Program-made: the position numbers and the translations under genes
Shown: positions 1 to 64,000 of the stretch, one piece after another
How positions within the stretch are numbered: position 1 is the stretch's first letter
Layout: every line of letters begins with the position of its first letter
NCBI RefSeq assembly: GCF_058153355.1
Contig: NZ_CM177019.1
Direction: 5' to 3' (one strand)
Length of the DNA: 64,000 bases
Notes under the pieces: generated by a model
Database searches by the model: none
Told to the model about the DNA's origin: nothing
The model's input: the letters and a program-made list of their open reading frames with translations, nothing else

Positions 1-24
1 TTTCGGTAAGCTGATTTTTTTCAT
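1..24 (-). CDS. fucI: L-fucose isomerase, first 8 codons only (gene runs off the window start)
   Basis: Reverse complement of 1-24 reads ATG AAA AAA ATC AGC TTA CCG AAA (MKKISLPK), the FucI N-terminus as I recall it, with GAGGAA Shine-Dalgarno upstream, directly downstream of fucP on the same strand. Confidence 0.5.
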
Positions 25-56
25 TACAGATTCCTCACTTTATTCGGAAAATATGT

Positions 57-1373
57 TCAGTTAGTTGCCGTTTGAGAACGGAAACGGGCAAAGATAAAGA
101 TGACCGCGAAGCAGAGTGCGGGGATCAGTTCGGCTGTGGGGATGTTGCCCGCCGCGTCACTGACAAAACCCATGACCGGAGTGACAATACCGCCGCCAAT
201 AATGGTCATAACGATGAAGGACGAGCCGTATTTGGTGTCCTGGCCGAGATTCTTTATGCCCAGCGAGAAGATTGTTGGGTACTGAATCGACATAAAGGCG
301 CTGCATAAAGTCAGGGCTATTAAACCCACATGACCGCCAGCGAAGGCTGAGATCAGGCACAGTGCCATAGCGATTAATGCGTAGGCTGCCAGGACTTTGT
401 GTGGTGCGAAGCGACTGATGAGCCAGGTGCCGGTGAAACGACCAATAAAGAAGCACACCATGGTTCCGGTTAAATAGTTAGCGGCAAAGCCTGCGGTCAT
501 ACCTGGAATTTCTTCTACAGCGTAGCGAATCAAATAGCTCCAGCAGGCCGTTTGCGCGCCGACGTAGCAGAATTGCGCTAATACTGCCCAGCGCCAGTGG
601 CGAATACGCGCCAGGCGAGAAAGCGATGCGGAGAACGATCCTTGTTTGGCGTCACTGTGATTATCACTCTGCAATGCCGGGAATTTCGTCAGCATGATCA
701 GCAGGGCGACCAGTAACACGATAGCCACGATGATCATATAAGGTGTCTGTACCGATAATACCAGGCTGTGTTTATACGCACTCAATTGCTCTGGTGACAT
801 TTTATCGAGAACGTCTTGCGATTGATGTGGCACGTTAGACAAAATAAGACTTTGCCCAAAGACAACCGCAATAATTGCGCCAAATGAGTTAAATGTTTGC
901 GCAAGATTTAAGCGAAAGTGACCGCTGCTTTCTGGTCCTAATACCGTAACGAAAGGGTTTGCGGCAGTTTCCAGACAACCTAATCCGGCTGCAATAATAA
1001 ATAGGCCAATTAAAAATAAGGTGTAGTTCATTATTTCTGCGGCGGGCCAGAATAATGCAGCGCCGAAGGCATATAAAAACAATCCGGTAATAATCCCTGC
1101 TTTATAACTGAGTTTTTTCATCAATATCCCGGCAGGGATTGGGATAATGAAATAACCAAAGTAAAAGGCCGATTGGATCAGACCTGCCTGAAAGTTTGTC
1201 AGCGTAAAAGCCTGCTGAAATTGAGGCAATAAAATGTCGTTAAGGTTATTGGCTACCGCCCAAAGAAAAAACAGTGAGCACAGCAGCGCGAATGGAATAA
1301 TGTAACTTCTGCTTTGCCCTGCATCTTTATCTACCGCACGGTAACTCTGCGTTTGTATTGATGTGTTTCCCAT
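57..1373 (-). CDS. fucP: L-fucose:H+ symporter (MFS)
   Basis: 438-aa ORF, polytopic membrane protein, sequence recognised as FucP; conserved position divergent from fucA. Confidence 0.95.
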   Translation of the reverse strand: MGNTSIQTQSYRAVDKDAGQSRSYIIPFALLCSLFFLWAVANNLNDILLPQFQQAFTLTNFQAGLIQSAFYFGYFIIPIPAGILMKKLSYKAGIITGLFLYAFGAALFWPAAEIMNYTLFLIGLFIIAAGLGCLETAANPFVTVLGPESSGHFRLNLAQTFNSFGAIIAVVFGQSLILSNVPHQSQDVLDKMSPEQLSAYKHSLVLSVQTPYMIIVAIVLLVALLIMLTKFPALQSDNHSDAKQGSFSASLSRLARIRHWRWAVLAQFCYVGAQTACWSYLIRYAVEEIPGMTAGFAANYLTGTMVCFFIGRFTGTWLISRFAPHKVLAAYALIAMALCLISAFAGGHVGLIALTLCSAFMSIQYPTIFSLGIKNLGQDTKYGSSFIVMTIIGGGIVTPVMGFVSDAAGNIPTAELIPALCFAVIFIFARFRSQTATN

Positions 1374-1919
1374 AGCATCCTCTTAGGTTCAGAAGCTTAA
1401 GCACGTAATCGGTTATGTTTTCAAAAGTGCAAAACCAGCGAGTTCGGGCTTCATATCAGTGAATATTTGCCTGTCTGAAATGAACTCATGGATTCATTTT
1501 CAAATAAAAAACGCTCTGTAATATGACGGCGGTCACACTTATTAGCTGGAAGGTGACTTTATGTGACTACCATCACTTTAATAATCGAAATTTCATGCCC
1601 GTTTCAGAAAATAAATCATAAAAAACACAAACCCGATGACCGTATTAATTGTTTGTGCCGAAAACGGGCATTTCTGGCGAGGGGGAATGGAAAAATGACC
1701 GTTTTGATAAATATTTTTAAGAGCGGTCATTTTTAATAGGGTTATAAAAAGAGAACTTGCAGTTATTTACTGTGATTAGTTGAACCAGGTCACAAAATAT
1801 AAGCTTGTGAATTTCTTTCTGGTTAATCAGGAAGAAGATGGTGGGTAATTAAACGGCTAATTCAATAGTGTGAAAGGAACAACATTATTGCCCTGTTTTG
1901 AATCAGAGAGAGGTAGCTA
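1374..1919. promoter_or_regulatory. divergent fucPIK / fucAO promoter region
   Basis: 546-bp AT-rich intergenic between divergently oriented fucP and fucA. In K-12 this interval carries FucR/CRP-dependent promoters; individual sites were not mapped here. Confidence 0.6.
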
Positions 1920-2567
1920 ATGGAACGAAATAAACTTGCTCGTCAGATTATTGACACTTGCCTGGAAATGACCCGCTTGGGACTGAACCAGGGGACAGCG
2001 GGTAACGTCAGTGTACGTTATCAGGATGGGATGCTGATTACGCCTACAGGTATTCCATATGAAAAACTGACGGAGTCGCATATTGTCTTTATTGATCGCA
2101 ACGGTAAACATGAGGAAGGAAAGCTCCCCTCAAGCGAATGGCGTTTCCATATGGCGGCCTATCAAAGCAGACCGGATGCCAACGCGGTTGTTCACAATCA
2201 TGCCGTTCATTGCACAGCAGTTTCTATTCTTAACCGACCAATCCCCGCTATTCACTACATGATTGCGGCGGCTGGCGGTAATTCTATTCCTTGCGCGCCT
2301 TATGCGACCTTTGGAACTCGGGAACTTTCTGAACATGTTGCGCTGGCTCTCAAAAACCGTAAGGCAACTTTGTTACAACATCATGGGCTTATCGCTTGTG
2401 AGGTGAATCTGGAGAAAGCGTTATGGCTGGCGCATGAGGTTGAAGTGCTGGCGCAGCTTTACCTGACGACCCTGGCGATTACGGACCCGGTGCCAGTGCT
2501 GAGCGATGAAGAGATTGCCGTAGTGCTGGAGAAATTCAAAACCTACGGGTTACGGATTGAAGAGTAA
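1920..2567 (+). CDS. fucA: L-fuculose-1-phosphate aldolase
   Basis: 215-aa ORF recognised as FucA (class II aldolase, HNHAVHCTA motif region). Confidence 0.95.
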   Translation: MERNKLARQIIDTCLEMTRLGLNQGTAGNVSVRYQDGMLITPTGIPYEKLTESHIVFIDRNGKHEEGKLPSSEWRFHMAAYQSRPDANAVVHNHAVHCTAVSILNRPIPAIHYMIAAAGGNSIPCAPYATFGTRELSEHVALALKNRKATLLQHHGLIACEVNLEKALWLAHEVEVLAQLYLTTLAITDPVPVLSDEEIAVVLEKFKTYGLRIEE

Positions 2568-2594
2568 TTTCGTAAAGCAAAAAGGAGCAGGATG

Positions 2595-3743
2595 ATGGCT
2601 AACAGAATGATTCTGAACGAAACGGCATGGTTTGGTCGGGGAGCTGTTGGGGCCTTAACTGATGAGGTGAAACGCCGTGGTTATCAGAAGGCACTGATCG
2701 TCACCGATAAAACGCTGGTGCAATGCGGCGTGGTGGCGAAAGTGACCGATAAGATGGATGCTGCAGGGCTGGCATGGGCGATTTACGATGGTGTAGTGCC
2801 CAACCCGACAATTACTGTCGTCAAAGAAGGGCTTGGTGTATTCCAGAGTAGCGGTGCGGATTACCTGATCGCTATTGGTGGTGGTTCTCCACAGGACACG
2901 TGTAAAGCGATTGGCATCATCAGCAACAACCCGGAATTCGCCGATGTGCGCAGTCTGGAAGGGCTTTCCCCGACCAATAAACCCAGTGTACCGATTCTGG
3001 CAATCCCCACCACAGCAGGCACTGCGGCAGAAGTGACCATTAACTATGTGATTACTGACGAAGAAAAACGACGCAAGTTCGTTTGTGTTGATCCGCATGA
3101 TATCCCGCAGGTGGCATTTATTGACGCTGACATGATGGATGGTATGCCGCCTGCGCTGAAAGCCGCGACGGGTGTCGATGCGCTCACTCATGCTATTGAG
3201 GGGTATATTACTCGTGGTGCGTGGGCGCTAACCGATGCGCTGCACATTAAAGCGATTGAAATTATTGCTGGGGCGCTACGAGGATCGGTTGCTGGTGATA
3301 AGGATGCCGGAGAAGAAATGGCGCTCGGGCAGTATGTTGCGGGTATGGGCTTCTCGAATGTTGGGTTAGGGTTGGTGCATGGTATGGCGCATCCACTGGG
3401 CGCGTTTTATAACACGCCACACGGTGTTGCGAACGCCATCCTGTTACCGCATGTCATGCGTTATAACGCCGAATTTACTGGCGAGAAGTACCGCGATATT
3501 GCGCGTGTAATGGGCGTAAAAGTGGAAGGTATGAGCCTGGAAGAGGCGCGTAATGCCGCTGTTGAAGCGGTGTTTGCTCTCAACCGTGATGTCGGTATTC
3601 CGCCACATTTGCGTGATGTTGGGGTACGCAAGGAAGACATTCCGGCACTGGCGCAGGCGGCACTGGATGATGTTTGTACCGGTGGCAACCCGCGTGAAGC
3701 AACGCTTGAGGATATTGTAGCGCTTTACCATACCGCCTGGTAA
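2595..3743 (+). CDS. fucO: lactaldehyde reductase (L-1,2-propanediol oxidoreductase, Fe-ADH family)
   Basis: ORF 2592-3743; start placed at the second Met (MANRMILNE...) to match the 382-aa FucO; GGGS motif of iron-containing alcohol dehydrogenases; RBS AGGAG upstream. Confidence 0.95.
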   Translation: MANRMILNETAWFGRGAVGALTDEVKRRGYQKALIVTDKTLVQCGVVAKVTDKMDAAGLAWAIYDGVVPNPTITVVKEGLGVFQSSGADYLIAIGGGSPQDTCKAIGIISNNPEFADVRSLEGLSPTNKPSVPILAIPTTAGTAAEVTINYVITDEEKRRKFVCVDPHDIPQVAFIDADMMDGMPPALKAATGVDALTHAIEGYITRGAWALTDALHIKAIEIIAGALRGSVAGDKDAGEEMALGQYVAGMGFSNVGLGLVHGMAHPLGAFYNTPHGVANAILLPHVMRYNAEFTGEKYRDIARVMGVKVEGMSLEEARNAAVEAVFALNRDVGIPPHLRDVGVRKEDIPALAQAALDDVCTGGNPREATLEDIVALYHTAW

Positions 3744-3761
3744 ATGCGCTGATGTGATAAT

Positions 3762-3791
3762 GCCGGATACGACGTTTGCGGCGTATCCGGC
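3762..3791. terminator. REP-like hairpin between convergent fucO and xni
   Basis: 10-bp perfect inverted repeat GCCGGATACG / CGTATCCGGC with a 10-nt loop, resembling REP palindromes; sits between two convergent stop codons. Confidence 0.5.
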
Positions 3792-3797
3792 ACGCCG

Positions 3798-4664
<867 letters not shown>

Positions 4665-6032
4665 TTAATCGCAGGCAACGATCTTCATCGCCAGGCCACC
4701 ACGAGAGGTTTCGCGGTACTTGGCATTCATATCTTTACCTGTTTCGTACATGGTTTCGATAACTTTATCGAGGCAGACACGAGGTTCGCTGGTACGGCGT
4801 AGCGCCATACGTGCAGCGTTCACCGCTTTTACTGCCGCAATGGCGTTACGCTCAATGCACGGTACCTGAACTTGTCCAGCAACCGGGTCACAAGTCAGAC
4901 CGAGGTTGTGTTCCATGGCGATTTCCGCCGCGATGCACACCTGCGCCGGGCTTGCGCCTAACAGTTCTGCCAGACCAGCTGCCGCCATAGAGCACGCCAC
5001 GCCAACTTCACCCTGGCAACCCACTTCGGCACCAGAAATCGAGGCGTTCATCTTATAAAGAGAACCAATCGCGCTTGCTACCAGCAGGTAACGAGCCAGT
5101 GAGTTAGCGTTCACTTCGCGGATAAACTTGTCGTAGTACGCCAGCACTGCCGGGATAATCCCGCACGCACCGTTAGTCGGCGCAGTCACCACGCGACCGC
5201 CCGCAGCGTTCTCTTCGTTCACTGCCAGCGCAAACATGTTGATCCAGTCAACAACTGCCATCGGATCAGTGGTGGTTTTATCCTGGCTAACCAGCATCCG
5301 GCGCAGTGCCGCAGCGCGGCGTGGAACGCGCAGTTTGCCTGGCAACACGCCTTCGGTGGCAATACCGCGCTCAATACCGCCACGCATTACTTCCCAGACG
5401 TTCGCCAGGTGCTGTTCCAGTTCTTCTTTGCTGTGCAGCGCCAGCTCGTTTTTCATCATCAGACCAGAGAGTGACAGCCCGGTCTCCTGACAATGTTTTT
5501 GAAGATCGGCAGCGGAACTGTACGGATAAGGAACTTCAACCGGTGCGCTATCCTGCTGGCCAAAATGTTCTTCATCAACGATAAAGCCACCGCCGATAGA
5601 GTAGTAAGTCTGGCTGTAAACGACTTTATCGCCCGCCAGCGCGGTAATGCGCATGCCGTTTTCATGCAGAGAAAGGTTATCGGCATGGAAGTTCATGCAC
5701 TGATCAACCGGGAACTCCACTTCGTGCTGACCGTTTGCCAACATCAGGCGACCATGAGTATTCACATCCTGAATAAAACCAGGGATGGAATCGATATCCA
5801 CGGTATCCGGCAGGTTACCCGCCAGACCCATAATTATGGCGATATCTGTGTGGTGGCCTTTACCGGTCAGAGAGAGCGAGCCGTACACGTCAACCACCAC
5901 GCGGGTCACGTCTTTAAGCAGGTTACGGGCAATCAGATCGTCGGTAAATTGCTTACCCGCTTTCATTGGTCCAACGGTATGAGAACTGGAAGGGCCAATG
6001 CCGATTTTGAAAATATCGAATACGCTAATCAT
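4665..6032 (-). CDS. sdaB: L-serine dehydratase 2
   Basis: 455-aa ORF recognised as SdaB (Fe-S L-serine deaminase). Confidence 0.95.
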   Translation of the reverse strand: MISVFDIFKIGIGPSSSHTVGPMKAGKQFTDDLIARNLLKDVTRVVVDVYGSLSLTGKGHHTDIAIIMGLAGNLPDTVDIDSIPGFIQDVNTHGRLMLANGQHEVEFPVDQCMNFHADNLSLHENGMRITALAGDKVVYSQTYYSIGGGFIVDEEHFGQQDSAPVEVPYPYSSAADLQKHCQETGLSLSGLMMKNELALHSKEELEQHLANVWEVMRGGIERGIATEGVLPGKLRVPRRAAALRRMLVSQDKTTTDPMAVVDWINMFALAVNEENAAGGRVVTAPTNGACGIIPAVLAYYDKFIREVNANSLARYLLVASAIGSLYKMNASISGAEVGCQGEVGVACSMAAAGLAELLGASPAQVCIAAEIAMEHNLGLTCDPVAGQVQVPCIERNAIAAVKAVNAARMALRRTSEPRVCLDKVIETMYETGKDMNAKYRETSRGGLAMKIVACD

Positions 6033-6089
6033 AGGAAATACATCGCGTTAAAACGGAGGAAGCGCCGCCCGAAAGCGGCGCGAAAGGAC

Positions 6090-7379
6090 TTAGCTGAACA
6101 GAGAGTAGAAGATTGCGGAGATTGCAATCAGACCCATCACGACAACGAATACGTTGCTGATGTGACCGCTGTACTTACGCATTGCCGGTACTTTCTGGAT
6201 TGCGTACATCGGCATCAGGAACAGGATCATCGCGATGATTGGGCCGCCCAGGGTTTCAATCATACCCAGGATGCTCGGGTTCAGGGTGGCAACAATCCAG
6301 GTCGTTACCAGCATGAACAGCGCAGTGATACGGTTCAGCTTGTTGATTTCGATAGACTTACCTTTACCACGCAGAGATTTAATCACCATACCGTTGAAGC
6401 CTTCACGTGCACCCAGGTAGTGGCCGAGGAAGGATTTGGTGATAGCGATAATCGCGATAATCGGAGCCATCCACGCGATGATCGGCGCGTTAAAGTGGTT
6501 AGCCAGGTAAGACAGAATAGAGATGTTCTGCTCTTTAGCCGCAGCCAGGTCTGCCGGAGTCAGGCTCAGTACGCAGCTGAAGACGAAGAACATTACGGTC
6601 AGCACCATCATGATGTGTGCGAATGCCAGGATCTTCGAGCATTTCTGTTCTGCCATATCGCCGTACTCTTCACGCTTCGCAACGGCGAAAGAAGAGATGA
6701 TCGGAGAGTGGTTGAACGAGAACACCATGACCGGAATCGCCAGCCACAGGGTCATCCACAGACCGTTGCCGGTTGCCGATGCAGTGTCCAGAGACAGCGT
6801 TTCCAGTGCTGCGCCGTTCCACTGAGGGATCAGGTACAGAGCCAGCAGCATCAGTACACCAACAAACGGGAATACCAGAATACTCATCGCCTTCACGATC
6901 ATCTGCTCACCGAAGCGAACAATGGTCATCATACCCACAATCAGGATCAGAGACAGAATCGCACGCGGCGGCGGCGTCATACCCAGCTGGTGAGACATGA
7001 AGCTTTCAACCGTGTTGGTGATTGCCACACTGTAAACCAGCAGGATCGGGTAGATAGCAAAGAAGTAGAGCAGGGTAATCAGTTTACCTGCACCAATACC
7101 AAAGTGTTCTTCTACAACCTCGGTGATGTCTTCGCCTGGGTTTTTACCAGACAGTACGAAGCGAGTCAGGCCGCGGTGAGCAAAAAACGTCATCGGGAAC
7201 GCAAGGATAGCCATGATGATCAGCGGGATCATACCGCCAACACCGGCGTTGATTGGCAGGAACAGCACGCCCGCGCCGATTGCCGTGCCGTAAAGGCCCA
7301 GCATCCACATGGTGTCTGTCTTGCGCCATGCACTACGTGAGTCTTTCGACACAATCGTGCTGGTTTGAGTCGTTTCCAT
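6090..7379 (-). CDS. sdaC: serine:H+ symporter
   Basis: ORF 6090-7382 (MMETTQT...); 429-aa polytopic transporter recognised as SdaC, upstream of sdaB on the same strand. Confidence 0.93.
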
Positions 7380-7935
7380 CAATTTCTCCTGGAGGAATGC
7401 AAATAATTCAGCTTTTAGCCAGTTCAGCCCGGGAAGGTGCCTGACCGTAAAAATGAAATCTGTCTATCGGCGATGGCTTAATCATTTTCCGCCGTAATAA
7501 TTTGAGGGCGGAAAGATACACACAAGTTATGTATCTATCAGTGATCTTGATCTCAAATACAATAATCTACTTGGAAGATAGATAATCTCAACGCTTTACT
7601 CTGTAAATCAAAAGTAAAAGAGAATTTAAGGGCAATATTTGCCCATTAAACGACATCTGACCTCTTCCGGGGCGCGCAATATATGTAGGTTGAGCTGAAA
7701 AAATCAATACTTTTAGTGAATAATGTGGATAATTTATTTTTCATAGCGATAAAATGTGGTTTGTGAAAACAGGGAAACGTTTGCGTTGCAATATAAATTG
7801 TATGACATATTAACTGTGATGATATTTATCGCGTGAGGATGGTAAGAAACATTTATATAACAAATGAAATGAATTGATGAGTAAGTAACCAAAAACGAGA
7901 AAACCCGGCAACAAACGTCACCGGGGAAGGGGAGA

Positions 7936-9300
7936 TTACGTGCAGATTTCGTAGCAAGGGATGTAGGCTGAGCCTGGCAACTTCATACGATGCTGGGCAA
8001 CAAAACCCTGTAGCAGGTCGTCCATACGACGCATAATCTCTTTATCGCCGTTGATTTTGTAAGGACCAAACTCTTCAATGGCGCGAATACCGACTTCTTT
8101 TACGTTACCCGCCACAATACCGGAGAACGCACGACGCAGATCAGCGGCCAAAACTTCTACTGGCTGATCCGGATACAGTTTCAGATTAGCCATGTTCTCG
8201 TGAGACGGCTCAAACGGCATTTGCAGATCGGGCGCAATGCGCATTGACCAGTTAAAGCTGTAGGCATCGCCCGTATCGCGACGGTTTTCTTTCACCAGCG
8301 GCATCGATTTTTTCATCTGACGAGCGACTTCAGCGGCGTCATCAATGATGATGCGATAATGGCGTCGCGCGTTTTCTCCCAGCGTATGCACGACAAACTC
8401 GTCCAGTACGCGGAAGTAGTCTGCGCTCTCTTTCGGGCCGGTGAGGATCAATGGTAAAACCTGATCTTTGTTGGCCGGGTTCATTAAAATTCCCAGCAAA
8501 TACAGCAACTCTTCTGCCGTACCCACACCGCCAGGGAAGATAATGATACCGTGAGCGATACGGACAAACGCTTCCAGACGTTTTTCGATATCTGGCATGA
8601 TGATCAATTCGTTGACCAGCGGGTTAGGCGGTTCAGCGGCGATAATCGACGGCTCTGTCATACCAATAAAACGACTGTCTTTGTAACGCTGCTGTGCGTG
8701 TCCGACCGCAGCACCTTTCATCGGCGCTTCCATCGCTCCCGGACCACAGCCGGTGCAGATATTCAGCTCACGCAGGCCCAGCTGATTCCCGACGCGACGG
8801 GCATACAAATACTCGTTTTCGTTAATTGAGTGCCCGCCCCAGCAGACCACCATATTTGGCGCTTCACCGACATGCAGTGCGCGAGCGTTACGCAAGATGG
8901 AAAAGACCAGGTTAGTGATGTGGACGGAGTTGTCGAGATTCAGGTTGGGAAAACGAACGGTGTTATGGATTTGCCCGTAAACGAAGAGAATGTCACGCAG
9001 AACCGCGAACAAGTTGGCCTGCAAAGCGCGGATAATACGCCCATCGACAAAAGCTTCTTCCGGGGGATTAATCAGTTCCAGCTTTACGCCGCGTTCACGG
9101 CGCAGGACGTTAATATCGAAATTTTCAAAACGAGACAGCAATTCTTTGCTGTTATCGGTCAAACTACCGGAGTTCAGTACGGCAAGTGAACAGTTGCGAA
9201 ACAGTTGATAGAGGTCGCTGCTGGCGGTGCGTTTAAGCATATCCACTTCCAGCTGCGACAACATATCCATGGAGCCAAGCGGGCTAATATGTGTAATCAA
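7936..9300 (-). CDS. ppnN: nucleotide 5'-monophosphate nucleosidase (LOG family)
   Basis: 454-aa ORF recognised as YgdH/PpnN; PGGxGTxxE LOG-family motif present ([10 protein letters not shown]). Confidence 0.9.
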
Positions 9301-9411
9301 GAAAAACTCCTTATGGGACGAATATCGTCATTCCCTTTGATTACAATAGCCCTGCCTGATGACCTTTCACAACCTTCTGCGTGAATCCAGCACGCAAAAT
9401 TGAGAAAAAAT

Positions 9412-10260
9412 TTATTGCCGAACCAGTCTTGTGGTCGATGGGACAAAATCGCTATTACTGCGCCACGGGTTAATGTCCAGACCGCCACGACGGGTATAAC
9501 GTGCGTAAACGCTCAATTTCTCTGGCTGGCAGAAGCGTAACAGGTCATTAAAGATGCGTTCCACGCACTGTTCATGGAACTCGTTGTGATGACGGAAAGA
9601 GACCAGGTAACGCAGCAGTTTTTCCCTGTCAATTTGGCGTCCGCGATACTGAATTTGGATCGAACCCCAATCTGGTTGATGGGTGATCAGGCAATTTGAT
9701 TTCAGCAGGTGGCTGACAAGCGTCTCTTCTACTACTTTTTCGCCACTGGTGGCATTCTCCAGATAGTCAGTAGTGAATTCATAGTTATCGATAGTGATAT
9801 CCTGGTTATCAATGCAAGTGCCATTGAAATGACCTATCGGTTGGCCTTCCAGTTCATCAAGGCGATATAACGCCACGCTAACATTACCCTGGGCGCAAGT
9901 GCTTAAGTCGCGCTCCAGCGTCTGGCGCACCTCATCCCAGTTATTAAAACGCGTCTGGTTAAAACTGTTGAGATAGAGCTTAAAACTCTTCGACTCAATC
10001 AGATTTGCGCTGGTGTAATCAAGTTCAACATGACCGACGGCGACCTGCGGCAAACCTTTCGCATTCAGCCAGGAAAGTTCATATAGCGTCCAGATATCCG
10101 TACCATGAAATGGCAGGTTATCCGCTTTCAGACCCAGCGGATCGCGATTCAGACTACGCGGAACGCCTTGTAGCAGGCTGGCGTCATAGGTATCCCGGTA
10201 ATCGGTTGATTTTCCAAGAGTCAGGCCCGCAAGTGCCTGATGGTTTGCATAAGAAGACAT
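9412..10260 (-). CDS. queF: NADPH-dependent 7-cyano-7-deazaguanine reductase
   Basis: 282-aa ORF recognised as two-domain QueF (YqcD). Confidence 0.92.
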
Positions 10261-10327
10261 GTTTCACCGTCATAAACCAGATAAACTAAACGACAAGTGT
10301 ATCTGGTTTAAGTGAAGAGAGAAATTA

Positions 10328-10873
10328 GTGGACGATTTGACCGCACAAGCCTTGAAAGATTTTACTGCACGCTACTGCGATGCGTGGCATGAAGAGCATA
10401 AAAGCTGGCCGTTAAGTGAGGAACTGTACGGCGTTCCTTCACCGTGCATTATTTCAACTACTGAAGATGCCGTATACTGGCAACCCCAGCCGTTTACCGG
10501 GGAACAAAATGTAAACGCGGTTGAACGCGCTTTTGATATTGTGATACAACCCACAATTCATACCTTTTATACGACTCAGTTTGCCGGGGATATGCACGCG
10601 CAGTTTGGCGATATCAAACTGACATTGCTGCAAACCTGGAGTGAAGACGACTTCCGTCGGGTGCAGGAAAATCTGATTGGTCATCTGGTGACTCAGAAAA
10701 GGCTAAAACTGCCGCCCACGCTATTTATCGCGACGCTGGAAGAAGAGTTAGAGGTCATCTCGGTGTGTAATCTCTCCGGTGAAGTGTGCAAAGAGACGCT
10801 GGGAACACGCAAACGGACGCATTTAGCCTCAAATCTTGCGGAATTCCTTAATCAACTTAAGCCTCTTCTGTAA
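10328..10873 (+). CDS. syd: SecY-interacting protein Syd
   Basis: 181-aa ORF recognised as Syd; conserved neighbour of csrB. Confidence 0.9.
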
Positions 10874-10892
10874 TCCAAATACCCCATCTTGT

Positions 10893-10910
10893 TGTGAGAG
10901 ATCTCTTACA
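10893..10910. promoter_or_regulatory. 18-bp near-palindrome TGTGAGAGATCTCTTACA, candidate UvrY (BarA/UvrY) box upstream of csrB
   Basis: Near-perfect inverted repeat about 175 bp upstream of the csrB 5' end; matches my recollection of the UvrY-binding site at csrB. Confidence 0.5.
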
Positions 10911-11083
10911 GACTCTGTAGGAGATCGCCAGGAAATAAGCGAATACTTAAAAAGATAAGAATCGTTATTTTCATTTAAAATCAATATATTGCTTGTTAAT
11001 TCTTAACTTTCATATGAAATTTTCCTTAAGGCATTGTCTGTAAGCGCCTTGTAAGACTTCGCGAAAAAGACGATTCTATCTTC

Positions 11084-11449
11084 GTCGACAGGGAGTCAGA
11101 CAACGAAGTGAACATCAGGATGATGACACTTCTGAAGGACACACCAGGAGGGTGTTTCAGGGAAAGGCTTCTGGATGAAGCGAAGAGGATGACGCAGGAC
11201 GCGTTAAAGGACACCTCCAGGATGGAGAATGAGAACCGGTCAGGATGATTCGGTGGGTCAGGAAGGCCAGGGACACTTCAGGATGAAGTATCACATCGGG
11301 GTGGTGTGAGCAGGAAGCAATAGTTCAGGATGAACTATTGGCCGCAAGGCCAGAGGAAAAGTTGTTAAGGATGAGCAGGGAGCAACAAAAGTAGCTGGAA
11401 TGCTGCGAAACGAACCGGGAGCACTGTGAATACAGTGCTCCCTTTTTTT
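11084..11449 (+). ncRNA. csrB: CsrB small RNA (CsrA-sequestering)
   Basis: Begins GTCGACAGGGAGTCAGACAACG; about 18-20 repeated CAGGA(U)G/AGGA motifs at roughly 15-25 nt intervals; ends in a GC hairpin GGGAGCACTGTGAATACAGTGCTCCC followed by T7 (11418-11449). Confidence 0.92.
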
Positions 11450-11494
11450 ATTCCTGCTATCCTTCGCGGCAGTTTTTCTTATTGAGGTTGCTTT

Positions 11495-11824
11495 ATGACC
11501 ACTCATGACCGCGTTCGTCTCCAGTTGCAGGCGCTTGAAGCGTTACTACGTGAACATCAGCACTGGCGAAACGATGAACCCCAGCCGCATCAATTTAACA
11601 GTACCCAACCGTTCTTTATGGACACCATGGAACCACTGGAGTGGTTGCAGTGGGTGCTGATCCCGCGAATGCACGATTTGTTAGATAACAACCAGCCGTT
11701 ACCGGGCGCTTTTGCCGTTGCACCCTATTATGAAATGGCGCTGGCGACGGACCACCCGCAACGCGCGCTTATTCTGGCTGAGCTGGAAAAACTGGATGCT
11801 CTTTTTGCGGATGATGCGAGCTAA
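11495..11824 (+). CDS. yqcC: DUF446-family protein YqcC
   Basis: 109-aa ORF, conserved position upstream of truC with overlapping stop/start. Confidence 0.85.
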   Translation: MTTHDRVRLQLQALEALLREHQHWRNDEPQPHQFNSTQPFFMDTMEPLEWLQWVLIPRMHDLLDNNQPLPGAFAVAPYYEMALATDHPQRALILAELEKLDALFADDAS

Positions 11825-12606
11825 TGCTGGAAATACTCTATCAGGATGAATGGCTGGTTGCGGTAAATAAACCCTCCGGCTGGCTGGTTCACCGCAGCTG
11901 GCTGGATCGCGACGAGAAAGTAGTGGTCATGCAAACCGTGCGTGACCAGATAGGCCAGCATGTTTTTACTGCTCATCGTCTGGACCGACCAACTTCTGGT
12001 GTGTTGTTGATGGGATTATCCGGCGAGGCCGGACGGCTGCTGGCACAACAGTTTGAACAGCACCAAATCCAGAAACGTTACCATGCGATTGTGCGCGGCT
12101 GGTTGATGGAAGAAGCAGTTCTGGATTATCCACTGGTGGAAGAACTGGACAAAATCGCTGATAAATTCGCCCGCGAAGATAAAGGTCCACAGCCAGCGGT
12201 GACACATTATCGCGGTCTGGCGACCGTAGAAATGCCTGTAGCGACCGGACGTTACCCGACTACGCGCTACGGTCTGGTGGAACTGGAGCCGAAAACAGGA
12301 CGCAAGCATCAGCTCCGTCGCCATCTTGCCCACTTGCGCCATCCGATTATTGGCGACAGCAAACATGGTGATTTACGTCAGAATCGTAGCGGTGTTGAAC
12401 ATTTTGGCCTTCAGCGGTTAATGCTGCATGCCAGTCAGTTGTCATTGACACATCCATTTACTGGCGAGCCGCTGACTATTCACGCGGGCCTGGACGACAC
12501 CTGGATGCAGGCGTTATCACAATTTGGCTGGCGTGGTCTGCTTCCTGAAAATGAAAGGGTTGAGTTCAGCGCGCCATCGGGTCAGGATGGAGAGATAAGT
12601 TCCTAA
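11824..12606 (+). CDS. truC: tRNA pseudouridine(65) synthase
   Basis: 260-aa ORF, RluA-family pseudouridine synthase motifs ([12 protein letters not shown]). Confidence 0.9.
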
Positions 12607-12623
12607 TCCAGGGAGAAAACGGT

Positions 12624-13073
12624 ATGGCGGAAATTGGTATTTTTGTGGGCACCATGTACGGAAATTCACTGTTAGTGGCGGAAGAAGCGGAAGCAATTCT
12701 GACCGCGCTGGGCCACAAAGTAACGGTATTTGAAGATCCTGAATTAAGTGACTGGCTGCCCTATCAGGATAAGTTCGTTCTGGTGGTTACGTCCACGACC
12801 GGGCAGGGCGACCTTCCTGATAGCATTGTGCCGCTCTTTCAGGGAATTAAAGATACCCTGGGCTTCCAGCCGAATCTGCGTTATGGCGTGATTGCGCTCG
12901 GCGACAGTAGTTATGTGAATTTCTGCAATGGCGGCAAACAGTTCGATGCCTTGTTGCAGGAACAGAGCGCTCAGCGAGTTGGCGAAATGCTGTTGATTGA
13001 CGCCAGTGATAACCCGGAACCGGAAACGGAATCAAATCCGTGGGTCGAACATTGGGGCACGCTGTTGTCCTGA
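12624..13073 (+). CDS. yqcA: flavodoxin-like protein
   Basis: 149-aa ORF, flavodoxin fold signature ([10 protein letters not shown]... [10 protein letters not shown]). Confidence 0.88.
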
Positions 13074-13492
13074 AAAATTGCCGTTTTAAGCAAACTGAAT
13101 CGAATCTTTTCAGGCAAATGCCAGTAAAAACTGCTTCATAGCGCGGATTTTTACTGGCGTTTGCCTGGAGTCAAGCGATCCATTTCATACTCTTCTTTAT
13201 TTCTTCGTTTTAATCCTTCCTTTCTTGTTCTTGTTTTCATTTCCGTGAAGTGGATTCCACCGTCCAGGGCTAATGCCAAAATCGGGCCTCATTGAACGCA
13301 TTAATGTTGTGTTGTTGCACGGTGAGCCGCTATGGCGCGCTTTTTATACTGTTATTGCCAGATATAAACACGCGCCGTATTCGGCGAACGACCTATAAAA
13401 ACGGCAAAAAATACCCTACGTCACCTCTGATTTCCTGGCGATGTCGCAGTCCAGAGTGAGCGTGGCTAACGCGAATTTTCAGGAGTGCAACA

Positions 13493-14845
13493 ATGAGTTC
13501 TTTAAGTCAGGCTGCGAGCAGTGTGGAAAAACGCACGAATGCTCGTTACTGGATAGTGGTGATGTTGTTTATCGTCACATCCTTCAACTACGGCGACCGC
13601 GCTACGCTCTCTATCGCCGGTTCGGAAATGGCCAAAGATATCGGCCTTGATCCTGTGGGAATGGGCTATGTGTTCTCTGCTTTCTCATGGGCTTATGTTA
13701 TCGGGCAGATCCCTGGTGGCTGGTTGCTGGACCGTTTTGGTTCAAAACGCGTCTACTTCTGGTCGATCTTTATCTGGTCGATGTTTACCTTGCTGCAAGG
13801 CTTCGTCGATATCTTTAGTGGATTCGGCATTATCGTTGCCCTGTTTACGCTGCGCTTCCTGGTCGGGCTTGCTGAAGCGCCATCTTTCCCCGGTAACAGT
13901 CGCATTGTAGCGGCCTGGTTTCCGGCGCAGGAAAGGGGAACTGCAGTGTCTATTTTTAACTCCGCCCAATACTTCGCAACAGTGATCTTCGCGCCGATTA
14001 TGGGCTGGCTGACTCATGAAGTGGGTTGGTCACATGTCTTCTTCTTCATGGGCGGTCTGGGCATTGTCATCAGCTTTATCTGGTTGAAAGTCATCCATGA
14101 GCCAAATCAACATCCGGGCGTAAATCAGAAAGAGCTGGAGTACATCGCCGCGGGTGGTGCGCTGATCAATATGGATCAGCAAAACACCAAAGTTAAAGTA
14201 CCGTTCAGCGTGAAGTGGGGGCAGATCAAACAGCTGCTCGGGTCACGGATGATGATCGGCGTTTATATCGGTCAGTACTGTATCAACGCCCTGACTTACT
14301 TCTTTATTACCTGGTTCCCGGTTTATCTGGTGCAGGCACGCGGGATGTCGATTCTGAAAGCGGGCTTTGTGGCTTCCGTTCCGGCGGTTTGCGGTTTTAT
14401 CGGCGGTGTGCTGGGTGGGATTATTTCCGACTGGCTGATGCGCCGCACGGGATCGCTGAACATTGCGCGTAAAACACCGATCGTAATGGGCATGTTGCTG
14501 TCGATGGTGATGGTGTTCTGCAACTACGTCAACGTTGAGTGGATGATCATCGGCTTTATGGCGCTGGCCTTCTTCGGTAAGGGCATCGGGGCGCTGGGTT
14601 GGGCAGTAATGGCAGATACCGCGCCAAAAGAGATCAGCGGTCTTTCCGGTGGCCTGTTCAATATGTTTGGTAACATTTCCGGTATCGTCACGCCAATCGC
14701 AATTGGTTATATCGTTGGCACGACTGGCTCCTTTAATGGGGCGCTGATTTATGTTGGTGTTCATGCCCTAATCGCGGTACTGAGCTACCTGGTGCTGGTG
14801 GGCGATATCAAGCGTATCGAGCTGAAACCTGTTGCGGGGCAATAA
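13493..14845 (+). CDS. gudP: glucarate/galactarate transporter (MFS)
   Basis: 450-aa MFS ORF; first gene of gudPXD. Confidence 0.92.
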
Positions 14846-14846
14846 G

Positions 14847-16187
14847 ATGGCGACACAATCCAGTCCTGTTATTACTGATATGAAAGTCATTCCGGTGGCC
14901 GGGCATGACAGCATGTTGCTTAATATTGGTGGGGCACATAACGCATATTTCACCCGCAATATTGTGGTACTCACCGATAACGCCGGGCATACCGGTATTG
15001 GTGAAGCGCCCGGCGGAGAGGTGATTTATCAGACACTGGTCGATGCTATTCCGATGGTGCTGGGCCAGGAGGTCGCACGCCTGAATAAAGTGGTTCAGCA
15101 GGTGCATAAAGGTAATCAGGCTGCCGATTTTGATACCTTCGGCAAAGGTGCCTGGACTTTTGAATTGCGCGTTAATGCCGTGGCGGCGCTGGAAGCCGCC
15201 TTGCTTGACCTGCTAGGTAAGGTGCTGAATGTTCCGGTCTGCGAACTGCTAGGGCCAGGCAAGCAACGTGACGCTATTACCGTCCTCGGTTATCTGTTTT
15301 ATATCGGTGATCGGACTAAAACCGATCTTCCTTATCTGGAAAATACGCCGGGCAACCATGAGTGGTATCAGTTGCGCCACCAAAAAGCGATGAACAGCGA
15401 AGCCGTTGTGCGTCTGGCGGAAGCCTCACAGGATCGCTATGGCTTTAAAGATTTCAAACTTAAGGGCGGCGTGTTACCTGGCGAGCAAGAAATCGACACT
15501 GTTCGTGCATTGAAGAAACGCTTCCCGGATGCGCGAATTACCGTTGATCCCAACGGTGCATGGCTGCTTGATGAAGCCATTTCTCTGTGCAAAGGGCTGA
15601 ATGATGTTCTCACCTATGCGGAAGACCCGTGCGGCGCTGAGCAGGGTTTCTCCGGACGTGAAGTGATGGCGGAGTTTCGACGGGCGACCGGATTGCCCGT
15701 CGCGACTAACATGATCGCCACCAACTGGCGCGAAATGGGCCATGCGGTGATGCTCAATGCGGTAGATATTCCACTTGCCGATCCGCATTTCTGGACGCTT
15801 TCCGGTGCAGTCCGCGTGGCGCAACTTTGCGACGACTGGGGGCTGACCTGGGGCTGCCATTCCAATAACCACTTTGATATCTCTCTGGCGATGTTTACCC
15901 ATGTGGGTGCGGCGGCACCGGGTAATCCTACCGCTATCGATACCCACTGGATTTGGCAGGAGGGAGATTGTCGCCTGACCAAAAATCCGCTGGAGATTAA
16001 AAACGGAAAAATTGCCGTTCCTGATGCGCCCGGTCTGGGCGTGGAACTGGACTGGGAGCAGGTACAAAAGGCGCATGAGGCCTATAAACGTCTGCCTGGC
16101 GGTGCGCGTAACGACGCGGGCCCGATGCAGTACCTGATCCCCGGCTGGACCTTTGACCGTAAACGTCCCGTTTTCGGCCGTCATTGA
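14847..16187 (+). CDS. gudX: glucarate dehydratase-related protein (enolase superfamily)
   Basis: ORF 14832-16187 trimmed to MATQSSPV...; paralogue of the following gudD (shared [20 protein letters not shown] blocks). Confidence 0.9.
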
Positions 16188-16207
16188 TTTTGAAAAAGGA
16201 CATAGAT

Positions 16208-17548
16208 ATGAGTTTTCAATTTACGACGCCTGTTGTTACTGAAATGCAGGTCATCCCGGTGGCGGGCCATGACAGTATGCTGATGAATCTGAGTGGTGCA
16301 CACGCACCGTTCTTCACGCGTAATATTGTGATTATCAAAGATAATTCTGGTCACACTGGCGTAGGGGAAATTCCCGGCGGCGAGAAAATCCGTAAAACGC
16401 TGGAAGATGCAATTCCGCTGGTGGTGGGTAAAACGCTGGGTGAATACAAAAACGTTCTGACGCTGGTGCGTAATACATTTGCCGATCGTGATGCCGGCGG
16501 GCGCGGTTTGCAGACATTTGATTTGCGGACCACTATTCATGTGGTTACTGGGATAGAAGCGGCAATGCTGGATCTGCTGGGGCAGCATCTGGGGGTTAAC
16601 GTGGCATCGCTGCTGGGCGATGGTCAACAGCGTAGCGAAGTCGAAATGCTCGGTTATCTGTTCTTCGTCGGTAATCGCAAAGCCACACCGCTGCCGTATC
16701 AAAGCCAGCCGGATGACTCATGCGACTGGTATCGCCTGCGTCACGAAGAAGCGATGACGTCGGATGCGGTGGTGCGCCTGGCGGAAGCGGCATATGAAAA
16801 ATATGGCTTCAACGATTTCAAACTGAAGGGCGGTGTACTGGCCGGAGAAGAAGAAGCCGAATCTATTGTGGCACTGGCGCAACGCTTCCCGCAGGCGCGT
16901 ATTACCCTCGATCCTAACGGTGCCTGGTCGCTGAACGAAGCGATTAAAATCGGTAAATACCTGAAAGGTTCGCTGGCTTATGCAGAAGATCCGTGTGGTG
17001 CGGAGCAAGGTTTCTCCGGGCGTGAAGTGATGGCAGAGTTCCGTCGCGCGACTGGCCTGCCGACCGCAACCAATATGATCGCCACCGACTGGCGGCAGAT
17101 GGGCCATACGCTCTCGTTACAATCCGTTGATATCCCGCTGGCGGATCCGCATTTCTGGACGATGCAAGGTTCGGTACGTGTGGCGCAAATGTGCCATGAA
17201 TTTGGCCTGACCTGGGGGTCACACTCTAACAACCACTTCGATATTTCCCTGGCGATGTTTACCCATGTAGCCGCTGCTGCACCGGGTAAAATTACTGCTA
17301 TTGATACGCACTGGATCTGGCAGGAAGGCAATCAGCGTCTGACCAAAGAACCGTTTGAGATCAAAGGCGGGCTGGTACAGGTGCCGCAAAAACCAGGATT
17401 GGGCGTAGAAATCGATATGGATCAGGTGATGAAAGCCCACGAGCTGTATCAGAAACACGGGCTTGGCGCGCGTGACGATGCAATGGGAATGCAGTATCTG
17501 ATTCCTGGCTGGACGTTCGATAACAAGCGTCCGTGCATGGTGCGTTAA
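16208..17548 (+). CDS. gudD: D-glucarate dehydratase
   Basis: ORF 16184-17548 trimmed to the Met at 16208 ([10 protein letters not shown]...); enolase-superfamily sequence. Confidence 0.92.
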
Positions 17549-17556
17549 GACAGAAA

Positions 17557-17590
17557 ACCAAAACCGGCTCTGTCAGGAGCCGGTTTTTAC
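17557..17590. terminator. bidirectional intrinsic terminator between gudD and barA
   Basis: AAAACCGGCTC-TGTCAG-GAGCCGGTTTTT hairpin flanked by A-run and T-run between convergent genes. Confidence 0.75.
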
Positions 17591-17605
17591 TGGATAACAT
17601 ATTTA

Positions 17606-20362
17606 TTACCCAAGAATTTTGCTGGCTTCGCGCGCTACATTATCCATCTCGTCCAACAGTTCCAGCAGCTCCGGCTCCAAATCTTCTTCTTTAGTACCGC
17701 TGCGTAGCTGTTGTTCGATCAGTTGGCAGAGATTCTTCATACGCGGCACACCGCTATAGCCGCAACTGCCATGCAGTTTATGAATCAAATCAACCAGGCC
17801 TTCCGGGTTTTCTCCAACCAGCTGTTCCTCAACTTTGTTGCGAACTTCAGGCAGGAAATCGAGTAACATTTGCAGCATATCGCGCGCTAAATCGGTTTTT
17901 CCTGCTGCCTGGCGTAGTGCCAGTTGCCAGTCGAGGGTCGCATTCGGGTTCACCACAATTTCATTGACTTCGGGGGTCACGACGCGAGAGGAAATACCGC
18001 TGCCAGGCTTGTAGCGCAACAGCAAATTATGCAATCGTTCTTCTTCAATCGGTTTCGCCAGATAATCGCTCATCCCTGCGCCAAGCAGCTTCTCTTTTTG
18101 CCCGGCCATTGCATGCGCCGTTACCGCGATAACCGGCGTTTGTTGCTGATGGGGGAGCTGGTGGATGAGTTCGCAGGCCCGAATACCGTCCATGTCCGGC
18201 ATTTGAATATCCATTAAGATCAAATCGAACGGCATCTGTTTCGCCCGTTCAACCGCCTGATGCCCGCTATCGCAAAGTTCCACATGTTGCACCATATCTT
18301 CCAGCAATGCGCCGATAAGTTTCAGGTTAGCGGGGTTGTCATCAATCGCCATGACTGTCATTGCCAGCTTACTTTCATCGGTTACAGGCAAAAGCGTGTT
18401 TTGTTTGTGATGACAAAATTCCGTCAGGGCAGGGAACAGGCGCGTAGGTGTTAATGGTTTCAGCAGACACGCGCCGATACCATCTTGCTTAAGTTTTTCA
18501 GCATTGACTTGTGCATGGCAAGGAAGTGCCAGCATCAGAAAATCGGTCATCGATACCGCTTTCGCTAATCGCTCATGTTGCATTGTTAGCGGCTCGCGGA
18601 AGGTCACCGCAATGCCTAATAACATCATGTCGTAATGCGCGGGAGGCAGCGCGGAGAACGTTGGGCTATAAACCACTTCCAGCGGCGTTTCACTTAAAAT
18701 ATCCAGCGTGCATTGCGCTGCTGCGGAGTTTGGTTCGACATAGGCCAGGCGCTTGCCGGCGAGGCACTGGGTGGATGGCCCTTCGATAATAATGTTCGGA
18801 TTCAGATCGAGATTAATGTGGAACCAGAAAGTTGAACCGCGATTCGGCTGGCTATGGAACGAAATATCGCCGCCCATTTCATTAACCAGTTTTTGTGTAA
18901 TCACCAGCCCCAGCCCGGTGCCACCATGACGGCGGGAAATACTGGCATCAGCCTGTCGGAAGGCCTGGAATAAGCGCGATTGATCGCGTTCAGGAATACC
19001 AATGCCGGTATCCCGAATCTGCACTTCAATCTGCACTTTGGTATTACTCAGCGCACGTTTTTCTACCAGAATATCAATGTTGCCATTCTCGGTGAATTTA
19101 ATTGCATTCCCTACCAGGTTAGTGATGATTTGCTGTAATCGCAGTGGGTCGCCAATTACGTTATCGGGCACGTCGCTCTTAATATTGAGCGTCAGTTCCA
19201 GCCCTTTATCGTGAGAAGAATGTGCCAGCAGGGTAACGACTTCATCCAGCGTGCTGCGTAGTGGGAATGGAATACTTTCCAGAATCAGCTTACCTGCTTC
19301 CAGTTTCGAGAAGTCGAGAACATCATTAATAATTGCCAGCAAATTATTTGCCGAACGTTCAATCGTATTCAGGTGGTCGCGCTGCGTTGGCGTTAATTCT
19401 GTTTTCAGCGTCAGGCGGGTAAAGCCAATAACGCCATTGAGCGGAGTTCGCAGCTCGTGGGACATATTTGCCAGAAACTCAGACTTAATCCGCGCCGCTT
19501 CCTGGGCACGTTTTTTCGCCAGATCCAACTCAACGTTCTGAATTTCCATCTGCTCCAGCGTTTCACGCAGATCGGACGTCGCCTGGTCGATATTGTGTTG
19601 CATCTCTTCGTGATAAGCAGCCAGCGACATTGCCATCGAGTTGATGCCATTTTTCAGCATATCCAGCTCGCCGAGCATAAATCCTTCCACTCGGCTGTCG
19701 AGTTGTCCGCGACGGATACGGTCGACGGTATTTACCATGTTGCGAATTGGACCGGTTACATCACGCATGAGTCGCCAGCCAAAAATAAGCGCAATACCGA
19801 TACAAAACAGCATCATCACGCTGGAAATAAAGATCTCTTTATATTGCTGCAAGCGAACCGATTTAAGATCCAGCTCAAGCGCAATATATCCCAACATATT
19901 TTGACTATTTTTGGCATCGCTACTGGGCGATTCGTCGGGGGAGTAACTCTCAGAAATAATCGGCGTGCGGAGGATCATAATATCGCCGTCACGAGTGACA
20001 GTGAGCTGGCGAGGAAACGGCACGTTGCTGCCGAGCTGCATTGATGAGGGATCAAGATGAAAATTGGAGGTGACAAAGAGTCGGTTATTTTCATCATAAA
20101 CCGAAATCGCGCGAACAATATCGGAATGGCGACGATGCAGCACGCTTATTAACTGACCGATAGATTCGCGATTTTGCAGGCTCATGCCATATTCAGTAGA
20201 AACTGCAAGCGGCTCAATAATGCTGGCTCCGGCATCTTCCAGTTGACGCTGCAAGTCGTTATAGCGATGCACAACGAAAAAGATACTCAGCAATAAACCA
20301 ATAAGGACGGTCGGTGCCAGGATCAGAATCATCATGCGTGCGCGCAGGCTGTAGTTGGTCAT
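17606..20362 (-). CDS. barA: hybrid sensor histidine kinase BarA
   Basis: 918-aa ORF with HAMP, HisKA ([11 protein letters not shown]), receiver and HPt regions. Confidence 0.95.
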
Positions 20363-20418
20363 GGAGTTCCGTTATGGGACAATTAAGGTCACACTGTTAA
20401 ATTGAGAAAGTCTCGCCA

Positions 20419-21720
20419 ATGGCGCAATTCTACTCTGCAAAACGACGCACGACGACGCGTCAGATCATAACTGTTTCAGTCAACGACCTCGACTCTTTTG
20501 GTCAGGGCGTGGCACGACATAACGGCAAAGCGTTATTTATTCCTGGATTATTGCCACAGGAAAACGCGGAAGTTACTGTTACTGAAGATAAAAAACAGTA
20601 CGCCCGCGCTAAAGTCGTGCGCCGGTTAAGCGATAGCCCGGAACGCGAAACGCCACGCTGCCCTCATTTTGGCGTATGCGGTGGCTGTCAGCAACAACAC
20701 GCCAGCGAGGATTTACAGCAGCGAAGCAAAAGTGCGGCACTCGCCCGATTAATGAAACACGAAGTCTCTGAAGTGATCGCCGATGTTCCCTGGGGCTATC
20801 GCCGTCGCGCGCGTTTAAGTTTGAACTACTTACCGAAAACACAGCAACTTCAGATGGGGTTTCGCAAAGCTGGCTCCAGTGACATTGTCGACGTTAAACA
20901 ATGCCCCATTTTAGTGCCCCAACTTGAAGCATTGCTGCCCAAAGTCAGGGCATGCCTGGGCAGCTTACAAGCTATGCGCCATCTTGGTCATGTTGAACTG
21001 GTACAAGCAACCAGCGGTACGCTGATGATTTTGCGCCATACCGCACCGCTAAGTTCGGCAGATCGCGAAAAACTGGAACGCTTTTCGCATTCTGAAGGCC
21101 TGGATCTGTATCTCGCCCCCGATAGTGAGATACTCGAAACCGTCTCTGGTGAGATGCCCTGGTATGACTCAAACGGGTTGCGCTTAACTTTTAGCCCGCG
21201 CGATTTTATTCAGGTCAATGCGGGTGTGAACCAAAAAATGGTAGCGCGTGCGTTGGAATGGCTGGATGTACAACCTGAAGATCGCGTACTGGATCTGTTC
21301 TGCGGTATGGGCAACTTTACACTGCCATTGGCGACACAAGCTGCCAGTGTGGTGGGTGTAGAAGGCGTTCCGGCGCTGGTTGAAAAAGGCCAGCAGAATG
21401 CGCGTCTTAATGGCTTACACAATGTGACGTTTTATCACGAAAATCTTGAAGAAGATGTCACAAAGCAGCCGTGGGCGAAAAACGGCTTCGATAAAGTGTT
21501 GCTGGACCCGGCGCGAGCAGGTGCCGCAGGTGTTATGCAGCAAATTATAAAACTGGAACCTATTCGTATAGTTTATGTATCCTGTAATCCTGCAACGCTG
21601 GCTCGGGATAGCGAAGCGTTATTAAAAGCAGGATATACCATTGCGCGACTGGCGATGCTGGATATGTTCCCACACACGGGACATCTGGAATCGATGGTAC
21701 TTTTCTCGCGCGTTAAATAG
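20419..21720 (+). CDS. rlmD: 23S rRNA (uracil1939-C5)-methyltransferase
   Basis: 433-aa ORF recognised as RlmD/RumA (TRAM domain, Fe-S Cys cluster, SAM-MTase). Confidence 0.92.
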
Positions 21721-21767
21721 TTACGATTTGCCGATTTCGGCAGGTCTGGTCCCTAAAGGAGAGGACG

Positions 21768-24002
21768 ATGGTTGCGGTAAGAAGTGCACATATCAATAAG
21801 GCTGGTGAATTTGATCCGGAAAAATGGATCGCAAGTCTGGGTATTACCAGCCAGAAGTCGTGTGAGTGCTTAGCCGAAACCTGGGCGTATTGTCTGCAAC
21901 AGACGCAGGGGCATCCGGATGCCAGTCTGTTATTGTGGCGTGGTGTTGAGATGGTGGAGATCCTCTCGACATTAAGTATGGACATTGACACGCTGCGGGC
22001 GGCGCTGCTGTTCCCTCTGGCGGATGCCAACGTAGTTAGCGAAGATGTGCTGCGTGAGAGCGTCGGTAAGTCGGTCGTTAACCTTATTCACGGCGTGCGT
22101 GATATGGCGGCGATCCGCCAGCTGAAAGCGACGCATACTGATTCTGTTTCCTCCGAACAGGTCGATAACGTTCGCCGGATGTTATTGGCGATGGTCGATG
22201 ATTTCCGCTGCGTGGTCATCAAACTGGCAGAGCGTATTGCTCATCTGCGCGAAGTAAAAGACGCGCCGGAAGATGAGCGCGTACTGGCGGCAAAAGAGTG
22301 CACCAATATCTACGCGCCGTTGGCGAACCGTCTTGGGATTGGGCAACTGAAATGGGAGCTGGAAGATTACTGCTTCCGTTATCTCCACCCGACCGAATAC
22401 AAACGCATCGCAAAACTGCTGCATGAACGCCGTCTCGATCGCGAACACTATATCGAAGAGTTTGTCGGCCATCTGCGCGCTGAGATGAAAGCTGAAGGCG
22501 TTAAAGCTGAAGTGTATGGCCGTCCGAAACACATCTACAGTATCTGGCGCAAAATGCAGAAAAAGAACCTCGCCTTCGATGAGCTGTTTGATGTGCGTGC
22601 GGTACGTATTGTCGCCGAGCGTTTACAGGATTGTTATGCCGCACTGGGGATAGTGCACACTCACTATCGCCACCTGCCGGATGAGTTCGATGATTACGTT
22701 GCGAACCCGAAACCGAACGGTTATCAGTCTATTCATACTGTGGTGCTGGGGCCGGGCGGTAAAACCGTTGAAATCCAAATCCGCACCAAACAGATGCATG
22801 AAGATGCAGAGTTAGGTGTTGCTGCGCACTGGAAATATAAAGAAGGCGCGGCAGCTGGCGGTGCACGTTCGGGACATGAAGACCGAATTGCCTGGCTGCG
22901 TAAACTGATTGCGTGGCAGGAAGAGATGGCTGATTCCGGCGAAATGCTCGACGAAGTACGCAGCCAGGTCTTTGACGACCGGGTGTATGTATTTACGCCG
23001 AAAGGTGATGTCGTTGATTTGCCTGCGGGATCAACGCCGCTGGACTTCGCTTACCACATCCACAGTGATGTCGGACACCGCTGCATCGGGGCAAAAATAG
23101 GCGGGCGCATTGTGCCGTTCACCTACCAGTTGCAGATGGGCGACCAGATTGAAATTATCACCCAGAAACAGCCGAACCCCAGCCGTGACTGGTTAAACCC
23201 AAACCTCGGTTACGTCACAACCAGCCGTGGGCGTTCGAAAATTCACGCCTGGTTCCGTAAACAGGACCGTGACAAAAACATTCTGGCAGGGCGGCAAATC
23301 CTTGACGACGAGCTGGAACATCTGGGGATCAGCCTGAAAGAAGCAGAAAAACATCTGCTGCCGCGTTACAACTTCAATGATGTCGACGAGTTGTTGGCAG
23401 CGATTGGTGGCGGGGATATCCGTCTCAATCAGATGGTGAACTTCCTGCAATCACAATTTAATAAACCGAGTGCCGAAGAGCAGGATGCCGCCGCGCTGAA
23501 GCAACTTCAGCAAAAAAGCTATACGCCACAAAACCGCAGTAAAGATAACGGTCGGGTGGTGGTTGAAGGTGTCGGCAACCTGATGCACCACATCGCGCGT
23601 TGCTGCCAGCCGATTCCTGGAGATGAGATTGTCGGCTTCATTACCCAGGGGCGCGGTATTTCAGTACACCGCGCCGATTGCGAACAATTGGCGGAACTGC
23701 GCTCCCATGCGCCAGAACGCATTGTTGACGCGGTATGGGGCGAGAGCTACTCCGCCGGATATTCGCTGGTGGTCCGCGTGGTGGCTAATGATCGTAGTGG
23801 GTTGTTACGTGATATCACGACCATTCTCGCCAACGAGAAAGTGAACGTGCTTGGCGTTGCCAGCCGTAGCGACACCAAACAGCAACTGGCGACCATCGAC
23901 ATGACCATTGAGATTTACAACCTGCAAGTGCTGGGCCGCGTGCTGGGTAAACTCAACCAGGTGCCGGATGTTATCGACGCGCGTCGGTTGCACGGGAGTT
24001 AG
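21768..24002 (+). CDS. relA: GTP pyrophosphokinase ((p)ppGpp synthetase I)
   Basis: 744-aa ORF recognised as RelA. Confidence 0.96.
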   Translation: MVAVRSAHINKAGEFDPEKWIASLGITSQKSCECLAETWAYCLQQTQGHPDASLLLWRGVEMVEILSTLSMDIDTLRAALLFPLADANVVSEDVLRESVGKSVVNLIHGVRDMAAIRQLKATHTDSVSSEQVDNVRRMLLAMVDDFRCVVIKLAERIAHLREVKDAPEDERVLAAKECTNIYAPLANRLGIGQLKWELEDYCFRYLHPTEYKRIAKLLHERRLDREHYIEEFVGHLRAEMKAEGVKAEVYGRPKHIYSIWRKMQKKNLAFDELFDVRAVRIVAERLQDCYAALGIVHTHYRHLPDEFDDYVANPKPNGYQSIHTVVLGPGGKTVEIQIRTKQMHEDAELGVAAHWKYKEGAAAGGARSGHEDRIAWLRKLIAWQEEMADSGEMLDEVRSQVFDDRVYVFTPKGDVVDLPAGSTPLDFAYHIHSDVGHRCIGAKIGGRIVPFTYQLQMGDQIEIITQKQPNPSRDWLNPNLGYVTTSRGRSKIHAWFRKQDRDKNILAGRQILDDELEHLGISLKEAEKHLLPRYNFNDVDELLAAIGGGDIRLNQMVNFLQSQFNKPSAEEQDAAALKQLQQKSYTPQNRSKDNGRVVVEGVGNLMHHIARCCQPIPGDEIVGFITQGRGISVHRADCEQLAELRSHAPERIVDAVWGESYSAGYSLVVRVVANDRSGLLRDITTILANEKVNVLGVASRSDTKQQLATIDMTIEIYNLQVLGRVLGKLNQVPDVIDARRLHGS

Positions 24003-24097
24003 TCTTACATAGCTGGATATGGCGTCAGCCGTATCCAGCGATATCTTTTACTCGAAGGTATTACACCTGACAGACCCGCAATTTTCAGGACATTCTA

Positions 24098-24889
24098 ATG
24101 AATCAAATCGACCGTTTGCTCACTATTATGCAGCGTCTTCGCGACCCGGAAAACGGCTGCCCGTGGGATAAAGAGCAGACATTTGCCACCATTGCACCTT
24201 ACACCCTTGAAGAAACCTACGAAGTGCTGGACGCCATCGCCCGTGAAGATTTTGACGATCTGCGCGGTGAGCTCGGCGATCTATTGTTTCAGGTGGTGTT
24301 TTACGCGCAAATGGCTCAGGAAGAAGGGCGCTTTGATTTTAATGATATCTGCGCCGCGATTAGCGATAAGCTAGAACGTCGCCATCCACATGTTTTTGCA
24401 GGCAGTTCTGCCGAAAACAGTAATGAAGTGCTTGCCCGTTGGGAGCAAATCAAAACCGAAGAGCGCGCGCAGAAAGCGCAGCATTCGGCGCTGGACGATA
24501 TTCCTCGTAGTTTACCGGCTTTAATGCGTGCGCAAAAAATCCAGAAACGTTGCGCCAACGTTGGCTTCGATTGGACGACGCTTGGTCCGGTAGTCGATAA
24601 AGTCTACGAAGAGATCGACGAGGTGATGTACGAGGCGCGGCAGGCTGTTGTCGACCAGGCTAAACTGGAGGAGGAAATGGGTGACCTGCTGTTTGCCACG
24701 GTCAACATGGCCCGCCATTTAGGGACAAAAGCAGAGATTGCACTACAAAAAGCCAATGAAAAATTCGAGCGCCGTTTTCGCGAAGTGGAGCGTATTGTTG
24801 CCGCGCGTGGACTGGAAATGACAGGTGTTGACCTCGAAACAATGGAAGAAGTCTGGCAACAGGTAAAACGGCAGGAAATTGATCTCTAA
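24098..24889 (+). CDS. mazG: nucleoside triphosphate pyrophosphohydrolase
   Basis: 263-aa ORF recognised as MazG; starts only 95 bp after the relA stop. Confidence 0.93.
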   Translation: MNQIDRLLTIMQRLRDPENGCPWDKEQTFATIAPYTLEETYEVLDAIAREDFDDLRGELGDLLFQVVFYAQMAQEEGRFDFNDICAAISDKLERRHPHVFAGSSAENSNEVLARWEQIKTEERAQKAQHSALDDIPRSLPALMRAQKIQKRCANVGFDWTTLGPVVDKVYEEIDEVMYEARQAVVDQAKLEEEMGDLLFATVNMARHLGTKAEIALQKANEKFERRFREVERIVAARGLEMTGVDLETMEEVWQQVKRQEIDL

Positions 24890-25101
24890 GGGAATTACGT
24901 GGTCAAGCGCGATTTGTGTCATTTTTTAAATGACAAGCGCTTGATTTGCGTCAAAAACATTTACCCCAAAGGGGCTATTTTCTCACTCCTGATTTCAATA
25001 GTGCGCTGGCGAAGAGGAGGGATAATGAAAGTTTGTGGCACAGGTCATGTTCGGGTATACTGCTTTCCCGTCCTGGTTATTCCATCGTCTTTTCAACCTA
25101 A

Positions 25102-26754
<1,653 letters not shown>

Positions 26755-26826
26755 GTAAAAAAGTTAGAACGGCAACGCGTACCCAGGGTACGCGTTGTTT
26801 GTCTGGAGTTTCAGTTTAACTAGTGA

Positions 26827-28140
<1,314 letters not shown>

Positions 28141-28167
28141 GTCTGACTTTATCTGATTTAAAAATGC

Positions 28168-28181
28168 CAGCCTTCGGGCTG
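28168..28181. repeat. IS4 target-site duplication, left copy
   Basis: CAGCCTTCGGGCTG immediately left of the IS4 left IR; identical copy at 29609-29622. Exact TSD length (12-14 bp) is ambiguous because the target is itself palindromic. Confidence 0.8.
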
Positions 28182-29608
28182 TAATGCCGATCAGTTAAGG
28201 ATCAGTTGACCGATCCAGTGGCTGTGTAAGAATCCGGAAACGCTCACTTGTTTCCGGATTTTTTTATGCACATTGGACAGGCTCTTGATCTGGTATCCCG
28301 TTACGATTCTCTGCGTAACCCACTGACTTCTCTGGGGGATTACCTCGACCCCGAACTCATCTCTCGTTGCCTTGCCGAATCAGGTACTGTAACGCTACGC
28401 AAGCGCCGTCTTCCCCTCGAAATGATGGTCTGGTGTATTGTTGGCATGGCGCTTGAGCGTAAAGAACCTCTTCACCAGATTGTGAATCGCCTGGACATCA
28501 TGCTGCCGGGCAATCGCCCCTTCGTTGCCCCCAGTGCCGTTATTCAGGCCCGCCAGCGCCTGGGAAGTGAGGCTGTCCGCCGCGTGTTCACGAAAACAGC
28601 GCAGCTCTGGCATAACGCCACGCCGCATCCGCACTGGTGCGGCCTGACCCTGCTGGCCATCGATGGTGTGTTCTGGCGCACACCGGATACACCAGAGAAC
28701 GATGCAGCCTTCCCCCGCCAGACACATGCCGGGAACCCGGCGCTCTACCCGCAGGTCAAAATGGTCTGCCAGATGGAACTGACCAGCCATCTGCTGACGG
28801 CTGCAGCCTTCGGCACGATGAAGAACAGCGAAAATGAGCTTGCTGAGCAACTTATAGAACAAACCGGCGATAACACTCTGACGTTAATGGATAAAGGTTA
28901 TTACTCACTGGGACTGTTAAATGCCTGGAGCCTGGCGGGAGAACACCGCCACTGGATGATACCTCTCAGAAAGGGAGCGCAATATGAAGAGATCAGAAAA
29001 CTGGGTAAAGGCGATCATCTGGTGAAGCTGAAAACCAGCCCGCAGGCACGAAAAAAGTGGCCGGGACTGGGAAATGAAGTGACAGCCCGCCTGCTGACCG
29101 TGACGCGCAAAGGAAAAGTCTGCCATCTGCTGACGTCGATGACGGACGCCATGCGCTTCCCCGGAGGAGAAATGGCGGATCTGTACAGTCATCGCTGGGA
29201 AATCGAACTGGGATACAGGGAGATAAAACAGACGATGCAACTGAGCAGGCTGACGCTGAGAAGTAAAAAGCCGGAGCTTGTGGAGCAAGAGCTGTGGGGT
29301 GTCTTACTGGCTTATAATCTGGTGAGATATCAGATGATTAAAATGGCGGAACATCTGAAAGGTTACTGGCCGAATCAACTGAGTTTCTCAGAATCATGCG
29401 GAATGGTGATGAGAATGCTGATGACATTGCAGGGCGCTTCACCGGGACGTATACCGGAGCTGATGCGCGATCTTGCAAGTATGGGACAACTTGTGAAATT
29501 ACCGACAAGAAGGGAAAGGGCCTTCCCGAGAGTGGTAAAGGAGAGGCCCTGGAAATACCCCACAGCCCCGAAAAAGAGCCAGTCAGTTGCTTAACTGACT
29601 GGCATTAC
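28182..29608 (+). mobile_element. IS4 insertion sequence, complete
   Basis: About 1427 bp, bounded by imperfect 18-bp terminal inverted repeats (TAATGCCGATCAGTTAAG at left; reverse complement of the right end is TAATGCCAGTCAGTTAAG) and carrying a single transposase ORF. Confidence 0.9.
28266..29594 (+). CDS. insG: IS4 transposase
   Basis: ORF 28248-29594 trimmed to [16 protein letters not shown]...; 442-aa DDE transposase recognised as IS4 InsG. Confidence 0.9.
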
Positions 29609-29622
29609 AGCCTTCGGGCTGG
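29609..29622. repeat. IS4 target-site duplication, right copy
   Basis: CAGCCTTCGGGCTG immediately right of the IS4 right IR; together with the flanks it reconstitutes an AAAAATGCCAGCC-TTCG-GGCTGGCATTTTT bidirectional terminator hairpin. Confidence 0.8.
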
Positions 29623-29639
29623 CATTTTTTATGGCTGAG

Positions 29640-30545
29640 TTACCAGCGACCGGAAGCACCGCCACCGCCAGAAGAACCGCCACCTCCGCTAAATCCGCCG
29701 CCACTTGAGCCGCCACCGGAAGAGGATGAAGAAGAACCTTTTCTTGAAGCTCTTTCTTTACCGAGCGTCTTGTATTTGGCTCGTAGCTTTTTATTAACGA
29801 TAAGCCAAAAGATAAGCAGCGCTACGATCGCAAAAGGCGTTAACATACCGCAGGCAACGATTAAATTCGTCCATGGTCCTGGCTCGGCAACATAGAGGAA
29901 TACCATCCCGTAAATTGCGGCAGTGAGAGTTATCCAGGGTAGATTCGACGGATCGGTAAAAACAACAAAATATGAAAGCACTGCCAGCAATATAAGTACA
30001 GCAAGCGAAAATGGGATAGGGGGATTGATACTGTAATAATTCCCCCTGCCTTCCGGTAATTCACCATTCATCAGAAGTGCGCCGATATTTTCGCTTGCCA
30101 GTGTTAACCCCCCCATCAGGTCATCACTTTTGAAAGCAGGGATTAATATGTCACGGATAATCTTTGCCGCTTGCAGGTCGGTAACCACCCCTTCCAGCCC
30201 ATAGCCGACTTCTATACGAACAGCATGATCTTCCCAGGCAACCAGAAGTAAAATGCCATCGTTTCGCTGCTTATCTCCCAGTTTCCAGCTATCAAAAACG
30301 CGTGTTGCATATTGTTCAATAGAATCGTCTCCGGTGGATGGCACTATTAATACGGCGACCTGTGCCCGTGTTTTTTGTGTAATATCCTGCAGCTGTTGTG
30401 TCAGTGATTGTTGTTCAGACGTGCTTAAGGTACCAGTAATATCGGTCACCTGTTGGCGCAGCTCCGGCACAGCAATTTGCTGGGCAAGCACAGGAAGGCA
30501 CCATAAAGTGAGTAGAAAAAGGATTATACGCATAACGATCACCAA
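29640..30545 (-). CDS. TPM-domain membrane protein (YgcG-like), paralogue 1
   Basis: 301-aa ORF: signal peptide (MRIILFLLTLWCLPVLAQQ), TPM-type domain (EQYATRVFDSWKLGDK...GILLLVAWEDHAVRIEVGYGLEG), C-terminal TM helices, Gly/Ser-rich tail ending GGGGASGRW. Real start probably the Met at about 30533. Confidence 0.85.
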   Translation of the reverse strand: MVIVMRIILFLLTLWCLPVLAQQIAVPELRQQVTDITGTLSTSEQQSLTQQLQDITQKTRAQVAVLIVPSTGDDSIEQYATRVFDSWKLGDKQRNDGILLLVAWEDHAVRIEVGYGLEGVVTDLQAAKIIRDILIPAFKSDDLMGGLTLASENIGALLMNGELPEGRGNYYSINPPIPFSLAVLILLAVLSYFVVFTDPSNLPWITLTAAIYGMVFLYVAEPGPWTNLIVACGMLTPFAIVALLIFWLIVNKKLRAKYKTLGKERASRKGSSSSSSGGGSSGGGFSGGGGSSGGGGASGRW

Positions 30546-31687
30546 CGGCCGGATGAACTGCCGCCTCCTGAAGAACCGCCGCCACCGCGGAAAGAATTTT
30601 TCGACGAAGAGCGAGAATGAGCATTACGATTCCCCGTTTTCCTGTTGCTTTTATGTCCTGATCCCAGTTTAAGATTGCCAGTAAATTTGGCCACAATGAT
30701 CAGCAGAACGATGCCTGCAATGGTTATTGGGCCGATAAAATGATCAATTAGCCCAATAATTGTTGAGATGAATGCTATATCTTTATTACTGGCGAACACC
30801 AGGCACCATCCCACAACAATTATCAGCAGCACGACAAACAATGAGTTTCGTTCGGATTGAGAAAACTGCTGAGTCGTCTTTTGTTTTTTCACTTTAGCGT
30901 TTTTATTTTGGGGGGCCAGCATCATAGGAAATGCGCGGCATATATTAAAAACTACCGCGAGACGCTGCCAGCAGATTGCTGCGAAAAATAAACTAAAACA
31001 AACGACCGATACCCGCCGAATGATGACATCGTCCTGAAAGGAGAAAAACCAGACCATAGGAGTAATCATCGATATCATCCATATGCCAGGCCCGGGACGG
31101 CTGGTAAATCGCCAGAGGACAACGATGGCAACGATCATCAGTAATGTCCAGGCAAGACATGGCAGCGAGCGTTGCGGATTAGCAAACAGATGATTGGCTA
31201 AAGCATCCAAAGGGCTAAGGTTCGCTTTGATATGGGTAAACTGTGCGATGCTTTCAATTCCCTGCGTTAACCCGGAGAAGAGATTATTTTTTTTGAATTC
31301 CGGTTGCATATGGTAATGAACAATTTGCGCAGCTTGTTCCGGTGGCAGCATCTCTTCCAGTCCATGCCCAATCTTCATTGACGCCAGCCCTTCCGGCCAA
31401 ACGACGAGAATTAAGATACCTTCGCCGTACCGCTTCTCTCCAACAGGTTTCCAGTGATATATCCCGTAGCTTTGCGAGGCTGCAAGTTTAATGTCTTTAC
31501 CCCCAGTGGTCGGCGTTACCAACACGGCCACCTGAAAGTGGTTTTGCTGCTCGAGAGTCTGTAATTGTTGATTTAAAGCAGTTTGTTCTTCTGTCGTTAA
31601 TGTCCCGGTTAAGTCAGTTACTGAAGGCAATTGTTCAGCGAATGCCTGGAAACCACATAGCATCAGAAGTAAGAGAAAAATACGCAT
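30539..31687 (-). CDS. TPM-domain membrane protein, paralogue 2 (extended polytopic membrane insert)
   Basis: 382-aa ORF: signal peptide, TPM-like N-domain (GILILVVWPEGLASMKIGHGLEE), about 4 hydrophobic segments, basic linker, tail GGGGSSGGGSSSGRW; overlaps paralogue 1 by 7 nt. Confidence 0.8.
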   Translation of the reverse strand: MRIFLLLLMLCGFQAFAEQLPSVTDLTGTLTTEEQTALNQQLQTLEQQNHFQVAVLVTPTTGGKDIKLAASQSYGIYHWKPVGEKRYGEGILILVVWPEGLASMKIGHGLEEMLPPEQAAQIVHYHMQPEFKKNNLFSGLTQGIESIAQFTHIKANLSPLDALANHLFANPQRSLPCLAWTLLMIVAIVVLWRFTSRPGPGIWMISMITPMVWFFSFQDDVIIRRVSVVCFSLFFAAICWQRLAVVFNICRAFPMMLAPQNKNAKVKKQKTTQQFSQSERNSLFVVLLIIVVGWCLVFASNKDIAFISTIIGLIDHFIGPITIAGIVLLIIVAKFTGNLKLGSGHKSNRKTGNRNAHSRSSSKNSFRGGGGSSGGGSSSGRW

Positions 31688-31701
31688 TTCAATTCCTTTT
31701 G

Positions 31702-32640
31702 TTACCAGCGCCCGGAGGCGCCACCGCCGCCAGATGAACCGCCGCCGCCGCTGAAATTATCATTGTCAAAAGAGGATGAAGAGGAAGATGACGACGATGA
31801 TGAAGAACGCCTGGAGGCCGAGTTACTTCTTTCGTAATGTGACGGTCGGTTGGCACTGCGCATCGAATCCCGAACCTTTTTGCCGAAGGGGGTAAAAGCG
31901 ATGGCGACAGCCAGGAACGGTGTGGCGAAGCAGAGTAATGTTGCGAGTACTCCCCAGCTTCCGCTGAAACCTGCTATAGGTAAAACAAAGGCCAGTACAA
32001 TAGCTGTGAAGCAAATTAGTCCCAGCGTTTTGACATATCCTCTGGCGGAAATAAAGGTCAGTACTATTGCCCAGACTAACAAAGCCCACCAACCGCTAAA
32101 GGGCAAAGGGTGATCGGTCGGTGTTATCGCTTCTAAATTATTCCCCGTCAGACGATTATCAATATCGCTTATTCCCTTTTGCAAGCCGCCAGCAAGGTCG
32201 CCATTTTTAAATGCCGGAATAATACTGTTGCGAATAATTTTCCCGGACTGCGCATCCGTAATAACGCCTTCCAGTCCGTAACCGATTTCAATACGCACGG
32301 TATGATCCTGCCAGGCGACTAACAGTAGAACGCCATCATCGCGGTCTTTATCACCCGGTTTCCAGCTATCGAATACCCGCGTAGCGTACTGCTCGATGGT
32401 TTCATCGCCCGTTGTTTCAACCACTAACACGACCAGTTGTGCGTGGCTTTTTTGCATCAGCTCTTTAATCTGATTGGTCAACGTATTTACTTCATCGTTC
32501 GTCAATTTGCCGGTTAAGTCATTCACATACCTGGGTGATTCAGGTACTGGAATTTGTATGGCAAACACAGATGAACAAAAGAAAGCCATAAGGAAGATAA
32601 AATTTCGCACAGGACTTCCTCGCTTAATGAGCATTAGCAT
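31702..32640 (-). CDS. TPM-domain membrane protein, paralogue 3
   Basis: 312-aa ORF: signal peptide, TPM domain (EQYATRVFDSWKPGDKDRDDGVLLLVAWQDHTVRIEIGYGLEG), TM helices, poly-Ser tract and tail GGGGSSGGGGASGRW; start overlaps the lemA stop by 17 nt. Confidence 0.85.
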   Translation of the reverse strand: MLMLIKRGSPVRNFIFLMAFFCSSVFAIQIPVPESPRYVNDLTGKLTNDEVNTLTNQIKELMQKSHAQLVVLVVETTGDETIEQYATRVFDSWKPGDKDRDDGVLLLVAWQDHTVRIEIGYGLEGVITDAQSGKIIRNSIIPAFKNGDLAGGLQKGISDIDNRLTGNNLEAITPTDHPLPFSGWWALLVWAIVLTFISARGYVKTLGLICFTAIVLAFVLPIAGFSGSWGVLATLLCFATPFLAVAIAFTPFGKKVRDSMRSANRPSHYERSNSASRRSSSSSSSSSSSSFDNDNFSGGGGSSGGGGASGRW

Positions 32641-33226
32641 TCTGGCTAAAATCTATTGTTGGGGTTTTACTCACAGCGGCGACATCATCCGGCAAATAAT
32701 TTTTCTTCGGTGTGTAATCCATGACTTTTGCGGTTAACACTGCGGGGAATTTGCGGATAGTGACATTATATTGTTCGATGGCTTTAATATATCTTCCTCG
32801 CGCAACGGCAATTCGATTTTCACTTCCTTCGAGCTGTACCATCAAATTTTGATAGAGTTCCTGGGCCTTTAGCTCAGGGTAACGTTCACTAATTATCGTT
32901 AACTGACCGAGAGTGCGAGACACCTGCGCCTGAGCTTGTTGCCAGGTTTGTAATTTTTGTTCATCTCCCGGAGTTTGCTGAAGAGCACTACTGGCGCGAT
33001 TAGCCTGACTACGTGCCAATGTTACGGCTTCCAGTACCTCTTGTTCATGGCTGGAATAACCTTTAATACTGGCGACAAGATTAGGAATAAGATCGGCGCG
33101 ACGTTGATATTGATTTAATACCTCAGACCAGGAAGCGTTAACCTGCTCATCATAGGTTTGAATATCGTTATATCCACAGCCTGATAAATTGAAAATAAAT
33201 ATAATTACGATGAATATTCTGAGCAT
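32624..33226 (-). CDS. LemA-family lipoprotein
   Basis: 200-aa ORF with lipoprotein signal (lipobox LSGC) and LemA-type sequence (RRADLIPNLVASIKGYSSHEQEVLEAVTLARS...); first gene of the four-gene minus-strand cluster. Confidence 0.85.
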   Translation of the reverse strand: MLRIFIVIIFIFNLSGCGYNDIQTYDEQVNASWSEVLNQYQRRADLIPNLVASIKGYSSHEQEVLEAVTLARSQANRASSALQQTPGDEQKLQTWQQAQAQVSRTLGQLTIISERYPELKAQELYQNLMVQLEGSENRIAVARGRYIKAIEQYNVTIRKFPAVLTAKVMDYTPKKNYLPDDVAAVSKTPTIDFSQNANAH

Positions 33227-33398
33227 GGTTAAATTCCTTTTAATTAATTTCTTAAAACATAATACGCCACTTCATTTTATTCTTTATGATCTAATCCACT
33301 TTTTGCCTTAAACCTGCCTGTAACAGAATGTTAATAAGACATGATTGTTGTGGCAGGATCTGCAATAATTAACAATTATCCACTTCACAGAGAATGCT

Positions 33399-34070
33399 AT
33401 GCAGTACCCGATTAACGAGATGTTCCAGACCCTGCAAGGTGAGGGTTACTTTACCGGCGTCCCCGCCATTTTTATTCGTTTACAGGGATGCCCGGTCGGC
33501 TGTGCCTGGTGCGACACCAAACACACCTGGGAAAAGCTTGAGGATCGGGAAGTCTCCCTTTTCAGCATTCTGGCGAAGACCAAAGAGAGTGATAAGTGGG
33601 GGGCGGCGAGCAGTGAAGATTTGCTGGCTGTCATTGGTCGTCAGGGATACACCGCGCGGCATGTGGTGATTACGGGTGGTGAGCCTTGCATTCATGATTT
33701 GCTGCCACTGACTGACCTGCTCGAAAAGAACGGTTTTAGCTGCCAGATCGAAACCAGCGGTACTCATGAAGTACGCTGCACGCCGAATACCTGGGTTACC
33801 GTATCGCCAAAGCTGAACATGCGCGGCGGCTATGAAGTGTTGTCACAGGCACTGGAGCGAGCCAACGAAATCAAGCATCCAGTGGGACGCGTACGTGATA
33901 TTGAAGCACTGGATGAACTATTGGCGACGCTGACCGATGATAAACCACGAGTCATTGCACTGCAGCCAATTAGCCAAAAGGATGATGCCACACGTTTGTG
34001 CATTGAAACTTGCATTGCGCGTAACTGGCGTTTGTCGATGCAAACACATAAATATTTAAATATTGCCTGA
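33399..34070 (+). CDS. queE: 7-carboxy-7-deazaguanine synthase (radical SAM)
   Basis: 223-aa ORF recognised as QueE/YgcF (CxxxCxxC-type motif GCPVGCAWCDT). Confidence 0.93.
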   Translation: MQYPINEMFQTLQGEGYFTGVPAIFIRLQGCPVGCAWCDTKHTWEKLEDREVSLFSILAKTKESDKWGAASSEDLLAVIGRQGYTARHVVITGGEPCIHDLLPLTDLLEKNGFSCQIETSGTHEVRCTPNTWVTVSPKLNMRGGYEVLSQALERANEIKHPVGRVRDIEALDELLATLTDDKPRVIALQPISQKDDATRLCIETCIARNWRLSMQTHKYLNIA

Positions 34071-34353
34071 CAGGTAATGTGAGTAGAGGTTGTGACGATT
34101 AAGCCTCTACTCTTACATCAATCTGTAAATGCCCCATTTTCTCCTCTCTTTGGTCCGACTCCGCAATTTCGTATATTTTTCAATAGTGTTAATGTTTTGT
34201 CCAAGTAAAAATTACCAGACATTCGGAGGTTTTTAACTAACATTTATAGTGGGTAAATTGGTGGGATACGCTTAACCTTAAAAAATCAATATAAACAATA
34301 GGTTATGATTGGTGTTTGTCTTATCGGATGAACTAATTTAAATGGAGTACTAA

Positions 34354-34617
34354 ATGGCTACTTTAATGGAAAAAGATTCTCTCCTGAATGGCGTAAGTCA
34401 AAATATTGCATTTTTATCAAATGTATCAGAAATGATTTACAAGTCCCAGAATGAAGAATTACAAAAGGAGATATATGAATTGGTGAGTTATAGAGACTAT
34501 TTATATTCAACAGGCCATGAACTCGTTGATTTCAAGGAAGGAGTATTGCGATTTCAGCAAGTTAGAAAAAAATACATGCAGGATCTAAAAGCGCTAGGTT
34601 ATCCCGCAACCAATTGA
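34354..34617 (+). CDS. hypothetical small protein (87 aa) in an AT-rich islet
   Basis: ORF with GGAG Shine-Dalgarno 7 nt upstream; surrounding 34071-34797 is far more AT-rich than the flanks; no family recognised. Confidence 0.45.
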   Translation: MATLMEKDSLLNGVSQNIAFLSNVSEMIYKSQNEELQKEIYELVSYRDYLYSTGHELVDFKEGVLRFQQVRKKYMQDLKALGYPATN

Positions 34618-34797
34618 TAAATATGTCTTTATATTAATTTTAGGATGTGGATAACCTGCTGAAATTTATATTAAAAATGAAATAAAAATATTAAATTCAT
34701 ATCATGCTTGCGTTTTGTTCTCGATAACGCGTAATTTTGTTGAATGCTTTCTCCTGTGAATGCAAAACCAGGCAGTTTCCCGCCCGGCCTTCCTCAC

Positions 34798-36282
34798 TTA
34801 CGCATTCGACCAGCTCTGGATCGAATCTTCATTCCCCAGCTCACCATGCATCACTTCATACGATTTTTTCAGGATCACATCAGTGTGTTTGGTTAGGTCT
34901 TTGAAAATGCCTTTATTCATCGCGTCGTAGCGTTTGGCGTTGCTCTCAACAGGCATAAAGATATCTTTCACGCGAACCATTTTGTCGACAGCCGTTGCGT
35001 AATCCGGGTATAGCCCCAGACCTACCGCCGTATTAATCGCTGCCCCCAGGCTTGCACAACCGTTAATGGCGTTACGTCGTGCCGGAAGGTTGAACACGTC
35101 GGCAAAAATTTGCATAAACAGATCGCTGTTCGAACCGCCGCCAGTAATGATCACATGTTTCGCAAAGTGATTCATTTCATGACACATATTGTCGTAATTG
35201 TTCTTCAGCGTCAGCGTCAGCGCCACGCTTTCCAGTATCGAACGATATATCCATGCGTAATCCATGCTGGAATCAAAGCCGATCATAATCCCGCGTTTGT
35301 ACGGTTCCCACGGATTGGTCAGCCAGTCCAGCACCGTCATCAGACCATTACAGCCAGGCGGCACACAACAAGCTTTTTTGTTGAGCAAATCTTCCGGTGA
35401 AAGATCCTGCGCCCTGGCATCCTGAATTAACGATTCGCCTAGCATGTCGCGCAGCCAACTCACCGTCCACATGCCTTTGCGAATACCGTAACCTTCATAC
35501 AGCAAGGTTTGCGGAATAGAAGACATAATCGGCCAGTACGCTACCGGATCTTTCGGCAGTACTTTGCCGTTCATCATCAACGCGATGTAAGTGCCAAGAG
35601 AAATTACCGCAGTTTCATCATCCAGTAACCCGGCTCCCAGTGCTTCTACCGGTTTATCACTGGTGGTACAAACAACCGGCAGCCCAGCCGGGAAATGTGT
35701 CGCCAGCGCGGCTTGTGGTGTGATATGCCCAAGAACAGTGCCCGGCATTTGCACATCAAAAAGCATCTGTTGGGGAATATTAAACTTCTCCATTACCGCG
35801 GTATCTTCGCTCCATGCCCAGGTCTTATAATCCACCGGCCACTGACCAAAATAGTTGGCGATATTGTCTTTAAACTCGCCGGTTAAACGGTGTGTCAGAT
35901 AACCTGAAAAAGAGGTGACATATGCCACATCAGGATTGGTGTGCTCGTAGGGACGTGTTACGCGTGCATCCTGCCAGCTAATCAACGGCGCAGCTGGCGT
36001 GCCATCGGCTTTCAATAACGCACGGCAGCAACGGATAGATCCCAGACCAATGCCGACAATATCTTCTTTATTCCCGGCAAACTGGCTCATCAAATCGTGA
36101 CCAGCAAAACATAATGATGCCCATAAATCATCGTCAGGATGTTCTGCGGTATCGGCATCTGGAGTGTGCATCGGTTGTAATAAGCCTTTGCCTTCGCAAA
36201 CCACGTTACCTTCCAGATCGTACATCACCACTTTTGTGCTCTGACTTCCGCCATCAATCCCTATGATGTATTTTTTCGACAT
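34798..36282 (-). CDS. ygcE: FGGY-family carbohydrate kinase
   Basis: 494-aa ORF, FGGY kinase N-terminus (IGIDGGSQSTKVVMYD). Confidence 0.88.
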   Translation of the reverse strand: MSKKYIIGIDGGSQSTKVVMYDLEGNVVCEGKGLLQPMHTPDADTAEHPDDDLWASLCFAGHDLMSQFAGNKEDIVGIGLGSIRCCRALLKADGTPAAPLISWQDARVTRPYEHTNPDVAYVTSFSGYLTHRLTGEFKDNIANYFGQWPVDYKTWAWSEDTAVMEKFNIPQQMLFDVQMPGTVLGHITPQAALATHFPAGLPVVCTTSDKPVEALGAGLLDDETAVISLGTYIALMMNGKVLPKDPVAYWPIMSSIPQTLLYEGYGIRKGMWTVSWLRDMLGESLIQDARAQDLSPEDLLNKKACCVPPGCNGLMTVLDWLTNPWEPYKRGIMIGFDSSMDYAWIYRSILESVALTLTLKNNYDNMCHEMNHFAKHVIITGGGSNSDLFMQIFADVFNLPARRNAINGCASLGAAINTAVGLGLYPDYATAVDKMVRVKDIFMPVESNAKRYDAMNKGIFKDLTKHTDVILKKSYEVMHGELGNEDSIQSWSNA

Positions 36283-36308
36283 GATTTTTCTCCTGTAATT
36301 TTCCTGGC

Positions 36309-37586
36309 TTACTTGCTGCTAGCCATTGCGGGGGCGCTATCAGCAGTACGAATTTTTTGGAACAGCAAAAAGGTAAAGACGATCACCATGGCAAGCGCCG
36401 CCATGCCCATCAGCCACATATTGCGGTAGGCTTCTGCCGCGGGCAGGGTGTCTTGCCAGTGGCCGATAATTGGGTAAACGAAGACATCCGGCAGAAATCC
36501 AATCACCGAACAAATACCTACCGTGGTGCCCATAATGTAAGACGGTGTTCTCGCTTCGCCGGGGCAGGCCCAGTACAGCCCGCGGGAGGCGTAGCAGGTG
36601 AATCCCAGTAGTAAAATCAGGCCAATCCCCATCGCGACCGATTGCGGGTTAGAGTTCGTGATGAGCAGGGCAGTTAACGCCAGCAGGCCGAGTACGGAAA
36701 GGATTTGGATCACGCGGGTAGGGGATTTCACTTTGCTGTAGGTGGTGATAATGCCACCAAGTGGGCCGCACAGTGCGCGGAAGATTTTGTTGATCACAAT
36801 CCCCATGTAGCTCGCCGCCACCAGCGACATGCCGTACATTTCGGTCAGATAGTTGGTGGAGTAACTCAGAATGGCGTAGATGGTGAAGACGCCAAAAATC
36901 ACCATGCTGCAGTACCATGTGGTGCTGATACGCAAAACGGCAAGGATGTCGCTAAGCTGGAATGACTGTTTTTCTTCGGTGTTGGTATTGCGCAGGTTGT
37001 TGTTATCGCTAACAAAAAACCAGCACAGAATCCCCAACAAGATGTAAACCACACTATAGATGATAATGACCGTTTTCAGGCTGGCGCTGTCATCCGGTGC
37101 AAAGCGAGAAAAGACCCACATGGTAAACACCGCCAGCGACATTACACCGACGCCGCGCAGCCCTTCCATCCAGCCCATAATTTTCCCCTGCTCGCTATGA
37201 TCGCCAAGCAACGATGCGGCTTTAATCGACACCGACCACAGCATTAAAATCGTCGTTATCGCAAAGGCGACCTGAATACAGAGCATTACCCACAGCGGTG
37301 GATACGTTGCCATTAACAGACCCAGCAATCCGGTAATGATCATCGCGGAAGTAATCATTTTGCGGTGTGAAAATTTATCGGCAATAACGCTGCTGGGGGC
37401 ATAAAGAATAATAGCCGCAATACCAAAGGTACTCATTATTAAACCTATCTCGGTATTGCTGAATCCCATAAATTTCGCCATGGGAATTTGATAAATATAA
37501 CGTAAATAAGCCAGGTCGAAACTAACGCCGCCGCTAAAACTAATTATCGCGAGGGTTATCCAACGGCGATATGAGTTGTGTTGCAT
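36309..37586 (-). CDS. yqcE: MFS transporter
   Basis: 425-aa polytopic ORF upstream of ygcE on the same strand. Confidence 0.88.
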   Translation of the reverse strand: MQHNSYRRWITLAIISFSGGVSFDLAYLRYIYQIPMAKFMGFSNTEIGLIMSTFGIAAIILYAPSSVIADKFSHRKMITSAMIITGLLGLLMATYPPLWVMLCIQVAFAITTILMLWSVSIKAASLLGDHSEQGKIMGWMEGLRGVGVMSLAVFTMWVFSRFAPDDSASLKTVIIIYSVVYILLGILCWFFVSDNNNLRNTNTEEKQSFQLSDILAVLRISTTWYCSMVIFGVFTIYAILSYSTNYLTEMYGMSLVAASYMGIVINKIFRALCGPLGGIITTYSKVKSPTRVIQILSVLGLLALTALLITNSNPQSVAMGIGLILLLGFTCYASRGLYWACPGEARTPSYIMGTTVGICSVIGFLPDVFVYPIIGHWQDTLPAAEAYRNMWLMGMAALAMVIVFTFLLFQKIRTADSAPAMASSK

Positions 37587-37610
37587 ATCGTATTCCCATT
37601 TGTAATAGAC

Positions 37611-37658
37611 AAAAAAAAGAGAAAAGTAAGCCGCCCTTTCAGGTGGATTACTTTTCTC
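37611..37658 (-). terminator. intrinsic-terminator-like hairpin plus U8 in the yqcE 5' leader (candidate attenuator)
   Basis: Minus-sense: GAGAAAAGTAA (18-nt loop) TTACTTTTCTC followed by TTTTTTTT, ending about 25 nt upstream of the yqcE ATG; no upstream same-strand gene for it to terminate. Confidence 0.5.
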
Positions 37659-37764
37659 AGGTCTCTAGTAATTGCAGTAAGAAATAACATGGAAAGCAGT
37701 GGTGTTGTGTGAGAGTAATCACGCTTCTGCTTTTTAAAATTATTTGACAATTCGAATATCACAC

Positions 37765-37780
37765 TGTGATTACGATCACA
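37765..37780. promoter_or_regulatory. CRP-type site TGTGA-N6-TCACA in the yqcE/ygcW divergent promoter region
   Basis: Perfect match to both CRP half-sites with 6-bp spacer (TGTGATTACGATCACA), overlapping a second palindrome ATCACACTGTGAT. Confidence 0.55.
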
Positions 37781-37833
37781 TTAGCGCTTATGCCCTTATG
37801 CTAAAAATTATCTCCAGTTACCAGAGATAATGA

Positions 37834-37880
37834 GAAAGGTAACTTCCCTCTCGCGGGGGAAGTTACCTTTCTTTTTTTTT
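37834..37880 (+). terminator. intrinsic-terminator-like hairpin plus T9 in the ygcW 5' leader (candidate attenuator)
   Basis: 15-bp perfect stem GAAAGGTAACTTCCC / GGGAAGTTACCTTTC with 8-nt loop, followed by TTTTTTTTT, 24 nt upstream of the ygcW ATG. Confidence 0.55.
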
Positions 37881-37904
37881 GCCTTACGGAAATTGGAGCT
37901 AACT

Positions 37905-38690
37905 ATGTCAATCGAATCTCTCAATGCGTTCTCAATGGATTTTTTCTCCCTGAAAGGTAAAACCGCAATTGTTACCGGCGGGAATAGCGGTTTAGGCCAG
38001 GCATTTGCCATGGCACTCGCAAAAGCAGGCGCAAATATCTTTATTCCAAGTTTCGTTAAAGATAATGGCGAAACAAAGGAAATGATTGAAAAACAGGGTG
38101 TTGAGGTGGACTTCATGCAGGTGGATATCACCGCAGAAGGCGCGCCGCAGAAGATAATTACCGCCTGTTGTGAACGTTTCGGCACCGTCGATATTCTGGT
38201 TAACAATGCCGGTATATGTAAGCTGAATAAGGTGCTGGATTTCGGTCGTGCCGACTGGGACCCGATGATTGACGTGAACCTGACCGCCGCATTCGAGTTA
38301 AGCTATGAAGCGGCAAAAATTATGATCCCGCAGAAAAGCGGTAAAATCATTAATATCTGTTCATTATTCTCTTACTTAGGTGGACAATGGTCACCTGCAT
38401 ATTCTGCCACTAAACATGCTCTTGCCGGATTCACCAAAGCTTATTGTGATGAACTAGGTCAATATAATATTCAGGTAAATGGTATTGCCCCTGGCTATTA
38501 TGCAACAGATATCACCCTGGCGACACGCAGTAATCCAGAAACCAATCAGCGCGTTCTTGATCATATTCCGGCAAACCGTTGGGGCGATACTCAGGATTTA
38601 ATGGGCGCAGCCGTATTCCTCGCAAGTCCGGCTTCAAATTATGTTAACGGGCATTTATTAGTGGTCGATGGCGGTTATTTAGTGCGCTAA
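37905..38690 (+). CDS. ygcW: short-chain dehydrogenase/reductase (KduD-like)
   Basis: ORF 37830-38690 trimmed to MSIESLNAF...; SDR motifs TGGNSGLG and YSATK; the track N-terminal extension would run through the leader hairpin. Confidence 0.88.
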   Translation: MSIESLNAFSMDFFSLKGKTAIVTGGNSGLGQAFAMALAKAGANIFIPSFVKDNGETKEMIEKQGVEVDFMQVDITAEGAPQKIITACCERFGTVDILVNNAGICKLNKVLDFGRADWDPMIDVNLTAAFELSYEAAKIMIPQKSGKIINICSLFSYLGGQWSPAYSATKHALAGFTKAYCDELGQYNIQVNGIAPGYYATDITLATRSNPETNQRVLDHIPANRWGDTQDLMGAAVFLASPASNYVNGHLLVVDGGYLVR

Positions 38691-38759
38691 TCCATAACGG
38701 TGGTTTCTGATTTCTTTTATTAATGACTATTCCATTTTTATTATCAGGAAGGAATTACT

Positions 38760-40214
38760 ATGTCTTTATCTCGCGCAGCGATTGTCGACCAGCTAAAGGA
38801 AATTGTTGGTGCAGATCGCGTAATTACCGATGAAACGGTATTGAAGAAAAACAGTATTGATCGTTTTCGTAAATTTCCGGATATTCATGGTATTTATACT
38901 TTGCCTATTCCGGCAGCGGTCGTAAAACTCGGTTCCACAGAGCAAGTGTCCCGTGTGCTGAATTTTATGAATGCACACAAAATTAACGGCGTACCACGTA
39001 CCGGTGCTTCCGCTACCGAAGGCGGGCTGGAAACTGTTGTGGAAAACTCGGTGGTGCTCGATGGCTCTGCAATGAATCAAATCATTAATATTGATATAGA
39101 GAATATGCAGGCCACGGCGCAATGTGGCGTTCCGTTGGAAGTGCTGGAAAACGCGTTGCGTGAAAAAGGCTATACCACGGGGCATTCTCCGCAGTCAAAA
39201 CCGTTGGCGCAGATGGGTGGGTTGGTAGCTACCCGCAGCATCGGGCAGTTCTCCACACTCTACGGCGCAATCGAGGATATGGTCGTTGGCCTGGAAGCAG
39301 TACTGGTTGATGGCACCGTGACACGCATTAAAAACGTGCCACGACGCGCGGCGGGCCCGGACATTCGTCACATCATCATCGGCAACGAAGGTGCATTGTG
39401 CTATATCACTGAAATAACAGTGAAAATATTTAAATTCACTCCCGAAAACAACCTCTTTTATGGCTATATCCTGGAAGACATGAAGACCGGCTTCAACATC
39501 CTGCGTGAAATCATGGTGGAAGGATATCGTCCGTCGATCGCTCGTTTGTATGACGCTGAAGATGGCACCCAACACTTCACCCATTTTGCCGACGGAAAAT
39601 GCGTGCTGATCTTTATGGCTGAAGGTAACCCTCGCATTGCGAAGGCGACGGGCGAAGGGATTGCAGAAATCGTGGCACGTTACCCGCAATGCCAGCGCGT
39701 GGACAGTAAGCTGATCGAAACCTGGTTTAACAACCTGAACTGGGGACCGGATAAAGTGGCTGCCGAACGTGTGCAGATCCTCAAAACCGGCAACATGGGC
39801 TTTACCACCGAAGTGTCCGGCTGCTGGAGTTGCATACACGAAATCTACGAAAGCGTTATTAACCGTATTCGTACCGAGTTCGCGCACGCCGACGACATCA
39901 CCATGCTGGGCGGTCACTCCTCTCATAGCTATCAGAACGGCACCAACATGTACTTCGTCTACGACTACAACGTTGTTGACTGTAAGCCGGAAGAGGAAAT
40001 CGACAAATACCACAATCCGCTCAACAAAATCATCTGCGAAGAAACCATTCGCCTCGGCGGTTCGATGGTACACCATCACGGTATCGGTAAACATCGTGTT
40101 CACTGGAGCAAACTGGAACACGGCAGCGCGTGGACATTGCTGGAAGGGCTGAAAAAACAGTTCGATCCTAACGGTATTATGAATACGGGTACTATCTATC
40201 CGATTGAAAAATAA
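38760..40214 (+). CDS. ygcU: FAD-linked oxidase (GlcD / alkyl-DHAP-synthase-like)
   Basis: 484-aa ORF with FAD-binding PCMH-type N-domain. Confidence 0.85.
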   Translation: MSLSRAAIVDQLKEIVGADRVITDETVLKKNSIDRFRKFPDIHGIYTLPIPAAVVKLGSTEQVSRVLNFMNAHKINGVPRTGASATEGGLETVVENSVVLDGSAMNQIINIDIENMQATAQCGVPLEVLENALREKGYTTGHSPQSKPLAQMGGLVATRSIGQFSTLYGAIEDMVVGLEAVLVDGTVTRIKNVPRRAAGPDIRHIIIGNEGALCYITEITVKIFKFTPENNLFYGYILEDMKTGFNILREIMVEGYRPSIARLYDAEDGTQHFTHFADGKCVLIFMAEGNPRIAKATGEGIAEIVARYPQCQRVDSKLIETWFNNLNWGPDKVAAERVQILKTGNMGFTTEVSGCWSCIHEIYESVINRIRTEFAHADDITMLGGHSSHSYQNGTNMYFVYDYNVVDCKPEEEIDKYHNPLNKIICEETIRLGGSMVHHHGIGKHRVHWSKLEHGSAWTLLEGLKKQFDPNGIMNTGTIYPIEK

Positions 40215-40307
40215 TGTGTCAGGCAGCGTTTCGCGATGACGGGGCGTTGTCTTTTCGGCTTCTCAACCGGGAAGCCGTTCTTATTACCGGACAATGAAGG
40301 GGTAAAG

Positions 40308-41645
40308 ATGAACACTTCACCGGTGCGAATGGATGATTTACCGCTTAACCGTTTTCACTGTCGAATTGCTGCGCTGACTTTCGGCGCACACCTGACCGAC
40401 GGTTATGTTCTCGGCGTCATTGGTTACGCCATAATTCAGCTTACTCCAGCCATGCAACTGACGCCGTTTATGGCGGGAATGATTGGTGGCTCGGCGCTAC
40501 TTGGCCTGTTTATCGGCAGCCTGGTTTTGGGGTGGATCTCCGACCATATCGGGCGGCAAAAAATCTTCACCTTCAGCTTTATGCTGATTACGCTCGCCTC
40601 GTTCCTGCAATTTTTTGCCACCACGCCAGAGCATCTTATTGGACTACGCATTTTGATCGGCATTGGTCTGGGAGGCGACTATTCAGTAGGTCACACCTTG
40701 CTGGCTGAATTTTCCCCGCGCCGCCATCGCGGTATTTTGCTAGGCGCTTTCAGCGTGGTGTGGACCGTAGGCTATGTGTTGGCAAGTCTTGCCGGACATC
40801 ACTTTATTAGCGAAAGCCCCGAAGCCTGGCGATGGTTACTTGCATCGGCGGCATTTCCTGCCCTGTTGATTACGTTGTTACGTTGGGGAACGCCAGAATC
40901 GCCACGCTGGCTACTGCGCCAGGGGCGTTTTGCAGAAGCTCACGCTATCGTGCATCGCTATTTTGGTCCCCATGTTTTACTGGGCGATGAAGTGGCAACG
41001 GCGACCCATAAACACATCAAAACCTTGTTCTCTTCGCGCTACTGGCGGCGCACGGCGTTTAACAGCGTCTTCTTTGTCTGCCTCGTAATCCCATGGTTTG
41101 TGATTTATACCTGGCTGCCAACTATCGCCCAGACTATTGGACTGGAAGATGCGCTGACTGCCAGCCTGATGCTTAATGCGTTGTTAATTGTGGGCGCGCT
41201 GCTGGGATTATTTCTGACGCACCTGCTGGCACATCGCAAATTTTTACTTGGCAGTTTTTTGTTGCTGGCGGCAACGCTGGTAGTGATGGCCTGTTTGCCT
41301 TCTGCCTGTTCATTAACGCTGCTGCTTTTTGTTCTCTTCAGTACCACCATTTCGGCAGTCAGTAATCTGGTGGGCATTTTGCCTGCGGAAAGTTTTCCTA
41401 CTGACATTCGCTCGCTGGGTGTCGGTTTTGCCACTGCCATGAGTCGGTTGGGGGCGGCGGTAAGTACTGGCCTGCTGCCGTGGGTGCTGGCGCAGTGGGG
41501 AATGCAAGTCACCTTATTGCTCCTGGCGGCAGTGTTGTTGGTTGGTTTTGTTGTGACCTGGCTATGGGCGCCAGAAACCAAAGCACTCCCGCTGGTGGCG
41601 GCGGGAAATGTAGGAGGTACTAATGAACATTCTGTTAGCATTTAA
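40308..41645 (+). CDS. ygcS: MFS sugar-type transporter
   Basis: ORF 40236-41645 trimmed to MNTSPVRMDD... with GAAGGGG Shine-Dalgarno; polytopic MFS. Confidence 0.85.
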   Translation: MNTSPVRMDDLPLNRFHCRIAALTFGAHLTDGYVLGVIGYAIIQLTPAMQLTPFMAGMIGGSALLGLFIGSLVLGWISDHIGRQKIFTFSFMLITLASFLQFFATTPEHLIGLRILIGIGLGGDYSVGHTLLAEFSPRRHRGILLGAFSVVWTVGYVLASLAGHHFISESPEAWRWLLASAAFPALLITLLRWGTPESPRWLLRQGRFAEAHAIVHRYFGPHVLLGDEVATATHKHIKTLFSSRYWRRTAFNSVFFVCLVIPWFVIYTWLPTIAQTIGLEDALTASLMLNALLIVGALLGLFLTHLLAHRKFLLGSFLLLAATLVVMACLPSACSLTLLLFVLFSTTISAVSNLVGILPAESFPTDIRSLGVGFATAMSRLGAAVSTGLLPWVLAQWGMQVTLLLLAAVLLVGFVVTWLWAPETKALPLVAAGNVGGTNEHSVSI

Positions 41646-42402
41646 AGCCGAACCAGATGCCGGAATGCTGGCAGAAAAAGAGTGGCAGGTGGCGGCTCAG
41701 GGTAATCGCGGACCGGATGTTTCGCTGCTGCGAAGTTTACTCGGTGCTGATGAACAGGCCGCTGCCGCGCTTCTGTTAGCGCAGAGAAAAAACGGTACGC
41801 CGATGTCTTTAACCGCGTTGAGCATGGGGGATGAACGGGCGTTGCACTGGCTGCGCTATCTTATGGCGTTGGGGTTTGAGAAGGCAGTATTGCTGGAGAC
41901 GGCGGCAGATCTGCGCTTTGCACCGGAATTTGTCGCCCGGCATATTGCCGAATGGCAGTGCCAGAATCCGCTGGATCTGATAATTACCGGCTGCCAGAGC
42001 AGCGAAGGGCAGAACGGGCAAACGCCATTTTTGCTGGCGGAAATGCTGACCTGGCCCTGTTTTACCCAGGTGGAGCGTTTTACTCTCGACGCACCGTTTA
42101 TCTCGCTCGAACAGCGTACTGAACATGGATTACGCTGTTGTCGGGTTCGCTTGCCTGCGGTGATTGCCGTGCGCCAGTGTGGCGAGGTGGCCTTGCCAGT
42201 ACCGGGAATGCGCCAGCGAATGGCTGCGGGGAAAGCTGAAATTATCCGCAAAACTGTTACTGCTGAATCGTCTGCGATGCAGTGCCGGCAACTGGAAAGG
42301 CCAGAGCAACGACGCGGTGCAACGCTTCTTGATGGACAAACGGTAGCAGAAAAAGCGCAAAAGCTATGGCAGGACTATTTACGCCAAAGGATGCAGCCAT
42401 GA
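41623..42402 (+). CDS. ygcR: electron-transfer flavoprotein beta-subunit-like (FixA-like)
   Basis: 259-aa ORF; ETF-beta-like; translationally coupled (ATGA overlap) with ygcQ. Confidence 0.85.
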   Translation: MNILLAFKAEPDAGMLAEKEWQVAAQGNRGPDVSLLRSLLGADEQAAAALLLAQRKNGTPMSLTALSMGDERALHWLRYLMALGFEKAVLLETAADLRFAPEFVARHIAEWQCQNPLDLIITGCQSSEGQNGQTPFLLAEMLTWPCFTQVERFTLDAPFISLEQRTEHGLRCCRVRLPAVIAVRQCGEVALPVPGMRQRMAAGKAEIIRKTVTAESSAMQCRQLERPEQRRGATLLDGQTVAEKAQKLWQDYLRQRMQP

Positions 42403-43259
42403 ATATCGCCATTGTGACAATAAATCAGGAACATGCCGCAATAGCGGGCTGGCTGGCGGAGCAGGATTTCAGCGGCAGCACATTAACGCACTGGCAAATC
42501 GAGCCGCAGCCGATGGTCGCGGAACAGGTGCTGGATGCGCTGGTAGAACAGTGGCAGCGAACGCCTGCGGACGTTGTTCTCTTTCCGCCGGGAACGTTTG
42601 GCGATGAACTGGCTACCCGCCTGTCCTGGCGTTTACATGGTGCCAGTATATGCCAGGTGACTTCATTAAATATTCCAACCGGAAGCGTACGCAAATCCCA
42701 CTGGGGAAATGCGCTAACGGCGACGCTGCAAACAGAAAAACGCCCGCTATGCTTCTCCCTGGCGCGTCAGGCGGGAGCAGATAAAAACGCCTCGTTGCCC
42801 CCGGGTATGCAGCAACTGAACATTGTCCCAGGTGCGCTTCCCGGCTGGCTGGTTAGCATAGTGAACCTGAAAAATGTTACCCGTGACCCATTAGCTGAGG
42901 CCAGACGGGTGCTGGTGGTGGGGCAGGGCGGAGAGGCAGATAACCAGGAAATCGCTATGCTGGCAGAAAAGCTGGGAGCCGAAGTGGGCTACAGTCGGGC
43001 GCGAGTAATGAACGGTGGCGTTGATGCCGAAAAAGTGATTGGTATTTCCGGACATCTGCTGGCACCTGAGGTGTGTATTGTTGTTGGCGCTTCCGGCGCA
43101 GCAGCGTTAATGGCGGGCGTCCGCAATAGCAAGTTTGTGGTGGCGATTAATCATGACGCCAGCGCGGCGGTATTTTCACAGGCAGATGTTGGCGTGGTTG
43201 ATGACTGGAAAGCGGTGCTGGAGGCACTGGTGACAACCATTCACGCAGATTGCCAATAA
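42399..43259 (+). CDS. ygcQ: electron-transfer flavoprotein alpha-subunit-like (FixB-like)
   Basis: ORF 42366-43259 trimmed to MNIAIVTINQ...; ETF-alpha-like. Confidence 0.85.
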   Translation: MNIAIVTINQEHAAIAGWLAEQDFSGSTLTHWQIEPQPMVAEQVLDALVEQWQRTPADVVLFPPGTFGDELATRLSWRLHGASICQVTSLNIPTGSVRKSHWGNALTATLQTEKRPLCFSLARQAGADKNASLPPGMQQLNIVPGALPGWLVSIVNLKNVTRDPLAEARRVLVVGQGGEADNQEIAMLAEKLGAEVGYSRARVMNGGVDAEKVIGISGHLLAPEVCIVVGASGAAALMAGVRNSKFVVAINHDASAAVFSQADVGVVDDWKAVLEALVTTIHADCQ

Positions 43260-43307
43260 CGTGCTGCCGGATGATCCTGCCTACGGTTCTGGGCTGGGGA
43301 CTTGTAA

Positions 43308-43342
43308 GCCTGATAAGACGCGTCAAGCGTCGTATCAGGCGC
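43308..43342. repeat. REP palindrome between convergent ygcQ and ygcP
   Basis: GCCTGATAAGACGCGTCAAGCGTCGTATCAGGCGC, typical enterobacterial REP sequence. Confidence 0.75.
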
Positions 43343-43405
43343 TGAATGTCGGATGTGGCGTGCAGCCTACAAATCACACAAATTCAATTCGTTACGATTA
43401 TCTCG

Positions 43406-43981
43406 TCAAAGCAATTTTTTCGCTAACGTCCAGACCCCGGTATTCGTGGTAGAAAGCGCCACTACACCGGCGTTAATCGCATTACGCGCATCTTCTTCAT
43501 CGCACACCAGCCCGCCAGCAATCAGCGGCTGGTGGATTTTCTCCGTTACCCAGCCCAGTACTTTAGGCATACAGCCTGGCAGAATTTCAATACAATCCGG
43601 GTTCGATTGCGCAACCTGTTTATCAATGTTGTGAAATGAAATCGAATCAACAATAAACAAGCGATGAATACAGAAAAAGCCTTCCGCTCTCGCCGCTTTT
43701 AGCATTGACGCTTTGGTACTGATAATGCCGTCCGCCTCGGTCACCAGTTTCAGAAACTGAATTACTACTTCTTTATTTGACGCGCCTTCCAGCAAATCGA
43801 CATGAATAAAAGCATATTTTCCGGCGTTCTTAATCTTTTTGACGATATGACTGATGGTGCAAATATTGCCGTATAACACGGAAATAAACTGGCATTCAGA
43901 ATCGATTGCCAACTGCAGGCTGGCATTATCTTTAACGGCAGCAATCACCGGATTCTGGCGGAGCAGGTGTAAGAGGGGCAT
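43406..43981 (-). CDS. ygcP: GlpP-like putative transcription antiterminator
   Basis: 191-aa ORF recognised as YgcP (glycerol-3-phosphate-responsive antiterminator family). Confidence 0.85.
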   Translation of the reverse strand: MPLLHLLRQNPVIAAVKDNASLQLAIDSECQFISVLYGNICTISHIVKKIKNAGKYAFIHVDLLEGASNKEVVIQFLKLVTEADGIISTKASMLKAARAEGFFCIHRLFIVDSISFHNIDKQVAQSNPDCIEILPGCMPKVLGWVTEKIHQPLIAGGLVCDEEDARNAINAGVVALSTTNTGVWTLAKKLL

Positions 43982-43997
43982 AAATTATCCTTATTAT

Positions 43998-44258
43998 TTA
44001 TCCAAAGCGGTAGGTGATGCCGAATCCGGAAGGCGGATAGCGCCACTGTTGTAGCGTTTTTTCATCGCACAGCAAACGGCAGGTGCCGCACTCCAGACAA
44101 TTACGATAATCAACGTGCAAATCACCTTCCGGTGTGAGCGAAAAAAGACCAGCCGGACAAGCGTTAATCAACCGTTCTGCCGTCTGGCGCTCAACGGAGT
44201 CAGCCGGAACAATATGTGGCGCATCAGCAGCGCGCCAGAGATTACGGGCTACAGACAT
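43998..44258 (-). CDS. ygcO: ferredoxin-like protein (FixX-like)
   Basis: ORF 43998-44294; Cys-rich (CLECGTCRLLC); start uncertain, placed at MSVARNLW. Confidence 0.75.
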   Translation of the reverse strand: MSVARNLWRAADAPHIVPADSVERQTAERLINACPAGLFSLTPEGDLHVDYRNCLECGTCRLLCDEKTLQQWRYPPSGFGITYRFG

Positions 44259-45520
44259 CGAATACTCCTGACAACATCGCCCGCCAGATGCCACAGGCCA
44301 TGACGACGTAAATGACGCCAGAGCAACTGGCGCAGCGGCGGAACAGGTTTATCACCTTGATCCCATAAATCACGGGAAATATCCTGCATTAACACAGGCC
44401 ACTTACGGTACCAGCCCGGGCGTTGCAAAAGCGCCGGAACATGCTGATAGCGCTGTAGAACATCCCACAGCAGGCTGCGCTCTACGTTGTAATGATAAAG
44501 CGGAAACAGATTTTGCGGCTCGCGGTGCTGGCAGGCGCTTATCAGCGTTTGTGCCGCCGCCTGCGCGCCAGTTAGCGCCATATCCATGCCGCGCACGGAA
44601 ATTCCGGTATTGACGCAACTGCGCAACGTATCGCCCACCAGCAGCCAGCCGTTACCGGCGTATTGCACCGGCATACTGTGCAGGCCACCTTCCGGCACCA
44701 GATGCGCGCCATACTCCAGCGATTCCGCGCTTTTGATAAGCTGGCGCACTGCCGGATGCGTTTTAAAGCGGGCCAGCAGCTCGCTTGCCGGAACACGACT
44801 TTGCGTAAGTGAAGAGAGCGGGCAAACAATCCCTAACGAGAGCGTTTGTTGATTAGTATAAAGAAATGCGCCGCCGGGTAAGTCATCACAGATTCCGCCG
44901 CTGAACAGCAACGCTGCGCCTTCGTTATTCTCCAGATGAAAACGTTCTTCAATAGCGGATGTTTCCAGTGAAAGAACTTCTTTGATCCCCAACGCCATCG
45001 CTTCGCCAGCAGGACGAGTCACTAACCCGTGACGCTCAGCCAGGACGCTGTTGGCACCTTCTGCCAGCACCACATAACGGGCGCGGAGAATATCGTCACC
45101 ACAAATAACGCCGCAAACTCTGCCGTTTTCTTCATACAGCGCATCTACCGTCGCACCAGGGATGCATTCGACACCTTCTTTTTCGGCTTCGGCAACCAGC
45201 CACGGATCGAACCGTGCACGTAATACGCTCCAGGATTCACCGCCGGGCTGTAAGCTGGAAAACGTCGTTGCGCCATCCGGCGTTAGCAGAGAAAGACTTT
45301 CGTGAGTGATGCGTCGTTCAAGAGGCGCGGTCAGGTGAAACTGAGGGAGGAGTTCCGCGAGCGCATGGGTGTATAAACGCCCGCCGGAAAGGTTTTTACT
45401 GCCGGGAATTTCAGCGCGTTCCAGTAACAGAACGGATAAACCTGCCCGCGCGCAGCGTAAAGCACAAGCGGTGCCTGCTATACCCGCACCAATAATAATA
45501 ATGTCGCAGTCGTCTTCCAT
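44249..45520 (-). CDS. ygcN: ETF-quinone oxidoreductase-like flavoprotein (FixC-like)
   Basis: ORF 44249-45550 trimmed to MEDDCDIIIIGAGIAG... (FAD dinucleotide-binding motif). Confidence 0.85.
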   Translation of the reverse strand: MEDDCDIIIIGAGIAGTACALRCARAGLSVLLLERAEIPGSKNLSGGRLYTHALAELLPQFHLTAPLERRITHESLSLLTPDGATTFSSLQPGGESWSVLRARFDPWLVAEAEKEGVECIPGATVDALYEENGRVCGVICGDDILRARYVVLAEGANSVLAERHGLVTRPAGEAMALGIKEVLSLETSAIEERFHLENNEGAALLFSGGICDDLPGGAFLYTNQQTLSLGIVCPLSSLTQSRVPASELLARFKTHPAVRQLIKSAESLEYGAHLVPEGGLHSMPVQYAGNGWLLVGDTLRSCVNTGISVRGMDMALTGAQAAAQTLISACQHREPQNLFPLYHYNVERSLLWDVLQRYQHVPALLQRPGWYRKWPVLMQDISRDLWDQGDKPVPPLRQLLWRHLRRHGLWHLAGDVVRSIRCL

Positions 45521-45597
45521 GTCATGCCCCAGATATCCAGAGCGCAACACCCTAACATAGCGTTACTTAAGGGAAATTGACCGCCGACACACTCTTA

Positions 45598-45963
45598 TCA
45601 TTCGCCGCGATAGATGCAACCTGCGGTGCAGGTTTCTTTCACCATAACCGCACTTAACAGCGGAACAACCGGTTTAACCTGATCCCAAATCCATTTTGCT
45701 AAAACCTCGCTGGTCGGGTTTTCCAGGCCAGGAATATCATTGAGATAATAGTGATCGAGGCGATCATAGGTTGGTTTAAATGCCGCTTTCAGTTCAGCGA
45801 AATCGATAATCCAGCCCGTATGCGGATCGACTTCCCCGGTAATTTCCAGTCGCACCATAAAGGAATGCCCATGCAGGCGACCACATTTATGTCCTTCCGG
45901 GACGTGTGGTAAGCGGTGAGCGGCTTCGAAGGTGAAATCTTTAAATAACGTGGTGGACATCAT
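45598..45963 (-). CDS. queD: 6-carboxy-5,6,7,8-tetrahydropterin synthase
   Basis: ORF 45598-46047 trimmed to [10 protein letters not shown]... (121 aa); PTPS-family motif [24 protein letters not shown]. Confidence 0.9.
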
Positions 45964-46278
45964 AATTTCTCTACATGACGATAAAACCGCCGTAGAGTAC
46001 CGGAAAGGCTGTTTTTTCGCATTATCTAAAACGACTTTGTTGCGCAAAATCGCTGATTTATCTTAATGATTGGCTAAATTCATTTGTTTTTCATTGGGTT
46101 GGTTAATCTGTTTTGTTGTTAAAGACTATTGCTAAAACAGGTTAGTCGATTTGGTTATTAGTTATCGCTATCCCGTCTTTAATCCACACCGTTCACCCCG
46201 TTAACCTTACCTTCTCTTCTGTTTTATGGGCGCTGACAGGGCGCAGAAACAGCTTTGCTTACTGGAACATAACGACGC

Positions 46279-48084
46279 ATGACGACACAGGTCCCACCTT
46301 CCGCGTTGCTTCCGTTGAACCCGGAGCAACTGGCACGCCTTCAGGCGGCCACGACCGATTTAACTCCCACCCAGCTTGCCTGGGTTTCTGGCTATTTCTG
46401 GGGCGTGCTCAACCAACAGCCTGCTGCGCTTACAGCGACGCCAGCGCCCGCCCCCGCCGCAGAAATGCCGGGTATAACTATTATCTCCGCTTCGCAAACC
46501 GGCAATGCGCGCCGGGTTGCTGAAACATTACGCGATGATTTATTAGCGGCAAAACTGAACGTTAAGCTGGTGAACGCGGGCGACTATAAATTCAAACAAA
46601 TCGCCAGCGAAAAACTGCTCATCGTGGTGACGTCAACGCAAGGTGAAGGGGAACCGCCGGAGGAGGCCGTCGCGCTGCATAAGTTCCTGTTCTCCAAAAA
46701 AGCGCCGAAGCTGGAAAACACCGCGTTTGCCGTGTTTAGTCTCGGCGATAGCTCTTATGAATTTTTCTGCCAGTCCGGGAAAGATTTCGATAGCAAGCTG
46801 GCGGAACTGGGCGGTGAACGCCTGCTCGACCGTGTCGATGCCGACGTTGAATACCAGGCCGCTGCCAGCGAGTGGCGCGCCCGCGTAGTAGATGCTCTTA
46901 AATCGCGTTCGCCTGTCGCGGCACCTTCGCAATCCGTCGCTACTGGCGCGGTAAATGAAATCCACACCAGCCCGTACAGCAAAGACGCGCCGCTGGTGGC
47001 GAGCCTCTCTGTTAACCAGAAAATTACTGGGCGTAACTCTGAAAAAGACGTTCGCCATATCGAAATTGACCTGGGCGACTCTGGCCTGCGTTACCAGCCT
47101 GGCGATGCGCTGTGCGTCTGGTATCAGAACGATCCGGCGCTGGTGAAAGAACTTGTCGAATTGCTGTGGCTGAAAGGCGATGAACCTGTCACCGTCGAGG
47201 GCAAAACGTTGCCTCTGAACGAGGCCCTACAGTGGCACTTCGAACTGACCGTCAACACCTCCAACATCGTTGAGAACTACGCCACGCTAACCCGCAGTGA
47301 AACGCTGCTGCCGCTGGTGGGCGATAAATCGAAGTTACAGCATTACGCCGCGACGACGCCGATTGTCGATATGGTGCGTTTCTCTCCGGCACAGCTTGAC
47401 GCTGAAGCCCTGATTAACTTGCTGCGCCCGCTGACGCCGCGCCTGTATTCCATCGCCTCCTCGCAGGCGGAAGTCGAGAACGAAGTACACGTCACCGTTG
47501 GTGTCGTTCGTTATGACATTGAAGGCCGCGCCCGTGCCGGTGGTGCCTCCAGCTTCCTCGCGGACCGTGTGGAAGAAGAGGGCGAAGTCCGCGTATTTAT
47601 CGAACATAACGACAACTTCCGCCTGCCCGCTAACCCGGAAACGCCGGTGATTATGATTGGCCCAGGCACCGGCATCGCGCCTTTCCGCGCCTTTATGCAG
47701 CAACGCGCCGCTGACGAAGCGCCGGGCAAAAACTGGCTGTTCTTCGGCAACCCACACTTTACCGAAGATTTCCTCTACCAGGTGGAGTGGCAGCGCTATG
47801 TCAAAGAGGGCGTGCTGACACGTATCGATCTTGCCTGGTCGCGCGATCAAAAAGAAAAAATTTACGTACAAGACAAACTGCGCGAACAGGGCGCAGAGCT
47901 GTGGCGCTGGATCAATGACGGTGCCCACATTTATGTCTGCGGCGACGCTAATCGCATGGCGAAAGACGTTGAACAGGCACTTCTGGAAGTGATTGCCGAA
48001 TTTGGTGGCATGGACACCGAAGCGGCGGATGAATTTTTAAGTGAGCTGCGCGTAGAGCGCCGTTATCAGCGAGATGTCTACTAA
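46279..48084 (+). CDS. cysJ: sulfite reductase (NADPH) flavoprotein alpha subunit
   Basis: 601-aa ORF recognised as CysJ (flavodoxin plus FAD/NADPH domains). Confidence 0.96.
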
Positions 48085-49796
48085 TGAACGAAAAACATCC
48101 AGGGCCTTTAGTGGTCGCAGGAAAACTGACAGACGCCGAGCGCATGAAGCTTGAAAGCAACTACCTGCGCGGCACCATTGCGGAAGATTTAAACGACGGT
48201 CTGACCGGCGGCTTTAAGGGCGATAACTTTCTGCTGATCCGCTTCCACGGCATGTATCAGCAGGATGACCGCGACATTCGCGCCGAACGTGCTGAACAGA
48301 AGCTGGAGCCGCGCCACGCGATGCTGCTGCGTTGTCGTCTGCCGGGTGGGGTGATTACCACTAAACAGTGGCAGGCGATCGATAAATTTGCCGGTGAAAA
48401 CACCATTTATGGCAGCATTCGCCTGACCAACCGCCAGACGTTCCAGTTCCACGGCATTCTGAAAAAGAACGTCAAACCGGTGCACCAGATGCTGCACTCG
48501 GTCGGTCTTGATGCGCTGGCGACTGCTAACGACATGAACCGTAACGTACTCTGCACCTCGAACCCTTACGAGTCGCAGCTGCACGCGGAAGCCTATGAAT
48601 GGGCGAAGAAAATCTCTGAACATCTGCTGCCGCGTACCCGCGCCTACGCGGAGATCTGGCTCGATCAGGAGAAAGTCGCCACCACCGATGAAGAACCGAT
48701 CCTCGGTCAGACCTACCTGCCGCGTAAATTCAAAACCACGGTAGTGATCCCACCGCAGAACGATATCGATCTGCACGCCAACGACATGAACTTTGTGGCG
48801 ATCGCGGAAAACGGCAAGCTGGTGGGCTTCAACCTGCTGGTGGGCGGTGGGCTTTCTATCGAACACGGCAACAAGAAAACCTACGCCCGCACGGCGAGCG
48901 AGTTTGGCTATCTGCCACTGGAGCATACGCTGGCGGTGGCGGAAGCGGTCGTTACCACTCAGCGTGACTGGGGTAATCGTACTGACCGTAAAAACGCCAA
49001 AACCAAATACACGCTGGAGCGCGTGGGGGTTGAGACGTTTAAAGCAGAAGTGGAACGTCGCGCGGGGATCAAATTTGAGCCGATCCGTCCATATGAATTT
49101 ACCGGGCGCGGCGATCGTATCGGCTGGGTAAAAGGGATCGACGACAAATGGCACCTGACGCTGTTTATCGAAAATGGCCGAATTCTTGATTATCAGGGGC
49201 GTCCGCTGAAAACCGGCCTGCTGGAGATCGCGAAGATCCACAAAGGTGATTTCCGCATTACGGCGAACCAGAATCTGATCATCGCCGGTGTACCGGAAAG
49301 CGAGAAAGCGAAGATTGAGAAGATCGCCAAAGAGAGCGGATTGATGAATGCCGTCACGCCGCAGCGCGAAAATTCAATGGCCTGCGTGTCATTCCCGACT
49401 TGCCCGTTGGCGATGGCGGAAGCGGAGCGTTTCCTGCCGTCGTTTATCGATAACATCGATAATTTAATGGCGAAACATGGTGTCAGCGATGAGCACATCG
49501 TGATGCGTGTAACAGGCTGCCCGAACGGTTGTGGTCGCGCGATGCTGGCGGAAGTGGGCCTGGTGGGTAAAGCGCCGGGTCGCTACAACCTGCATCTTGG
49601 TGGCAACCGCATTGGGACACGTATCCCACTGATGCATAAAGAAAACATCACCGAGCCGGAAATCCTGGCGACGCTTGATGAACTGATAGGGCGCTGGGCG
49701 AAAGAACGTGAAGCGGGTGAAGGCTTCGGCGACTTTACGGTGCGTGCGGGCATCATTCGCCCGGTGCTCGATCCGGCGCGTGATTTGTGGGATTAA
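48084..49796 (+). CDS. cysI: sulfite reductase hemoprotein beta subunit
   Basis: 570-aa ORF recognised as CysI; start overlaps the cysJ stop. Confidence 0.96.
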
Positions 49797-49816
49797 CCAT
49801 CAGTCCAGTCTTGTAG

Positions 49817-49848
49817 GCCTGATAAGACGCGTAAGCGTCGCATCAGGC
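49817..49848. repeat. REP palindrome between cysI and cysH
   Basis: GCCTGATAAGACGCGTAAGCGTCGCATCAGGC. Confidence 0.75.
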
Positions 49849-49869
49849 AAGGCAAACAGTGAGGAATCT

Positions 49870-50604
49870 ATGTCCAAACTCGATCTAAATGCCCTGAACG
49901 AACTGCCGAAGGTAGATCGCATTCTGGCGCTGGCGGAAACTAACGCCGAGCTTGAAAAACTGGATGCTGAAGGCCGCGTTGCCTGGGCGCTGGATAATCT
50001 GCCCGGTGAATATGTGCTTTCTTCCAGCTTCGGTATCCAGGCGGCGGTTAGCCTGCATCTGGTGAATCAGATTCGCCCGGATATTCCGGTGATCCTCACC
50101 GATACCGGTTATCTGTTTCCGGAAACCTACCGCTTTATTGACGAGTTAACGGACAAACTCAAGCTCAACCTGAAAGTGTACCGCGCTACCGAAAGCGCCG
50201 CCTGGCAGGAAGCACGCTACGGCAAACTGTGGGAGCAGGGCGTTGAAGGCATTGAAAAGTACAACGATATCAACAAAGTCGAACCGATGAACCGGGCGCT
50301 GAAAGAACTGAACGCACAAACGTGGTTTGCTGGCCTGCGCCGTGAACAATCCGGCAGCCGCGCTAATTTACCGGTGTTGGCAATTCAGCGTGGCGTATTT
50401 AAAGTGCTGCCGATTATCGACTGGGATAACCGAACTATTTATCAGTATCTGCAAAAACATGGCCTGAAATATCACCCATTATGGGACGAAGGATATTTAT
50501 CGGTTGGTGATACCCATACAACCCGTAAATGGGAACCTGGTATGGCGGAAGAAGAAACGCGTTTCTTTGGCTTAAAAAGGGAATGTGGGCTGCACGAAGG
50601 GTAA
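49870..50604 (+). CDS. cysH: phosphoadenosine phosphosulfate reductase
   Basis: ORF 49708-50604 trimmed to [10 protein letters not shown]... (244 aa) with GAGGAA Shine-Dalgarno. Confidence 0.95.
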
Positions 50605-50868
50605 ATATTGCCGGATAAAATAAACGCCTCTGTCAGAAATGATGGGGGCGTTTTTATTTTGCGAGCCGCATTCCGGCATTTAAACGTGAATATAGCAGGG
50701 GAAATCAACAGTTATAGAATGGCGTCGGGTGCTTGAGGCTGTCTGGTGTTGAGCATTCGCGAGGTTCCAGATGGACAAAAGCCCCAGGCGATATATCTAT
50801 CAACCTGAGGCTTACGTTCGAACCCAAACAATTCGAATGTTAGTCTCTTCTTTGCAGGGAGGCAAGAC

Positions 50869-51021
50869 ATGCTGACAAAATATGCCCTTGTGGCAATCAT
50901 CGTACTGTGTTGTACAGTACTGGGATTCACGCTGATGGTAGGCGACTCGTTGTGTGAGTTGAGTATCAGAGAACGTGGTATGGAGTTTAAGGCAGTTCTC
51001 GCTTACGAACCGAAGAAGTAG
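50869..51021 (+). CDS. hokX: Hok/Gef-family small membrane toxin (50 aa)
   Basis: Not in the ORF track (under 60 aa). Translation [50 protein letters not shown] shows the Hok pattern (N-terminal TM helix, conserved LCE...R..G..E..A...AYE). Followed by GC hairpin CGCGGGGGTAAAACCCCGCG and a T-run. Locus name from my recollection of hokX/sokX between cysH and cas3 in K-12. Confidence 0.7.
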
Positions 51022-51259
51022 CCACCACGCGGGGGTAAAACCCCGCGTATTGAATTGTGATGGTTTGGTCTCCTGCACCCTTTTTTTCATTTATATTGTT
51101 TTTGTGAATATTATGCCTGTGTTTATTATTTATATATATCACAGATGAAAATCATTGAATTATTCATAATGTAAATATTTTATTGAACGATATATATCAC
51201 AGATAATTTTTAATATATGCGTAAATATCCTTTAAGTTTTACTGAAGGATAAAAACATT

Positions 51260-52911
51260 GTGACTTTCTTTGATTTCTGGGGAAAAACCCGACGTGGCGA
51301 GAAAGAGGGTGGCGACGATTATCACCTTCTTTGCTGGCATTCGCTGGATGTAGCCGCGATAGGCTATTTAATGGTCAAAAACAACTGTTTCGGGCTGGCT
51401 GACTATTTTCGTCAATTAGGTTTCGCTGACACGGATCAGGCAGCACAATTTTTCGCCTGGTTGTTGTGCTGGCACGATACTGGAAAATTTGCCCGCTCAT
51501 TTCAGCAACTTTACCTGCACCCACAACTCAAGGTTCCGGAAGGCGCAAGAAAGAATTACGAAAAGATCTCTCATTCAACGCTGGGTTACTGGTTGTGGCA
51601 TCATTATTTAATTGAATGTGAAGAGTTGCTTCCTTCATCTTCACTCTCTTTGCGCAAACTTAAACGGGTAATAGATATGTGGATGCCCGTGACGACCGGG
51701 CATCATGGTCGGCCTCCTGACCGTATCGATGAACTGGACAACTTTCTACCTGAAGACAAAGCTGCCGCACGAGATTTTCTCCTTGAAATCAAGGTACTGT
51801 TTCCGCTCATCGAGATCCCTACATTCTGGGATGATGACGAGGGCGTTGAACTTATAAAACATCTTTCCTGGTATATATCTGCAACCGTCGTACTCGCAGA
51901 CTGGACGGGATCGTCAACGCGGTTTTTTCCACGCGTCGCACATGTAATGGATATTAAAGATTACTGGCAGAATGCTTTAGCTCAGGCTCAAAACGCATTA
52001 ACCGTCTTTCCTCCAAAAGCAGAAACCGCACCTTTCACTGGAATTAACACGCTGTTTCCTTTTATTGAGAACCCAACACCGTTACAGCAAAAGGTGCTGG
52101 ATCTGGATATCAGCCAGCCAGGACCGCAGTTGTTTATTCTGGAAGATGTGACTGGCGCAGGTAAAACAGAAGCGGCGCTTATCTTGGCGCACAGGTTGAT
52201 GTCTGCGGGGAAAGCACAGGGTTTGTTTTTTGGCCTGCCAACAATGGCAACGGCCAATGCCATGTACGATAGGCTGGTAAAAACCTAGCTTGCTTTCTAT
52301 TCGCCACAATCCCGCCCCAGCCTGGTGCTGGCACACAGCGCTCGTTCGCTAATGGATCGCTTTAACGCATCGCTGTGGTCTGGTGATTTTGTGGGGTCAG
52401 AAGAACCGGATGAACAAGCGTTCAGTCAGGGATGTGCGGCCTGGTTTGCTGACAGTAACAAGAAGGCGTTGCTGGCTGAAATTGGCGTCGGCACGCTGGA
52501 TCAGGCGATGATGGCGGTGATGCCGTTCAAACATAATAATCTGCGGCTTCTGGGGCTGAGTAACAAAATCCTGCTAGCCGATGAGATCCACGCCTGTGAC
52601 GCTTATATGTCGTGCATTCTTGAAGGGCTGATCGAGCGGCAGGCGCGTGGCGGAAACAGCGTTATTTTGCTTTCTGCTACGTTGTCTCAACAGCAGCGTG
52701 ACAAACTCGTCGCCGCCTTTGCGCGTGGTGCAGAGGGCCAGCAAGAAGCTCCGTTGCTGGAAAAAGATGATTATCCCTGGCTGACGCATGTCACGAAATC
52801 CGATGTGCATTCGCACCGGGTAGCGACGCGCAAAGACGTTGAGCGCAGCGTGAGTGTGGGTTGGCTTCATAGCGAACAAGAGTGTATTGCGCGTATCGAA
52901 TCGGCGGTAAG
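51260..52911 (+). pseudogene. cas3: cas3 remnant (type I-E HD nuclease/helicase), in-frame TAG at 52286-52288 and 3' truncated at about codon 550
   Basis: Track ORFs 51260-52288 and 52325-52936 are in the same frame, separated by one amber codon; HD motif region (LLCWHSLDVAAIGY...HDTGKF) and Walker A (DVTGAGKTEA) present; reading frame runs directly into CRISPR repeat 1. Confidence 0.85.
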
Positions 52912-53062
52912 GTGTTCCCCGCGCCAGCGGGGATAAACCGTCGACAATGGATAAGTTGACTTCAGGTCTGGGGAGTTCCCCGCGCTAGCGGGAATAAACC
53001 GTGCAGTACGCCTGATGACAAACCAAGCATCGGGAGTTCCCCCGCGTCAGCGGGGGAACTCC
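52912..53062 (+). CRISPR. orphan type I-E CRISPR mini-array (3 repeats, 2 spacers)
   Basis: Repeat 1 52912-52940 GTGTTCCCCGCGCCAGCGGGGATAAACCG; spacer 52941-52972; repeat 2 52973-53001 (2 mismatches); spacer 53002-53033; degenerate terminal repeat from 53034. Spacers are 32 bp; repeat matches the E. coli I-E consensus. Confidence 0.9.
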
Positions 53063-53083
53063 CAGCTCCCATTTTCAAACGCC

Positions 53084-54121
53084 TCATGACGCCTTCGCCA
53101 GTTCCTTCACTAGCGGTAGCATTATCCGCATAACGTCACGGCAGCGACGTTCTATTCTTCCAGGAAGCGCCTTATCAATATGCTGTTGATTATCAAGCCT
53201 TACATCATGCCAGCTATTTCCCGCCGGGAAGGCCGGTGTTTTTGCGCGTTGCTGATAACCATCCTTATTTCCAAGATTCCAGTTGGTCGCCTCCACCGAA
53301 AGTACCGCAATACCGGCTTTGTCGAAAACTTCTGCATCGTTACAACACCCAGTGCCTTTCGGATAGTTTTTATTCAAACCTGGATTTGTTGTCGCTGCAA
53401 TCCCATGATTATGCGCAATTGCCAGCGCTCGATCACGGGTTAATTTCCTGACAGCCTCTGGTGTATTTACACCACTATTAAAATACAATTTATCGCCAAC
53501 AATTAAGTTATCGAGATTAATCACCAGCAGCGTATTTTTCTTTTCAGTATCGCTCATGCGCTTGAGTAAATTCTCAGCGCCTAATTTCCCTTCTTCTTCT
53601 CCACTGGTTGCCACAAAACGAATACCATACTCGGTAGGCGTATTTTTCAGACGTTCAGCCAGTTCCAGCATGACACCTAAACCTGCGGCGTTATCATCCA
53701 TTCCTTGTAATGTCAGCCCGCCGAGATTGGCATCGGCGTCGGCATCGCTCAGTGGAGCGTACGTATCAAGATGCGCCATAATAATGATCTGCTGCGGCGC
53801 TTTGCCTTCATGAGCGGCAATCACCGTACTTCCCGTCACGTTGTGCCAGTTTTTGCGGTTATCGCGGGCGGTGTAAATATATCGGCTATTAAATGTCCGA
53901 ATATCACTGCGATAACCCATCTGTTGAAACTGTTGGCGAATATAATCGGCAGATAACATTTCTGCAGGAGTTCCGGTCATGCGTCCCGGAAAGAAAGTAG
54001 CAATATGTCGTGCCTGTGTATTAGCAAAATCACCAGGTTTAGGTGACGAGGCGTGTACGGGGAGAATAAAGCATACGCCGAGCGCCAGGGCAGCGGTACG
54101 GTGGCGCAATGCGGAAAACAT
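53084..54121 (-). CDS. iap: alkaline phosphatase isozyme conversion aminopeptidase
   Basis: 345-aa ORF with signal peptide, recognised as Iap (M28 peptidase). Confidence 0.92.
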   Translation of the reverse strand: MFSALRHRTAALALGVCFILPVHASSPKPGDFANTQARHIATFFPGRMTGTPAEMLSADYIRQQFQQMGYRSDIRTFNSRYIYTARDNRKNWHNVTGSTVIAAHEGKAPQQIIIMAHLDTYAPLSDADADANLGGLTLQGMDDNAAGLGVMLELAERLKNTPTEYGIRFVATSGEEEGKLGAENLLKRMSDTEKKNTLLVINLDNLIVGDKLYFNSGVNTPEAVRKLTRDRALAIAHNHGIAATTNPGLNKNYPKGTGCCNDAEVFDKAGIAVLSVEATNWNLGNKDGYQQRAKTPAFPAGNSWHDVRLDNQQHIDKALPGRIERRCRDVMRIMLPLVKELAKAS

Positions 54122-54372
54122 AGTGAGTCCTTAAATACCATGCAAATTTTTTTACCGCCATAGTATGAAACTGCCGCTGCGCTAAAACAATTTCAAATCT
54201 TCCTAAACGCCCGAAATCCGGTGCCTTAAGCACTTTTTGATATTAGCTTTGCCAAATCGTTATTCCGTTAAGGAACTACTCATTCTAATTGGTAATTTCA
54301 TTCGTTCTCTTACGCTCCCTATAGTCGAAACATCTGATGGCAAGAAAATAGCGGTATTGCAAAGGAACGGTT

Positions 54373-55281
54373 ATGGATCAAAAACGACTTACTCACCTGC
54401 GGCAACTGGAGGCGGAAAGCATCCACATTATTCGCGAGGTGGCGGCAGAATTCTCAAATCCGGTGATGCTCTACTCTATCGGTAAAGATTCCAGCGTCAT
54501 GCTGCATCTGGCGCGCAAGGCGTTTTATCCGGGTACGCTGCCTTTCCCTCTGCTGCATGTTGATACTGGCTGGAAATTCCGCGAGATGTATGAGTTTCGC
54601 GATCGTACGGCTAAAGCCTATGGCTGCGAGTTGCTGGTGCATAAAAACCCGGAAGGCGTGGCGATGGGGATTAATCCATTCGTACACGGCAGCGCAAAAC
54701 ATACCGATATTATGAAAACCGAAGGTTTGAAGCAGGCGTTGAACAAGTACGGTTTTGATGCCGCCTTCGGTGGCGCACGTCGTGACGAAGAGAAATCCCG
54801 CGCTAAAGAGCGTATCTACTCTTTCCGTGATCGCTTCCATCGCTGGGACCCGAAAAATCAGCGCCCGGAACTGTGGCACAACTACAACGGGCAAATTAAC
54901 AAAGGCGAAAGTATTCGTGTCTTCCCGCTCTCTAACTGGACCGAGCAGGATATCTGGCAATACATCTGGCTGGAAAATATTGACATTGTCCCACTGTATC
55001 TCGCCGCTGAACGTCCGGTTCTGGAACGCGACGGTATGTTGATGATGATTGATGACAACCGTATCGACCTGCAACCGGGCGAAGTGATTAAAAAACGGAT
55101 GGTGCGTTTCCGTACGCTGGGCTGCTGGCCGCTGACCGGCGCGGTGGAGTCAAATGCGCAAACACTGCCGGAAATCATCGAAGAGATGCTGGTTTCCACC
55201 ACTAGTGAACGTCAGGGGCGCGTGATTGACCGCGACCAGGCGGGATCCATGGAGCTGAAAAAACGTCAGGGGTATTTTTAA
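54373..55281 (+). CDS. cysD: sulfate adenylyltransferase subunit 2
   Basis: 302-aa ORF recognised as CysD. Confidence 0.96.
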
Positions 55282-55282
55282 G

Positions 55283-56710
55283 ATGAACACCGTACTTGCA
55301 CAACAAATCGCCAACGAAGGCGGCGTCGAAGCCTGGATGATTGCGCAACAACATAAAAGCCTGCTGCGTTTTCTGACCTGTGGTAGCGTCGATGACGGCA
55401 AAAGTACCCTGATTGGTCGCCTGCTGCACGATACCCGCCAAATCTACGAAGATCAGCTCTCATCACTGCATAACGACAGTAAACGTCACGGCACCCAGGG
55501 CGAAAAACTGGATCTGGCCCTGCTGGTGGACGGCCTGCAAGCTGAGCGTGAACAGGGCATCACCATTGATGTGGCTTACCGCTATTTCTCCACCGAGAAG
55601 CGTAAATTTATCATTGCCGACACTCCCGGGCACGAGCAGTACACCCGCAATATGGCGACTGGCGCATCGACATGCGAACTGGCGATCTTACTGATCGATG
55701 CCCGTAAAGGCGTGCTCGATCAAACCCGTCGTCACAGTTTTATCTCCACGCTGTTGGGTATCAAACATCTGGTCGTGGCGATCAACAAAATGGATCTGGT
55801 GGGTTACAGCGAAGAGACGTTCACCCGCATTCGTGAAGATTATCTGACCTTTGCCGGGCAGCTGCCGGGTAATCTGGATATCCGCTTTGTGCCGCTCTCC
55901 GCACTGGAAGGCGACAACGTGGCTTCGCAAAGTGAAAGTATGCCGTGGTACAGCGGTCCGACACTGCTCGAAGTGCTGGAAACCGTGGAAATCCAGCGAG
56001 TGGTGGATGCTCAGCCAATGCGCTTTCCGGTGCAGTACGTTAACCGCCCGAATCTCGATTTTCGTGGCTACGCCGGAACGCTGGCATCCGGTCGCGTGGA
56101 AGTCGGGCAACGTGTCAAAGTGCTGCCCTCTGGTGTGGAATCAAACGTCGCGCGGATCGTGACCTTTGATGGCGATCGCGAAGAAGCCTTTGCCGGAGAA
56201 GCGATCACCCTGGTGCTGACGGATGAGATCGACATCAGCCGTGGCGATCTGCTGCTGGCGGCAGACGAAGCGTTACCGGCAGTGCAGAGCGCGTCGGTGG
56301 ATGTGGTGTGGATGGCGGAACAGCCGCTTTCCCCTGGACAAAGCTACGACATCAAAATTGCCGGTAAGAAGACGCGTGCCCGTGTTGATAGTATTCGCTA
56401 TCAGGTTGATATTAATAACCTTACTCAACACGAAGTTGAAAATCTGCCGCTAAACGGCATTGGTTTGGTGGATCTCACTTTTGACGAGCCGCTGGTGTTA
56501 GATCGTTATCAGCAAAACCCGGTTACTGGTGGTCTGATTTTTATCGATCGCCTGAGCAATGTGACCGTGGGTGCCGGTATGGTGCACGAGCCAGTTAGCC
56601 AGGCTACTGCTGTGCCATCTGAATTCAGTGCATTCGAACTGGAATTGAATGCCCTGGTCCGTCGTCATTTCCCGCACTGGGGCGCTCGCGATTTACGGGG
56701 AGATAAATAA
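55283..56710 (+). CDS. cysN: sulfate adenylyltransferase subunit 1 (GTPase)
   Basis: 475-aa ORF; GTPase motifs ([21 protein letters not shown]). Confidence 0.96.
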
Positions 56711-57315
56711 TGGCGCTGCATGACGAAAACGTCGTCTGGCATAGCCATCCGGTCACAGTGCAACAACGCGAGCAACACCACGGTCATCGTGGTGTTGTGT
56801 TGTGGTTTACCGGCCTATCCGGGTCCGGTAAATCCACGGTCGCCGGGGCGCTGGAGGAGGCGTTACATAAACTTGGCGTCAGTACGTATTTGCTGGATGG
56901 CGACAACGTTCGCCACGGATTATGCAGCGATCTCGGTTTTAGTGATGCCGATCGTAAAGAAAATATCCGTCGCGTCGGTGAAGTGGCGAATTTAATGGTT
57001 GAAGCTGGACTGGTGGTGCTGACCGCGTTTATCTCGCCACACCGCGCCGAACGCCAGATGGTTCGCGAACGCGTAGGAGAAGGGCGTTTTATCGAAGTGT
57101 TTGTCGATACGCCGCTGGCGATTTGCGAGGCCCGCGATCCAAAAGGCTTATATAAGAAAGCACGTGCCGGTGAACTGCGTAACTTTACGGGAATAGATTC
57201 CGTTTACGAAGCACCTGAATCGGCAGAAATTCATCTCAATGGTGAACAATTAGTAACAAATTTGGTACAGCAATTATTAGATCTGTTGAGACAGAACGAT
57301 ATTATCAGATCCTGA
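56710..57315 (+). CDS. cysC: adenylyl-sulfate kinase
   Basis: 201-aa ORF; P-loop GLSGSGKST. Confidence 0.96.
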
Positions 57316-57364
57316 GACACCACCGGGTTTCCATGCCCGGTCCGTCAAAGTTACAGGATCAAAT

Positions 57365-57688
57365 ATGCGTAATAGCCATAACATTACACTAACAAATAAC
57401 GACAGCCTTACTGAGGATGAAGAAACCACATGGTCACTGCCAGGTGCTGTGGTCGGTTTTGTCTCCTGGTTATTTGCGCTGGCGATGCCGATGTTGATTT
57501 ATGGCTCTAACACGCTGTTCTTCTTTATCTACACCTGGCCTTTCTTTCTGGCACTGATGCCTGTCGCGGTGGTGGTGGGGATTGCACTGCATTCATTGAT
57601 GGACGGAAAGCTACGCTACAGTATTGTTTTCACCCTGGTGACAGTCGGCATTATGTTTGGCGCACTGTTTATGTGGCTACTGGGCTAA
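57365..57688 (+). CDS. ygbE: DUF3561 inner-membrane protein
   Basis: 107-aa hydrophobic ORF in conserved position. Confidence 0.8.
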   Translation: MRNSHNITLTNNDSLTEDEETTWSLPGAVVGFVSWLFALAMPMLIYGSNTLFFFIYTWPFFLALMPVAVVVGIALHSLMDGKLRYSIVFTLVTVGIMFGALFMWLLG

Positions 57689-57881
57689 TTTGTACTTTCC
57701 CGTCTCCTCTGTTCATAATTCAAACCGTAACGAATAATGAGATTATGTTCTGCACGCCCTGGGTATACGTAACAATGGACAAATGTGGTACATTTGCCCG
57801 CGTTGTCGCGGTATCCCCAACAGAGGATGTAGAGTCGTCTTCGGATGCATGGGATGAAGATGCCGTTTTTCAGGGGGCAGG

Positions 57882-58193
57882 ATGGGTAAACTAACGCTGC
57901 TGTTGCTGGCTATTCTGGTCTGGCTACAGTATTCGCTGTGGTTCGGTAAGAACGGTATACATGACTATACCCGCGTCAATGATGATGTGGCGGCACAGCA
58001 AGCTACAAACGCGAAACTTAAAGCGCGAAACGATCAACTTTTTGCCGAAATTGACGATCTCAATGGCGGCCAGGAGGCGCTCGAAGAGCGTGCGCGTAAT
58101 GAACTCAGCATGACCAGGCCGGGCGAAACTTTTTATCGTCTGGTGCCTGACGCGTCGAAACGCGCACAGTCTGCGGGGCAAAACACTCGATAA
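57882..58193 (+). CDS. ftsB: cell division protein FtsB
   Basis: 103-aa ORF, TM plus coiled coil, recognised as FtsB. Confidence 0.93.
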
Positions 58194-58211
58194 ATCAGCC
58201 CGGGAATTAAC

Positions 58212-58922
58212 ATGGCAACCACTCATTTGGATGTTTGCGCCGTGGTTCCGGCGGCCGGATTTGGCCGTCGAATGCAAACGGAATGTCCTAAGCAATATCT
58301 CTCAATCGGTAATCAAACCATTCTTGAACACTCGGTGCATGCGCTGCTGGCGCATCCCCGGGTGACTCGTGTCGTCATTGCCATAAGTCCTGGCGATAGC
58401 CGCTTTGCACAACTTCCTCTGGCGAATCATCCGCAAATCACCGTTGTAGATGGCGGTAATGAGCGTGCCGATTCCGTGCTGGCAGGTCTGAAAGCCGCTG
58501 ACGGCGCGCAGTGGGTATTGGTGCATGACGCCGCTCGTCCTTGTCTGCATCAGGATGACCTTGCGCGATTGTTGGCGTTGAGCGAAACCAGTCGCACAGG
58601 GGGGATCCTCGCCGCACCGGTGCGCGATACCATGAAACGTGCCGAACCTGGCAAAAATGCCATTGCTCATACCGTTGATCGCAACGGCTTATGGCACGCG
58701 CTGACGCCGCAATTTTTCCCTCGTGAGCTGTTACATGACTGTCTGACGCGCGCTTTAAATGAAGGTGCGACTATTACCGACGAAGCCTCGGCGCTGGAAT
58801 ATTGCGGATTCCATCCGCAGTTGGTCGAAGGCCGCGCGGATAACATTAAAGTCACGCGTCCGGAAGATTTGGCACTGGCCGAGTTTTACCTCACCCGAAC
58901 CATCCATCAGGAGAATACATAA
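58212..58922 (+). CDS. ispD: 2-C-methyl-D-erythritol 4-phosphate cytidylyltransferase
   Basis: 236-aa ORF recognised as IspD. Confidence 0.95.
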
Positions 58923-59401
58923 TGCGAATTGGACACGGTTTTGACGTACACGCCTTTGGCGGTGAAGGCCCAATTATCATTGGTGGCGTACGCATTCCTT
59001 ACGAAAAAGGGTTGCTGGCGCATTCTGATGGCGACGTGGCGTTACATGCACTGACCGATGCATTGCTTGGTGCAGCGGCGTTGGGGGATATCGGCAAGCT
59101 GTTCCCGGATACCGATCCATCATTTAAAGGGGCCGACAGCCGCGAATTGCTGCGCGAAGCCTGGCGTCGTATTCAGGCGAAGGGTTATACCCTTGGTAAC
59201 GTCGATGTCACTATCATCGCTCAGGCACCGAAGATGTTGCCGCATATTCCACAAATGCGCGTGTTTATTGCCGAAGATCTCGGCTGCCATATGGATGATG
59301 TTAACGTGAAAGCCACTACTACGGAAAAATTAGGATTTACCGGGCGTGGGGAAGGGATTGCCTGTGAAGCGGTGGCGCTACTCATTAAGGCAACAAAATG
59401 A
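58922..59401 (+). CDS. ispF: 2-C-methyl-D-erythritol 2,4-cyclodiphosphate synthase
   Basis: 159-aa ORF recognised as IspF ([12 protein letters not shown]...). Confidence 0.95.
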
Positions 59402-60427
59402 TTGAGTTTGATAATCTCACTTACCTCCACGGTAAACCGCAAGGTACCGGGCTGCTGAAAGCCAATCCGGAAGACTTTGTGGTGGTGGAAGATTTGGGCT
59501 TTGAGCCTGATGGTGAAGGTGAGCATATTCTGGTTAGAATCCTCAAAAACGGCTGTAATACCCGTTTTGTGGCGGATGCACTGGCGAAATTCCTGAAAAT
59601 TCATGCCCGTGAAGTCAGCTTCGCTGGGCAAAAAGACAAACATGCTGTTACGGAACAGTGGTTATGCGCTCGCGTGCCAGGCAAAGAGATGCCCGATCTC
59701 AGTGCTTTTCAACTGGAAGGTTGTCAGGTGCTGGAGTATGCGCGGCACAAGCGTAAGCTGCGTTTAGGGGCGCTGAAAGGTAACGCTTTTACCCTGGTAC
59801 TCCGCGAAGTGAGCAATCGTGATGACGTTGAACAACGTCTGATCGATATTTGCGTAAAAGGTGTACCGAACTACTTTGGTGCCCAACGTTTTGGTATTAG
59901 CGGCAGCAACTTGCAGGGTGCGCTGCGCTGGGCGCAAACCCATACTCCGGTGCGTGATCGCAATAAACGGAGTTTTTGGTTGTCGGCAGCCCGCAGTGCG
60001 TTGTTTAATCAGATTGTTGCTGAGCGCCTCAAAAAAGCAGACGTTAATCAAGTTGTTGACGGCGATGCGCTACAATTAGCCGGACGTGGTAGCTGGTTTG
60101 TTGCAACCACCGAAGAACTGGCGGAATTACAGCGTCGCGTCAACGATAAAGAGCTGATGATTACTGCTGCATTGCCGGGCAGTGGCGAATGGGGAACTCA
60201 GCGTGAAGCGCTGGCATTCGAACAAGCAGCTGTCGCCGAAGAAACTGAATTGCAAGCCTTACTGGTGCGCGAAAAAGTTGAAGCCGCGCGCAGAGCGATG
60301 CTGCTGTATCCGCAACAATTAAGCTGGAACTGGTGGGATGACGTCACCGTAGAAATCCGTTTCTGGCTTCCGGCAGGCAGTTTTGCGACCAGCGTTGTCA
60401 GGGAACTTATCAACACAACAGGTGATT

Positions 60428-60447
<20 letters not shown>
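59398..60447 (+). CDS. truD: tRNA pseudouridine(13) synthase
   Basis: 349-aa ORF recognised as TruD. Confidence 0.93.
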
Positions 60448-61809
<1,362 letters not shown>

Positions 61810-61948
61810 AACGTGAGGAAATACCTGGATTTTTCCTGGTTATTTTGCCGCAGGTCAGCGTATCGTGAACATCTTTTCCAGTGTTCAGTATGGTGCCTTG
61901 CACGGTAATTATGTCACTGGTTATTAACCAATTTTTCTTGGGGGATAA

Positions 61949-63088
61949 ATGAGCGCGGGAAGCCCAAAATTCACCGTTCGCCGCATTGCGGCTTTGTCAC
62001 TGGTTTCGCTATGGCTGGCAGGCTGTTCTGACACTTCAAATCCACCGGCACCGGTCAGCTCCGTTAATGGCAATGCGTCTGCAAACACCAATTCTGGTAT
62101 GTTGATTACGCCGCCGCCGAAAATGGGGACGACGTCTACAACGCAGCAACCGCAAATTCAGCCGGTACAGCAGCCACAAATTCAATCTGCACAACAACCG
62201 CAAATCCAGCCGGTGCAGCCAGTTGCTCAGCCGCCGGTACAGATGGAAAACGGACGCATCGTCTACAACCGTCAGTATGGGAACATTCCGAAAGGCAGTT
62301 ATAGCGGCAGTACATACACCGTGAAAAAAGGCGACACACTTTTCTATATCGCCTGGATTACTGGCAATGATTTCCGTGACCTTGCTCAGCGCAACAATAT
62401 TCAGGCACCATACGCGCTGAATGTAGGTCAGACCTTACAGGTGGGTAATGCTTCCGGTACGCCAATCACTGGTGGAAATGCCATTACCCAGGCCGATGCA
62501 GCAGAGCAAGGAGTTGTGATCAAGCCTGCACAAAATTCCACCGTTGCTGTTGCGTCGCAACCGACAATTACGTATTCTGAGTCTTCGGGTGAACAGAGTG
62601 CTAACAAAATGTTGCCGAACAACAAGCCAACTGGGACCACGGTCACAGCGCCTGTAACGGTACCAACAGCAAGCACAACCGAGCCGACTGTCAGCAGTAC
62701 ATCAACCAGTACGCCTATCTCCACCTGGCGCTGGCCGACTGAGGGCAAAGTGATCGAAACTTTTGGTGCTTCTGAGGGGGGCAACAAGGGGATTGATATC
62801 GCGGGCAGCAAAGGACAGGCAATTATCGCGACCGCAGATGGCCGCGTTGTTTATGCTGGTAACGCGCTGCGCGGCTACGGTAATCTGATTATCATCAAAC
62901 ATAATGATGATTACCTGAGTGCCTACGCCCATAACGACACAATGCTGGTCCGGGAACAACAAGAAGTGAAGGCGGGGCAAAAAATAGCGACTATGGGTAG
63001 CACCGGAACCAGTTCAACACGCTTGCATTTTGAAATTCGTTACAAGGGGAAATCCGTAAACCCGCTGCGCTATTTGCCGCAGCGATAA
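61949..63088 (+). CDS. nlpD: murein hydrolase activator lipoprotein NlpD (LysM + M23)
   Basis: 379-aa ORF; lipobox LAGC, Q/P-rich tandem repeats, LysM and degenerate M23 domain. Confidence 0.95.
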
Positions 63089-63150
63089 ATCGGCGGAACC
63101 AGGCTTTTGCTTGAATGTTCCGTCAAGGGATCACGGGTAGGAGCCACCTT

Positions 63151-64000
63151 ATGAGTCAGAATACGCTGAAAGTTCATGATTTAAATGAAGATGCGGAATT
63201 TGATGAGAACGGAGTTGAGGTTTTTGACGAAAAGGCCTTAGTAGAAGAGGAACCCAGTGATAACGATTTGGCCGAAGAGGAACTGTTATCGCAAGGGGCC
63301 ACACAGCGTGTGTTGGACGCGACTCAGCTTTACCTTGGTGAGATTGGTTATTCACCACTGTTAACGGCCGAAGAAGAAGTTTATTTTGCGCGTCGCGCAC
63401 TGCGAGGAGATGTTGCCTCCCGCCGCCGGATGATCGAGAGTAACTTACGTCTGGTGGTAAAAATTGCCCGCCGTTATGGCAATCGTGGTCTGGCTTTGCT
63501 GGATCTTATCGAAGAGGGCAACCTGGGGCTGATCCGCGCGGTAGAGAAGTTTGACCCGGAACGTGGTTTCCGCTTCTCAACATACGCAACCTGGTGGATT
63601 CGCCAGACGATCGAACGGGCGATTATGAACCAAACCCGTACTATTCGTTTGCCGATTCACATCGTAAAGGAGCTGAACGTTTACCTGCGAACCGCACGTG
63701 AGTTGTCCCATAAGCTGGACCACGAACCAAGTGCGGAAGAGATCGCAGAGCAGCTGGATAAGCCAGTTGATGACGTCAGCCGTATGCTTCGTCTTAACGA
63801 GCGCATTACCTCGGTAGACACCCCGCTGGGTGGAGATTCCGAAAAAGCGTTGCTGGACATCCTGGCCGATGAAAAAGAAAACGGCCCGGAAGATACCACG
63901 CAAGATGACGATATGAAACAAAGCATCGTCAAATGGCTGTTCGAACTGAACGCCAAACAGCGTGAAGTACTGGCACGTCGATTCGGTTTGCTGGGGTACG
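63151..64000 (+). CDS. rpoS: RNA polymerase sigma factor RpoS, 5' part (runs off the window end)
   Basis: Not in the ORF track (no stop inside the window). ATG at 63151 with GGAG upstream; translation [30 protein letters not shown]... matches RpoS; no premature stop within the 283 codons present. Confidence 0.93.

Follow-up and report, generated by a model that had tools for sequence, protein, structure and literature searches.

The csrB locus of an Escherichia coli chromosome and its inherited linkage to barA

The segment at 10893–20362 of the analysed DNA (the window, 64,000 nucleotides of one strand) is almost certainly the canonical Escherichia coli csrB locus on an E. coli chromosome, with a BarA-UvrY mechanism of the K-12 type and an inherited csrB-barA synteny. 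The region is matched by 5425 of 5426 complete E. coli genomes, and no result of the analysis speaks against the identification. The csrB gene, its UvrY- and IHF-dependent promoter and BarA are already known and are textbook biology, as the first-pass annotation of this DNA had recognised. The mechanism is established in K-12 and is extended to the strain of the window from near-identity.

Identity and structure of csrB

In the Rfam scan, the CsrB family (RF00018) matches the plus strand at 11093–11452 with 377.1 bits (E=1e-109), more than five times the gathering score of 71. The match spans model positions 1–356 of 356 and is untruncated. The first-pass annotation had named a missing Rfam call for CsrB as the outcome that would refute it, and the scan gives the reverse. 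CsrC is absent from the window in the Rfam scan. Together with the alignment to K-12 MG1655 (b4408), this match defines csrB, a CsrA-sequestering small RNA, as a 369-nt gene at 11084–11452 on the plus strand. The first-pass annotation had proposed csrB here from the letters, and both lines of evidence bear out its presence; the proposed length of about 366 nt is close to the actual one. The ends of the gene are set by the K-12 MG1655 alignment plus the K-12 annotation, with the 5' end placed by homology only. The K-12 counterpart interval (2924156–2924524 of NC_000913.3) carries the annotation csrB b4408, lies in the same syd-yqcC locus and has the same 369-nt length.

The csrB sequence differs from b4408 by 5 substitutions in 369 nt, and all 5 are structure-neutral or pairing-improving. 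Beside GGA motifs, K-12 CAGGA is replaced by AAGGA in a linker and AGGAU by AGGAG in a hairpin loop. The remaining changes affect pairing: an A/G mismatch becomes an A-U pair, a C-G pair becomes U-G in a 2-bp stem, and one terminator pair that is G-U in K-12 is A-U in the window. K-12 csrB shares with the window the UvrY box, the additional half-site, the IHF site, 22 GGA motifs, the RNase E entry site and the terminator.

The gene contains 22 GGA, 14 AGGA and 9 CAGGA motifs. Vakulskas et al. 2016 number 22 sites in CsrB, the same as the GGA count here (PMC5027483). The first-pass estimate of 18–20 GGA-containing motifs was right that many are present and slightly too low. Per 369 nt, the window has a median of 5 GGA motifs and a maximum outside csrB of 16. 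Dinucleotide shuffles of the csrB sequence contain 15.2 +/- 2.5 GGA motifs (maximum 25), and enrichment over these shuffles is only moderate because the composition of csrB is itself G- and A-rich; the remainder of the window is the more informative null.

In the Rfam consensus, a GGA sits in the loop of all 11 non-terminator hairpins, and in the ViennaRNA minimum-free-energy fold 10 of the 22 motifs are strictly inside hairpin loops. The long-range pairs in this single-sequence fold are probably spurious, and the structure is judged from the Rfam consensus and covariation in preference to it. Compensatory changes occur at 26 of the 63 predicted pairs in a 34-sequence alignment. CsrA binding is demonstrated for K-12 CsrB in literature summarised in two of the papers cited here (PMC4682653, PMC5027483), and the CsrB of the window would be expected to sequester multiple CsrA dimers in the same way.

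The terminator scan finds an intrinsic terminator at 11417–11449 on the plus strand, with an 11-bp stem (7 GC pairs), a 4-nt GAAU loop and a T7 tract. Its predicted energy is -21.1 kcal/mol (-20.7 in K-12), in agreement with the strong terminator described in the first-pass annotation. In four of the stem pairs, compensatory changes are seen between species. Just 5' of the terminator, at 11407–11416 on the plus strand, lies the unstructured GAAACGAACC segment, the 'necessary cleavage site' of RNase E. Positions A327 and A331 of Vakulskas et al. 2016 (PMC5027483) map to 11410 and 11414 of the window. This segment is nearly invariant among the 34 orthologues.

The upstream activation region and BarA

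The 18-bp inverted repeat TGTGAGAGATCTCTTACA occurs exactly at 10893–10910, centred at -183/-182 from the csrB start at 11084, and 0 chance matches are expected from 100 shuffles. Compared with its own reverse complement, the repeat agrees at 16 of 18 positions. Zere et al. 2015 used DNase I footprinting and ChIP-exo to map where UvrY binds at E. coli csrB, and that site has the same letters and position as the one at 10893–10910 (PMC4682653). The first-pass annotation was therefore right that the near-palindrome fits a UvrY site, but its word 'candidate' understates a sequence that equals an experimentally footprinted one. Binding of UvrY~P, shown for the identical K-12 sequence, would be expected here as well. 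An extra UvrY-like half-site, TGTAGGAGA, is found by the half-site scan at 10916–10924 on the plus strand, 5 bp downstream of the inverted repeat, and Zere et al. report the same additional half-site in E. coli and Salmonella (PMC4682653).

The UvrY box is conserved in all 35 upstream regions compared (34 orthologues and the window). It is exact in 26 and has 1–3 mismatches in 9, and its centre falls within -180.5 to -185.5 in every one. Four species carry the box in reverse-complement form (TGTAAGAGATCTCTCACA in place of TGTGAGAGATCTCTTACA). The reversed form fits a site bound by a dimer, and these natural variants suggest that the box may function in either orientation.

A pattern match places an IHF consensus, AATCAATATATTG (pattern WATCAANNNNTTR), at 10979–10991 on the plus strand, starting at -105, downstream of the UvrY box and ahead of the promoter. 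In the study of Zere et al., a putative IHF site separates the two stretches where UvrY crosslinks, and ihf mutants lose CsrB about 10-fold (PMC4682653). The aligned flanks of csrB hold 5 more substitutions relative to K-12, of which 3 cluster in or beside the NNNN spacer of the IHF site; the consensus is kept. Two TGTAAG half-sites, at -45 and -34, are found by the half-site scan at 11039–11055 on the plus strand. They lie in the promoter-proximal stretch, -56 to +25, where UvrY crosslinks in vivo, as seen by ChIP-exo with no in vitro footprint (PMC4682653). A consensus scan finds no good sigma-70 promoter in 10700–11600, and the csrB promoter is therefore non-consensus, with its -10 and -35 elements located by homology to K-12 only. 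The lack of a good sigma-70 match fits an activator-dependent csrB promoter.

The barA gene, encoding the tripartite sensor histidine kinase that acts as the kinase for UvrY, lies at 17606–20362 on the minus strand (918 aa), the position given in the first-pass annotation. The assignment is made from Pfam domains and from identity to K-12 BarA, which is 99% over 918 aa. All domains are above the cut-offs: sCache_4 (31–177), HAMP (198–248), HisKA (293–357), HATPase_c (404–518), Response_reg (670–780) and Hpt (828–910). Their order is that of a periplasmic sensor, HAMP, HisKA, HATPase_c, receiver and Hpt. Phosphotransfer from BarA to UvrY would follow from orthology; uvrY lies outside the window. 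As in K-12, barA adjoins rlmD-relA, with relA 1.4 kb beyond barA.

The open reading frames between csrB and barA are yqcC, truC, yqcA, gudP, gudX and gudD (11495–17548, plus strand), named from the RefSeq annotation of syntenic genomes. These genes do not belong to the Csr circuit. The barA gene is on the strand opposite to the gud operon and converges with it. The gud operon fills a variable gap and is missing from this position in E. albertii, Pluralibacter and others.

By the K-12 mechanism, BarA would autophosphorylate on short-chain carboxylates and donate the phosphate to UvrY, whose gene lies elsewhere. Phosphorylated UvrY would bind as a dimer to the inverted repeat at 10893–10910, centred at -183/-182, and an IHF bend at about -105 would bring UvrY to the weak promoter with its TGTAAG half-sites near -35. 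The resulting 369-nt CsrB RNA would end at the strong intrinsic terminator. With roughly 22 GGA motifs, of which half lie in short hairpin loops, this RNA would bind many CsrA dimers and draw CsrA off its mRNA targets. Turnover would begin when RNase E cuts the GAAACGAACC segment just 5' of the terminator; CsrA on the last GGA sites would shield this segment and CsrD would lift the shielding.

Linkage of csrB and barA across genomes

The gene order in the window is syd-csrB-yqcC-truC-yqcA-gudPXD-barA-rlmD-relA, with 6153 bp between the 3' end of csrB (11452) and the stop of barA (17606). The two genes are near each other, as the first-pass annotation stated, but its 'within 6 kb' is marginally optimistic for a gap of 6.15 kb. 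At least 80% of 10893–20362 is held in one place in 5413 of 5426 complete E. coli genomes. Across 34 species-level loci (33 Enterobacteriaceae and Pantoea stewartii), csrB lies 1669–9455 bp beyond barA, with a median of 7.3 kb. The position of csrB near barA in P. stewartii, the outgroup, is confirmed by Rfam. In all 34 loci yqcC precedes csrB, and syd follows wherever the fetched flank reaches. Kulkarni et al. 2006 noted the csrB-syd context (PMC1488887); it is the only related statement found, and no earlier one on csrB-barA linkage was found in the literature. The order inherited in the Enterobacteriaceae and Erwiniaceae is barA, a variable gap and yqcA-truC-yqcC-csrB-syd.

CsrB is not found within 10 kb of barA in Yersinia, Rahnella, Rouxiella, Edwardsiella, Moritella and Ca. 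Pantoea persica. A search by nhmmer with E. coli csrB gives no match near barA in Yersiniaceae, Hafniaceae or Moritella, and a rerun of Rfam on six nhmmer-negative loci, as a sensitivity check, also gives no CsrB there. The fetched flanks are 10 kb, and five Erwiniaceae loci (L034, L035, L045, L054 and L055) end in or just past yqcA, truC or yqcC. In these five, csrB is likely linked at about 10–11 kb. Proximity of csrB and barA is best read as inherited synteny that is dispensable and not demonstrably functional, because it is kept across 34 loci yet absent in Yersinia, Rahnella, Rouxiella, Edwardsiella and Moritella. The significance that the first-pass annotation implied for this proximity is unsupported beyond conserved synteny.

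It is unlikely that the csrB-barA-relA cluster, which lies within 13 kb, is kept by selection and not by mere inheritance. Such selection could reflect a need for recombination to transmit the sensor and its main output RNA as a unit, or co-translational membrane insertion of BarA might tether csrB near the source of UvrY~P and speed the response. All Enterobacteriaceae loci with sufficient flank, and P. stewartii, show the linkage despite repeated turnover in the barA-yqcA gap, where the gud operon is present, partial or absent and the distance varies from 1.7 to 9.5 kb. By our own arithmetic, the probability that csrB falls by chance about 6 kb or less from a particular gene of a 5-Mb genome is about 0.25%, a figure computed after the result was seen. 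Also adjacent is relA, and its product ppGpp is an activator of csrB transcription in work that Zere et al. cite (PMC4682653). Against selection, the genera listed above and Ca. Pantoea persica lack CsrB within 10 kb of barA. The csrB gene of Yersinia still adjoins syd (PMC1488887), and an account of that genus has BarA-UvrY still controlling CsrB (PMC6153318). Moreover, csrC, unlinked between yihA and yihI (PMC1488887), takes the same UvrY~P input (PMC4682653), and uvrY is likewise unlinked to csrB-barA. The entire block is equally conserved, including the unrelated housekeeping genes truC, queF and rlmD, and ordinary synteny therefore suffices to explain the linkage. Nothing in the evidence points to a circuit that needs csrB and barA to be close. 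If the cluster were selected, one possible reason is that the csrB promoter is thereby placed beside the source of UvrY~P, another that the sensor and its RNA have to travel together.

Highly improbable is the reading that the GGA-rich interval is a coding sequence or a degenerate relic with no functional small RNA. Minus-strand open reading frames of 62 and 71 aa do overlap csrB (11026–11214 and 11291–11506), but both are unannotated in K-12 and in the nearest RefSeq genome. A structure-aware RNA model gives 377 bits for this interval, whose promoter, terminator and RNase E entry site are all intact. Substitutions across the 34 species keep base pairs and not reading frames, and many indels are not multiples of three. 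The two frames are rejected as real genes on their lack of annotation, the base-pair-preserving changes and the frame-breaking indels.

Related systems and significance

The csrB gene of Salmonella enterica, activated by SirA/BarA, is an orthologue in another genus. It has an identical 18-bp inverted repeat at -182/-181 and an IHF site (PMC4682653) and, as in the window, is flanked by yqcC and syd (PMC1488887). CsrC of E. coli is a second CsrA-sequestering small RNA that receives BarA-UvrY input through an upstream inverted repeat (PMC4682653). It differs from CsrB in its family and in its locus, yihA-yihI, which is unlinked to barA (PMC1488887). Its upstream site is a weaker palindrome, TGTGAGACATTGCCGATA, with no IHF requirement (PMC4682653).

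The orthologue of P. stewartii scores 203 bits and keeps an exact UvrY box. Its RNA is about 310 nt long and is without the central part of E. coli CsrB. GacS and GacA are the orthologues of BarA and UvrY. Under their control, RsmB of Pectobacterium and Erwinia and RsmY and RsmZ of Pseudomonas titrate RsmA/CsrA with multiple GGA hairpins. RsmB belongs to the same Rfam family as CsrB. RsmY and RsmZ are shorter, come from other families and sit at other loci (PMC1488887).

In the window, csrB is placed between syd and yqcC. The PGAP/RefSeq record of the nearest complete genome contains syd and yqcC and has no csrB feature, in line with the remark in the first-pass annotation that an element with no open reading frame is easy to miss. 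Because that record is without a csrB feature, csrB is invisible to an ORF-based reading. Such a reading leaves unseen a global regulator that a covariance-model scan picks up immediately.

As a discovery the locus carries little weight, since few regulatory parts of E. coli are better characterised than csrB, its promoter and BarA. A comparative by-product of modest value is that the UvrY box keeps its place at about -183 from genus to genus, whichever way round it lies. The csrB-barA neighbourhood dates at least to the common ancestor of the Enterobacteriaceae and Erwiniaceae, with a gap that varies from 1.7 to 9.5 kb.

The csrB gene and its RNA

The Rfam scan of the whole window returns two matches. 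The first is CsrB (RF00018) at 11093-11452 (+), a match of 377.1 bits (gathering score 71) over the entire model; the other is sok (RF01794). When the K-12 csrB region is aligned to the window, the MG1655 gene (b4408, annotated as an ncRNA, 2924156-2924524) maps to 11084-11452, a length of 369 nt. The two RNAs differ at only five positions, and these differences leave the CsrB structure undamaged. Two affect bases adjoining a GGA motif, one turns an A/G mismatch into an A-U pair, one turns C-G into U-G in a 2-bp stem, and one turns a terminator-stem G-U into A-U, with a predicted terminator energy of -21.1 kcal/mol in the window and -20.7 kcal/mol in K-12. Both comparisons agree with the first-pass annotation, which had placed CsrB here. 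Because 10700-11600 is matched by 5425 of 5426 complete E. coli genomes (top identity 99.7%), the window is E. coli chromosome.

The window CsrB contains 22 GGA triplets, with 14 occurrences of AGGA and 9 of CAGGA. This count equals the 22 numbered GGA sites described for CsrB, the last of which lies within the terminator hairpin (Vakulskas et al. 2016, PMC5027483). All 11 non-terminator hairpins of the Rfam consensus structure carry a GGA in the loop. Across the window, the number of GGA triplets per sliding 369 nt has a median of 5 and a maximum of 22 at csrB and 16 elsewhere. Shuffles of csrB itself already yield 15.2 +/- 2.5, so the enrichment is partly compositional. The second-densest region (28830-29531, +; 16 per 369 nt) sits inside minus-strand genes for TPM-domain proteins, as assigned by synteny, and has no match in the whole-window Rfam scan; its GGA density is probably compositional.

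When 34 orthologues are aligned and the alignment is folded, compensatory double changes are found in 26 of 63 predicted pairs, including pairs of the GGA hairpins and the terminator. The 3' third is near-invariant, including the segment GAAACGAACC (11407-11416, +). Within this segment is the RNase E 'necessary cleavage site', defined at A327 and A331 (PMC5027483), which are positions 11410 and 11414. The terminator follows at 11417-11449 (+); its 11-bp stem is capped by a GAAU loop and followed by T7. The nearest genome (NZ_CP027579.1, complete) has no csrB feature in its RefSeq/PGAP annotation at positions 10885-11253 of the scanned locus, whereas K-12 annotates csrB as an ncRNA; the earlier remark that the element is easy to miss therefore holds.

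The UvrY box

The sequence TGTGAGAGATCTCTTACA occurs once in the window, at 10893-10910, with 0 chance matches expected. The identical 18-mer is the UvrY-P site of E. coli csrB, identified by DNase I protection and ChIP-exo crosslinking and centred at -183/-182 (Zere et al. 2015, PMC4682653). With 11084 as the transcript start, the window box is centred at -182.5. What had been proposed as a candidate box is thus the experimentally defined site. The other elements described in PMC4682653 can also be located in the window: the partial repeat TGTAGGAGA (10916-10924), 5 bp downstream of the box; the IHF consensus AATCAATATATTG (10979-10991), which starts at -105; and a pair of TGTAAG half-sites (-45 and -34) within the promoter-proximal region to which UvrY crosslinks in vivo. 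A generic sigma-70 scan of 10700-11600 finds no consensus promoter, which fits an activator-dependent csrB promoter.

When the region upstream of csrB is compared among the window and the 34 orthologues (35 in all), the 18-mer is exact in 26 and has 1-3 mismatches in the other nine. Its centre lies between -180.5 and -185.5 in all 35. Four loci (L023, L044, L046 and L029) carry the box as its reverse complement, with the asymmetric positions swapped and the distance to csrB unchanged. This box is TGTAAGAGATCTCTCACA in L023 and L044; the boxes of L046 and L029 each carry one additional mismatch. The pattern suggests that the site may be functional in both orientations; a symmetric dimer reading it in either direction would account for the reversed boxes.

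barA and neighbouring sequence

The barA ORF (17606-20362, -) encodes 918 aa, and its stop codon lies 6153 bp from the csrB 3' end. The product has sCache_4, HAMP, HisKA, HATPase_c, Response_reg and Hpt domains, all above Pfam cut-offs, and 99% identity to K-12 BarA, bearing out its earlier identification. As in K-12, rlmD-relA lies on one side and convergent gudD on the other. The stop codons of gudD and barA are 57 bp apart (17549-17605), compared with 231 bp in both K-12 and the nearest relative; the ~175 bp absent from the window include a REP-like palindrome, GCCGGATAAGGCGTTAACGCCGCATCCGGC.

The segment 10893-20362 (9.47 kb) has a best identity of only 98.3% among 5426 complete E. coli genomes, compared with 99.7% for the csrB sub-region. 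Identity to the nearest genome ranges from 95% to 99.8% across 500-bp windows, a pattern that suggests a recombination mosaic.

Only 95 bp (24003-24097) separate relA (21768-24002) from mazG (24098-24889). The mazEF toxin-antitoxin pair, which lies between these genes in K-12, is absent there in the window strain and in strain 2013C-4282. Together, csrB, barA and relA span less than 13 kb (11084-24002); according to work cited in PMC4682653, ppGpp, the RelA product, activates csrB transcription. A hok/sok-type toxin-antitoxin locus is present at 50727-51021 (+), with sok at 50727-50884 (111.5 bits) followed by a 50-aa Hok/Gef-family ORF at 50869-51021. The gene order of NZ_CP027579.1 places this locus between cysH and a type I-E CRISPR-Cas system, on the cas3 side.

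The csrB-barA block across species

At least 80% of 10893-20362 is found in one place in 5413 of 5426 E. coli genomes. Synteny was scanned in one genome per GTDB species, anchored on BarA with 10-kb flanks, within which csrB was located by nhmmer and neighbouring genes by tblastn. The block, in the order rlmD-barA, a variable gap and yqcA-truC-yqcC-csrB-syd-queF, is present in 34 loci, which comprise all Enterobacteriaceae with enough flank and Pantoea stewartii, whose CsrB is confirmed by Rfam (203 bits). The distance from barA to csrB in these loci is 1669-9455 bp (median 7.3 kb). The barA-yqcA gap contains gudDXP in most loci; some have just one gud gene there, and the gap is nearly or wholly empty in E. 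albertii, Pluralibacter gergoviae and strain RIT691. Five other Erwiniaceae loci have yqcA, truC or yqcC at the extreme end of the flank, so csrB is probably just past it. By nhmmer and Rfam, CsrB is not found within 10 kb either side of barA in Rahnella, Rouxiella, Yersinia nurmii, Edwardsiella, Moritella and Ca. Pantoea persica. In Yersinia, Photorhabdus and Pectobacterium, csrB is listed beside syd by Kulkarni et al. 2006 (PMC1488887), who make no mention of barA.

Several loci differ in other respects. The yqcC-csrB spacing is roughly 40-130 bp except in Pluralibacter gergoviae (L022, 14441-15497) and Klebsiella sp. BIGb0407 (L032, 11968-12942), which have ~1 kb of extra DNA. One metagenome-assembled genome of an uncultured Enterobacteriaceae (L029, 15983-17029) contains two tandem full-length csrB copies between yqcC and syd (251 and 256 bits in Rfam), each with its own UvrY-like box at ~-183. 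Duplication of csrB is known in Vibrio; we know of no description in the Enterobacteriaceae. The species-representative genome NZ_JAATUR010000008.1, labelled E. coli, has only ~92% identity to the window across the region, well below normal for E. coli, and is probably a member of a cryptic Escherichia lineage. Adjacency of rlmD and barA is kept even in the Moritella loci, and in the Alcanivorax locus rlmD is within ~1 kb of barA.

Weak selection might keep csrB and barA linked across these loci, an explanation we consider quite improbable. The csrC gene, located between yihA and yihI (PMC1488887), takes the same UvrY-P input (PMC4682653) but, unlike the barA-linked csrB, is sited elsewhere. 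The regulator is therefore diffusible, and linkage is unnecessary for the circuit. The simplest reading of the csrB-barA proximity is inherited synteny. The first-pass observation is confirmed and its interpretation supported; the csrB element itself has already been fully characterised at the molecular level. The minor additions are the variability of the gap, the orientation of the UvrY box and the pair of tandem csrB copies in a single metagenome-assembled genome.

Follow-up and report, generated by a model that had tools for sequence, protein, structure and literature searches.

The relA–mazG interval of the window (the whole stretch of 64,000 nucleotides analysed here) lacks the mazEF toxin–antitoxin pair that K-12 carries in this position. 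We put the probability at about 85% that this 95-bp interval is an ancestral-type region, which was never entered by the cassette, was most likely inherited vertically, and is made up of a REP-type palindrome and the leader of mazG. The arrangement of K-12 would then be the derived one, and putative functions are assigned below to the hairpin and to a relA–mazG operon.

The relA–mazG Interval and Its K-12 Counterpart

The gene upstream of the interval is relA (21768–24002, plus strand), encoding a GTP diphosphokinase of 744 amino acids, which matches the NCBIfam equivalog NF008124 end to end with 1678 bits. It is followed by mazG (24098–24889, plus strand), which encodes a nucleoside triphosphate pyrophosphohydrolase of 263 amino acids (TIGR00444, 416 bits; NF007113, 368 bits). 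The spacer between these co-oriented genes occupies 24003–24097, and both gene boundaries and the length of 95 bp given in the initial annotation were borne out by the NCBIfam matches and the coordinates. Further out, rlmD lies upstream of relA, while pyrG and an enolase-sized ORF in the eno position lie downstream of mazG. The RelA protein is identical over 744 of 744 residues to that of locus L003 (WP_000226815.1), and the same accession is found in E. coli DH1.

DH1, a K-12 strain, was employed for the comparison with the K-12 allele. Its annotation gives the order relA, mazE, mazF, mazG with a relA–mazG interval of 731 bp, in agreement with the K-12 gene order given in the initial annotation. 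BLAST and MAFFT alignments revealed that homology to the K-12 allele ends at the relA stop codon and restarts at 24056 (AGGTATTACACCTGACAG...), 42 nt upstream of the mazG ATG. Between these breakpoints, the window has an allele-specific segment of 53 bp (24003–24055, plus strand), essentially a hairpin with a few flanking bases, against 690 bp in K-12 (L001, 2004–2693). This means that the two alleles differ by replacement and not by a simple indel. The remainder of the spacer is the mazG leader AGGTATTACACCTGACAGACCCGCAATTTTCAGGACATTCTA (24056–24097, plus strand), common to both alleles. A Shine–Dalgarno-like AGGA can be read directly from the sequence at 24087–24090, 7 nt upstream of the mazG ATG, so that the spacer does contain the ribosome-binding region of mazG that had been placed there.

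The window thus shares with the K-12 operon a RelA protein that is 100% identical (with 3.8% difference in DNA), a MazG identical at 260 of 263 residues and the same 42-nt leader, and differs from it in having the 53-bp REP-like segment in place of a mazEF cassette of 690 bp that has a promoter of its own. The mazE promoter region with its palindrome (...TCGTATCTACAATGTAGATTGATATATACTGTATCTACATATGATAGC) is absent from the spacer in the alignment with DH1, and no remnants of that palindrome or of the mazF 3′ end were seen in it. Searches by tblastn with K-12 MazE (E ≤ 1e-3) and K-12 MazF found no match within the 64-kb window. Taken together, the alignment and the searches confirm that mazEF is missing from its canonical site in this strain. 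Two further possibilities were considered for the K-12 allele and discarded. A transposition signature was sought around the cassette, and no direct or inverted repeats bracket it. A possible remnant of a REP head (TAGGCCGAAAT) over the relA stop codon in K-12 is too short to be distinguished from chance and is missing in E. albertii.

Distribution of the mazEF-Less Allele

The mazEF-less arrangement is ordinary and already known. A 56-bp allele-specific query matched 1,000 of 5,426 complete RefSeq E. coli genomes, always on the chromosome, with 985 of the matches at ≥99% identity. Matches at 100% include CFT073, Nissle 1917 and JJ1886 (ST131), and an ST69 strain was also matched. The K-12 mazEF segment matches 4,419 complete genomes, and the two counts sum to 5,419 of the 5,426. 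Over all 95 bp, the spacer of the window is the same as in WP8-S18-ESBL-07, the ST69 strain and CH4796. CFT073 is identical to the window over the first 63 bp and has five differences over the 95 bp, while strain 042, whose adjacent relA and mazG have no annotated feature between them, has four.

The absence of mazEF was documented by Fraikin et al. 2020 (PMC7167474), who describe an "undisturbed bicistronic operon" of relA and mazG where the pair is absent, for example in UTI89, citing Fiedoruk et al. 2015 and Pandey & Gerdes 2005. The window resembles this UTI89/CFT073-type allele in that relA and mazG are adjacent, co-oriented and ~95 bp apart, and in the identity of its spacer with those of known mazEF-less strains. 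It differs in that the flanking genes of those strains are 2–3% diverged from it and its own nearest relative in the flanks carries mazEF. No statement on mazEF in CFT073 was found in Norton & Mulvey 2012.

The site is also known to accept other cargo. Loci of toxin–antitoxin insertion are plastic, and a parDE system occupies the relA–mazG region in Salmonella (PMC7167474); in Salmonella Newport, either the ste fimbrial operon or a RelE/ParE-type pair is located between relA and mazG (PMC3569456). The single intergenic site that takes such varied cargo in Salmonella is the same one that is without cargo in the window.

The REP-Like Palindrome

A hairpin had been noted in the spacer, and its arms, CTGGATATGGC and GCCGTATCCAG, are present. 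The terminator-like site, the predicted fold and the alignment with outgroup REPs all point to an imperfect palindrome on the plus strand, whose full stem spans 24012–24039 and has 12 pairs, including one G–U, closed by a GTCA loop and followed by GATATCTTTT. Its start lies 9 nt beyond the relA stop codon. The RNA fold of the spacer has an energy of −33.2 kcal/mol, compared with −16.3 ± 2.8 for shuffled sequences (z = −6.0).

REP elements of Enterobacteriaceae have several roles, which include stabilization of mRNA 3′ ends and attenuation of transcription, and the GTAG at their head is the tetranucleotide recognised by the REP-associated transposase. The palindrome of the window is like them in being an imperfect palindrome of ~35 bp that is able to form a stem-loop (12-bp stem, 4-nt loop), is extragenic and lies right 3′ of a gene. 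It is unlike them in its ATAG head and in its copy number at the level of BLAST: the 28-nt hairpin occurs once in the 64-kb window, and the 56-bp query covering the hairpin segment finds one copy per genome in 1,000 E. coli. It is also degenerate in comparison with the canonical REPs located elsewhere in the window, to which it aligns at only 24–26 of 35 positions with gaps.

The palindrome was also compared with the REPs found at the orthologous position in other genera. Canonical REPs (GTAGGCCGGATAAGGCG...CATCCGGC) follow the relA stop codon by a few bases, in the same orientation, in four Citrobacter loci and in Klebsiella pneumoniae, and three of them are then followed by (G/A)AT(A/T)TC, like the palindrome of the window. 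An alignment of the palindrome with these REPs runs column for column and has a mean column identity of 73%. The head tetranucleotide is ATAG in the window and in L005, and GTAG in L004 and in the Citrobacter and Klebsiella orthologues; L004 and L005 are genomes labelled E. coli that GTDB assigns to other Escherichia species. The stem of L004 differs from that of the window by four substitutions, all of which keep the pairing, and one is a double change from T–A to C–G. Since REPs are repeated elements, likeness of the core alone does not prove orthology to the outgroup REPs, and the argument was built on position, orientation and the few flanking bases. From these features, the hairpin is read as a REP remnant that is degenerate and fixed, and on this evidence the palindrome would have been in position since before the divergence of Escherichia and Citrobacter.

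Two other features of the spacer concern expression. The consensus scan found no sigma-70-like promoter in 23600–24300, so an independent promoter of mazG in or near the spacer was not retained as a candidate. In the predicted fold, a third helix is formed by pairing of CCUGA (24066–24070) with UCAGG (24085–24089), overlapping the Shine–Dalgarno-like AGGA of mazG. As this segment is common to the alleles with and without mazEF, the helix (24066–24089) may serve to control the translation of mazG.

Outgroups and Polarity

The state of the site outside E. coli was obtained by searching a single genome for each GTDB species with the MazG of the window; this search returned 80 loci. Both relA and mazG could be placed in 79 of them, and 60 have spacers of 34–143 bp. 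No homolog of MazE or MazF was found between relA and mazG in any of these 79 species representatives of Enterobacterales. In L004 and L005, the flanks are 94–95% identical to those of the window, and the spacer has the same length of 95 bp and a nearly identical sequence.

A different picture was obtained for E. albertii NBRC 107761, which has a spacer of 261 bp (L006, 3240–3500). Here ~38 bp of the K-12 mazE promoter region come right after the relA stop codon and ~30 bp of the sequence downstream of mazF are also kept, with REPs between them. Judged by these junctions, the spacer of E. albertii is a decayed mazEF allele. Because a mazEF scar is thus carried by E. albertii, a basal Escherichia, the insertion would be old or would have moved between Escherichia species, and the two alleles may have existed side by side for long. 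The outgroups without mazEF, the REPs in orthologous position and the lack of decay scars in the window argue that the empty site is the ancestral-type allele and that the arrangement of K-12 is derived.

The scan also revealed other inserts at this site. In Superficieibacter (L019, 2674–3286), a ParD antitoxin (TIGR02606, 8.9e-25) is accompanied by a ParE-like ORF without a match in NCBIfam. Buttiauxella agrestis (L043, 1841–3428) has an Hcp/TssD protein (TIGR03344, 3e-56) with an ORF of 261 amino acids and a hydrophobic ORF of 109 amino acids, and a second Superficieibacter (L017, 3066–3404) has a hydrophobic ORF of 112 amino acids that is similar in size and position to that of Buttiauxella. 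Six loci from Pectobacterium, Brenneria and Samsonia have relA–mazG spacers of 336–418 bp. Several spurious ORF translations of these spacers contain peptide strings that recur across the genera, for example ...RRARHGASNRRRPVTPVF..., which suggests that a conserved repeat or RNA element is present.

Flanking Genes and Recombination

Neighbour-joining trees of 17 sequences were constructed from the final 2,000 nt of relA and from 1,900 nt starting at mazG. On both flanks, the nearest relative of the window is Z0117EC0005, which carries mazEF and is diverged by 1.25% on the left and 0.21% on the right; the next branches on both trees are N96 and 042, both with the empty site. In the right-flank tree, CFT073 (empty) is sister to E2348/69 (mazEF present), and the ST69 strain with WP8 (empty) is sister to MRSN346595 (mazEF present). 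Since sister pairs differ in their mazEF state, presence or absence of the pair is a recombining polymorphism, and by these trees recombination brings in or removes the cassette inside phylogroups, B2 being an example. It had been proposed in the initial annotation that the missing mazEF sets this strain in a lineage distinct from K-12. Distinctness is supported by the 3–4% divergence of the flanking genes from K-12; the absence of mazEF itself does not serve as a lineage marker, as the closest relative has the pair and opposite-state sister pairs occur.

The flanks of the site are mosaic. The differences between the window and Z0117EC0005 cluster near the indel, at 23600–23906 on the left and at 24136 and 24139 on the right, with only two more in the next ~1,860 bp. 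At 24136 and 24139, the window has T and T, which are private among the 13 E. coli of the panel and common to L005 and E. albertii; L004 shares only the T at 24136. Z0117EC0005 has the C and G common in E. coli, adjoining its mazEF. This suggests that Z0117EC0005 would be a recombinant that gained mazEF, the window having kept the empty site. The SNP patterns of the panel near the junction are mixed, and no donor is named for the difference between the two. Within relA, a separate stretch of 160 bp (22703–22862) has nine window-private substitutions, five of which match L005. They are synonymous, as RelA is 100% identical to that of K-12, and the stretch resembles a short tract that was imported or is ancient.

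The opposite direction of change was also considered, namely that an ancestor carrying mazEF lost the cassette by homologous recombination with a mazEF-less donor, so that the window has the same allele through secondary loss. The mazEF-positive nearest relative on both flanks, the clustering of differences around the indel and the other opposite-state sister pairs, which show that swaps occur, would all fit with such an allelic replacement. Nevertheless, all five mazEF-less E. coli of the panel have C and G at 24136 and 24139. A typical mazEF-less E. coli donor is unlikely, because the T and T of the window are private among the panel E. coli and common to other Escherichia species. In addition, a gain in the group of Z0117EC0005 is more parsimonious, as N96 and 042 are empty on both trees. 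We therefore consider secondary loss by replacement unlikely, and the never-inserted reading is preferred for the window.

Deletion and Concealed Genes as Improbable Alternatives

A clean deletion of mazEF in situ from a K-12-like allele of this lineage is far less probable. Loss of the mazEF coding region does occur: E. albertii NBRC 107761 retains just the cassette junctions, and in one E. coli genome, SW07163, the match to the cassette is limited to its mazF part. The spacer of the window has neither of the junctions seen in E. albertii, which argues against an origin by deletion. Its 53 bp are missing from the K-12 allele and it contains no K-12-specific junction sequence; 1,000 genomes of E. 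coli and two further Escherichia species have the same spacer; and a REP-like palindrome aligning with the outgroup REPs cannot arise through a deletion. An ancestral state or a clean deletion had been left as alternatives for the site at first annotation. The outgroup scan (mazEF in 0 of 79) and the alignment of the REPs favour the former, and the 53 bp without a K-12 counterpart speak against the latter.

The contents of the spacer were also searched for genes. Only two ORFs of ≥20 amino acids touch it, of 34 and 50 amino acids. The 34-codon ORF lies over the 3′ end of relA in another frame, and the 50-codon ORF (24019–24171) starts with an ATG within the hairpin stem and then runs out of frame into mazG. 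The ORF scan found no suitable ORF in the spacer for a MazE of ~82 amino acids (an AbrB/SpoVT-type antitoxin), and tblastn found no match in the 64-kb window for the MazF/PemK endoribonuclease of ~111 amino acids. The ORF scan, the NCBIfam search with the 50-residue ORF and tblastn thus rule out a hidden toxin–antitoxin pair or small gene in the spacer, and the earlier judgement that a mazEF-like pair could not be concealed in 95 bp holds. That an unrecognised mini-toxin or sRNA in the spacer functionally replaces mazEF is scarcely credible: the strong structure of the spacer and the ATG inside the hairpin might be taken to point that way, but the ORF continues into mazG in another frame and has no match in NCBIfam, its start codon is buried in the stem, Rfam gave no family match in 23400–24700 (E ≤ 1), and the structure is accounted for by the REP-type palindrome.

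Haplotype and Wider Window

Among the 5,426 complete E. coli genomes, the best match to the window is 98.6% over 1–20000 and 98.3% over 39001–64000, and none reaches ≥99% in these parts or over 21768–24889. Only five contigs on record encode exactly this BarA protein, while the exact MazG and RlmD proteins are widespread. One of the five, which comes from an independent assembly (SRR28786219), is 99.98% identical to the window over 9606–28207 (18.6 kb); its relA–mazG site is likewise empty, and its end lies immediately before the IS4 element. The Clermont markers arpA, chuA, yjaA and TspE4.C2 are located beyond the limits of the window. By these comparisons, the haplotype is considered real and rare, and to represent a fairly deep lineage of E. 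coli (sensu lato).

The IS4-family transposase (NF033592, 304 bits) is encoded at 28248–29594 (plus strand), just downstream of eno. The element is present at the same position in some E. coli, e.g., CH4796, and is not found in Z0117EC0005.

Missing cas genes had been listed together with the missing mazEF when the window was first described. Two adjacent ORFs, at 51260–52936 (plus strand) and 53084–54121 (minus strand), match the N-terminal part of Cas3 (~residues 6–351 and 366–523 of 878), with iap directly after them. No cascade or cas1/cas2-sized ORFs occur between these ORFs and iap, and Tandem Repeats Finder detected no CRISPR array in 50000–54500. The description therefore amounts to a cas3 remnant in two ORFs, and a clean absence of the cas genes is contradicted.

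Proposed Function and Allele Exchange

The palindrome is probably a hairpin of the relA 3′ end or a leaky terminator. As the 3′ end of the relA message, it would protect the transcript against 3′–5′ exonucleases. The terminator scan scored the hairpin as terminator-like, with 7 G–C pairs and the tail GAUAUCUUUU; it was the 1 site found, compared with 0.8 expected by chance, so that the call does not rise above the background of the region. Because the stem is strong but only four consecutive U follow it, the hairpin would be at most a leaky terminator, which may attenuate read-through. It is proposed that mazG is expressed mainly by read-through from the relA promoters, relA and mazG forming a two-gene operon. 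This bicistronic model agrees with the published description of relA–mazG in mazEF-less strains (PMC7167474).

For the origin of the K-12 arrangement, it is proposed that the 690-bp mazE–mazF cassette, bringing its own promoter, replaced the 53-bp segment that contains the REP. Both alleles would then segregate in E. coli and be exchanged between lineages via homologous recombination in the conserved flanks.

A parallel is found in ccdO157 at folA–apaH, for which a toxin–antitoxin cassette or REP sequences in one intergenic slot were reported (Mine et al. 2009, as cited in PMC7167474). The relA–mazG site is similar in that a small toxin–antitoxin cassette and a REP-type sequence alternate at one intercistronic site, and different in the locus and in the toxin–antitoxin family. 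In the literature searched, no description of such an alternation was found for relA–mazG, and no statement was found on the REP nature of its empty site. The only mildly new point of this study is the identification of a REP remnant as the segment that mazEF replaced.

A broader and rather doubtful extension of this parallel is that the REP after the relA stop codon is a conserved 'landing pad', which has been repeatedly replaced by small conflict modules, with the alleles being shuffled afterwards by recombination in the flanks. The replacing modules would be mazEF in E. coli, parDE in Salmonella and Superficieibacter, and an Hcp–effector–immunity cassette in Buttiauxella. If it were true, closely related strains would differ in mazEF and possibly also in the processing of the relA 3′ end and in the expression of mazG.

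Implications

The strain belongs to the ~18% of complete E. coli genomes that have no chromosomal mazEF at the canonical site. The mazEF pair has been reported to give modest protection against RNA phages (PMC12151602). A MazF-dependent phenotype at this locus, such as this protection or RNA cleavage induced by stress, is not to be assumed for the strain. The analysis gives a polarity in which the empty site would be ancestral and the K-12 allele would have arisen by insertion. The polymorphism is also unfit as a phylogroup marker. The recognition of a REP remnant as the replaced segment would be a small addition to the picture of toxin–antitoxin cassettes and REPs alternating at intercistronic sites.

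Follow-up and report, generated by a model that had tools for sequence, protein, structure and literature searches.

The window analyzed here, a 64,000-nucleotide stretch of DNA, carries a copy of the insertion sequence IS4 at the very centre of a hairpin shared by two convergent transcription units, eno and an operon of TPM-domain genes. The locus raises the question of how an element comes to lie at so particular a position, whether through the choice of target by its transposase, through selection acting on near-random insertions or through the spread of a single past event, and of what happens to transcription arriving from either side once the hairpin has been split.

An intact IS4 inside a split hairpin

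The element spans positions 28182-29607 (+ strand, 1426 bp) and shares 99.9% identity along its entire length with E. coli features annotated as IS4/insG ("IS4-like element IS4 family transposase" in RefSeq). Its terminal inverted repeats are 18 bp long, imperfect and start with TAATGCC; the left repeat (IRL, TAATGCCGATCAGTTAAG, 28182-28199, + strand) and the right repeat (IRR, TAATGCCAGTCAGTTAAG when read as the reverse complement, 29590-29607, - strand) are equal at 16 of 18 positions. An intact reading frame (28266-29594, + strand; ATG at 28266, stop codon at 29592-29594) translates into a transposase of 442 aa with the Pfam domains PF13006 Nterm_IS4 (3e-33) and PF01609 DDE_Tnp_1 (9e-32), its assignment to the DDE class being made at the level of the Pfam domain. 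The pattern Y-x2-R-x3-E-x6-K is visible in the translation and fits the Y(2)R(3)E(6)K signature as defined in PMC2266710. The exact protein was found in 6926 blocks of the searched public assembly collection, and of 5426 complete E. coli genomes, 2686 contain IS4; among the genomes with any match, the median is one place. Relative to 22 other IS4 copies, the window element differs by 1-8 nt and presents a synonymous G at 29270 that is private to it (0/22 other copies). The original prediction of a complete IS4 is thereby borne out, and the window element is an ordinary, intact copy of E. coli IS4.

On both sides, IS4 is bordered by the sequence CAGCCTTCGGGCTG (28168-28181 and 29608-29621), the two copies being exact over 14 bp with no extension possible on either side. 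Re-read from the sequence, the region 28168-29621 has the layout CAGCCTTCGGGCTG / TAATGCCGATCAGTTAAG ... CTTAACTGACTGGCATTA / CAGCCTTCGGGCTG. The direct duplication that had been predicted is hence present on re-examination, and element and duplication had been located correctly, save that the ends given, 29622 and 29608, were each one base too long. Deletion of IS4 and one repeat yields an empty site of the form AAAAATGCCAGCC-TTCG-GGCTGGCATTTTTT, which is the perfect hairpin that had been claimed for the spacer between eno and the TPM operon, with a 13-bp stem and a 4-nt loop. The restored hairpin starts 20 nt past the eno stop codon (28140), and its other end is 9 nt away from the stop codon of the convergent TPM gene (29640-29642). 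It folds with -20.7 kcal/mol on the + strand (z about -3.5 against shuffles) and with -20.3 kcal/mol on the - strand (z about -5.5), and its tails, T6 and T5, provide one U-run per strand. Judged by its sequence, the restored site carries the signature of a bidirectional intrinsic terminator on both strands. IS4 lies at the centre of this structure, leaving a left half composed of AAAAATGC and the first duplication copy (28160-28181) and a right half composed of the second copy and GCATTTTTT (29608-29630). The target arms read AAAAATGC / CAGCC..GGCTG / GCATTTTT, with AAA and TTT located about 3 bp outside the duplication. The same hairpin is found unbroken in K-12, with a TCCG loop, and is present in nearly all E. 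coli. An Rfam scan of positions 27500-30200 at E<=1 returned no match and hence no known RNA element at the eno 3' end.

The gene to the left of the hairpin, eno (26842-28140, + strand), encodes an enolase of 432 aa with Pfam domains Enolase_N and Enolase_C, and the homologous position is annotated as eno in RefSeq. The convergent operon (29640-33226, - strand) comprises LemA (32624-33226) and three TPM-domain genes (31702-32640, 30539-31687 and 29640-30545), all on the - strand and identified through the Pfam domains LemA and TPM_phosphatase. The gene order of the window, IS4 included, is that of E. coli FDAARGOS_1259; at the corresponding place, K-12 has ygcG and yqcG only. The best matches of the window flanks among complete E. 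coli genomes reach about 98.6-99.3%, which leaves the window without a close complete-genome relative, and by sequence comparison its lineage is E. coli sensu lato. The three closest public short-read assemblies present 99.9-100% identity over 5-7 kb. Since the contigs of all three break at the IS4 junction, with two of them running 23 nt into IRR, these assemblies carry the insertion too, and among the closest public assemblies there was none that is isogenic with the window strain but has an empty site.

Recurrent insertion and the IS4 target rule

The eno-ygcG junction, which the original prediction had singled out for comparison among strains, is an empty hairpin in K-12 and is occupied by IS4 in about 3% of complete E. 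coli genomes (about 160 of 5426). The orientation seen in the window is present at the eno junction of 82 of these genomes. A further 78 match a synthetic eno-side (left) junction of 210 nt for the inverted orientation with a coverage of at least 80%, and all of the 30 matches listed, such as SMS-3-5, are 100% identical to it. The same nucleotide position is thus occupied in both orientations. Nine occupied eno loci were fetched and compared with respect to loop, duplication and orientation. A TTCG loop with a 14-bp duplication is combined with the window orientation in the window itself, CE10, FDAARGOS_1259 and WP7-S17, and with the inverted orientation in SMS-3-5 and MS 21-1. A TCCG loop in the window orientation is found with a 14-bp duplication in 2018-10-1CC and with a 13-bp duplication in AMSCJX02 and WP8-S17. 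Because orientation, duplication length (13 versus 14 bp) and loop haplotype define four states, there were at least four independent insertions at eno.

These data could also be read as the traces of one ancient insertion that recombination later distributed and that was inverted in situ, in which case the eno site would be no hot spot. Most occupied genomes do have the 14-bp duplication in common, the flanks of the site belong to the conserved core genome and recombine readily, and the duplication would survive an inversion mediated by the 18-bp inverted repeats. A single origin does not, however, accommodate the two genomes with a true 13-bp duplication, in which the IS end is intact (TAATGCC...) and the IS4 variant differs from the window copy by 7 nt and 2 aa. 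Nor does it sit easily with the presence of the local loop allele, TCCG or TTCG, in both duplication copies, which matches insertion into different haplotypes. Moreover, inversion across 18 bp with two mismatches is far less likely than re-insertion given the target rule set out below, and other sites, such as yceK/mdoH, are likewise occupied in both orientations. Descent of all eno copies from one insertion is therefore extremely unlikely, and repeated insertion is the reading followed here.

Two further claims of the original prediction do not survive this comparison. The insertion had been put forward as a strain marker, but it is homoplastic, and IS4 at eno/ygcG is unfit as a lone lineage marker because of its repeated origin in both orientations. 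It had also been linked to the accessory LemA/TPM cluster. Since the occupied site is found both with this cluster and in strains with the K-12-type single ygcG, the cluster is irrelevant to the insertion and its proximity is coincidental.

The original prediction took the position of the element for a curiosity, whereas IS4 systematically cuts the centre of sites made up of an A-run, a hairpin and a T-run. IS4 copies were collected via exact-protein look-ups and their empty sites were rebuilt, giving 12 distinct sites from few genomes. All 12 follow a common rule, AAA-N3-(11-14 bp duplication)-N3-TTT, with A at positions -6 and -5 and T at positions +5 and +6 in 12/12 sites; the first base of the duplication is C in 9/12 sites, and its last base is G, again in 9/12. 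Each cut lies 3 bp inward of its A- or T-run, except at one site with a 4-bp spacer, and the duplication measures 11-14 bp, a larger hairpin between the runs going with a longer duplication. At nine of the 12 sites the runs enclose a perfect hairpin and the cut is centred on its loop. Eight of these nine are gene 3' ends: four lie between convergent genes (adhE/tdk, eno/ygcG, rpoD/mug and degS/mdh) and four downstream of mdoH, bamD, typA and aroA. The remaining three sites, two of them intragenic and one in a divergent promoter region, lack the hairpin and keep the A/T arms, so that the preference of IS4 is strong but not absolute. An IS4 target consensus of AAA-N20-TTT was reportedly given by Mayaux and colleagues in 1984.

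The 62.5-kb IS-free window contains 124 AAA-N18-20-TTT sites, of which two are palindromic, namely the eno site and a gudD/barA hairpin at 17561, and the odds of a random insertion being centred on either of them are about 3 in 100,000. Comparison of the 9/12 hairpin sites with this 2/124 background yields a binomial P of about 1e-14, a value that overstates targeting alone, since the sites have been filtered by selection. As a separate observation, no clear IS4 occupancy was seen at the gudD/barA hairpin; the corresponding spacer is about 175 bp longer in most E. coli, and the site is not conserved.

Selection also underlies a different account of the distribution of IS4, according to which the element inserts near-randomly and terminators are a neutral safe haven where copies remain after being purged elsewhere, with no targeting involved. 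New IS4 insertions in mutation-accumulation lines fell half into coding and half into non-coding DNA (4 and 4, n=8; PMC5009759), 2/12 natural sites are intragenic, and insertion between convergent genes could plausibly be neutral. Part of the gene-end enrichment may be survivorship after selection. Selection cannot account, however, for the nucleotide-exact reuse of the eno position in both orientations and in different haplotypes, for the invariant A/A and T/T at a fixed distance from the cut, even at non-hairpin and intragenic sites, or for duplications centred on the hairpin loop. We hence consider it very unlikely that IS4 reaches these sites without targeting.

The bases across the eno cut resemble the IS4 tip, TGCCAG, with both halves perfect (6/6), and on sequence grounds the transposase could reuse its end-binding specificity for target choice. 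The further notion that such tip mimicry makes eno the hottest site is not supported by junction occupancy, in which eno (about 160 genomes) is not the commonest: adhE/tdk matches the tip at 1-2/6 positions, yet it is occupied in 1137 genomes, which also weakens the case for a reuse of end-binding specificity. The eno site (6/6, 82+78 genomes) and typA (0/6, 15 genomes) complete this comparison, in which occupancy is confounded by descent.

Transcription at the ends of IS4

Beyond the insertion itself, the original prediction had suggested that the split could change the eno 3' end or allow read-through. The hairpin is indeed split: what incoming polymerases encounter after insertion falls from about -20 kcal/mol to a 5-bp stem of -8.2 kcal/mol, as in the left half reached by eno transcripts, or -7.3 kcal/mol, and the U-tract is gone. 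Rightward transcripts leaving IS4, in turn, encounter nothing more than a 5-bp UUCG hairpin and, behind it, GCA-U6. On this basis one might expect termination to be abolished, so that the highly expressed eno transcript would continue through IS4 and past it, or transcripts of IS4 and of the TPM operon would read out, with a measurable alteration of eno or TPM expression. An IS4 insertion in the pheST attenuator, attributed to the same 1984 work of Mayaux and colleagues, is said to have raised downstream expression, and is counted here in favor of read-through.

The ends of IS4 themselves speak against such an outcome, as both present strong hairpin and U-run structures that face inward, 25-85 nt from the junctions. 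The left-end hairpin (AAGAAUCCGGAAACG...UGUUUCCGGAUUUUU at 28228-28263, with U7; 28228-28265 in all, + strand) lies directly before the transposase ATG, has a 15-bp stem with -18.8 kcal/mol (z -5.5) and faces toward read-through from eno; the terminator scan overlooked it because the extended stem swallows the T-run, and it was checked by folding instead. The right-end hairpin (GCCAGUCAGUU-AAGC-AACUGACUGGC, then UCUUUUU; 29568-29603, - strand) was identified by the terminator scan with 11 pairs, folds with -18.7 kcal/mol (z -6.1) and faces toward transcripts of the TPM operon. Since terminator-like hairpins with U-runs face inward at both ends, read-through would be less likely than had been proposed, and incoming eno and TPM transcripts probably stop within the ends of IS4 instead of continuing through it. 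The expected shift in 3' ends would be about 25-85 nt, placing the eno end about 85 nt and the TPM end about 50-70 nt beyond the old ones. In addition, the insertion touches no coding sequence and disrupts no gene, and its persistence in either orientation in the complete genomes described above speaks against a large cost. Of the effect originally envisaged, the split of the hairpin stands, and a loss of termination that measurably alters eno or TPM expression appears unlikely, some antisense transcription from IS4 into the TPM gene being what the weak outward-facing hairpin may permit.

Within the left end, a consensus scan identified a promoter-like site, TTGACC-16-(TG)AAGAAT (28206-28233, + strand), in a search that returned two sites against 1.1 expected by chance. 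Its -10 element sits in the left arm of the left-end hairpin. A transposase mRNA initiated at this candidate promoter might start at about 28240 and, lacking the left arm, might escape the hairpin.

Interpretation and comparison with known systems

As an explanation of the locus as a whole, we hold with considerable confidence that IS4 arrived by cut-and-paste insertion into its preferred kind of target, and that this preference makes it target terminators recurrently. An active-looking copy would have moved by ordinary cut-and-paste into a GC-rich palindrome located between an A-run and a T-run, where a transposase dimer, presumably reading both symmetric arms, would make two symmetric cuts, each lying about 3 bp within its run, and thereby generate the 14-bp duplication. 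In enterobacterial genomes, such a signature is in essence that of a bidirectional intrinsic terminator, and this is why independent IS4 insertions recur in the eno/ygcG terminator and in hairpins at other gene ends. After insertion, the inward-facing hairpin and U-run structures of IS4 would take over the function of the host terminator and keep outside transcription from entering the transposase gene.

A more far-reaching proposal, which we put forward tentatively and are inclined to doubt, is that IS4 is a dedicated terminator-homing element that recognizes the arrangement of A-run, GC-palindrome and T-run, cuts it at the loop and swaps in its own inward terminators. If this were true, the insulation of host operons would be preserved and the transposase protected from read-through, which would amount to a safe-harbour strategy. 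The replacement of host terminators by those of the element, an idea that the data support, would help explain its low-copy persistence at little cost. No explicit description of such a strategy for IS4 was found in the searchable literature, and our literature search returned no paper tying IS4 to the eno/ygcG site or stating terminator homing explicitly.

The element, its arm-specific targeting and its insertion at eno are all already in public data, the same insertion being present and annotated in about 160 complete E. coli genomes, and the window itself presents a standard IS4 at a typical IS4 site, with little consequence. What is added here is the 12-site target rule, the recurrence of independent insertions at one nucleotide and the inferred buffering of termination by the IS4 hairpins. 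In the form AAA-N3-(11-14 bp palindrome)-N3-TTT, the rule is clean and testable. For annotators, IS4 is to be expected at gene-end hairpins, and short-read contigs break there.

The closest known system is IS4 of E. coli (insG), the type element of both the IS4 family and the IS4 subgroup. Its length, inverted repeats and 442-aa transposase are as in the window, with no substantive difference apart from the private G at 29270, and the 14-bp duplication falls inside the 11-14 bp range of E. coli IS4 copies elsewhere. Target-arm specificity has been described for the IS4 subgroup (De Palmenaer et al., PMC2266710). With regard to the target, bidirectional terminators are reported to be common where two genes converge (Ju et al. 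2019, cited by bioRxiv 10.1101/2022.10.23.513370), and the restored eno site likewise lies between convergent genes, its symmetric hairpin being bordered by an A-run and a T-run. According to the same preprint, however, its class of bidirectional terminators is unlike intrinsic terminators, whereas at eno both strands present a textbook intrinsic hairpin.

Among other members of the IS4 family, IS231A inserts into targets with a short palindromic consensus and bent, AT-rich arms. The IS231A consensus is GGG-N5-CCC. IS231A differs from IS4 in this consensus, in host range and in duplication length, and it has no terminator association. The target of IS231A is symmetric and its arms are sequence-specific, as for IS4 (cf. 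Hallet et al.). ISRm22, also of the IS4 family, presents target-arm conservation of the same kind as the IS4 subgroup, according to De Palmenaer et al. (PMC2266710), and has been described as homing, together with other IS elements, to REP hairpins (Tobes and Pareja 2006, PMC1525189). These elements, which include IS1397, ISKpn1, IS621, ISPpu9/10 and ISRm22, home to extragenic, hairpin-forming REP repeats and so avoid genes (PMC1525189). They belong mostly to other transposase families (IS3, IS110), and their targets are repeated REP families that are recognized by sequence. The targets of IS4, in contrast, are unrelated, single-copy terminator hairpins that have in common only the A/T arms and a GC-rich palindrome.

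Resemblance between the eno target site and the IS4 tips

The bases that span the IS4 cuts, from -3 to +3, resemble positions 4-9 of the element's own ends (TGCCAG). Across the 24 half-sites, obtained by taking the two cuts of each IS4 site separately, the tip match averages 3.1 of 6 positions versus 2.1 in shuffled sequences, a comparison in which half-sites lying within palindromes are not independent of each other. At the eno site, where the bases across the cuts lie within 28162-28175 and 29614-29627 and the IS4 tips at 28182-28190 and 29599-29607, both halves match at 6/6 positions, so that the empty site, with IS4 and one duplication copy removed, reads AATGCCAG...CTGGCATT and resembles two right-end (IRR) tips facing each other. 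Occupancy of the IS4 sites does not track the tip-match score.

Other IS4 target sites

Besides eno, the only site in the window fitting the palindromic IS4 target rule is the hairpin CAAAACCGGCTCTGTCAGGAGCCGGTTTTT (17561-17590) between the convergent genes gudD and barA, which is unoccupied; the gudD/barA spacer is approximately 175 bp longer in most E. coli than in the window. Among 5,426 complete E. coli genomes, the adhE/tdk terminator carries IS4 in one orientation (the junction found at loci L001, L017 and L019) in 1,137, an occupancy far above that of every other site checked. The adhE/tdk insertion is either an old, inherited one or the mark of a much hotter target.

Variable intervals in the window

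The locus 3' of eno (29640-33226), compared with locus L023, is polymorphic in E. coli. The last TPM gene of the type seen in the window, which belongs to an operon of LemA and three TPM genes, occurs in the window and in 767 of 5,425 genomes. In K-12-type strains this position holds just two genes, ygcG and the small yqcG. Between relA and mazG the gap spans only 95 bp (24003-24097) and lacks the mazEF toxin-antitoxin genes, which are present there in most of the best-matching E. coli genomes (two-piece matches, approximately 635 bp longer) and are also absent in a few strains, including FDAARGOS_1259. The interval 51260-53064, between cysH and iap, looks like the remnant of a type I-E CRISPR-Cas locus: it contains a 342-aa ORF with only the HD domain of Cas3 and three degenerate repeats GGTGTTCCCCGCGCCAGCGGGGATAAACCGT (52911-53064). 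Relative to the 24.5-kb query, the matches in the best-matching reference genomes extend over roughly 8-10 kb more, and the matched stretch includes annotated cas3 and casA.

Dam sites at the left end of IS4

The left end of IS4 has three GATC (Dam) sites in its outermost 35 bp (28182-28216), placed around the left inverted repeat (IRL) and a predicted -35 element, and no such site is present at the right end. This arrangement suggests that IS4 may be subject to methylation control, as are IS10 and IS50.

Follow-up and report, generated by a model that had tools for sequence, protein, structure and literature searches.

A four-gene LemA/TPM operon between queE and eno in Escherichia coli, a predicted Escherichia-specific expansion of a proteobacterial gene pair

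Gene organization of the LemA/TPM locus

Positions 29640–33226 of the window (the 64,000-nt stretch of DNA that was analyzed) are a real four-gene operon, which encodes a LemA lipoprotein and three membrane-anchored TPM-domain paralogues, here termed TPM1, TPM2 and TPM3. As judged from sequence comparisons, the locus is an Escherichia-specific expansion of a LemA/long-TPM pair found widely in Proteobacteria. The LemA and TPM families are both very widespread in bacteria, and essentially no function has been assigned to either. By itself, the locus does not reveal a new kind of system. Its neighbors are eno, pyrG, queE and ygcE.

All four genes are on the minus strand. The lemA gene is at 32624–33226 and encodes 200 aa. 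TPM1 is at 31702–32610 and is 302 aa in length when read from its likely start, GTG 32610, which has AGGAAG upstream. This start leaves a 13-nt gap from the lemA stop and gives the geometry of the RefSeq-annotated O157 locus; the longest ORF is 31702–32640 (312 aa). TPM2, a divergent paralogue of 382 aa, is at 30539–31687, and the TPM1–TPM2 junction is a 14-nt gap. TPM3 is at 29640–30542 and encodes 297–300 aa. Its likely start is ATG 30533 (5-nt gap to TPM2) or GTG 30542 (4-nt overlap), within a longest ORF of 301 aa (29640–30545). The coordinates and the ORF lengths of 200, 312, 382 and 301 aa in the initial annotation are exact. The overlaps of 7–17 nt that it described are found only with the first possible start codons, and the likely starts produce gaps or a 4-nt overlap.

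A Shine-Dalgarno sequence is present before each gene and the packing is still tight. A terminator scan shows no minus-strand terminator-like sites within the four-gene cluster. The tight packing and the lack of such internal sites make a single transcript plausible. The operon-like packing thus stands, and the earlier "very likely one transcript" becomes plausible from the sequence. All four ORFs are intact. Comparison with the O157 alleles gives whole-gene dN/dS values of 0.09–0.31 over dS of 0.15–0.27, and all four genes are under purifying selection. These ratios, together with Pfam E-values of 1e-22 to 3e-48, show that the ORFs are not chance ORFs.

The LemA and TPM proteins

LemA matches Pfam PF04011 over the full length of the model (3.1e-48, positions 1–149 of 149), in agreement with the family proposed initially. 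The lipobox LSGC is also present, with Cys17 and a Gly at +2. The protein has an N-terminal membrane anchor and then an antiparallel helical bundle, as does T. maritima LemA (2ETD); in the window protein this is a predicted periplasmic four-helix bundle. The signal peptide, the lipobox with its invariant Cys and the Gly at +2 indicate that LemA is exported and lipid-anchored. Because of the Gly at +2, the E. coli sorting rule predicts a location at the inner face of the outer membrane. LemA is below the MamQ equivalog cut-off (90.6 bits versus 250, NCBIfam NF040966).

The three paralogues match Pfam TPM (PF04536) at 5.7e-40 (TPM1), 1.4e-22 (TPM2) and 1.1e-38 (TPM3), each over model positions 1–124 of 125, and the TPM assignment is borne out for all of them. 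The proposed plan of signal peptide, TPM domain, hydrophobic anchors and SGRW tail is found in all three, which corresponds to the YgcG-type long-TPM plan with one or more TM segments and a Gly-rich ...SGxW tail. TPM1 is a canonical long YgcG-type protein with three TM helices by hydropathy and a basic stretch. It has a 12-Ser tract (31771–31806) and the tail FSGGGGSSGGGGASGRW, and aligns with PDB entries 7TBR (2.6e-21) and 5ANP (8e-19). TPM1 is truncated in O157:H7 by a TTA to TGA change, and a TPM1 nonsense allele is present in ~300 genomes. TPM3 is likewise of the canonical long type, with three TM helices by hydropathy and a Gly/Ser tail ending in ASGRW. Its identity to the only TPM protein encoded at this locus in Klebsiella is 47% over 264 aa. 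The conserved TPM residues (VxD, IEQY, DDG, RIEVGYGLEG..D) are all kept in TPM1 and TPM3. Every conserved Asp/Glu of the family is also kept in these two proteins, and many are lost in TPM2.

TPM2 has a signal peptide, a degenerate TPM domain, a Lys-rich cytoplasmic loop and a tail ending in ...GGGGSSGGGSSSGRW. In its TPM domain, 12 of the 31 conserved columns do not carry the consensus residue of the family. It has five TM helices compared with three in TPM1 and TPM3, and the larger polytopic insert noted at first in the middle paralogue is thus confirmed. The AF2 model places helices at residues 171–196, 200–216, 221–256, 277–299 and 304–335 with an overall pLDDT of 53.8, and shows a beta-alpha-beta fold in the TPM domain, where pLDDT is 70–86 in parts. 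The membrane and tail region is relaxed, with a dN/dS of 0.58. Full-length homologues are found only in Escherichia. The membrane module gives 12 matches among 1.84 billion representatives, and the five-helix anchor is found only in Escherichia and Klebsiella. The TPM domain is entirely absent from a Klebsiella TPM2-like protein.

Judged from the sequence, all three TPM proteins are exported via cleavable signal peptides, and their TPM domains therefore face the periplasm. The positive-inside rule places the basic stretch and the disordered Gly/Ser tail, with its invariant final Trp, in the cytoplasm. The tail motif [FYW]xGGGGxxGGGG[AS]SGxW-COOH was found in 86 of 97 TPM homologues spanning many phyla, a proportion drawn from a word-indexed candidate list that may favor tailed proteins. 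The motif is invariant in E. coli, Klebsiella, Brenneria and Pseudomonas, though the membrane helices vary. TPM1 and TPM3 are below the Psb32 cut-off (32.7 bits versus 160, NCBIfam NF047379) and TPM2 has no match to that model.

Conservation of the LemA-TPM pair

A TPM gene is directly downstream of lemA and on the same strand at 54 of 62 evaluable proteobacterial LemA loci. This supports the conserved LemA-TPM dyad described in the initial annotation. No other recurrent gene family is found beside LemA at the 62 loci. The pair is present across the alpha-, beta- and gamma-Proteobacteria, and TPM1 of the window has the same position and strand relative to lemA.

The proteobacterial module consists of LemA with an invariant lipobox Cys, then a long TPM protein (YgcG-type, COG1512-like) of ~290–330 aa with signal peptide, TM helices and a ...GGGGxxGGGG[AS]SGxW tail, and a short TPM protein. 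The first two components, their order and their strand are those of the window. The commonest form (28 of 62 loci) ends in a ~165-aa TPM protein that lacks both a signal peptide and TM segments and is therefore presumably cytoplasmic. The window differs from this form in that it has no short TPM protein and has two more long tailed paralogues, one of them degenerate and with a five-helix anchor. Among the 62 loci sampled, the three-long-TPM form is confined to Escherichia, with E. albertii the only other sharer. Since the short cytoplasmic TPM protein is absent, the Escherichia module may work differently.

Distribution in E. coli and comparison with K-12

In 5426 complete E. coli genomes, lemA is present in 1454 and the middle TPM gene (TPM2) in 1104, always as a single chromosomal copy. 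The LemA/TPM locus is not a rarity: ~20% of complete genomes have it, O157:H7 included. There are three haplotypes in E. coli, and presence or absence of the locus is variable. The lemA gene has been lost from ~73% of complete genomes, which keep only yqcG and a divergent ygcG. No plasmid copies of the lemA/TPM genes are found across the 5426 genomes, and there is one syntenic chromosomal site. RefSeq already labels these genes as LemA and TPM proteins.

The K-12 eno-queE interval was initially described as containing only ygcG, but alignment to K-12 shows two genes there, yqcG and ygcG. The size difference from K-12 is real, although it is ~2.6 kb and not ~2.3 kb when the 1426-bp IS4 is discounted. 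K-12 yqcG-ygcG is in the same queE-eno slot, and its queE-proximal promoter DNA and a 17-residue tail are identical to those of the window. YgcG has the domain plan of TPM1 and TPM3 but is only 43–49% identical to them, and its membrane part resembles a Brenneria protein, unlike those of TPM1 and TPM3. K-12 has no LemA. The 46-aa yqcG aligns with the lemA leader and first ~27 codons, with loss of the lipobox Cys; on this alignment K-12 YqcG is what remains of the lemA 5' end, a stub of that gene.

Compared with K-12, the locus is not an insertion. E. albertii has the same four-gene arrangement between queE and eno, and LemA plus TPM are syntenic at this site in Klebsiella quasipneumoniae and K. 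spallanzanii. This shared synteny implies that the LemA-TPM module is ancestral and that the K-12 state is the reduced one. The four-gene arrangement predates the split of E. coli and E. albertii, and from these comparisons inheritance of the locus looks vertical. Signs of mobile cargo (variable location, plasmid copies, flanking integrase or tRNA) are not found at the locus, where the sole mobile element is the IS4. The locus is dispensable in E. coli. Because most E. coli have lost lemA and the TPM1 nonsense allele is present in so many genomes, any role would be conditional.

Flanking regions

The queE/lemA divergent intergenic region (33227–33398) is the presumed operon promoter and leader. 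Over the 92 nt adjoining queE, the window matches K-12 at 100% identity, and this stretch is near-invariant in all four haplotypes, with one difference, in D5. A PhoP-box-like site on the minus strand within this region (33309–33325, TGTTACAGGCAGGTTTA) has two mismatches, and such sites are no more frequent across the window than expected by chance. In K-12, the 300-bp stretch upstream of queE is bound by PhoP-P (PMC4974570), and sigma-S gives a ChIP peak between queE and yqcG/ygcG (PMC4447067). Both of these leads come from K-12, where the operon is reduced. The RefSeq product name of YqcG is "cell envelope stress response protein". Induction of lemA and a TPM gene has been described in a membrane-stressed sppA mutant of Flavobacterium (PMC13236525).

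At the other end, the terminator scan shows a GC-rich hairpin at 29608–29621 (CAGCCTTCGGGCTG), between TPM3 and the former eno 3' end. This hairpin probably terminates both the eno and the TPM3 transcripts, which converge here. An IS4 of 1426 bp is inserted on the plus strand at 28182–29607, with an IS4-family transposase at 28248–29594 (NCBIfam 9e-91). Homology to other E. coli genomes stops at 28181 and resumes exactly at 29608. The IS4 is specific to this strain and is 32 bp downstream of the operon, adjacent to it and not a part of it.

Possible functions

We tentatively favor, at somewhat less than an even chance, a chromosomal, vertically inherited envelope module in which a LemA-TPM complex would act as an envelope homeostasis or assembly factor under stationary-phase/PhoP control, by analogy with distant TPM proteins. 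The LemA helical bundle and the periplasmic TPM domains may form a hetero-oligomeric complex at or across the periplasm. Such a complex could serve as a scaffold for envelope or membrane protein complexes, or help to assemble or repair them. Roles of this kind have been proposed for other TPM proteins, namely Psb32/TLP18.3 (photosystem II), CcoZ (cbb3 oxidase) and YdjH (with PspA). The canonical subunits would be TPM1 and TPM3, and TPM2 would be a degenerate, probably non-catalytic subunit that supplies a larger membrane anchor. Through its conserved cytoplasmic tails, the complex might be linked to a cytoplasmic partner, or the tails might drive clustering. The operon is probably expressed from the queE-divergent promoter region, to which sigma-S RNA polymerase and PhoP-P bind in K-12; expression would then occur in stationary phase or under low Mg2+ or antimicrobial-peptide stress. 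A bolder and unlikely form of this model is an unrecognized trans-envelope machine, made of outer membrane-anchored LemA, inner membrane TPM proteins and Trp-terminated cytoplasmic tails, that relays or repairs envelope damage. Under this model the tail would act as a docking or clustering signal of a new kind, a homo-oligomer would have become in Escherichia a hetero-oligomer with two active subunits and a third, pseudo-TPM one, and the stress-induced YqcG would be a fossil lemA signal peptide expressed from the old stress promoter.

The envelope-module reading has to be weighed against three others. TPM1 and TPM3 could be metal-dependent phosphohydrolases, i.e., a periplasmic phosphatase or nucleotidase acting on a periplasmic or membrane-bound phosphorylated substrate, with LemA as regulator or adaptor and TPM2 as an inactive partner. 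The TPM family is named for phosphatase activity, and weak in vitro activities, phosphatase for BA42 and ATPase/ADPase for BA41, have been reported (Pellizza 2016, Cerutti 2017). BA41 aligns with TPM1 and has the same Gly-rich ...GGGASGGW tail, and an enzymatic role is conceivable because no conserved acidic residue has been lost from TPM1 or TPM3, in contrast to TPM2, from which many are missing. However, a 2025 structural study finds no consensus function and metal sites that differ between TPM structures, a PSP comparative-genomics paper favors a chaperone-like role for TPM, no substrate is known and periplasmic ATP is not expected. We consider this reading improbable. That the operon is a decaying relic without present function in E. 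coli, heading to the reduced K-12 state, is very unlikely: the absence of lemA from 73% of complete genomes, the TPM1 nonsense allele, the relaxed TPM2 membrane/tail region and the IS4 close downstream are consistent with decay, but all four ORFs of the window are intact, whole-gene dN/dS is low (0.09–0.31) and the arrangement has been kept since before the E. coli/E. albertii split.

The initial annotation had raised an abortive-infection-like membrane system, which would be polymorphic through phage selection. Presence/absence variation with three haplotypes, a synonymous divergence 2–4 times that of flanking genes and the CRISPR arrays that adjoin the locus in E. coli relatives and K. spallanzanii could be read this way. 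LemA-like genes are also present in some phages and LemA matches phrog_1383, but no phage match reaches 50% identity, and the 38 records come mostly from phages that infect Gram-positive bacteria (Enterococcus 23, Listeria 4). At E<=0.1, no PADLOC-DB 2.0 family is matched by any of the four proteins, and nuclease, NTPase, protease and sensor domains are all absent from them. Plasmids never carry the genes, which are always present as one copy at one syntenic site, and there is no mobility gene apart from the incidental IS4. Vertical conservation in E. albertii and Klebsiella, and a pair that extends across three proteobacterial classes like a housekeeping module, further argue against this role, which is thus without support and extremely unlikely.

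E. coli offers natural alleles of the LemA-TPM module at one site: all four genes, LemA with a single TPM protein, or the stub of K-12. With these alleles, a genetically tractable species and the sigma-S and PhoP leads, allele swaps can therefore test directly what the pair does. The locus further accounts for where the K-12 small protein YqcG comes from, and it reveals that TPM1 is systematically mis-annotated in RefSeq.

Comparison with known systems

As the initial annotation had supposed, no published function for LemA with three TPM proteins was found in the literature on either family in this context. TPM function is without consensus in a December 2025 preprint (10.1101/2024.10.28.620569), and a process has been linked to just one LemA-family member, MamQ (Raschdorf 2016, PMC4902198). 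MamQ, which acts in magnetosome membrane biogenesis, has the LemA fold, an N-terminal membrane anchor and an extracytoplasmic/lumenal helical domain, as does LemA of the window. It differs in having a TM-helix anchor in place of a lipoprotein anchor, and there are no magnetosome genes at the window locus.

Psb32/TLP18.3 for photosystem II, CcoZ of C. jejuni and MSMEG_4692 for respiratory complexes, and YdjH all have an extracytoplasmic, TM-anchored TPM domain at an energy-transducing membrane. No LemA is reported for these systems in the cited literature on them. Unlike Psb32-, CcoZ- and YdjH-type systems, the window locus has no adjacent photosystem, oxidase or pspA genes, and Band-7 genes are not adjacent either. 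In YdjH, encoded by pspA-ydjGHI of B. subtilis, the C terminus is likewise of low complexity. BA41 and BA42 of Bizionia argentinensis (PDB 5ANP and 4OA3) were studied only as isolated domains, which are the source of the in vitro activities given above. BA41 aligns with TPM1 at 8e-19, and its ...GGGASGGW end is of the same type as the tails of the window proteins.

Organization of the gene cluster

The cluster between queE and eno consists of four minus-strand ORFs (29640-33226), whose positions in the initial annotation are exactly confirmed: lemA (32624-33226, 200 aa), TPM1 (longest ORF 31702-32640, 312 aa), TPM2 (30539-31687, 382 aa) and TPM3 (longest ORF 29640-30545, 301 aa). The overlaps between these ORFs proposed there are an artefact of taking the first possible start codons. 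The lemA/TPM1 junction reads TAA-GCG-AGGAAG-TCCT-GTG, i.e., a Shine-Dalgarno sequence and a likely GTG start at 32610. This start gives a TPM1 of 302 aa and a 13-nt gap after lemA, and the RefSeq annotation of O157 has identical geometry. The gap between TPM1 and TPM2 is 14 nt. The TPM3 start is most likely ATG 30533 (MRIILF..., as in all other family members) or GTG 30542.

A window scan for terminator-like sites found none on the minus strand within the four-gene cluster, and a GC hairpin at 29608-29621 downstream of TPM3. A single transcript is plausible. The number of sites in a sigma-70 promoter scan was not above that in shuffled sequence. An IS4 element of 1426 bp (28182-29607; transposase 28248-29594) is located between eno and the hairpin, 41 bp past the eno stop codon; the closest matching genomes do not have this IS4. 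The hairpin probably once served as terminator for eno as well as for the TPM operon.

The LemA and TPM proteins

The family assignments are upheld by Pfam, and the identity and anatomy of the four proteins are near certain. LemA matches PF04011 over the whole model (3.1e-48) and the Thermotoga maritima LemA structure 2ETD (7e-33); with NCBIfam MamQ it is sub-threshold (90.6 bits, cut-off 250). LemA is predicted to be a periplasmic lipoprotein because it has a lipobox (LSG-C17) whose Cys is invariant among 20 LemA homologues with identities down to 50%. Under the E. coli lipoprotein sorting rule, the Gly at +2 should anchor the protein in the outer membrane. LemA also matches phrog_1383 (2e-22), annotated as a virion structural protein. 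LemA-like genes were detected by tblastn in 38 phage records; most of these are from Enterococcus and Listeria phages, and no match reaches 50% identity.

The TPM proteins match PF04536 at 5.7e-40 (TPM1), 1.4e-22 (TPM2) and 1.1e-38 (TPM3), and among solved TPM domains TPM1 has matches to 7TBR, 5ANP and 2KW7 (about 1e-19 to 1e-21). TPM1 and TPM3 are sub-threshold with NCBIfam Psb32 (32.7 bits, cut-off 160), and TPM2 has no match to it; the NCBIfam release used has no YgcG model. Each TPM protein has a predicted cleavable signal peptide and periplasmic TPM domain, followed by three hydrophobic helices in TPM1 and TPM3 and five in TPM2. A Gly/Ser tail follows that should be cytoplasmic by the positive-inside rule, since there is a basic stretch after the final helix. 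All three paralogues end in SGRW. The final 17 residues, FSGGGGSSGGGGASGRW, are the same in TPM1, TPM3, K-12 YgcG and a Brenneria TPM protein; a Pseudomonas homologue has FRGGGGSSGGGGASGRW and a Klebsiella TPM protein ends in SSGRW. The membrane helices are not conserved across these tail-sharing homologues. Of 97 TPM homologues that are more distant, 86 have the tail motif, a frequency that may be inflated by preselection of candidates with shared 5-residue words. A weak Pfam match (3.7e-4) between the anchor and tail of TPM3 and a YxzE-like putative bacteriocin was rejected as a product of transmembrane and Gly-rich composition. A stretch of 12 Ser codons within the predicted cytoplasmic tail of TPM1 (31771-31806) differs in length among strains by whole codons; it is five codons shorter in O157 and one codon shorter in strain D5.

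TPM2 is the divergent paralogue. Of 31 conserved TPM-domain columns, 12 deviate from the family consensus in TPM2 and none in TPM1 or TPM3; changes in TPM2 include IEQY to IKLA, DDG to GEG, RIEVGYGLEG to SMKIGHGLEE and D to P. A Lys-rich loop joins helices 3 and 4 of TPM2, and selection is most relaxed in its membrane and tail part (dN/dS 0.58). TPM2 is probably a structural, non-catalytic paralogue. Full-length relatives are found in Escherichia only. An exhaustive phmmer search of 1.84 billion representatives with the membrane module gave 12 matches: Escherichia fragments and, at 38-41% identity, two proteins of the TPM-less type found in Klebsiella. The AF2 model has a mean pLDDT of 53.8 (around 50 in the membrane part), which is too poor for a fold search, and it served for helix counting only.

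Distribution in E. coli

Of the 5426 complete E. coli genomes surveyed, 1454 carry lemA and 1104 carry TPM2, always in one chromosomal copy and with no plasmid-borne examples; in 970 of them one match spans 80% or more of the entire block. Three haplotypes occupy the eno-queE slot. Haplotype A has yqcG and ygcG, as in K-12, and accounts for roughly three quarters of genomes; yqcG is frameshifted in some. Haplotype B, in strain D5, has LemA, TPM1 and a 120-aa membrane ORF. Haplotype C, in O157:H7 and the window, has LemA and three TPM genes. The 120-aa ORF of D5 (3603-3965 in the D5 locus) replaces TPM2 and TPM3 and has two hydrophobic segments; it has no match in NCBIfam.

The window flanks share 98.2-99.6% identity with E. 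coli, but the cluster reaches only 93% with O157 and 98.1% with the best-matching genome. Synonymous divergence from O157 is 0.15-0.27 in the operon and 0.07-0.09 in eno and queE, and the operon alleles are either older than the backbone or imported relative to it. All four genes are intact in the window, and dN/dS against O157 is 0.09 (LemA), 0.17 (TPM1), 0.31 (TPM2) and 0.14 (TPM3). The genes are predicted to be functional. In O157:H7, TPM1 ends at codon 225 through a TTA to TGA change, giving a 224-aa product; about 300 complete genomes carry precisely this nonsense allele, which is typical of O157:H7. In two other strains an intact TPM1 is marked "partial, missing C-terminus" by RefSeq despite a full-length ORF, apparently due to use of the 224-aa truncated protein as reference. 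The annotation entries concerned are 6332-7003 and 5326-6000 in comparison loci L001 and L002, respectively, and 4235-4906 in the D5 locus (L003).

Ancestry of the site and reduction in K-12

E. albertii has the same order as the window, ygcE-queE-LemA-TPM1-TPM2-TPM3-eno-pyrG, with 87.6% identity in the cluster and 93-97% in the flanks. The K. quasipneumoniae order is queE-LemA-TPM-eno, with a TPM protein of 296 aa. In K. spallanzanii (3537-7468 in its locus), queE and LemA are followed by a TPM1-like protein of 294 aa, then by a TPM2-like membrane protein with an ASGRW tail but no TPM domain, and last by a 22-repeat CRISPR array directly adjoining eno. The synteny in E. albertii and Klebsiella argues that LemA and TPM are ancestral at this site and that the K-12 state is derived. 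What the initial annotation took as extra DNA relative to K-12 reflects loss of the operon in K-12.

The 92 nt adjacent to queE do not differ between K-12 and the window. The following 163 nt, which contain the whole of yqcG and extend to about lemA codon 27, have 65-74% identity and one 1-nt indel; beyond them identity drops to 41%. YqcG (46 aa, named "cell envelope stress response protein") is best read as a stub of lemA, because residues 16-36 (FTKIIFIFSVLVFNDNEYKITD) align with LemA residues 5-26 (FIVIIFIFNLSGCGYNDIQTYD), with loss of the lipobox Cys (K-12 locus 3928-4068, window 33150-33260). YqcG keeps the hydrophobic core of the LemA signal peptide. YgcG of K-12 is just 43-49% identical to TPM1 and TPM3.

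The queE-ygcE spacer of the window (34071-34797) is AT-rich (GC about 0.31) and is matched in just 8 of 5426 E. coli genomes, with 79% identity over 63% of the length. No CRISPR array was found in this spacer; K-12, D5 and other strains have one there. An 87-aa ORF (34354-34617) matches the first 78 of 308 positions of phrog_25145, of unknown function (8e-20), and looks like part of a phage-related gene. A type I-E-like CRISPR remnant is present at 52911-53064, with three repeats (GGTGTTCCCCGCGCCAGCGGGGATAAACCGT) at 61-62-nt spacing, the third copy degenerate.

Possible function

No function has been assigned to a LemA-TPM operon in the searchable literature. MamQ is the sole LemA member linked to a process (Raschdorf et al. 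2016), and a December 2025 preprint reports no consensus on TPM function. A comparative study of PSP proposes a chaperone-like TPM role in assembling membrane-linked complexes, and C. jejuni CcoZ supports an oxidase-associated role. On these grounds, and by analogy, our tentative preference is for a periplasm-facing complex of envelope assembly or homeostasis, which may be under stationary-phase or PhoP control. In K-12, a sigma-S ChIP-seq peak is located in the intergenic region of queE and the "ygcG small protein" (PMC4447067), phosphorylated PhoP shifts the 300 bp upstream of queE, and deletion of yqcG raises queE expression in an mgrB mutant (PMC4974570). A PhoP-box-like repeat with two mismatches is present in a conserved part of the spacer (33309-33325), but it is a lead only, as such sites number 15 in the window where 14.9 are expected.

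A periplasmic phosphohydrolase system is an unlikely description of the operon, and a decaying relic is more doubtful still. Phage defence, which the initial annotation had raised as an abortive-infection-like system, is the most improbable of these. A PADLOC scan of the four proteins gave no match, the operon shows no mobility and looks vertically inherited, and the LemA-like genes of phages are mostly from phages of Gram-positive hosts and less than 50% identical. The components, the pairing and the four-gene order are already present and correctly named in RefSeq, including in O157:H7, and a specialist would find no great surprise here. The locus represents no new class of system and is a good genetic entry to two large families without an assigned function. 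What is new is the architecture of three long TPM genes with a degenerate five-helix paralogue, found in Escherichia only among the loci listed. Also new are the TPM-less TPM2 relative in Klebsiella, the clear polarity (loss in K-12, not gain in the window strain), the origin of YqcG as a lemA stub and the systematic RefSeq mis-annotation of TPM1.

LemA-TPM pairing in Proteobacteria

One genome per species was scanned with a degenerate pattern; the scan, which is a sample and not a census, gave at least 80 LemA loci in alpha-, beta- and gamma-Proteobacteria. Loci with at least 2 kb downstream (62 among the matches listed) were counted as paired if the start of a same-strand TPM gene fell within 400 nt. 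Among these listed matches, a TPM gene is directly downstream of LemA in 54 of 62 loci. The order LemA, long tailed TPM, short TPM (about 165 aa) is found in 28, a long tailed TPM alone in 15, and three long TPM genes in one, E. albertii. ORF clustering of 80 LemA loci among the matches listed found no recurrent neighbours besides TPM genes; the second-largest cluster consists of antisense ORFs over the Gly-rich coding region. The short TPM gene is about 0.7-1.1 kb downstream of lemA in comparison loci L016-L090, e.g., 7504-8001 in L031. The short proteins are presumably cytoplasmic since they have no signal peptide or transmembrane segment. Most other Proteobacteria have this short TPM of about 165 aa as the third gene of their module; it is absent at the Escherichia and Klebsiella locus.

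Follow-up and report, generated by a model that had tools for sequence, protein, structure and literature searches.

Three consecutive genes for TPM-domain membrane proteins in the 64,000-nucleotide stretch of Escherichia coli DNA analysed here (the window; contig NZ_CM177019.1, assembly GCF_058153355.1) end in similar DNA encoding a Gly/Ser-rich tail, which raises the question of whether this repeat reflects exchange between gene copies or a constraint on the encoded proteins, and what such a tail might do. The genes belong to a minus-strand operon that begins with a LemA family lipoprotein gene (32624..33226, minus strand; 200 aa; lipobox LSGC; Pfam PF04011, E 2.6e-48), whose product starts with MLRIFIVIIFIFNLSGC, and continues with three TPM proteins of the YgcG/BA41 type. 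The three minus-strand reading frames end at 29640, 30539 and 31702, each with SGRW and a stop codon, so that the coordinates and frames of the sequence-only reading of the locus hold. Paralogue 3 (ORF at 31702..32640, minus strand; at most 312 aa; Pfam PF04536, E 4.8e-40) probably starts a few codons downstream of the longest ORF start, because its homologues have 297–300 aa; it comprises a signal peptide, the TPM domain, three predicted transmembrane (TM) helices, a Ser/Asp/Asn-rich spacer and the tail. Paralogue 2 (30539..31687, minus strand; 382 aa; PF04536, E 8.7e-23) has a signal peptide, a diverged TPM domain, about five predicted hydrophobic helices (a count inferred from sequence) and a variant tail. 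Paralogue 1 (29640..30533, minus strand; 297 aa from the ATG at 30533; PF04536, E 8.6e-39) has a signal peptide, the TPM domain, three TM helices, a basic cluster (NKKLRAKYKTLGKERASRK), a Gly/Ser spacer and the tail. The TPM domains of the three paralogues scored 132.8, 81.1 and 136.9 bits against a Pfam gathering cut-off of 22.1, and signal peptides are predicted at all three N-termini (MRIILFLLTLWCLPVLAQQ, MRIFLLLLMLCGFQAFAEQ and ...FFCSSVFAIQ). NCBIfam and PADLOC searches of the operon proteins returned no informative family, and PADLOC models matched neither LemA nor any of the three TPM proteins (0 families), so there was no match to anti-phage defence. A YxzE-like Pfam match was discarded, as it fell below threshold (21.9 bits against a cut-off of 40) and looks compositional.

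Each tail covers 17 codons and the stop codon on the minus strand: 29640..29693 in paralogue 1 and 31702..31755 in paralogue 3, both encoding FSGGGGSSGGGGASGRW, and 30539..30592 in paralogue 2, encoding FRGGGGSSGGGSSSGRW. The 3' DNA of paralogues 1 and 3 had been described as nearly identical; it is similar (84% identity over 55 nt), but the tail codons agree at only 42 of 51 nt, or 45 of 54 (83%) with the stop, and two more mismatches are concealed by the dotted consensus given for them. As described, paralogue 2 has diverged further, sharing 39 of 51 nt and 14 of 17 aa with either of the others. The encoded tails of paralogues 1 and 3 are identical (17/17 aa), compared with 127 of 273 aa (47%) in the rest of the proteins, an identity well beyond chance and higher than the background level in these genes. 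All nine nucleotide differences between them are synonymous, and with a pS of 0.61 and a dS of about 1.3 the synonymous sites of the tail are close to saturation, as they are in the rest of the gene. Because the amino acids are identical and mostly encoded by GGN codons, the tail DNA is no more similar than expected.

The sequence-only reading had suggested that the repeated DNA could drive gene conversion, and recent conversion or concerted evolution with the Gly-codon repeats as recombination substrates would account for the tail being the most similar DNA stretch among the paralogues. Internal GGN repeats are present (family D2), and slippage-like length variants occur, such as the E. albertii tail FSGGGASGRW, which is one 6-aa unit shorter; a metagenomic contig described below is a probable chimera formed through Gly codons. 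Conversion predicts excess synonymous identity, and paralogues within a genome that are closer than orthologues, whereas we observed neither. Across five Escherichia genomes, tail DNA clusters by orthologue and not by genome: orthologous tails differ at 2–6 or 0–8 positions, whereas paralogues 1 and 3 differ at 7–12. The ten tails from these genomes encode the same 17 amino acids although their DNA shows as many as 12 synonymous differences; Arg, for instance, is CGC in some and AGA in others. Given the near-saturated synonymous sites, the grouping by orthologue and a motif that persists from phylum to phylum while its third codon positions vary freely, we reject gene conversion between the paralogues as an exceedingly improbable source of the similarity of the tails. 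The DNA repeat in the window is a side effect of constraint on the protein and has nothing to do with recombination, and each of the three paralogues has probably kept its tail independently, through purifying selection on the protein.

This constraint extends far beyond the window. Using a phmmer query from which the tail had been removed, against 1.84 billion representatives, we recovered 143 new relatives with at most 50% identity, 106 of which end in Trp; those that do not are mostly fragments or have out-of-frame tails. The motif derived from the relatives is [FWY]-S-GGGG-x-[SF]-GGGG-A-S-G-x-W-COOH, about 17 residues long. Its part from the first GGGG onwards is exact in paralogues 1 and 3, and paralogue 2 carries two substitutions (GGGSSSGRW). 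Among 105 of these tail-blind relatives, Ser at −4 is found in all, Ala at −5 in 95, Ser or Phe at −10 in 103, and Gly at eight positions in at least 93 each. The fixed positions are therefore the Trp, the Ser at −4, the Ala at −5 and both GGGG blocks, with the stop codon directly after the Trp. The sequence-only reading had taken the terminal GRW as invariant, which holds for the Trp; the Arg varies (R in 37 of 105; the alternatives include S, G, D, K and N), and the conserved unit is the whole of the roughly 17 residues. Altered tails are found in some lineages, including, besides that of E. albertii, GGGGAGGGW, a trailing D and a terminal F.

A DNA pattern for the tail alone, scanned over 100,044 species genomes, gave 122 matches in more than 12 phyla, all 122 at the ends of ORFs. 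The phyla include Proteobacteria, Bacteroidota, Verrucomicrobiota, Planctomycetota, Acidobacteriota, Spirochaetota and the CPR Gracilibacteria, among others, while none of 120 tail-pattern loci belonged to Bacillota or Actinomycetota. Of 93 full ORFs, 91 contain a TPM domain and the other two are artefacts. One of these (L069) is a frameshifted TPM gene. The other (L116), on a metagenomic contig, joins a J-domain and G/F region in frame to the tail and is the single such case in the 93 ORFs. The G/F-rich region of DnaJ resembles the tail in Gly/Phe composition, but the fusion lacks the zinc-finger and C-terminal domains of DnaJ and lies between dnaK and the third gene of the operon type described below; it is most simply a dnaJ fragment joined to the tail as an assembly chimera.

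The sequence-only reading had named beforehand two observations that would speak against a motif, namely absence of the tail outside this strain and homologues whose tails lack a fixed terminus. Relatives in Escherichia and Klebsiella carry the tail, as do distant ones, and the terminus is fixed. The tail could still be no more than a Gly/Ser linker or filler, flexible and of low complexity, whose exact sequence plays no part, as its Gly/Ser-rich composition and the variable, predicted disordered spacer next to it would allow. However, the last 17 positions are conserved one by one at 50% identity or less, whereas the spacer just upstream varies freely in length and sequence among homologues, and the protein always ends right after the Trp, which makes a mere linker very improbable. 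Within the window, the spacer of paralogue 3 (31756..31833, minus strand; poly-Ser, then FDNDN) has no sequence kinship with that of paralogue 1 (29694..29768, minus strand; residues ~256–280, RKGSSSSSSGGGSSGGG; delimited from AF2 pLDDT and homologues). A search of PDB sequences with the tail alone gave no match, a literature search for the motif strings found no paper, and one for the TPM domain together with glycine-rich sequence found one passing remark.

Selection could also act on the nucleic acid, through GGNGG runs that resemble Shine-Dalgarno sites or through coupling of translation to the gene that follows. The genes are closely spaced, the start codon of paralogue 1 lying 5 nt beyond the stop of paralogue 2 and that of paralogue 2 lying 14 nt beyond the stop of paralogue 3, and in other bacteria the third gene of the operon starts at or overlaps the stop codon of the tail. 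However, all four bases are used at the third positions of every Gly, Ala and Ser codon of the tail. Paralogue 1 and K-12 ygcG are followed by a terminator instead of a gene and keep the tail, and amino acids describe the conservation better than nucleotides do, as with the CGC and AGA codons for Arg. Conservation for a role of the nucleic acid itself is accordingly hard to credit.

The proteins that carry the tail share an architecture and a neighbourhood. YgcG of K-12 and BA41 of Bizionia (UPF0603; PF04536; PDB 5ANP) have the same domain (E 1e-39) and the same architecture as the paralogues, and the same tail: K-12 YgcG ends in FSGGGGSSGGGGASGRW and the BA41 sequence in the PDB in ...GGGGFGGGGASGGW. 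In a Foldseek comparison, the TPM domain of paralogue 1 matched BA41 with a target-normalised TM-score of 0.92 and an rmsd of 1.7 Å. The resolved chain in 5ANP is the 145-residue TPM domain only, although the deposited sequence includes the tail. The features of this type, that is, a TPM domain, a predicted signal peptide and TM helices, the tail and a LemA gene directly upstream, are all found in the window, and LemA is the neighbour of the YgcG/BA41 type in most genomes; in other genomes it lies directly upstream of the tail-bearing TPM gene in 71 of 82 loci. The operon studied here differs in having three tandem TPM paralogues, where K-12 has a single copy, as other bacteria usually do, in the additional TM helices and slightly degenerate tail of paralogue 2, and in lacking the third operon gene that is common elsewhere. 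That gene encodes a cytoplasmic TPM-like protein with neither tail nor signal peptide, and it directly follows the tail gene in 61 of 93 loci.

The tail is not a general trait of LemA partners. In a set of 80 LemA loci on viral contigs, the Gly tail is confined to TPM partners with TM segments, and the non-TPM partners (250–270 aa) lack it and end in ...YLENDYLED. DUF2207 proteins, another LemA partner family, may bear a similar Gly tail. The motif is thus conserved position by position across phyla, restricted to TPM membrane proteins and linked to LemA, and it is probably a hallmark of LemA-associated, membrane-anchored TPM-domain proteins. For some members of the TPM family, phosphatase or ATPase activity or metal binding has been reported, but there is no consensus on TPM function in the literature, where the function of the YgcG family is called unknown; our literature search on YgcG, BA41 and LemA/DUF2207 did not find one.

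In the predicted layout of these proteins, a signal peptide precedes a TPM domain in the periplasm, which is followed by TM helices in odd number (1, 3 or 5). Next come a cluster of basic residues beside the membrane, a Gly/Ser spacer that is disordered, and finally the motif. Given a periplasmic TPM domain followed by an odd number of helices, the tail is predicted to be cytoplasmic. This topology comes from sequence rules and a crude hydropathy count, which merges tight hairpins and is too crude to prove odd parity family-wide; the argument therefore relies on clear single-TM members of the family, on the net positive charge of the segment after the last TM helix, and on the AF2 model of paralogue 1, with helices at residues 175–191, 195–215 and 220–246. 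The C-terminal sorting signals LPXTG, PEP-CTERM and GlyGly-CTERM consist of a motif, then a TM helix, then basic residues at the end, and are cleaved on the outer face of the membrane. They share with the tail a short conserved motif, sometimes Gly-rich, near the C-terminus of envelope proteins, but here the elements come in the opposite order, with the TM helix first, then the basic cluster and the spacer, and the motif directly before the stop, and the motif followed by a TM helix and basic end that marks sortase, exosortase or rhombosortase signals was not found. Because of this order and the predicted cytoplasmic location, the sorting signal suggested by the sequence-only reading is unlikely, while its other suggestion, a docking motif, is a plausible candidate.

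In the AF2 model of paralogue 1, residues 256–285, in the region of the spacer, have a pLDDT below 50, and the last seven residues form a beta-strand with a pLDDT of about 93, in which GGASGR(W) docks on the protein's own TPM sheet; no other strands lie outside the TPM domain. This docking in cis conflicts with the predicted topology, as the sheet would be periplasmic, across the membrane from the tail. The tail might nevertheless add a strand to the sheet of a TPM fold, the target in canonical three-gene operons being the downstream cytoplasmic TPM-like protein. The tail is found only on proteins that also have a TPM domain, a suitable downstream gene is as frequent as described above, and since AF2 docks the third-gene protein's own C-terminal strand, TPM folds appear able to accept one. 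However, when the third-gene protein was fused to a 45-residue tail, AF2 left the tail undocked with a pLDDT below 50. Moreover, the operon here and that of K-12 lack the third gene and keep the tail unchanged, and tail variants do not correlate with the presence of this gene. We consider strand addition to a TPM fold unlikely.

The tails might instead associate with one another, through polyglycine-II or kinked beta (LARKS-like) contacts that would gather TPM proteins, the three paralogues among them, in assemblies within the membrane. The two GGGG blocks with aromatics at −17, −10 and −1, the beta propensity of the tip in AF2 and the presence of the same tip on three co-expressed paralogues are consistent with this, but such low-complexity segments are usually degenerate, whereas the A-S-G-x-W positions are fixed, so that self-association appears distinctly unlikely. 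A tail acting as a degradation or quality-control tag, in the form of a cytoplasmic C-terminal degron for a membrane or AAA+ protease, would fit a predicted exposed and disordered cytoplasmic C-terminus with a hydrophobic last residue, and operons linked to stress: LemA and TPM genes are induced in a Flavobacterium sppA mutant, and a sigmaS ChIP-seq peak lies in the K-12 queE/ygcG intergenic region. Strict conservation of 17 residues across phyla with differing protease sets would be unusual for a degron, and we regard this role as highly improbable.

We therefore favour, as the probable explanation overall, a tail motif selected at the protein level that is a hallmark of LemA-associated membrane TPM proteins and may act as a tethered docking peptide; the docking mechanism on its own is a tentative proposal, drawn from the combination of a variable spacer with a pLDDT below 50 and an invariant tip. 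The spacer would serve as a flexible tether for the terminal motif, and the tip, with its free Trp carboxylate, would bind a putative conserved partner as an extended, beta-strand-like peptide, so that the LemA/TPM module in the periplasm would be linked to a component on the cytoplasmic face. The C-terminal tip of SSB and the C-terminal peptide of FtsZ likewise have a variable disordered spacer followed by a short invariant tip with an aromatic end. The tail described here is almost entirely Gly and sits on a membrane protein, and the likeness is one of architecture only.

A TPM domain outside the cytoplasm is also known from Psb32 (TLP18.3), a photosystem II repair and assembly factor in which the domain is lumenal and followed by a C-terminal TM anchor, as a cryo-EM study showed; a similar placement is predicted for the proteins studied here. 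We obtained a weak NCBIfam match to Psb32 and structural matches to 3PVH and 8C7I. Unlike the TPM proteins of the window, Psb32 has neither a glycine-rich extension nor a LemA partner, and the authors of the cryo-EM study noted a glycine-rich extension in non-photosynthetic bacterial homologues and in a cyanobacterial Psb32-like protein. A TPM-fold chain is also present in structures of the mycobacterial respiratory supercomplex, as a structural match. The TPM fold thus appears repeatedly among the accessory factors of membrane complexes, and a very large proportion of bacteria carry LemA/TPM operons.

For the window, the result is mostly a clarification, in that a DNA repeat is recognised as a protein-level constraint. 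For the YgcG family, a motif that stays invariant in organisms as far apart as E. coli, Planctomycetota and bacteria of candidate phyla offers a concrete handle on function. In a bolder and less likely form of the docking proposal, the 17-residue Gly/Trp tip would be a previously undefined cytoplasmic docking motif, spread over many, mostly Gram-negative-type phyla, that connects the LemA/TPM module in the periplasm, across the membrane, with a conserved partner in the cytoplasm, which might be a site on a TPM fold that accepts a strand. If so, the LemA/TPM operon would be a novel type of device for signalling or assembly between envelope and cytoplasm, and this E. coli lineage would possess it in three parallel copies.

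The tail-encoding genes belong to a four-gene operon on the minus strand (29640-33226). A LemA family gene (32624-33226; Pfam PF04011, E 2.6e-48), whose product has an N-terminal lipoprotein box, LSGC, comes first, followed by three TPM-domain genes (PF04536): paralogue 3 (31702-32640; E 5e-40), paralogue 2 (30539-31687; E 9e-23) and paralogue 1 (29640-30533; E 9e-39). Successive TPM genes are tightly packed, with gaps of 14 nt and then 5 nt, and the operon has eno and an IS4 copy at one end and queE at the other. The three TPM proteins share a common layout: signal peptide, TPM domain, hydrophobic helices, basic cluster, low-complexity spacer and a tail ending in SGRW. These are ordinary members of a known family, named 'TPM domain-containing protein' or 'YgcG family protein' in RefSeq, and PADLOC gave no match.

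The tails of paralogues 1 and 3, that is, their last 17 codons, encode identical residues, FSGGGGSSGGGGASGRW. The sequence-only reading had described the 3' DNA of these two genes as nearly identical; the similarity is there, but it falls short of near-identity, at 84% over 55 nt, or 42 of 51 nt (45 of 54 with the stop codon). All nine differences are synonymous and lie at third positions, and outside the tail the two proteins share 47% identity. Paralogue 2, with the tail FRGGGGSSGGGSSSGRW, is indeed more diverged, matching either of the others at 39 of 51 nt and 14 of 17 amino acids. At synonymous sites, the paralogue 1 and paralogue 3 tails differ in a proportion (pS) of 0.61 (dS ~1.3), near saturation as in the rest of the genes, so the likeness of the DNA is no more than GGN-rich codons for the same amino acids must produce. 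The real signal in the tails is protein conservation, not DNA similarity.

The repeated DNA had also been suggested to drive gene conversion or copy-number change. We compared the 54-nt tails from the window, two three-TPM E. coli genomes, E. albertii, K-12-type ygcG and one further E. coli locus. Paralogue-1-type tails differed from each other at 2-6 nt and paralogue-3-type tails at 0-8 nt, against 7-12 nt between paralogues 1 and 3 (9 inside the window); the tails thus cluster by orthologue, not by genome. The ten paralogue-1-type and paralogue-3-type tails all encode one 17-aa sequence, with Arg as CGC or AGA. Given the orthologue grouping and the near-saturated synonymous sites, gene conversion is effectively excluded, and the tails are kept by independent purifying selection rather than by homogenisation.

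Copy number does vary across strains. E. coli strains differ in what lies between eno and queE (the window against loci L001, L002, L123 and L124 from other genomes), with most of the LemA and three-TPM locus present in 970 of 5,426 complete E. coli genomes, only ygcG and yqcG in K-12-type strains, and LemA with a truncated TPM gene in some others. Strain 148 has a truncated paralogue 3, and strain 8178 a frameshifted paralogue 2 with a partial paralogue 3, so the cluster is intact in the window and decaying in several lineages. The K-12 state is not the product of a recent deletion between tails, YgcG being a diverged allele whose N-terminal 188 residues match paralogue 1 at 65% identity. Between eno and paralogue 1 lies a complete IS4 copy of 1426 bp (28182-29607; transposase ORF 28248-29594), flanked by a 14-bp direct duplication, CAGCCTTCGGGCTG (28168-28181 and 29608-29621). 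Because this 14-bp sequence forms the stem-loop of the bidirectional terminator that serves the convergent eno and TPM genes, the hairpin became duplicated when IS4 inserted. An IS4-like transposase likewise lies under the match in the E. coli genome that matches best (NZ_CM148325). K-12-type genomes (L001, L002) carry a CRISPR array between queE and ygcE; in the matching window interval (34050-34820), no direct or inverted repeats were found, and an 87-aa ORF (34354-34617) occupies the place of the array.

The tail is conserved in relatives and far outside this strain. Close Escherichia and Klebsiella relatives keep [FY]-x-GGGGSSGGGGASGRW, with wholly different spacers before it. Paralogue 1 residues 1-260, a query from which the tail was left out to keep the test from being circular, were run against 1.84 billion representative proteins. 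Of the 143 new representatives at <=50% identity, 106 have W as their last residue and 100 fit [GAS]3-[GD]-x-W, and the 37 without a terminal W include 17 short fragments and 6 Gly-rich tails read out of frame. Position counts in 105 sequences, anchored at the C-terminus and numbered back from the terminal W (-1), gave an aromatic residue at -17 in 75, S at -16 in 68, G in at least 93 at each of -15 to -12 and at least 93 at -9 to -6, S or F at -10 in 103, A at -5 in 95, S at -4 in 105 and G at -3 in 94. Position -2 is variable (R 37, S 34, G 15, D 7, K 6, N 4). The supposedly invariant GRW thus retains its terminal W but not a fixed Arg, the conserved unit in the 105 sequences being ...GGGG-A-S-G-x-W. 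Some E. albertii orthologues of paralogue 3 (P0020-P0025) have a tail short by one six-residue unit, FSGGGASGRW, a shortening that would fit slippage between the two GGN-repeat blocks; these proteins show that a tail with one block can be maintained.

The back-translated tail pattern alone (GGGG-xx-GGGG-A-S-G-x-W-stop, with the TPM domain not used) was scanned against one genome per species in 100,044 species, yielding at least 120 loci and at least 122 matches. All 122 matches listed are in frame at the end of an ORF, which, with the conservation anchored at the C-terminus, marks the tail as a fixed terminus and not loose low complexity. A TPM domain is present in 91 of the 93 complete ORFs among the matches listed. 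One candidate non-TPM carrier, L069, proved to be a frameshifted TPM gene. At L116, a 153-aa ORF (519-980, minus strand) runs in one frame from a DnaJ J-domain and G/F region into the TPM tail, ...FSGGGGGFGGGGASGKW, with grpE-dnaK on its 5' side and, on its 3' side, a TPM-like gene of the type found 3' of the tail gene in other bacteria (the third gene). This is probably a metagenome assembly chimera formed via Gly-codon repeats, though it may be a real DnaJ-tail fusion. The matches listed come from Alpha-, Beta-, Gamma- and Deltaproteobacteria, Bacteroidota, Verrucomicrobiota, Lentisphaerae, Ignavibacteria, Chlorobi, Nitrospirota, Nitrospinota, Acidobacteriota, Planctomycetota, Spirochaetota, Cloacimonadota and CPR Gracilibacteria, and none from Bacillota or Actinomycetota. 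In the tail-pattern loci (L003-L122), the residues at -11 and -2, both immediately before an aromatic one, are often identical (D/D, S/S, G/G), an agreement that, counted without phylogeny control, could reflect shared ancestry rather than coupling. At every codon of the tails, the third position is found with each of the four bases, evidence against constraint at the nucleic-acid level; such a signal is effectively excluded, as is a plain linker, since the tail is conserved position by position while the spacers vary.

LemA lies directly 5' of the tail gene on the same strand at 71 of the 82 tail-scan loci listed with enough flank. Directly 3', often with overlapping stop and start codons, 61 of 93 loci listed have the third gene (for example, L032 5786-6283 and L021 1103-1606). 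Its product has a TPM domain without tail or signal peptide and is either a soluble protein of ~165 aa or one with a TM hairpin inserted within the domain, both forms terminating in a conserved NELP-D-x-P motif (NELP-D-x-P-V-V). In its canonical form, the system thus consists of LemA, a tail-bearing membrane TPM protein and a cytoplasmic TPM-like protein. In the window, the E. coli operon has no third gene and encodes three membrane paralogues in its place. In a LemA-first census (80 loci, viral contigs), LemA also pairs with an unrelated 250-270-aa protein without Gly tail, a second LemA partner family; this tail-less partner, which follows many diverged LemA genes (L166-L204), has a C-terminal TM segment and the end ...YLENDYLED. 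TM-bearing TPM partners in the census carry the tail or near variants (e.g. GGGGAGGGW, GGGGSSGDW), so the tail belongs to the membrane TPM architecture and is not a general trait of LemA partners.

Signal peptides and the LemA lipobox place the TPM domains and LemA in the periplasm by prediction, matching the lumenal location of the Psb32 TPM domain determined by cryo-EM (Psb32 preprint). In many members of the family, a single clear TM helix precedes a basic cluster; paralogues 1 and 3 have three helices (AF2 model; sequence) and paralogue 2 about five. Net charge is ~+2 after the last TM against ~-0.4 before the first. Together, signal peptides, TM counts and charge bias predict a cytoplasmic tail. 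An AF2 model of paralogue 1 (78-sequence alignment, mean pLDDT 82) had a confident TPM domain (target-normalised TM-score 0.92 against BA41, PDB 5ANP, likewise a tail-bearing member, whose TPM domain is solved), three helices after it and a spacer with pLDDT <50 (residues 256-285). Unexpectedly, residues 291-296 (GGASGR) formed a confident β-strand, with pLDDT ~93 for the last seven residues (291-297; window 29643-29663). The remaining strands all lie within the TPM domain, so AF2 adds the tail to the TPM sheet; on the predicted topology the membrane separates the two in vivo, so such docking cannot occur in cis. We also modelled the L032 third-gene protein fused to the last 45 tail residues of its own operon (50-row paired alignment). 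The protein (pLDDT ~96) docks its own C-terminal strand, IVV of NELPDSPIVV, and the Gly tail stays undocked (pLDDT <50). Binding of the tail to the third-gene product is thus unsupported by this one-locus model; moreover, tail variants show no association with the third gene, which E. coli lacks while retaining the tail. A TPM-fold strand-acceptor site as the target stays a rival reading, though an unlikely one. In a Foldseek search, the TPM domain model matched a TPM-fold chain in mycobacterial respiratory CIII2CIV2 supercomplexes (6adq_J, 8ovc_V, 6hwh_O, 8hcr_J). Taken with the Psb32 of photosystem II, this match gives a hint that membrane complexes repeatedly include TPM folds as accessory factors.

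The shared DNA very probably encodes the hallmark C-terminal motif of YgcG/BA41-type LemA-associated membrane TPM proteins, kept by purifying selection in each paralogue. Tentatively, the motif may be a tethered docking peptide: a disordered spacer of variable length would tether an invariant tip with a free Trp carboxylate, which would bind a putative conserved partner on the cytoplasmic side in an extended, strand-like conformation. Self-association of the tails, clustering the proteins, is a poorer candidate than the strand-acceptor site, and a role as degron seems very improbable. The proposed sorting signal does not fit, because the order of elements in the tail is the reverse of that in known C-terminal sorting signals.

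We found no paper containing the motif strings; the sole mention of the tail found is one sentence of a Psb32 preprint. The family's function is described as unknown or without consensus (PMC10091555; 10.1101/2024.10.28.620569). A Flavobacterium sppA mutant shows induction of both LemA and a TPM gene (PMC13236525), and the K-12 queE/ygcG intergenic region has a σS ChIP-seq peak (PMC4447067), a context that points to envelope or stress physiology. The tail is a real, strongly conserved protein motif in a known family, and the DNA-level framing of near-identity and gene conversion fails. The case is ordinary for the window, and the motif gives clean, testable access to an envelope system that is widespread and uncharacterised.

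Follow-up and report, generated by a model that had tools for sequence, protein, structure and literature searches.

The 87-aa open reading frame (ORF) between queE and ygcE is a real gene of the EzeT antitoxin-domain family, which has no linked toxin, is under purifying selection and lies in a rare haplotype of the CRISPR-II locus. Its locus is neither a complete toxin-antitoxin system nor a CRISPR element. In our assessment, the product is probably an orphan antitoxin of the EzeT N-terminal family, which derives from an antitoxin/zeta-toxin operon, has been kept by selection after the toxin was lost, and would block zeta-type kinases in trans.

The analysis covered a stretch of 64,000 nucleotides (contig NZ_CM177019.1 of assembly GCF_058153355.1), which is referred to here as the window. 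The gap between queE and ygcE spans positions 34071 to 34797 (727 bp). A previous sequence-only reading had described this gap as an AT-rich islet carrying an 87-aa ORF with a good Shine-Dalgarno sequence, and both descriptions were correct. The GC content was 0.340 in the gap and 0.341 in the ORF, compared with 0.515 in queE, 0.490 in ygcE, and 0.505 in the whole window (34% against approximately 50% in the flanks). The features of the region are as follows.

33399-34070, plus strand: queE (7-carboxy-7-deazaguanine synthase), a 223-aa ORF, from the queE annotation in matching E. coli records (identity of at most 98.6%).
34071-34125, plus strand: stable hairpin directly 3' of the queE stop codon, without a U-tract (RNA fold of -22 kcal/mol; z = -4.0 against 200 shuffles).
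34277-34310, plus strand: remnant of the repeat-proximal end of an I-E CRISPR2.3 leader, with no repeat after it, which may reach back to approximately 34212 (local alignment).
34333-34793, plus strand: solo-antitoxin segment (ORF and downstream non-coding DNA), common to all Escherichia orphan alleles (single blastn alignments).
34344-34609, plus strand: DNA-level homology to the bicistronic antitoxin/zeta-toxin module L021 (75.7% identity; blastn against L021 2061-2326).
34344-34347, plus strand: Shine-Dalgarno sequence GGAG, 6 nt 5' of the ATG (read from the sequence).
34354-34617, plus strand: 87-aa putative orphan antitoxin gene, homologous to the N-terminal antitoxin domain of EzeT (homology and dN/dS).
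34618-34767, no strand assigned: non-coding AT-rich DNA at the position expected for a toxin gene, without a toxin remnant (tblastn with three zeta toxins).
34768-34797, no strand assigned: final 30 bp ahead of the ygcE stop codon, with 93% identity to the typical E. coli locus L002 (3514-3543) and present even in alleles from which ygcE has been deleted.
34798-36282, minus strand: ygcE (FGGY-family carbohydrate kinase), a 494-aa ORF, from the ygcE annotation in matching records.

Two further peculiarities of the window were observed upstream of queE. A stretch of approximately 1.4 kb between eno and a ygcG-like TPM-domain gene (28182-29607) was missing from related loci. It contains a 448-aa ORF (28248-29594), which we take to be an IS4-type transposase, and draft contigs of the same lineage end there. 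The adjoining ygcG region (29640-33226) is expanded; besides a LemA gene, it holds two or more TPM-domain genes whose products have long Ser/Gly tails. It includes an internal pair (30118-30380 and 32195-32454) of approximately 69% identity, and the copy number varies among related loci.

The length of the ORF is within chance. When the gap was subjected to 3,000 dinucleotide shuffles, an ORF of at least 87 aa was obtained in 6.2% of them, which is not significant alone and would suit a chance open frame in AT-rich non-coding DNA. Therefore, the case for a real gene stands on homology and dN/dS. A chance frame was refuted by significant homology (with EzeT, a PHROG family, and toxin-linked antitoxins), strong purifying selection, and a conserved ribosome-binding site, so that its probability is close to nil.

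The sequence-only reading had recognized no family for the 87-aa protein and had proposed a BLASTP search as a check. Contrary to that impression, the search placed the protein clearly: residues 1 to 78 shared 55% identity with the N-terminal domain of EzeT (WP_000212693.1; E = 2e-26). The same region matched positions 1 to 78 of PHROG 25145 (E = 8e-20), a family of 308 positions that represents full-length EzeT. In a low-stringency DNA search, the ribosome-binding site and the first 23 codons matched the start of a 308-aa "zeta toxin family protein" gene, which is located downstream of lysC in approximately 1,390 E. coli genomes. Conservation among the window ORF, ezeT, and the bicistronic modules described below also includes the bases 5' of the ATG. 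To our knowledge, EzeT is the sole characterized zeta-type toxin of E. coli.

WP_000212693.1, the 308-aa protein encoded downstream of lysC, is EzeT (PMC10532202), and its Zeta_toxin kinase domain was located at residues 101 to 282 of 308. As reviewed previously, EzeT(1-82) is the antitoxin domain, which silences the UNAG-kinase domain in cis (PMC4803016, PMC4826407). When supplied from a separate plasmid, EzeT(1-82) rescues cells from EzeT-deltaN83; that is, it works in trans (PMC4803016). EzeT probably arose via the fusion of a two-gene operon (Rocker & Meinhart 2015, as cited in PMC4826407). In the fused form, there is no independent resupply of antitoxin, and newly made antitoxin cannot rescue the system (Rocker & Meinhart, as cited in PMC4826407).

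Orphan, bicistronic, and fused members (13 sequences) were aligned to define the invariant and near-invariant columns. All of these residues (M1, T3, L4, M5, and L10, plus E6, K7, L43, L50, Y51, E56, D59, F60, and Y74) are kept in the ORF, and the motifs M-x-T-L-M-E-K-D-x-L at the N terminus and L-Y-S-T..E..D-F were retained. The EzeT N-terminal antitoxin-domain family has no Pfam entry. For the 87-aa protein, no NCBIfam family scored above threshold, no PADLOC defense model matched at E values up to 1, and no match was obtained by tblastn in 50,697 phage genomes, with no sign of a phage-borne version. A sub-threshold hit to Pfam DUF5452 (E = 0.011; 16 bits against a cutoff of 27) was rejected as a chance match.

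The family is small. A profile search of 1.84 billion representative proteins returned only 21 matches, and all sequences inspected begin with M-[A/S/C]-T-L-M. Four unfused small members (P0022, P0023, P0033, and P0037) all have a Pfam Zeta_toxin gene directly downstream, with an overlap of 4 or 11 nt or a gap of 7 nt between the two genes. The toxins paired with P0022 and P0023 shared 68% identity with the kinase domain of EzeT. P0022 is the closest toxin-linked relative of the 87-aa protein (66% identity; 59% for P0023), and the two have a common C-terminal LGYPA tail, which EzeT lacks. The P0022 locus (L021) adjoins a T4SS coupling-protein gene. The P0023 locus (L022), whose cluster includes the Salmonella protein WP_254909313.1, lies among ArdA, PsiA, and ParB-like genes, which we read as a plasmid leading region. 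The unfused operons at these loci (L021 2071-3064; L022 6001-7039) are likely the two-gene ancestors postulated for EzeT, and no description of modules of this type was found in the searched literature.

GTDB species representatives were scanned with the N-terminal motif as the seed, and three architectures were obtained. The fused form (n = 3) was found in an Escherichia sp., in Pseudocitrobacter, and on an EzeT-identical contig in a metagenome-assembled genome labelled Collinsella. The two-gene form (n = 6) was found in Neisseria sicca, Helicobacter saguini, a Campylobacter, and three Treponema/Spirochaetia. The toxin-less form (n = 7) was found in Escherichia sp. E1V33, on two Neisseriaceae chromosomes at unrelated loci, on three pB1000-like contigs, and as a truncated copy in Haemophilus felis.

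The chromosomal toxin-less members from Neisseria sp. (L035 3001-3240) and Conchiformibius sp. (L042 3001-3246) are 79 and 81 aa long and have a common C-terminal HLP.LP..Q tail at different loci. By eye, a thiC-like gene lies downstream in L035, and a heptosyltransferase-like gene lies downstream and an ispH-like gene upstream in L042. On the small mobilizable Pasteurellaceae resistance plasmids pB1000 (4.6 kb) and pCCK3259, a 68-aa member (MATLMEKDSLINGISQ...) is encoded right after the relaxase/mobilization genes. It is followed by a gene annotated as "antitoxin VbhA family protein," and the plasmid has no toxin gene (1791-2194 in L025 [pB1000, NC_014813.1] and 2528-2931 in L024 [pCCK3259]). 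Identical copies were present on Neisseria, Gallibacterium, and Actinobacillus contigs. Independent orphan copies thus exist both on chromosomes of Neisseriaceae and on small mobilizable plasmids of Pasteurellaceae.

The homology between the window and L021 starts 10 nt upstream of the ATG and stops at the base before the ATG of the module's toxin gene. In the unfused two-gene loci, a 245- to 266-aa Zeta_toxin gene overlaps the antitoxin stop codon, whereas the window has AT-rich non-coding DNA there instead. No zeta toxin (PF06414) was found in a search of the whole 64-kb window, so there is no adjacent or fused toxin gene. In addition, when the DNA 3' of the ORF in four orphan alleles was searched by tblastn with three zeta toxins, nothing better than E = 0.3 was obtained. 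The segment from 34333 to 34793 aligned at 76 to 79% identity with L001, L004, and L012-L020 and at 90% identity with L010 and L011. Because all orphan alleles carry the same sequence from the stop codon to the ygcE-proximal 30 bp, the toxin was lost once, before the alleles diverged. We infer that the starting point was a two-gene antitoxin/zeta-toxin operon of the conjugative-element kind. Its toxin gene would have been removed at or just after its own start codon, and purifying selection would have maintained the remaining antitoxin gene at the trailer end of CRISPR2.3, beside queE.

It is very improbable that the gene belongs to a cryptic two-part module in which an unrecognized small gene or RNA within the gap is the toxin. 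Several ORFs of 31 to 50 aa do occur on both strands, and the gap is AT-rich like many type I loci. However, these small ORFs are not conserved: in L010, the 90% allele, 19 bp are deleted across the 35- to 38-aa ORFs at 34092-34236, and P0004-type alleles are entirely without the counterpart of 34071-34332. Moreover, an Rfam search of 33900-34900 gave no match, and the downstream non-coding DNA is only 70 to 73% conserved and contains indels.

The orphan gene is rare. At more than 80% identity, the gap DNA was found in none of the 5,426 complete RefSeq E. coli genomes; a 78 to 79% identical version of 34333-34793 was found in 8 of them. The flanking genes are up to 98.6% identical to E. coli. 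Among drafts, the exact protein was encoded on a few E. coli contigs (EGO8352722.1, HFG3511940.1), and for one contig, identity to the window was 99.94% across 11 kb. Another draft variant was 99% identical, and a variant of 82% identity was found on several hundred contigs. The 90% variant belongs to a divergent lineage of the Escherichia sp. E1V33 type, in which queE is 91.5% identical. The E. fergusonii copy is a 75-aa form with a premature stop at codon 76, and fragments of 50 to 77 aa also occur. All orphan homologs in Escherichia drafts are annotated as "hypothetical protein." The sequence-only reading had regarded loss of the ORF from nearly identical strains as evidence against it; in those strains, the ORF was intact, with protein identities of 100% and 99%.

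Among the eight complete-genome carriers of the homolog, ezeT was present in four, against a background of approximately 26%, a sample too small and too non-independent for any conclusion on co-occurrence. Since half of these carriers have no ezeT, the gene does not depend on EzeT. This absence, the rarity of the homolog, the truncated forms, and the lack of a promoter call (see below) would also fit an evolutionary relic of a decayed toxin-antitoxin module, which is functionless and has survived by chance in a few lineages. We consider such a relic unlikely in view of the selection data and of the independent orphan copies in Neisseriaceae and on Pasteurellaceae plasmids.

In comparisons of the window allele with the 90%, 82%, and E. 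fergusonii alleles, dS was 0.26, 0.69, and 0.79 and dN was 0.047, 0.094, and 0.087, respectively, which corresponds to a dN/dS of 0.11 to 0.18 across the three comparisons. The excess of synonymous over non-synonymous changes between the window and L001 was significant (Fisher p = 3e-9). Third-position changes dominated (differences by codon position, 8/8/26). The ORF had zero indels in 261 nt, whereas the adjacent 176-nt downstream non-coding stretch was 70 to 73% identical, with gaps in approximately 22 of 181 alignment columns. The divergence postdates the toxin loss, and therefore the constraint acted on the solo gene. The orphan alleles are far more diverged than their flanks (queE is 98% identical), which points to an old polymorphism or exchange among Escherichia lineages.

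The gene occupies a well-known position. The E. coli CRISPR array between queE (ygcF) and ygcE is CRISPR-II, which comprises CRISPR2.2 and CRISPR2.3 (PMC3903273). In the typical E. coli order, queE is followed by a 338-bp leader, the CRISPR2.3 array, approximately 515 bp of AT-rich DNA, one degenerate CRISPR2.2 repeat, and ygcE. Thus, an array at the ygcE-queE site, which the sequence-only reading had noted for K-12, was borne out for typical E. coli by the loci compared and by the literature (PMC3903273). Its observation that the gap itself contains no CRISPR repeats was also confirmed, as the 29-bp I-E repeat was not found there at up to 3 or up to 6 mismatches. The only two I-E repeats in the window are located at 52912 and 52973, beside a cas3 remnant and iap. 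This site (52912-53001; repeats with 1 and 2 mismatches) is the CRISPR-I locus, from which most of the cas operon has been deleted. The I-E system of the window strain is degenerate. In related loci, cysH and cas3 flank a 50-aa Hok/Gef-family gene (L012 13891-14043; L016-L020 11889-12041), which is another small gene of toxin type at the border of the I-E CRISPR-Cas region.

A trace of the former array was detected in the gap. Positions 34277 to 34310 aligned with the last 35 nt of the L001/L002 leader with a score of 43, compared with 21 ± 3 for shuffles (maximum, 33; z of approximately 7). An extended alignment of approximately 100 nt was weaker (z of 4 to 5), and the rest of the 338-bp leader was not alignable. 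On the basis of this 34-bp leader remnant, we conclude that an array once stood here.

In all Escherichia loci examined, the gene is located a short way downstream of queE. The 82% and E. fergusonii types have, after queE, the leader, 3 to 10 co-oriented I-E repeats, approximately 127 bp, and the ORF. Next come the last 28 bp or so before the usual ygcE stop codon and then queD, with ygcE-ygcN deleted and cas3 further on. Fragments of ygcE and ygcN are kept in the 90% type. In L010 (6443-7540), this part is reduced to FGGY_C and FAD-binding pieces, which look like an intermediate stage of the deletion that joined the antitoxin gene to queD elsewhere.

The sequence-only reading had suggested that the site was remodelled when the CRISPR-Cas system was lost and that a small gene was left or gained in the process. 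This was supported in part: the site is CRISPR-II, the array is gone, the cas operon is degenerate, and a leader remnant persists. Retention or gain of the gene as a by-product of that loss was not supported, because the same gene lies approximately 127 bp past the last repeat of an intact CRISPR2.3 array in other lineages and was therefore not gained at CRISPR loss. An alignment with K-12 had also been proposed, with identity to K-12 to be counted against the idea. The interval differs from the K-12 type except for the final 30 bp, which is also all that the gap has in common with typical E. coli.

Typical CRISPR-II contains a 0.5-kb spacer region and a lone CRISPR2.2 repeat, whereas the window carries the antitoxin segment in their place. 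Judged by these alignments, the two segments are alternative haplotypes at one position. The 0.5-kb AT-rich region between CRISPR2.3 and CRISPR2.2 in L002 (2955-3469) showed no similarity to the antitoxin segment or to the leader. No significant variation of the CRISPR-II flanks was described by Almendros et al. (PMC3903273), and therefore the antitoxin haplotype appears to be undescribed.

The constant position shortly after queE in all Escherichia lineages examined raises the alternative of a repurposed three-helix protein tied to CRISPR-II, which either modulates the CRISPR2.3 array or its transcript or binds a different P-loop kinase. Where an array exists, the gene is co-oriented with it at approximately 127 bp past the last repeat, so that read-through from the leader promoter is conceivable, and a linked toxin is missing. 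However, the gene persists unchanged in the window, which has lost the array and retains only a cas3 remnant of the cas operon, and its toxin-linked relatives occur on contigs that also carry conjugative-element genes or at other chromosomal sites. The N-terminal motif common to toxin-linked members is fully kept, and the protein matched no PADLOC model and no Pfam or NCBIfam family above threshold. We therefore consider repurposing quite unlikely, and an orphan antitoxin is the preferred reading.

A promoter and terminator scan upstream of the ORF revealed no sigma-70-like promoter and nothing convincing, and the terminator scan made no call on the hairpin at 34071-34125, which is present only in the window-type and 90%-type haplotypes. 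Given the missing sigma-70-like promoter and the strong hairpin after queE, expression of the 87-aa ORF is unproven. Transcription might begin within the leader remnant (34277-34310).

The fold of the protein was predicted using AlphaFold2 from a 6-sequence alignment without templates. The model consisted of three helices (residues 4-27, 34-52, and 60-81), with a mean pLDDT of 81.7 and a pTM of 0.71, and the protein is thus predicted to be a three-helix bundle of the PezA/epsilon type. A Foldseek search against the PDB gave no match with E < 1. A profile search of PDB sequences retrieved neither epsilon nor PezA up to E = 10, and no match to Pfam Epsilon_antitox was found; matches to AvrSr35 in the PDB profile search were dismissed as chance.

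Epsilon and PezA obstruct the nucleotide site of their toxins. By analogy, the orphan antitoxin may bind zeta-type UDP-N-acetylglucosamine (UNAG) kinases in trans and block them, using its near-invariant N-terminal helix (MATLMEKD.L). One possible target is resident EzeT, whose fused antitoxin cannot otherwise re-neutralize it; a separately encoded antidote would lift this limitation. The other is the group of zeta toxins brought in by plasmids or integrative and conjugative elements (ICEs), against which the gene could serve anti-addiction or immunity. As half of the complete-genome carriers have no ezeT, incoming zeta toxins or a broader role are favored. Cross-neutralization of EzeT is not assured, since identity to its antitoxin domain is only 55%.

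In a wider sense, solo antitoxins of the EzeT family could represent a recurrent, positively maintained immunity against the zeta-toxin modules of conjugative elements, a generalization that we put forward tentatively and regard as less likely than not. If it is true, the chromosomal copies (at CRISPR-II in Escherichia and at other loci in Neisseriaceae) would protect the cell from becoming addicted to, or being killed by, incoming zeta toxins, and they could also provide a separately regulated antidote pool for fused EzeT. Likewise, the pairing of the pB1000 member with an orphan VbhA-family antitoxin could be an anti-toxin kit against toxin-armed hosts or co-resident elements. The role of the orphan antitoxin lends itself to direct testing with the published EzeT-deltaN83 rescue assay. 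Here, the missing forms of the family were supplied, namely, unfused two-gene operons, whose toxins share 68% identity with the kinase domain of EzeT, and an antitoxin without a toxin that has been under purifying selection as a solo gene. In addition, a rare third haplotype of the much-studied CRISPR-II locus was documented, and a name can now be given to "hypothetical" proteins of E. coli, E. fergusonii, Salmonella, and pB1000-type resistance plasmids.

Among known systems, EzeT is one of the closest to the 87-aa protein. Both start with MATLMEKD and contain the motif YRDYLYST..ELVDF, and their ribosome-binding regions are alike even at the DNA level, whereas the central helix region (residues 24 to 42) has diverged. 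EzeT is a single fused 308-aa polypeptide encoded downstream of lysC, while the 87-aa protein stands alone beside queE. PezA has a helix-turn-helix (HTH) domain and the epsilon/zeta system has an omega regulator; in contrast, the 87-aa locus has no HTH domain, omega, or toxin. The chromosomal ccd module of Erwinia chrysanthemi, which acts against the ccd module of the F plasmid, is an example of an anti-addiction antitoxin. The window gene resembles such antitoxins in being a chromosomal antitoxin homolog without a matching linked toxin that could neutralize a plasmid-borne toxin. However, the ccd locus of Erwinia chrysanthemi is a complete chromosomal module, whereas the window keeps the antitoxin only.
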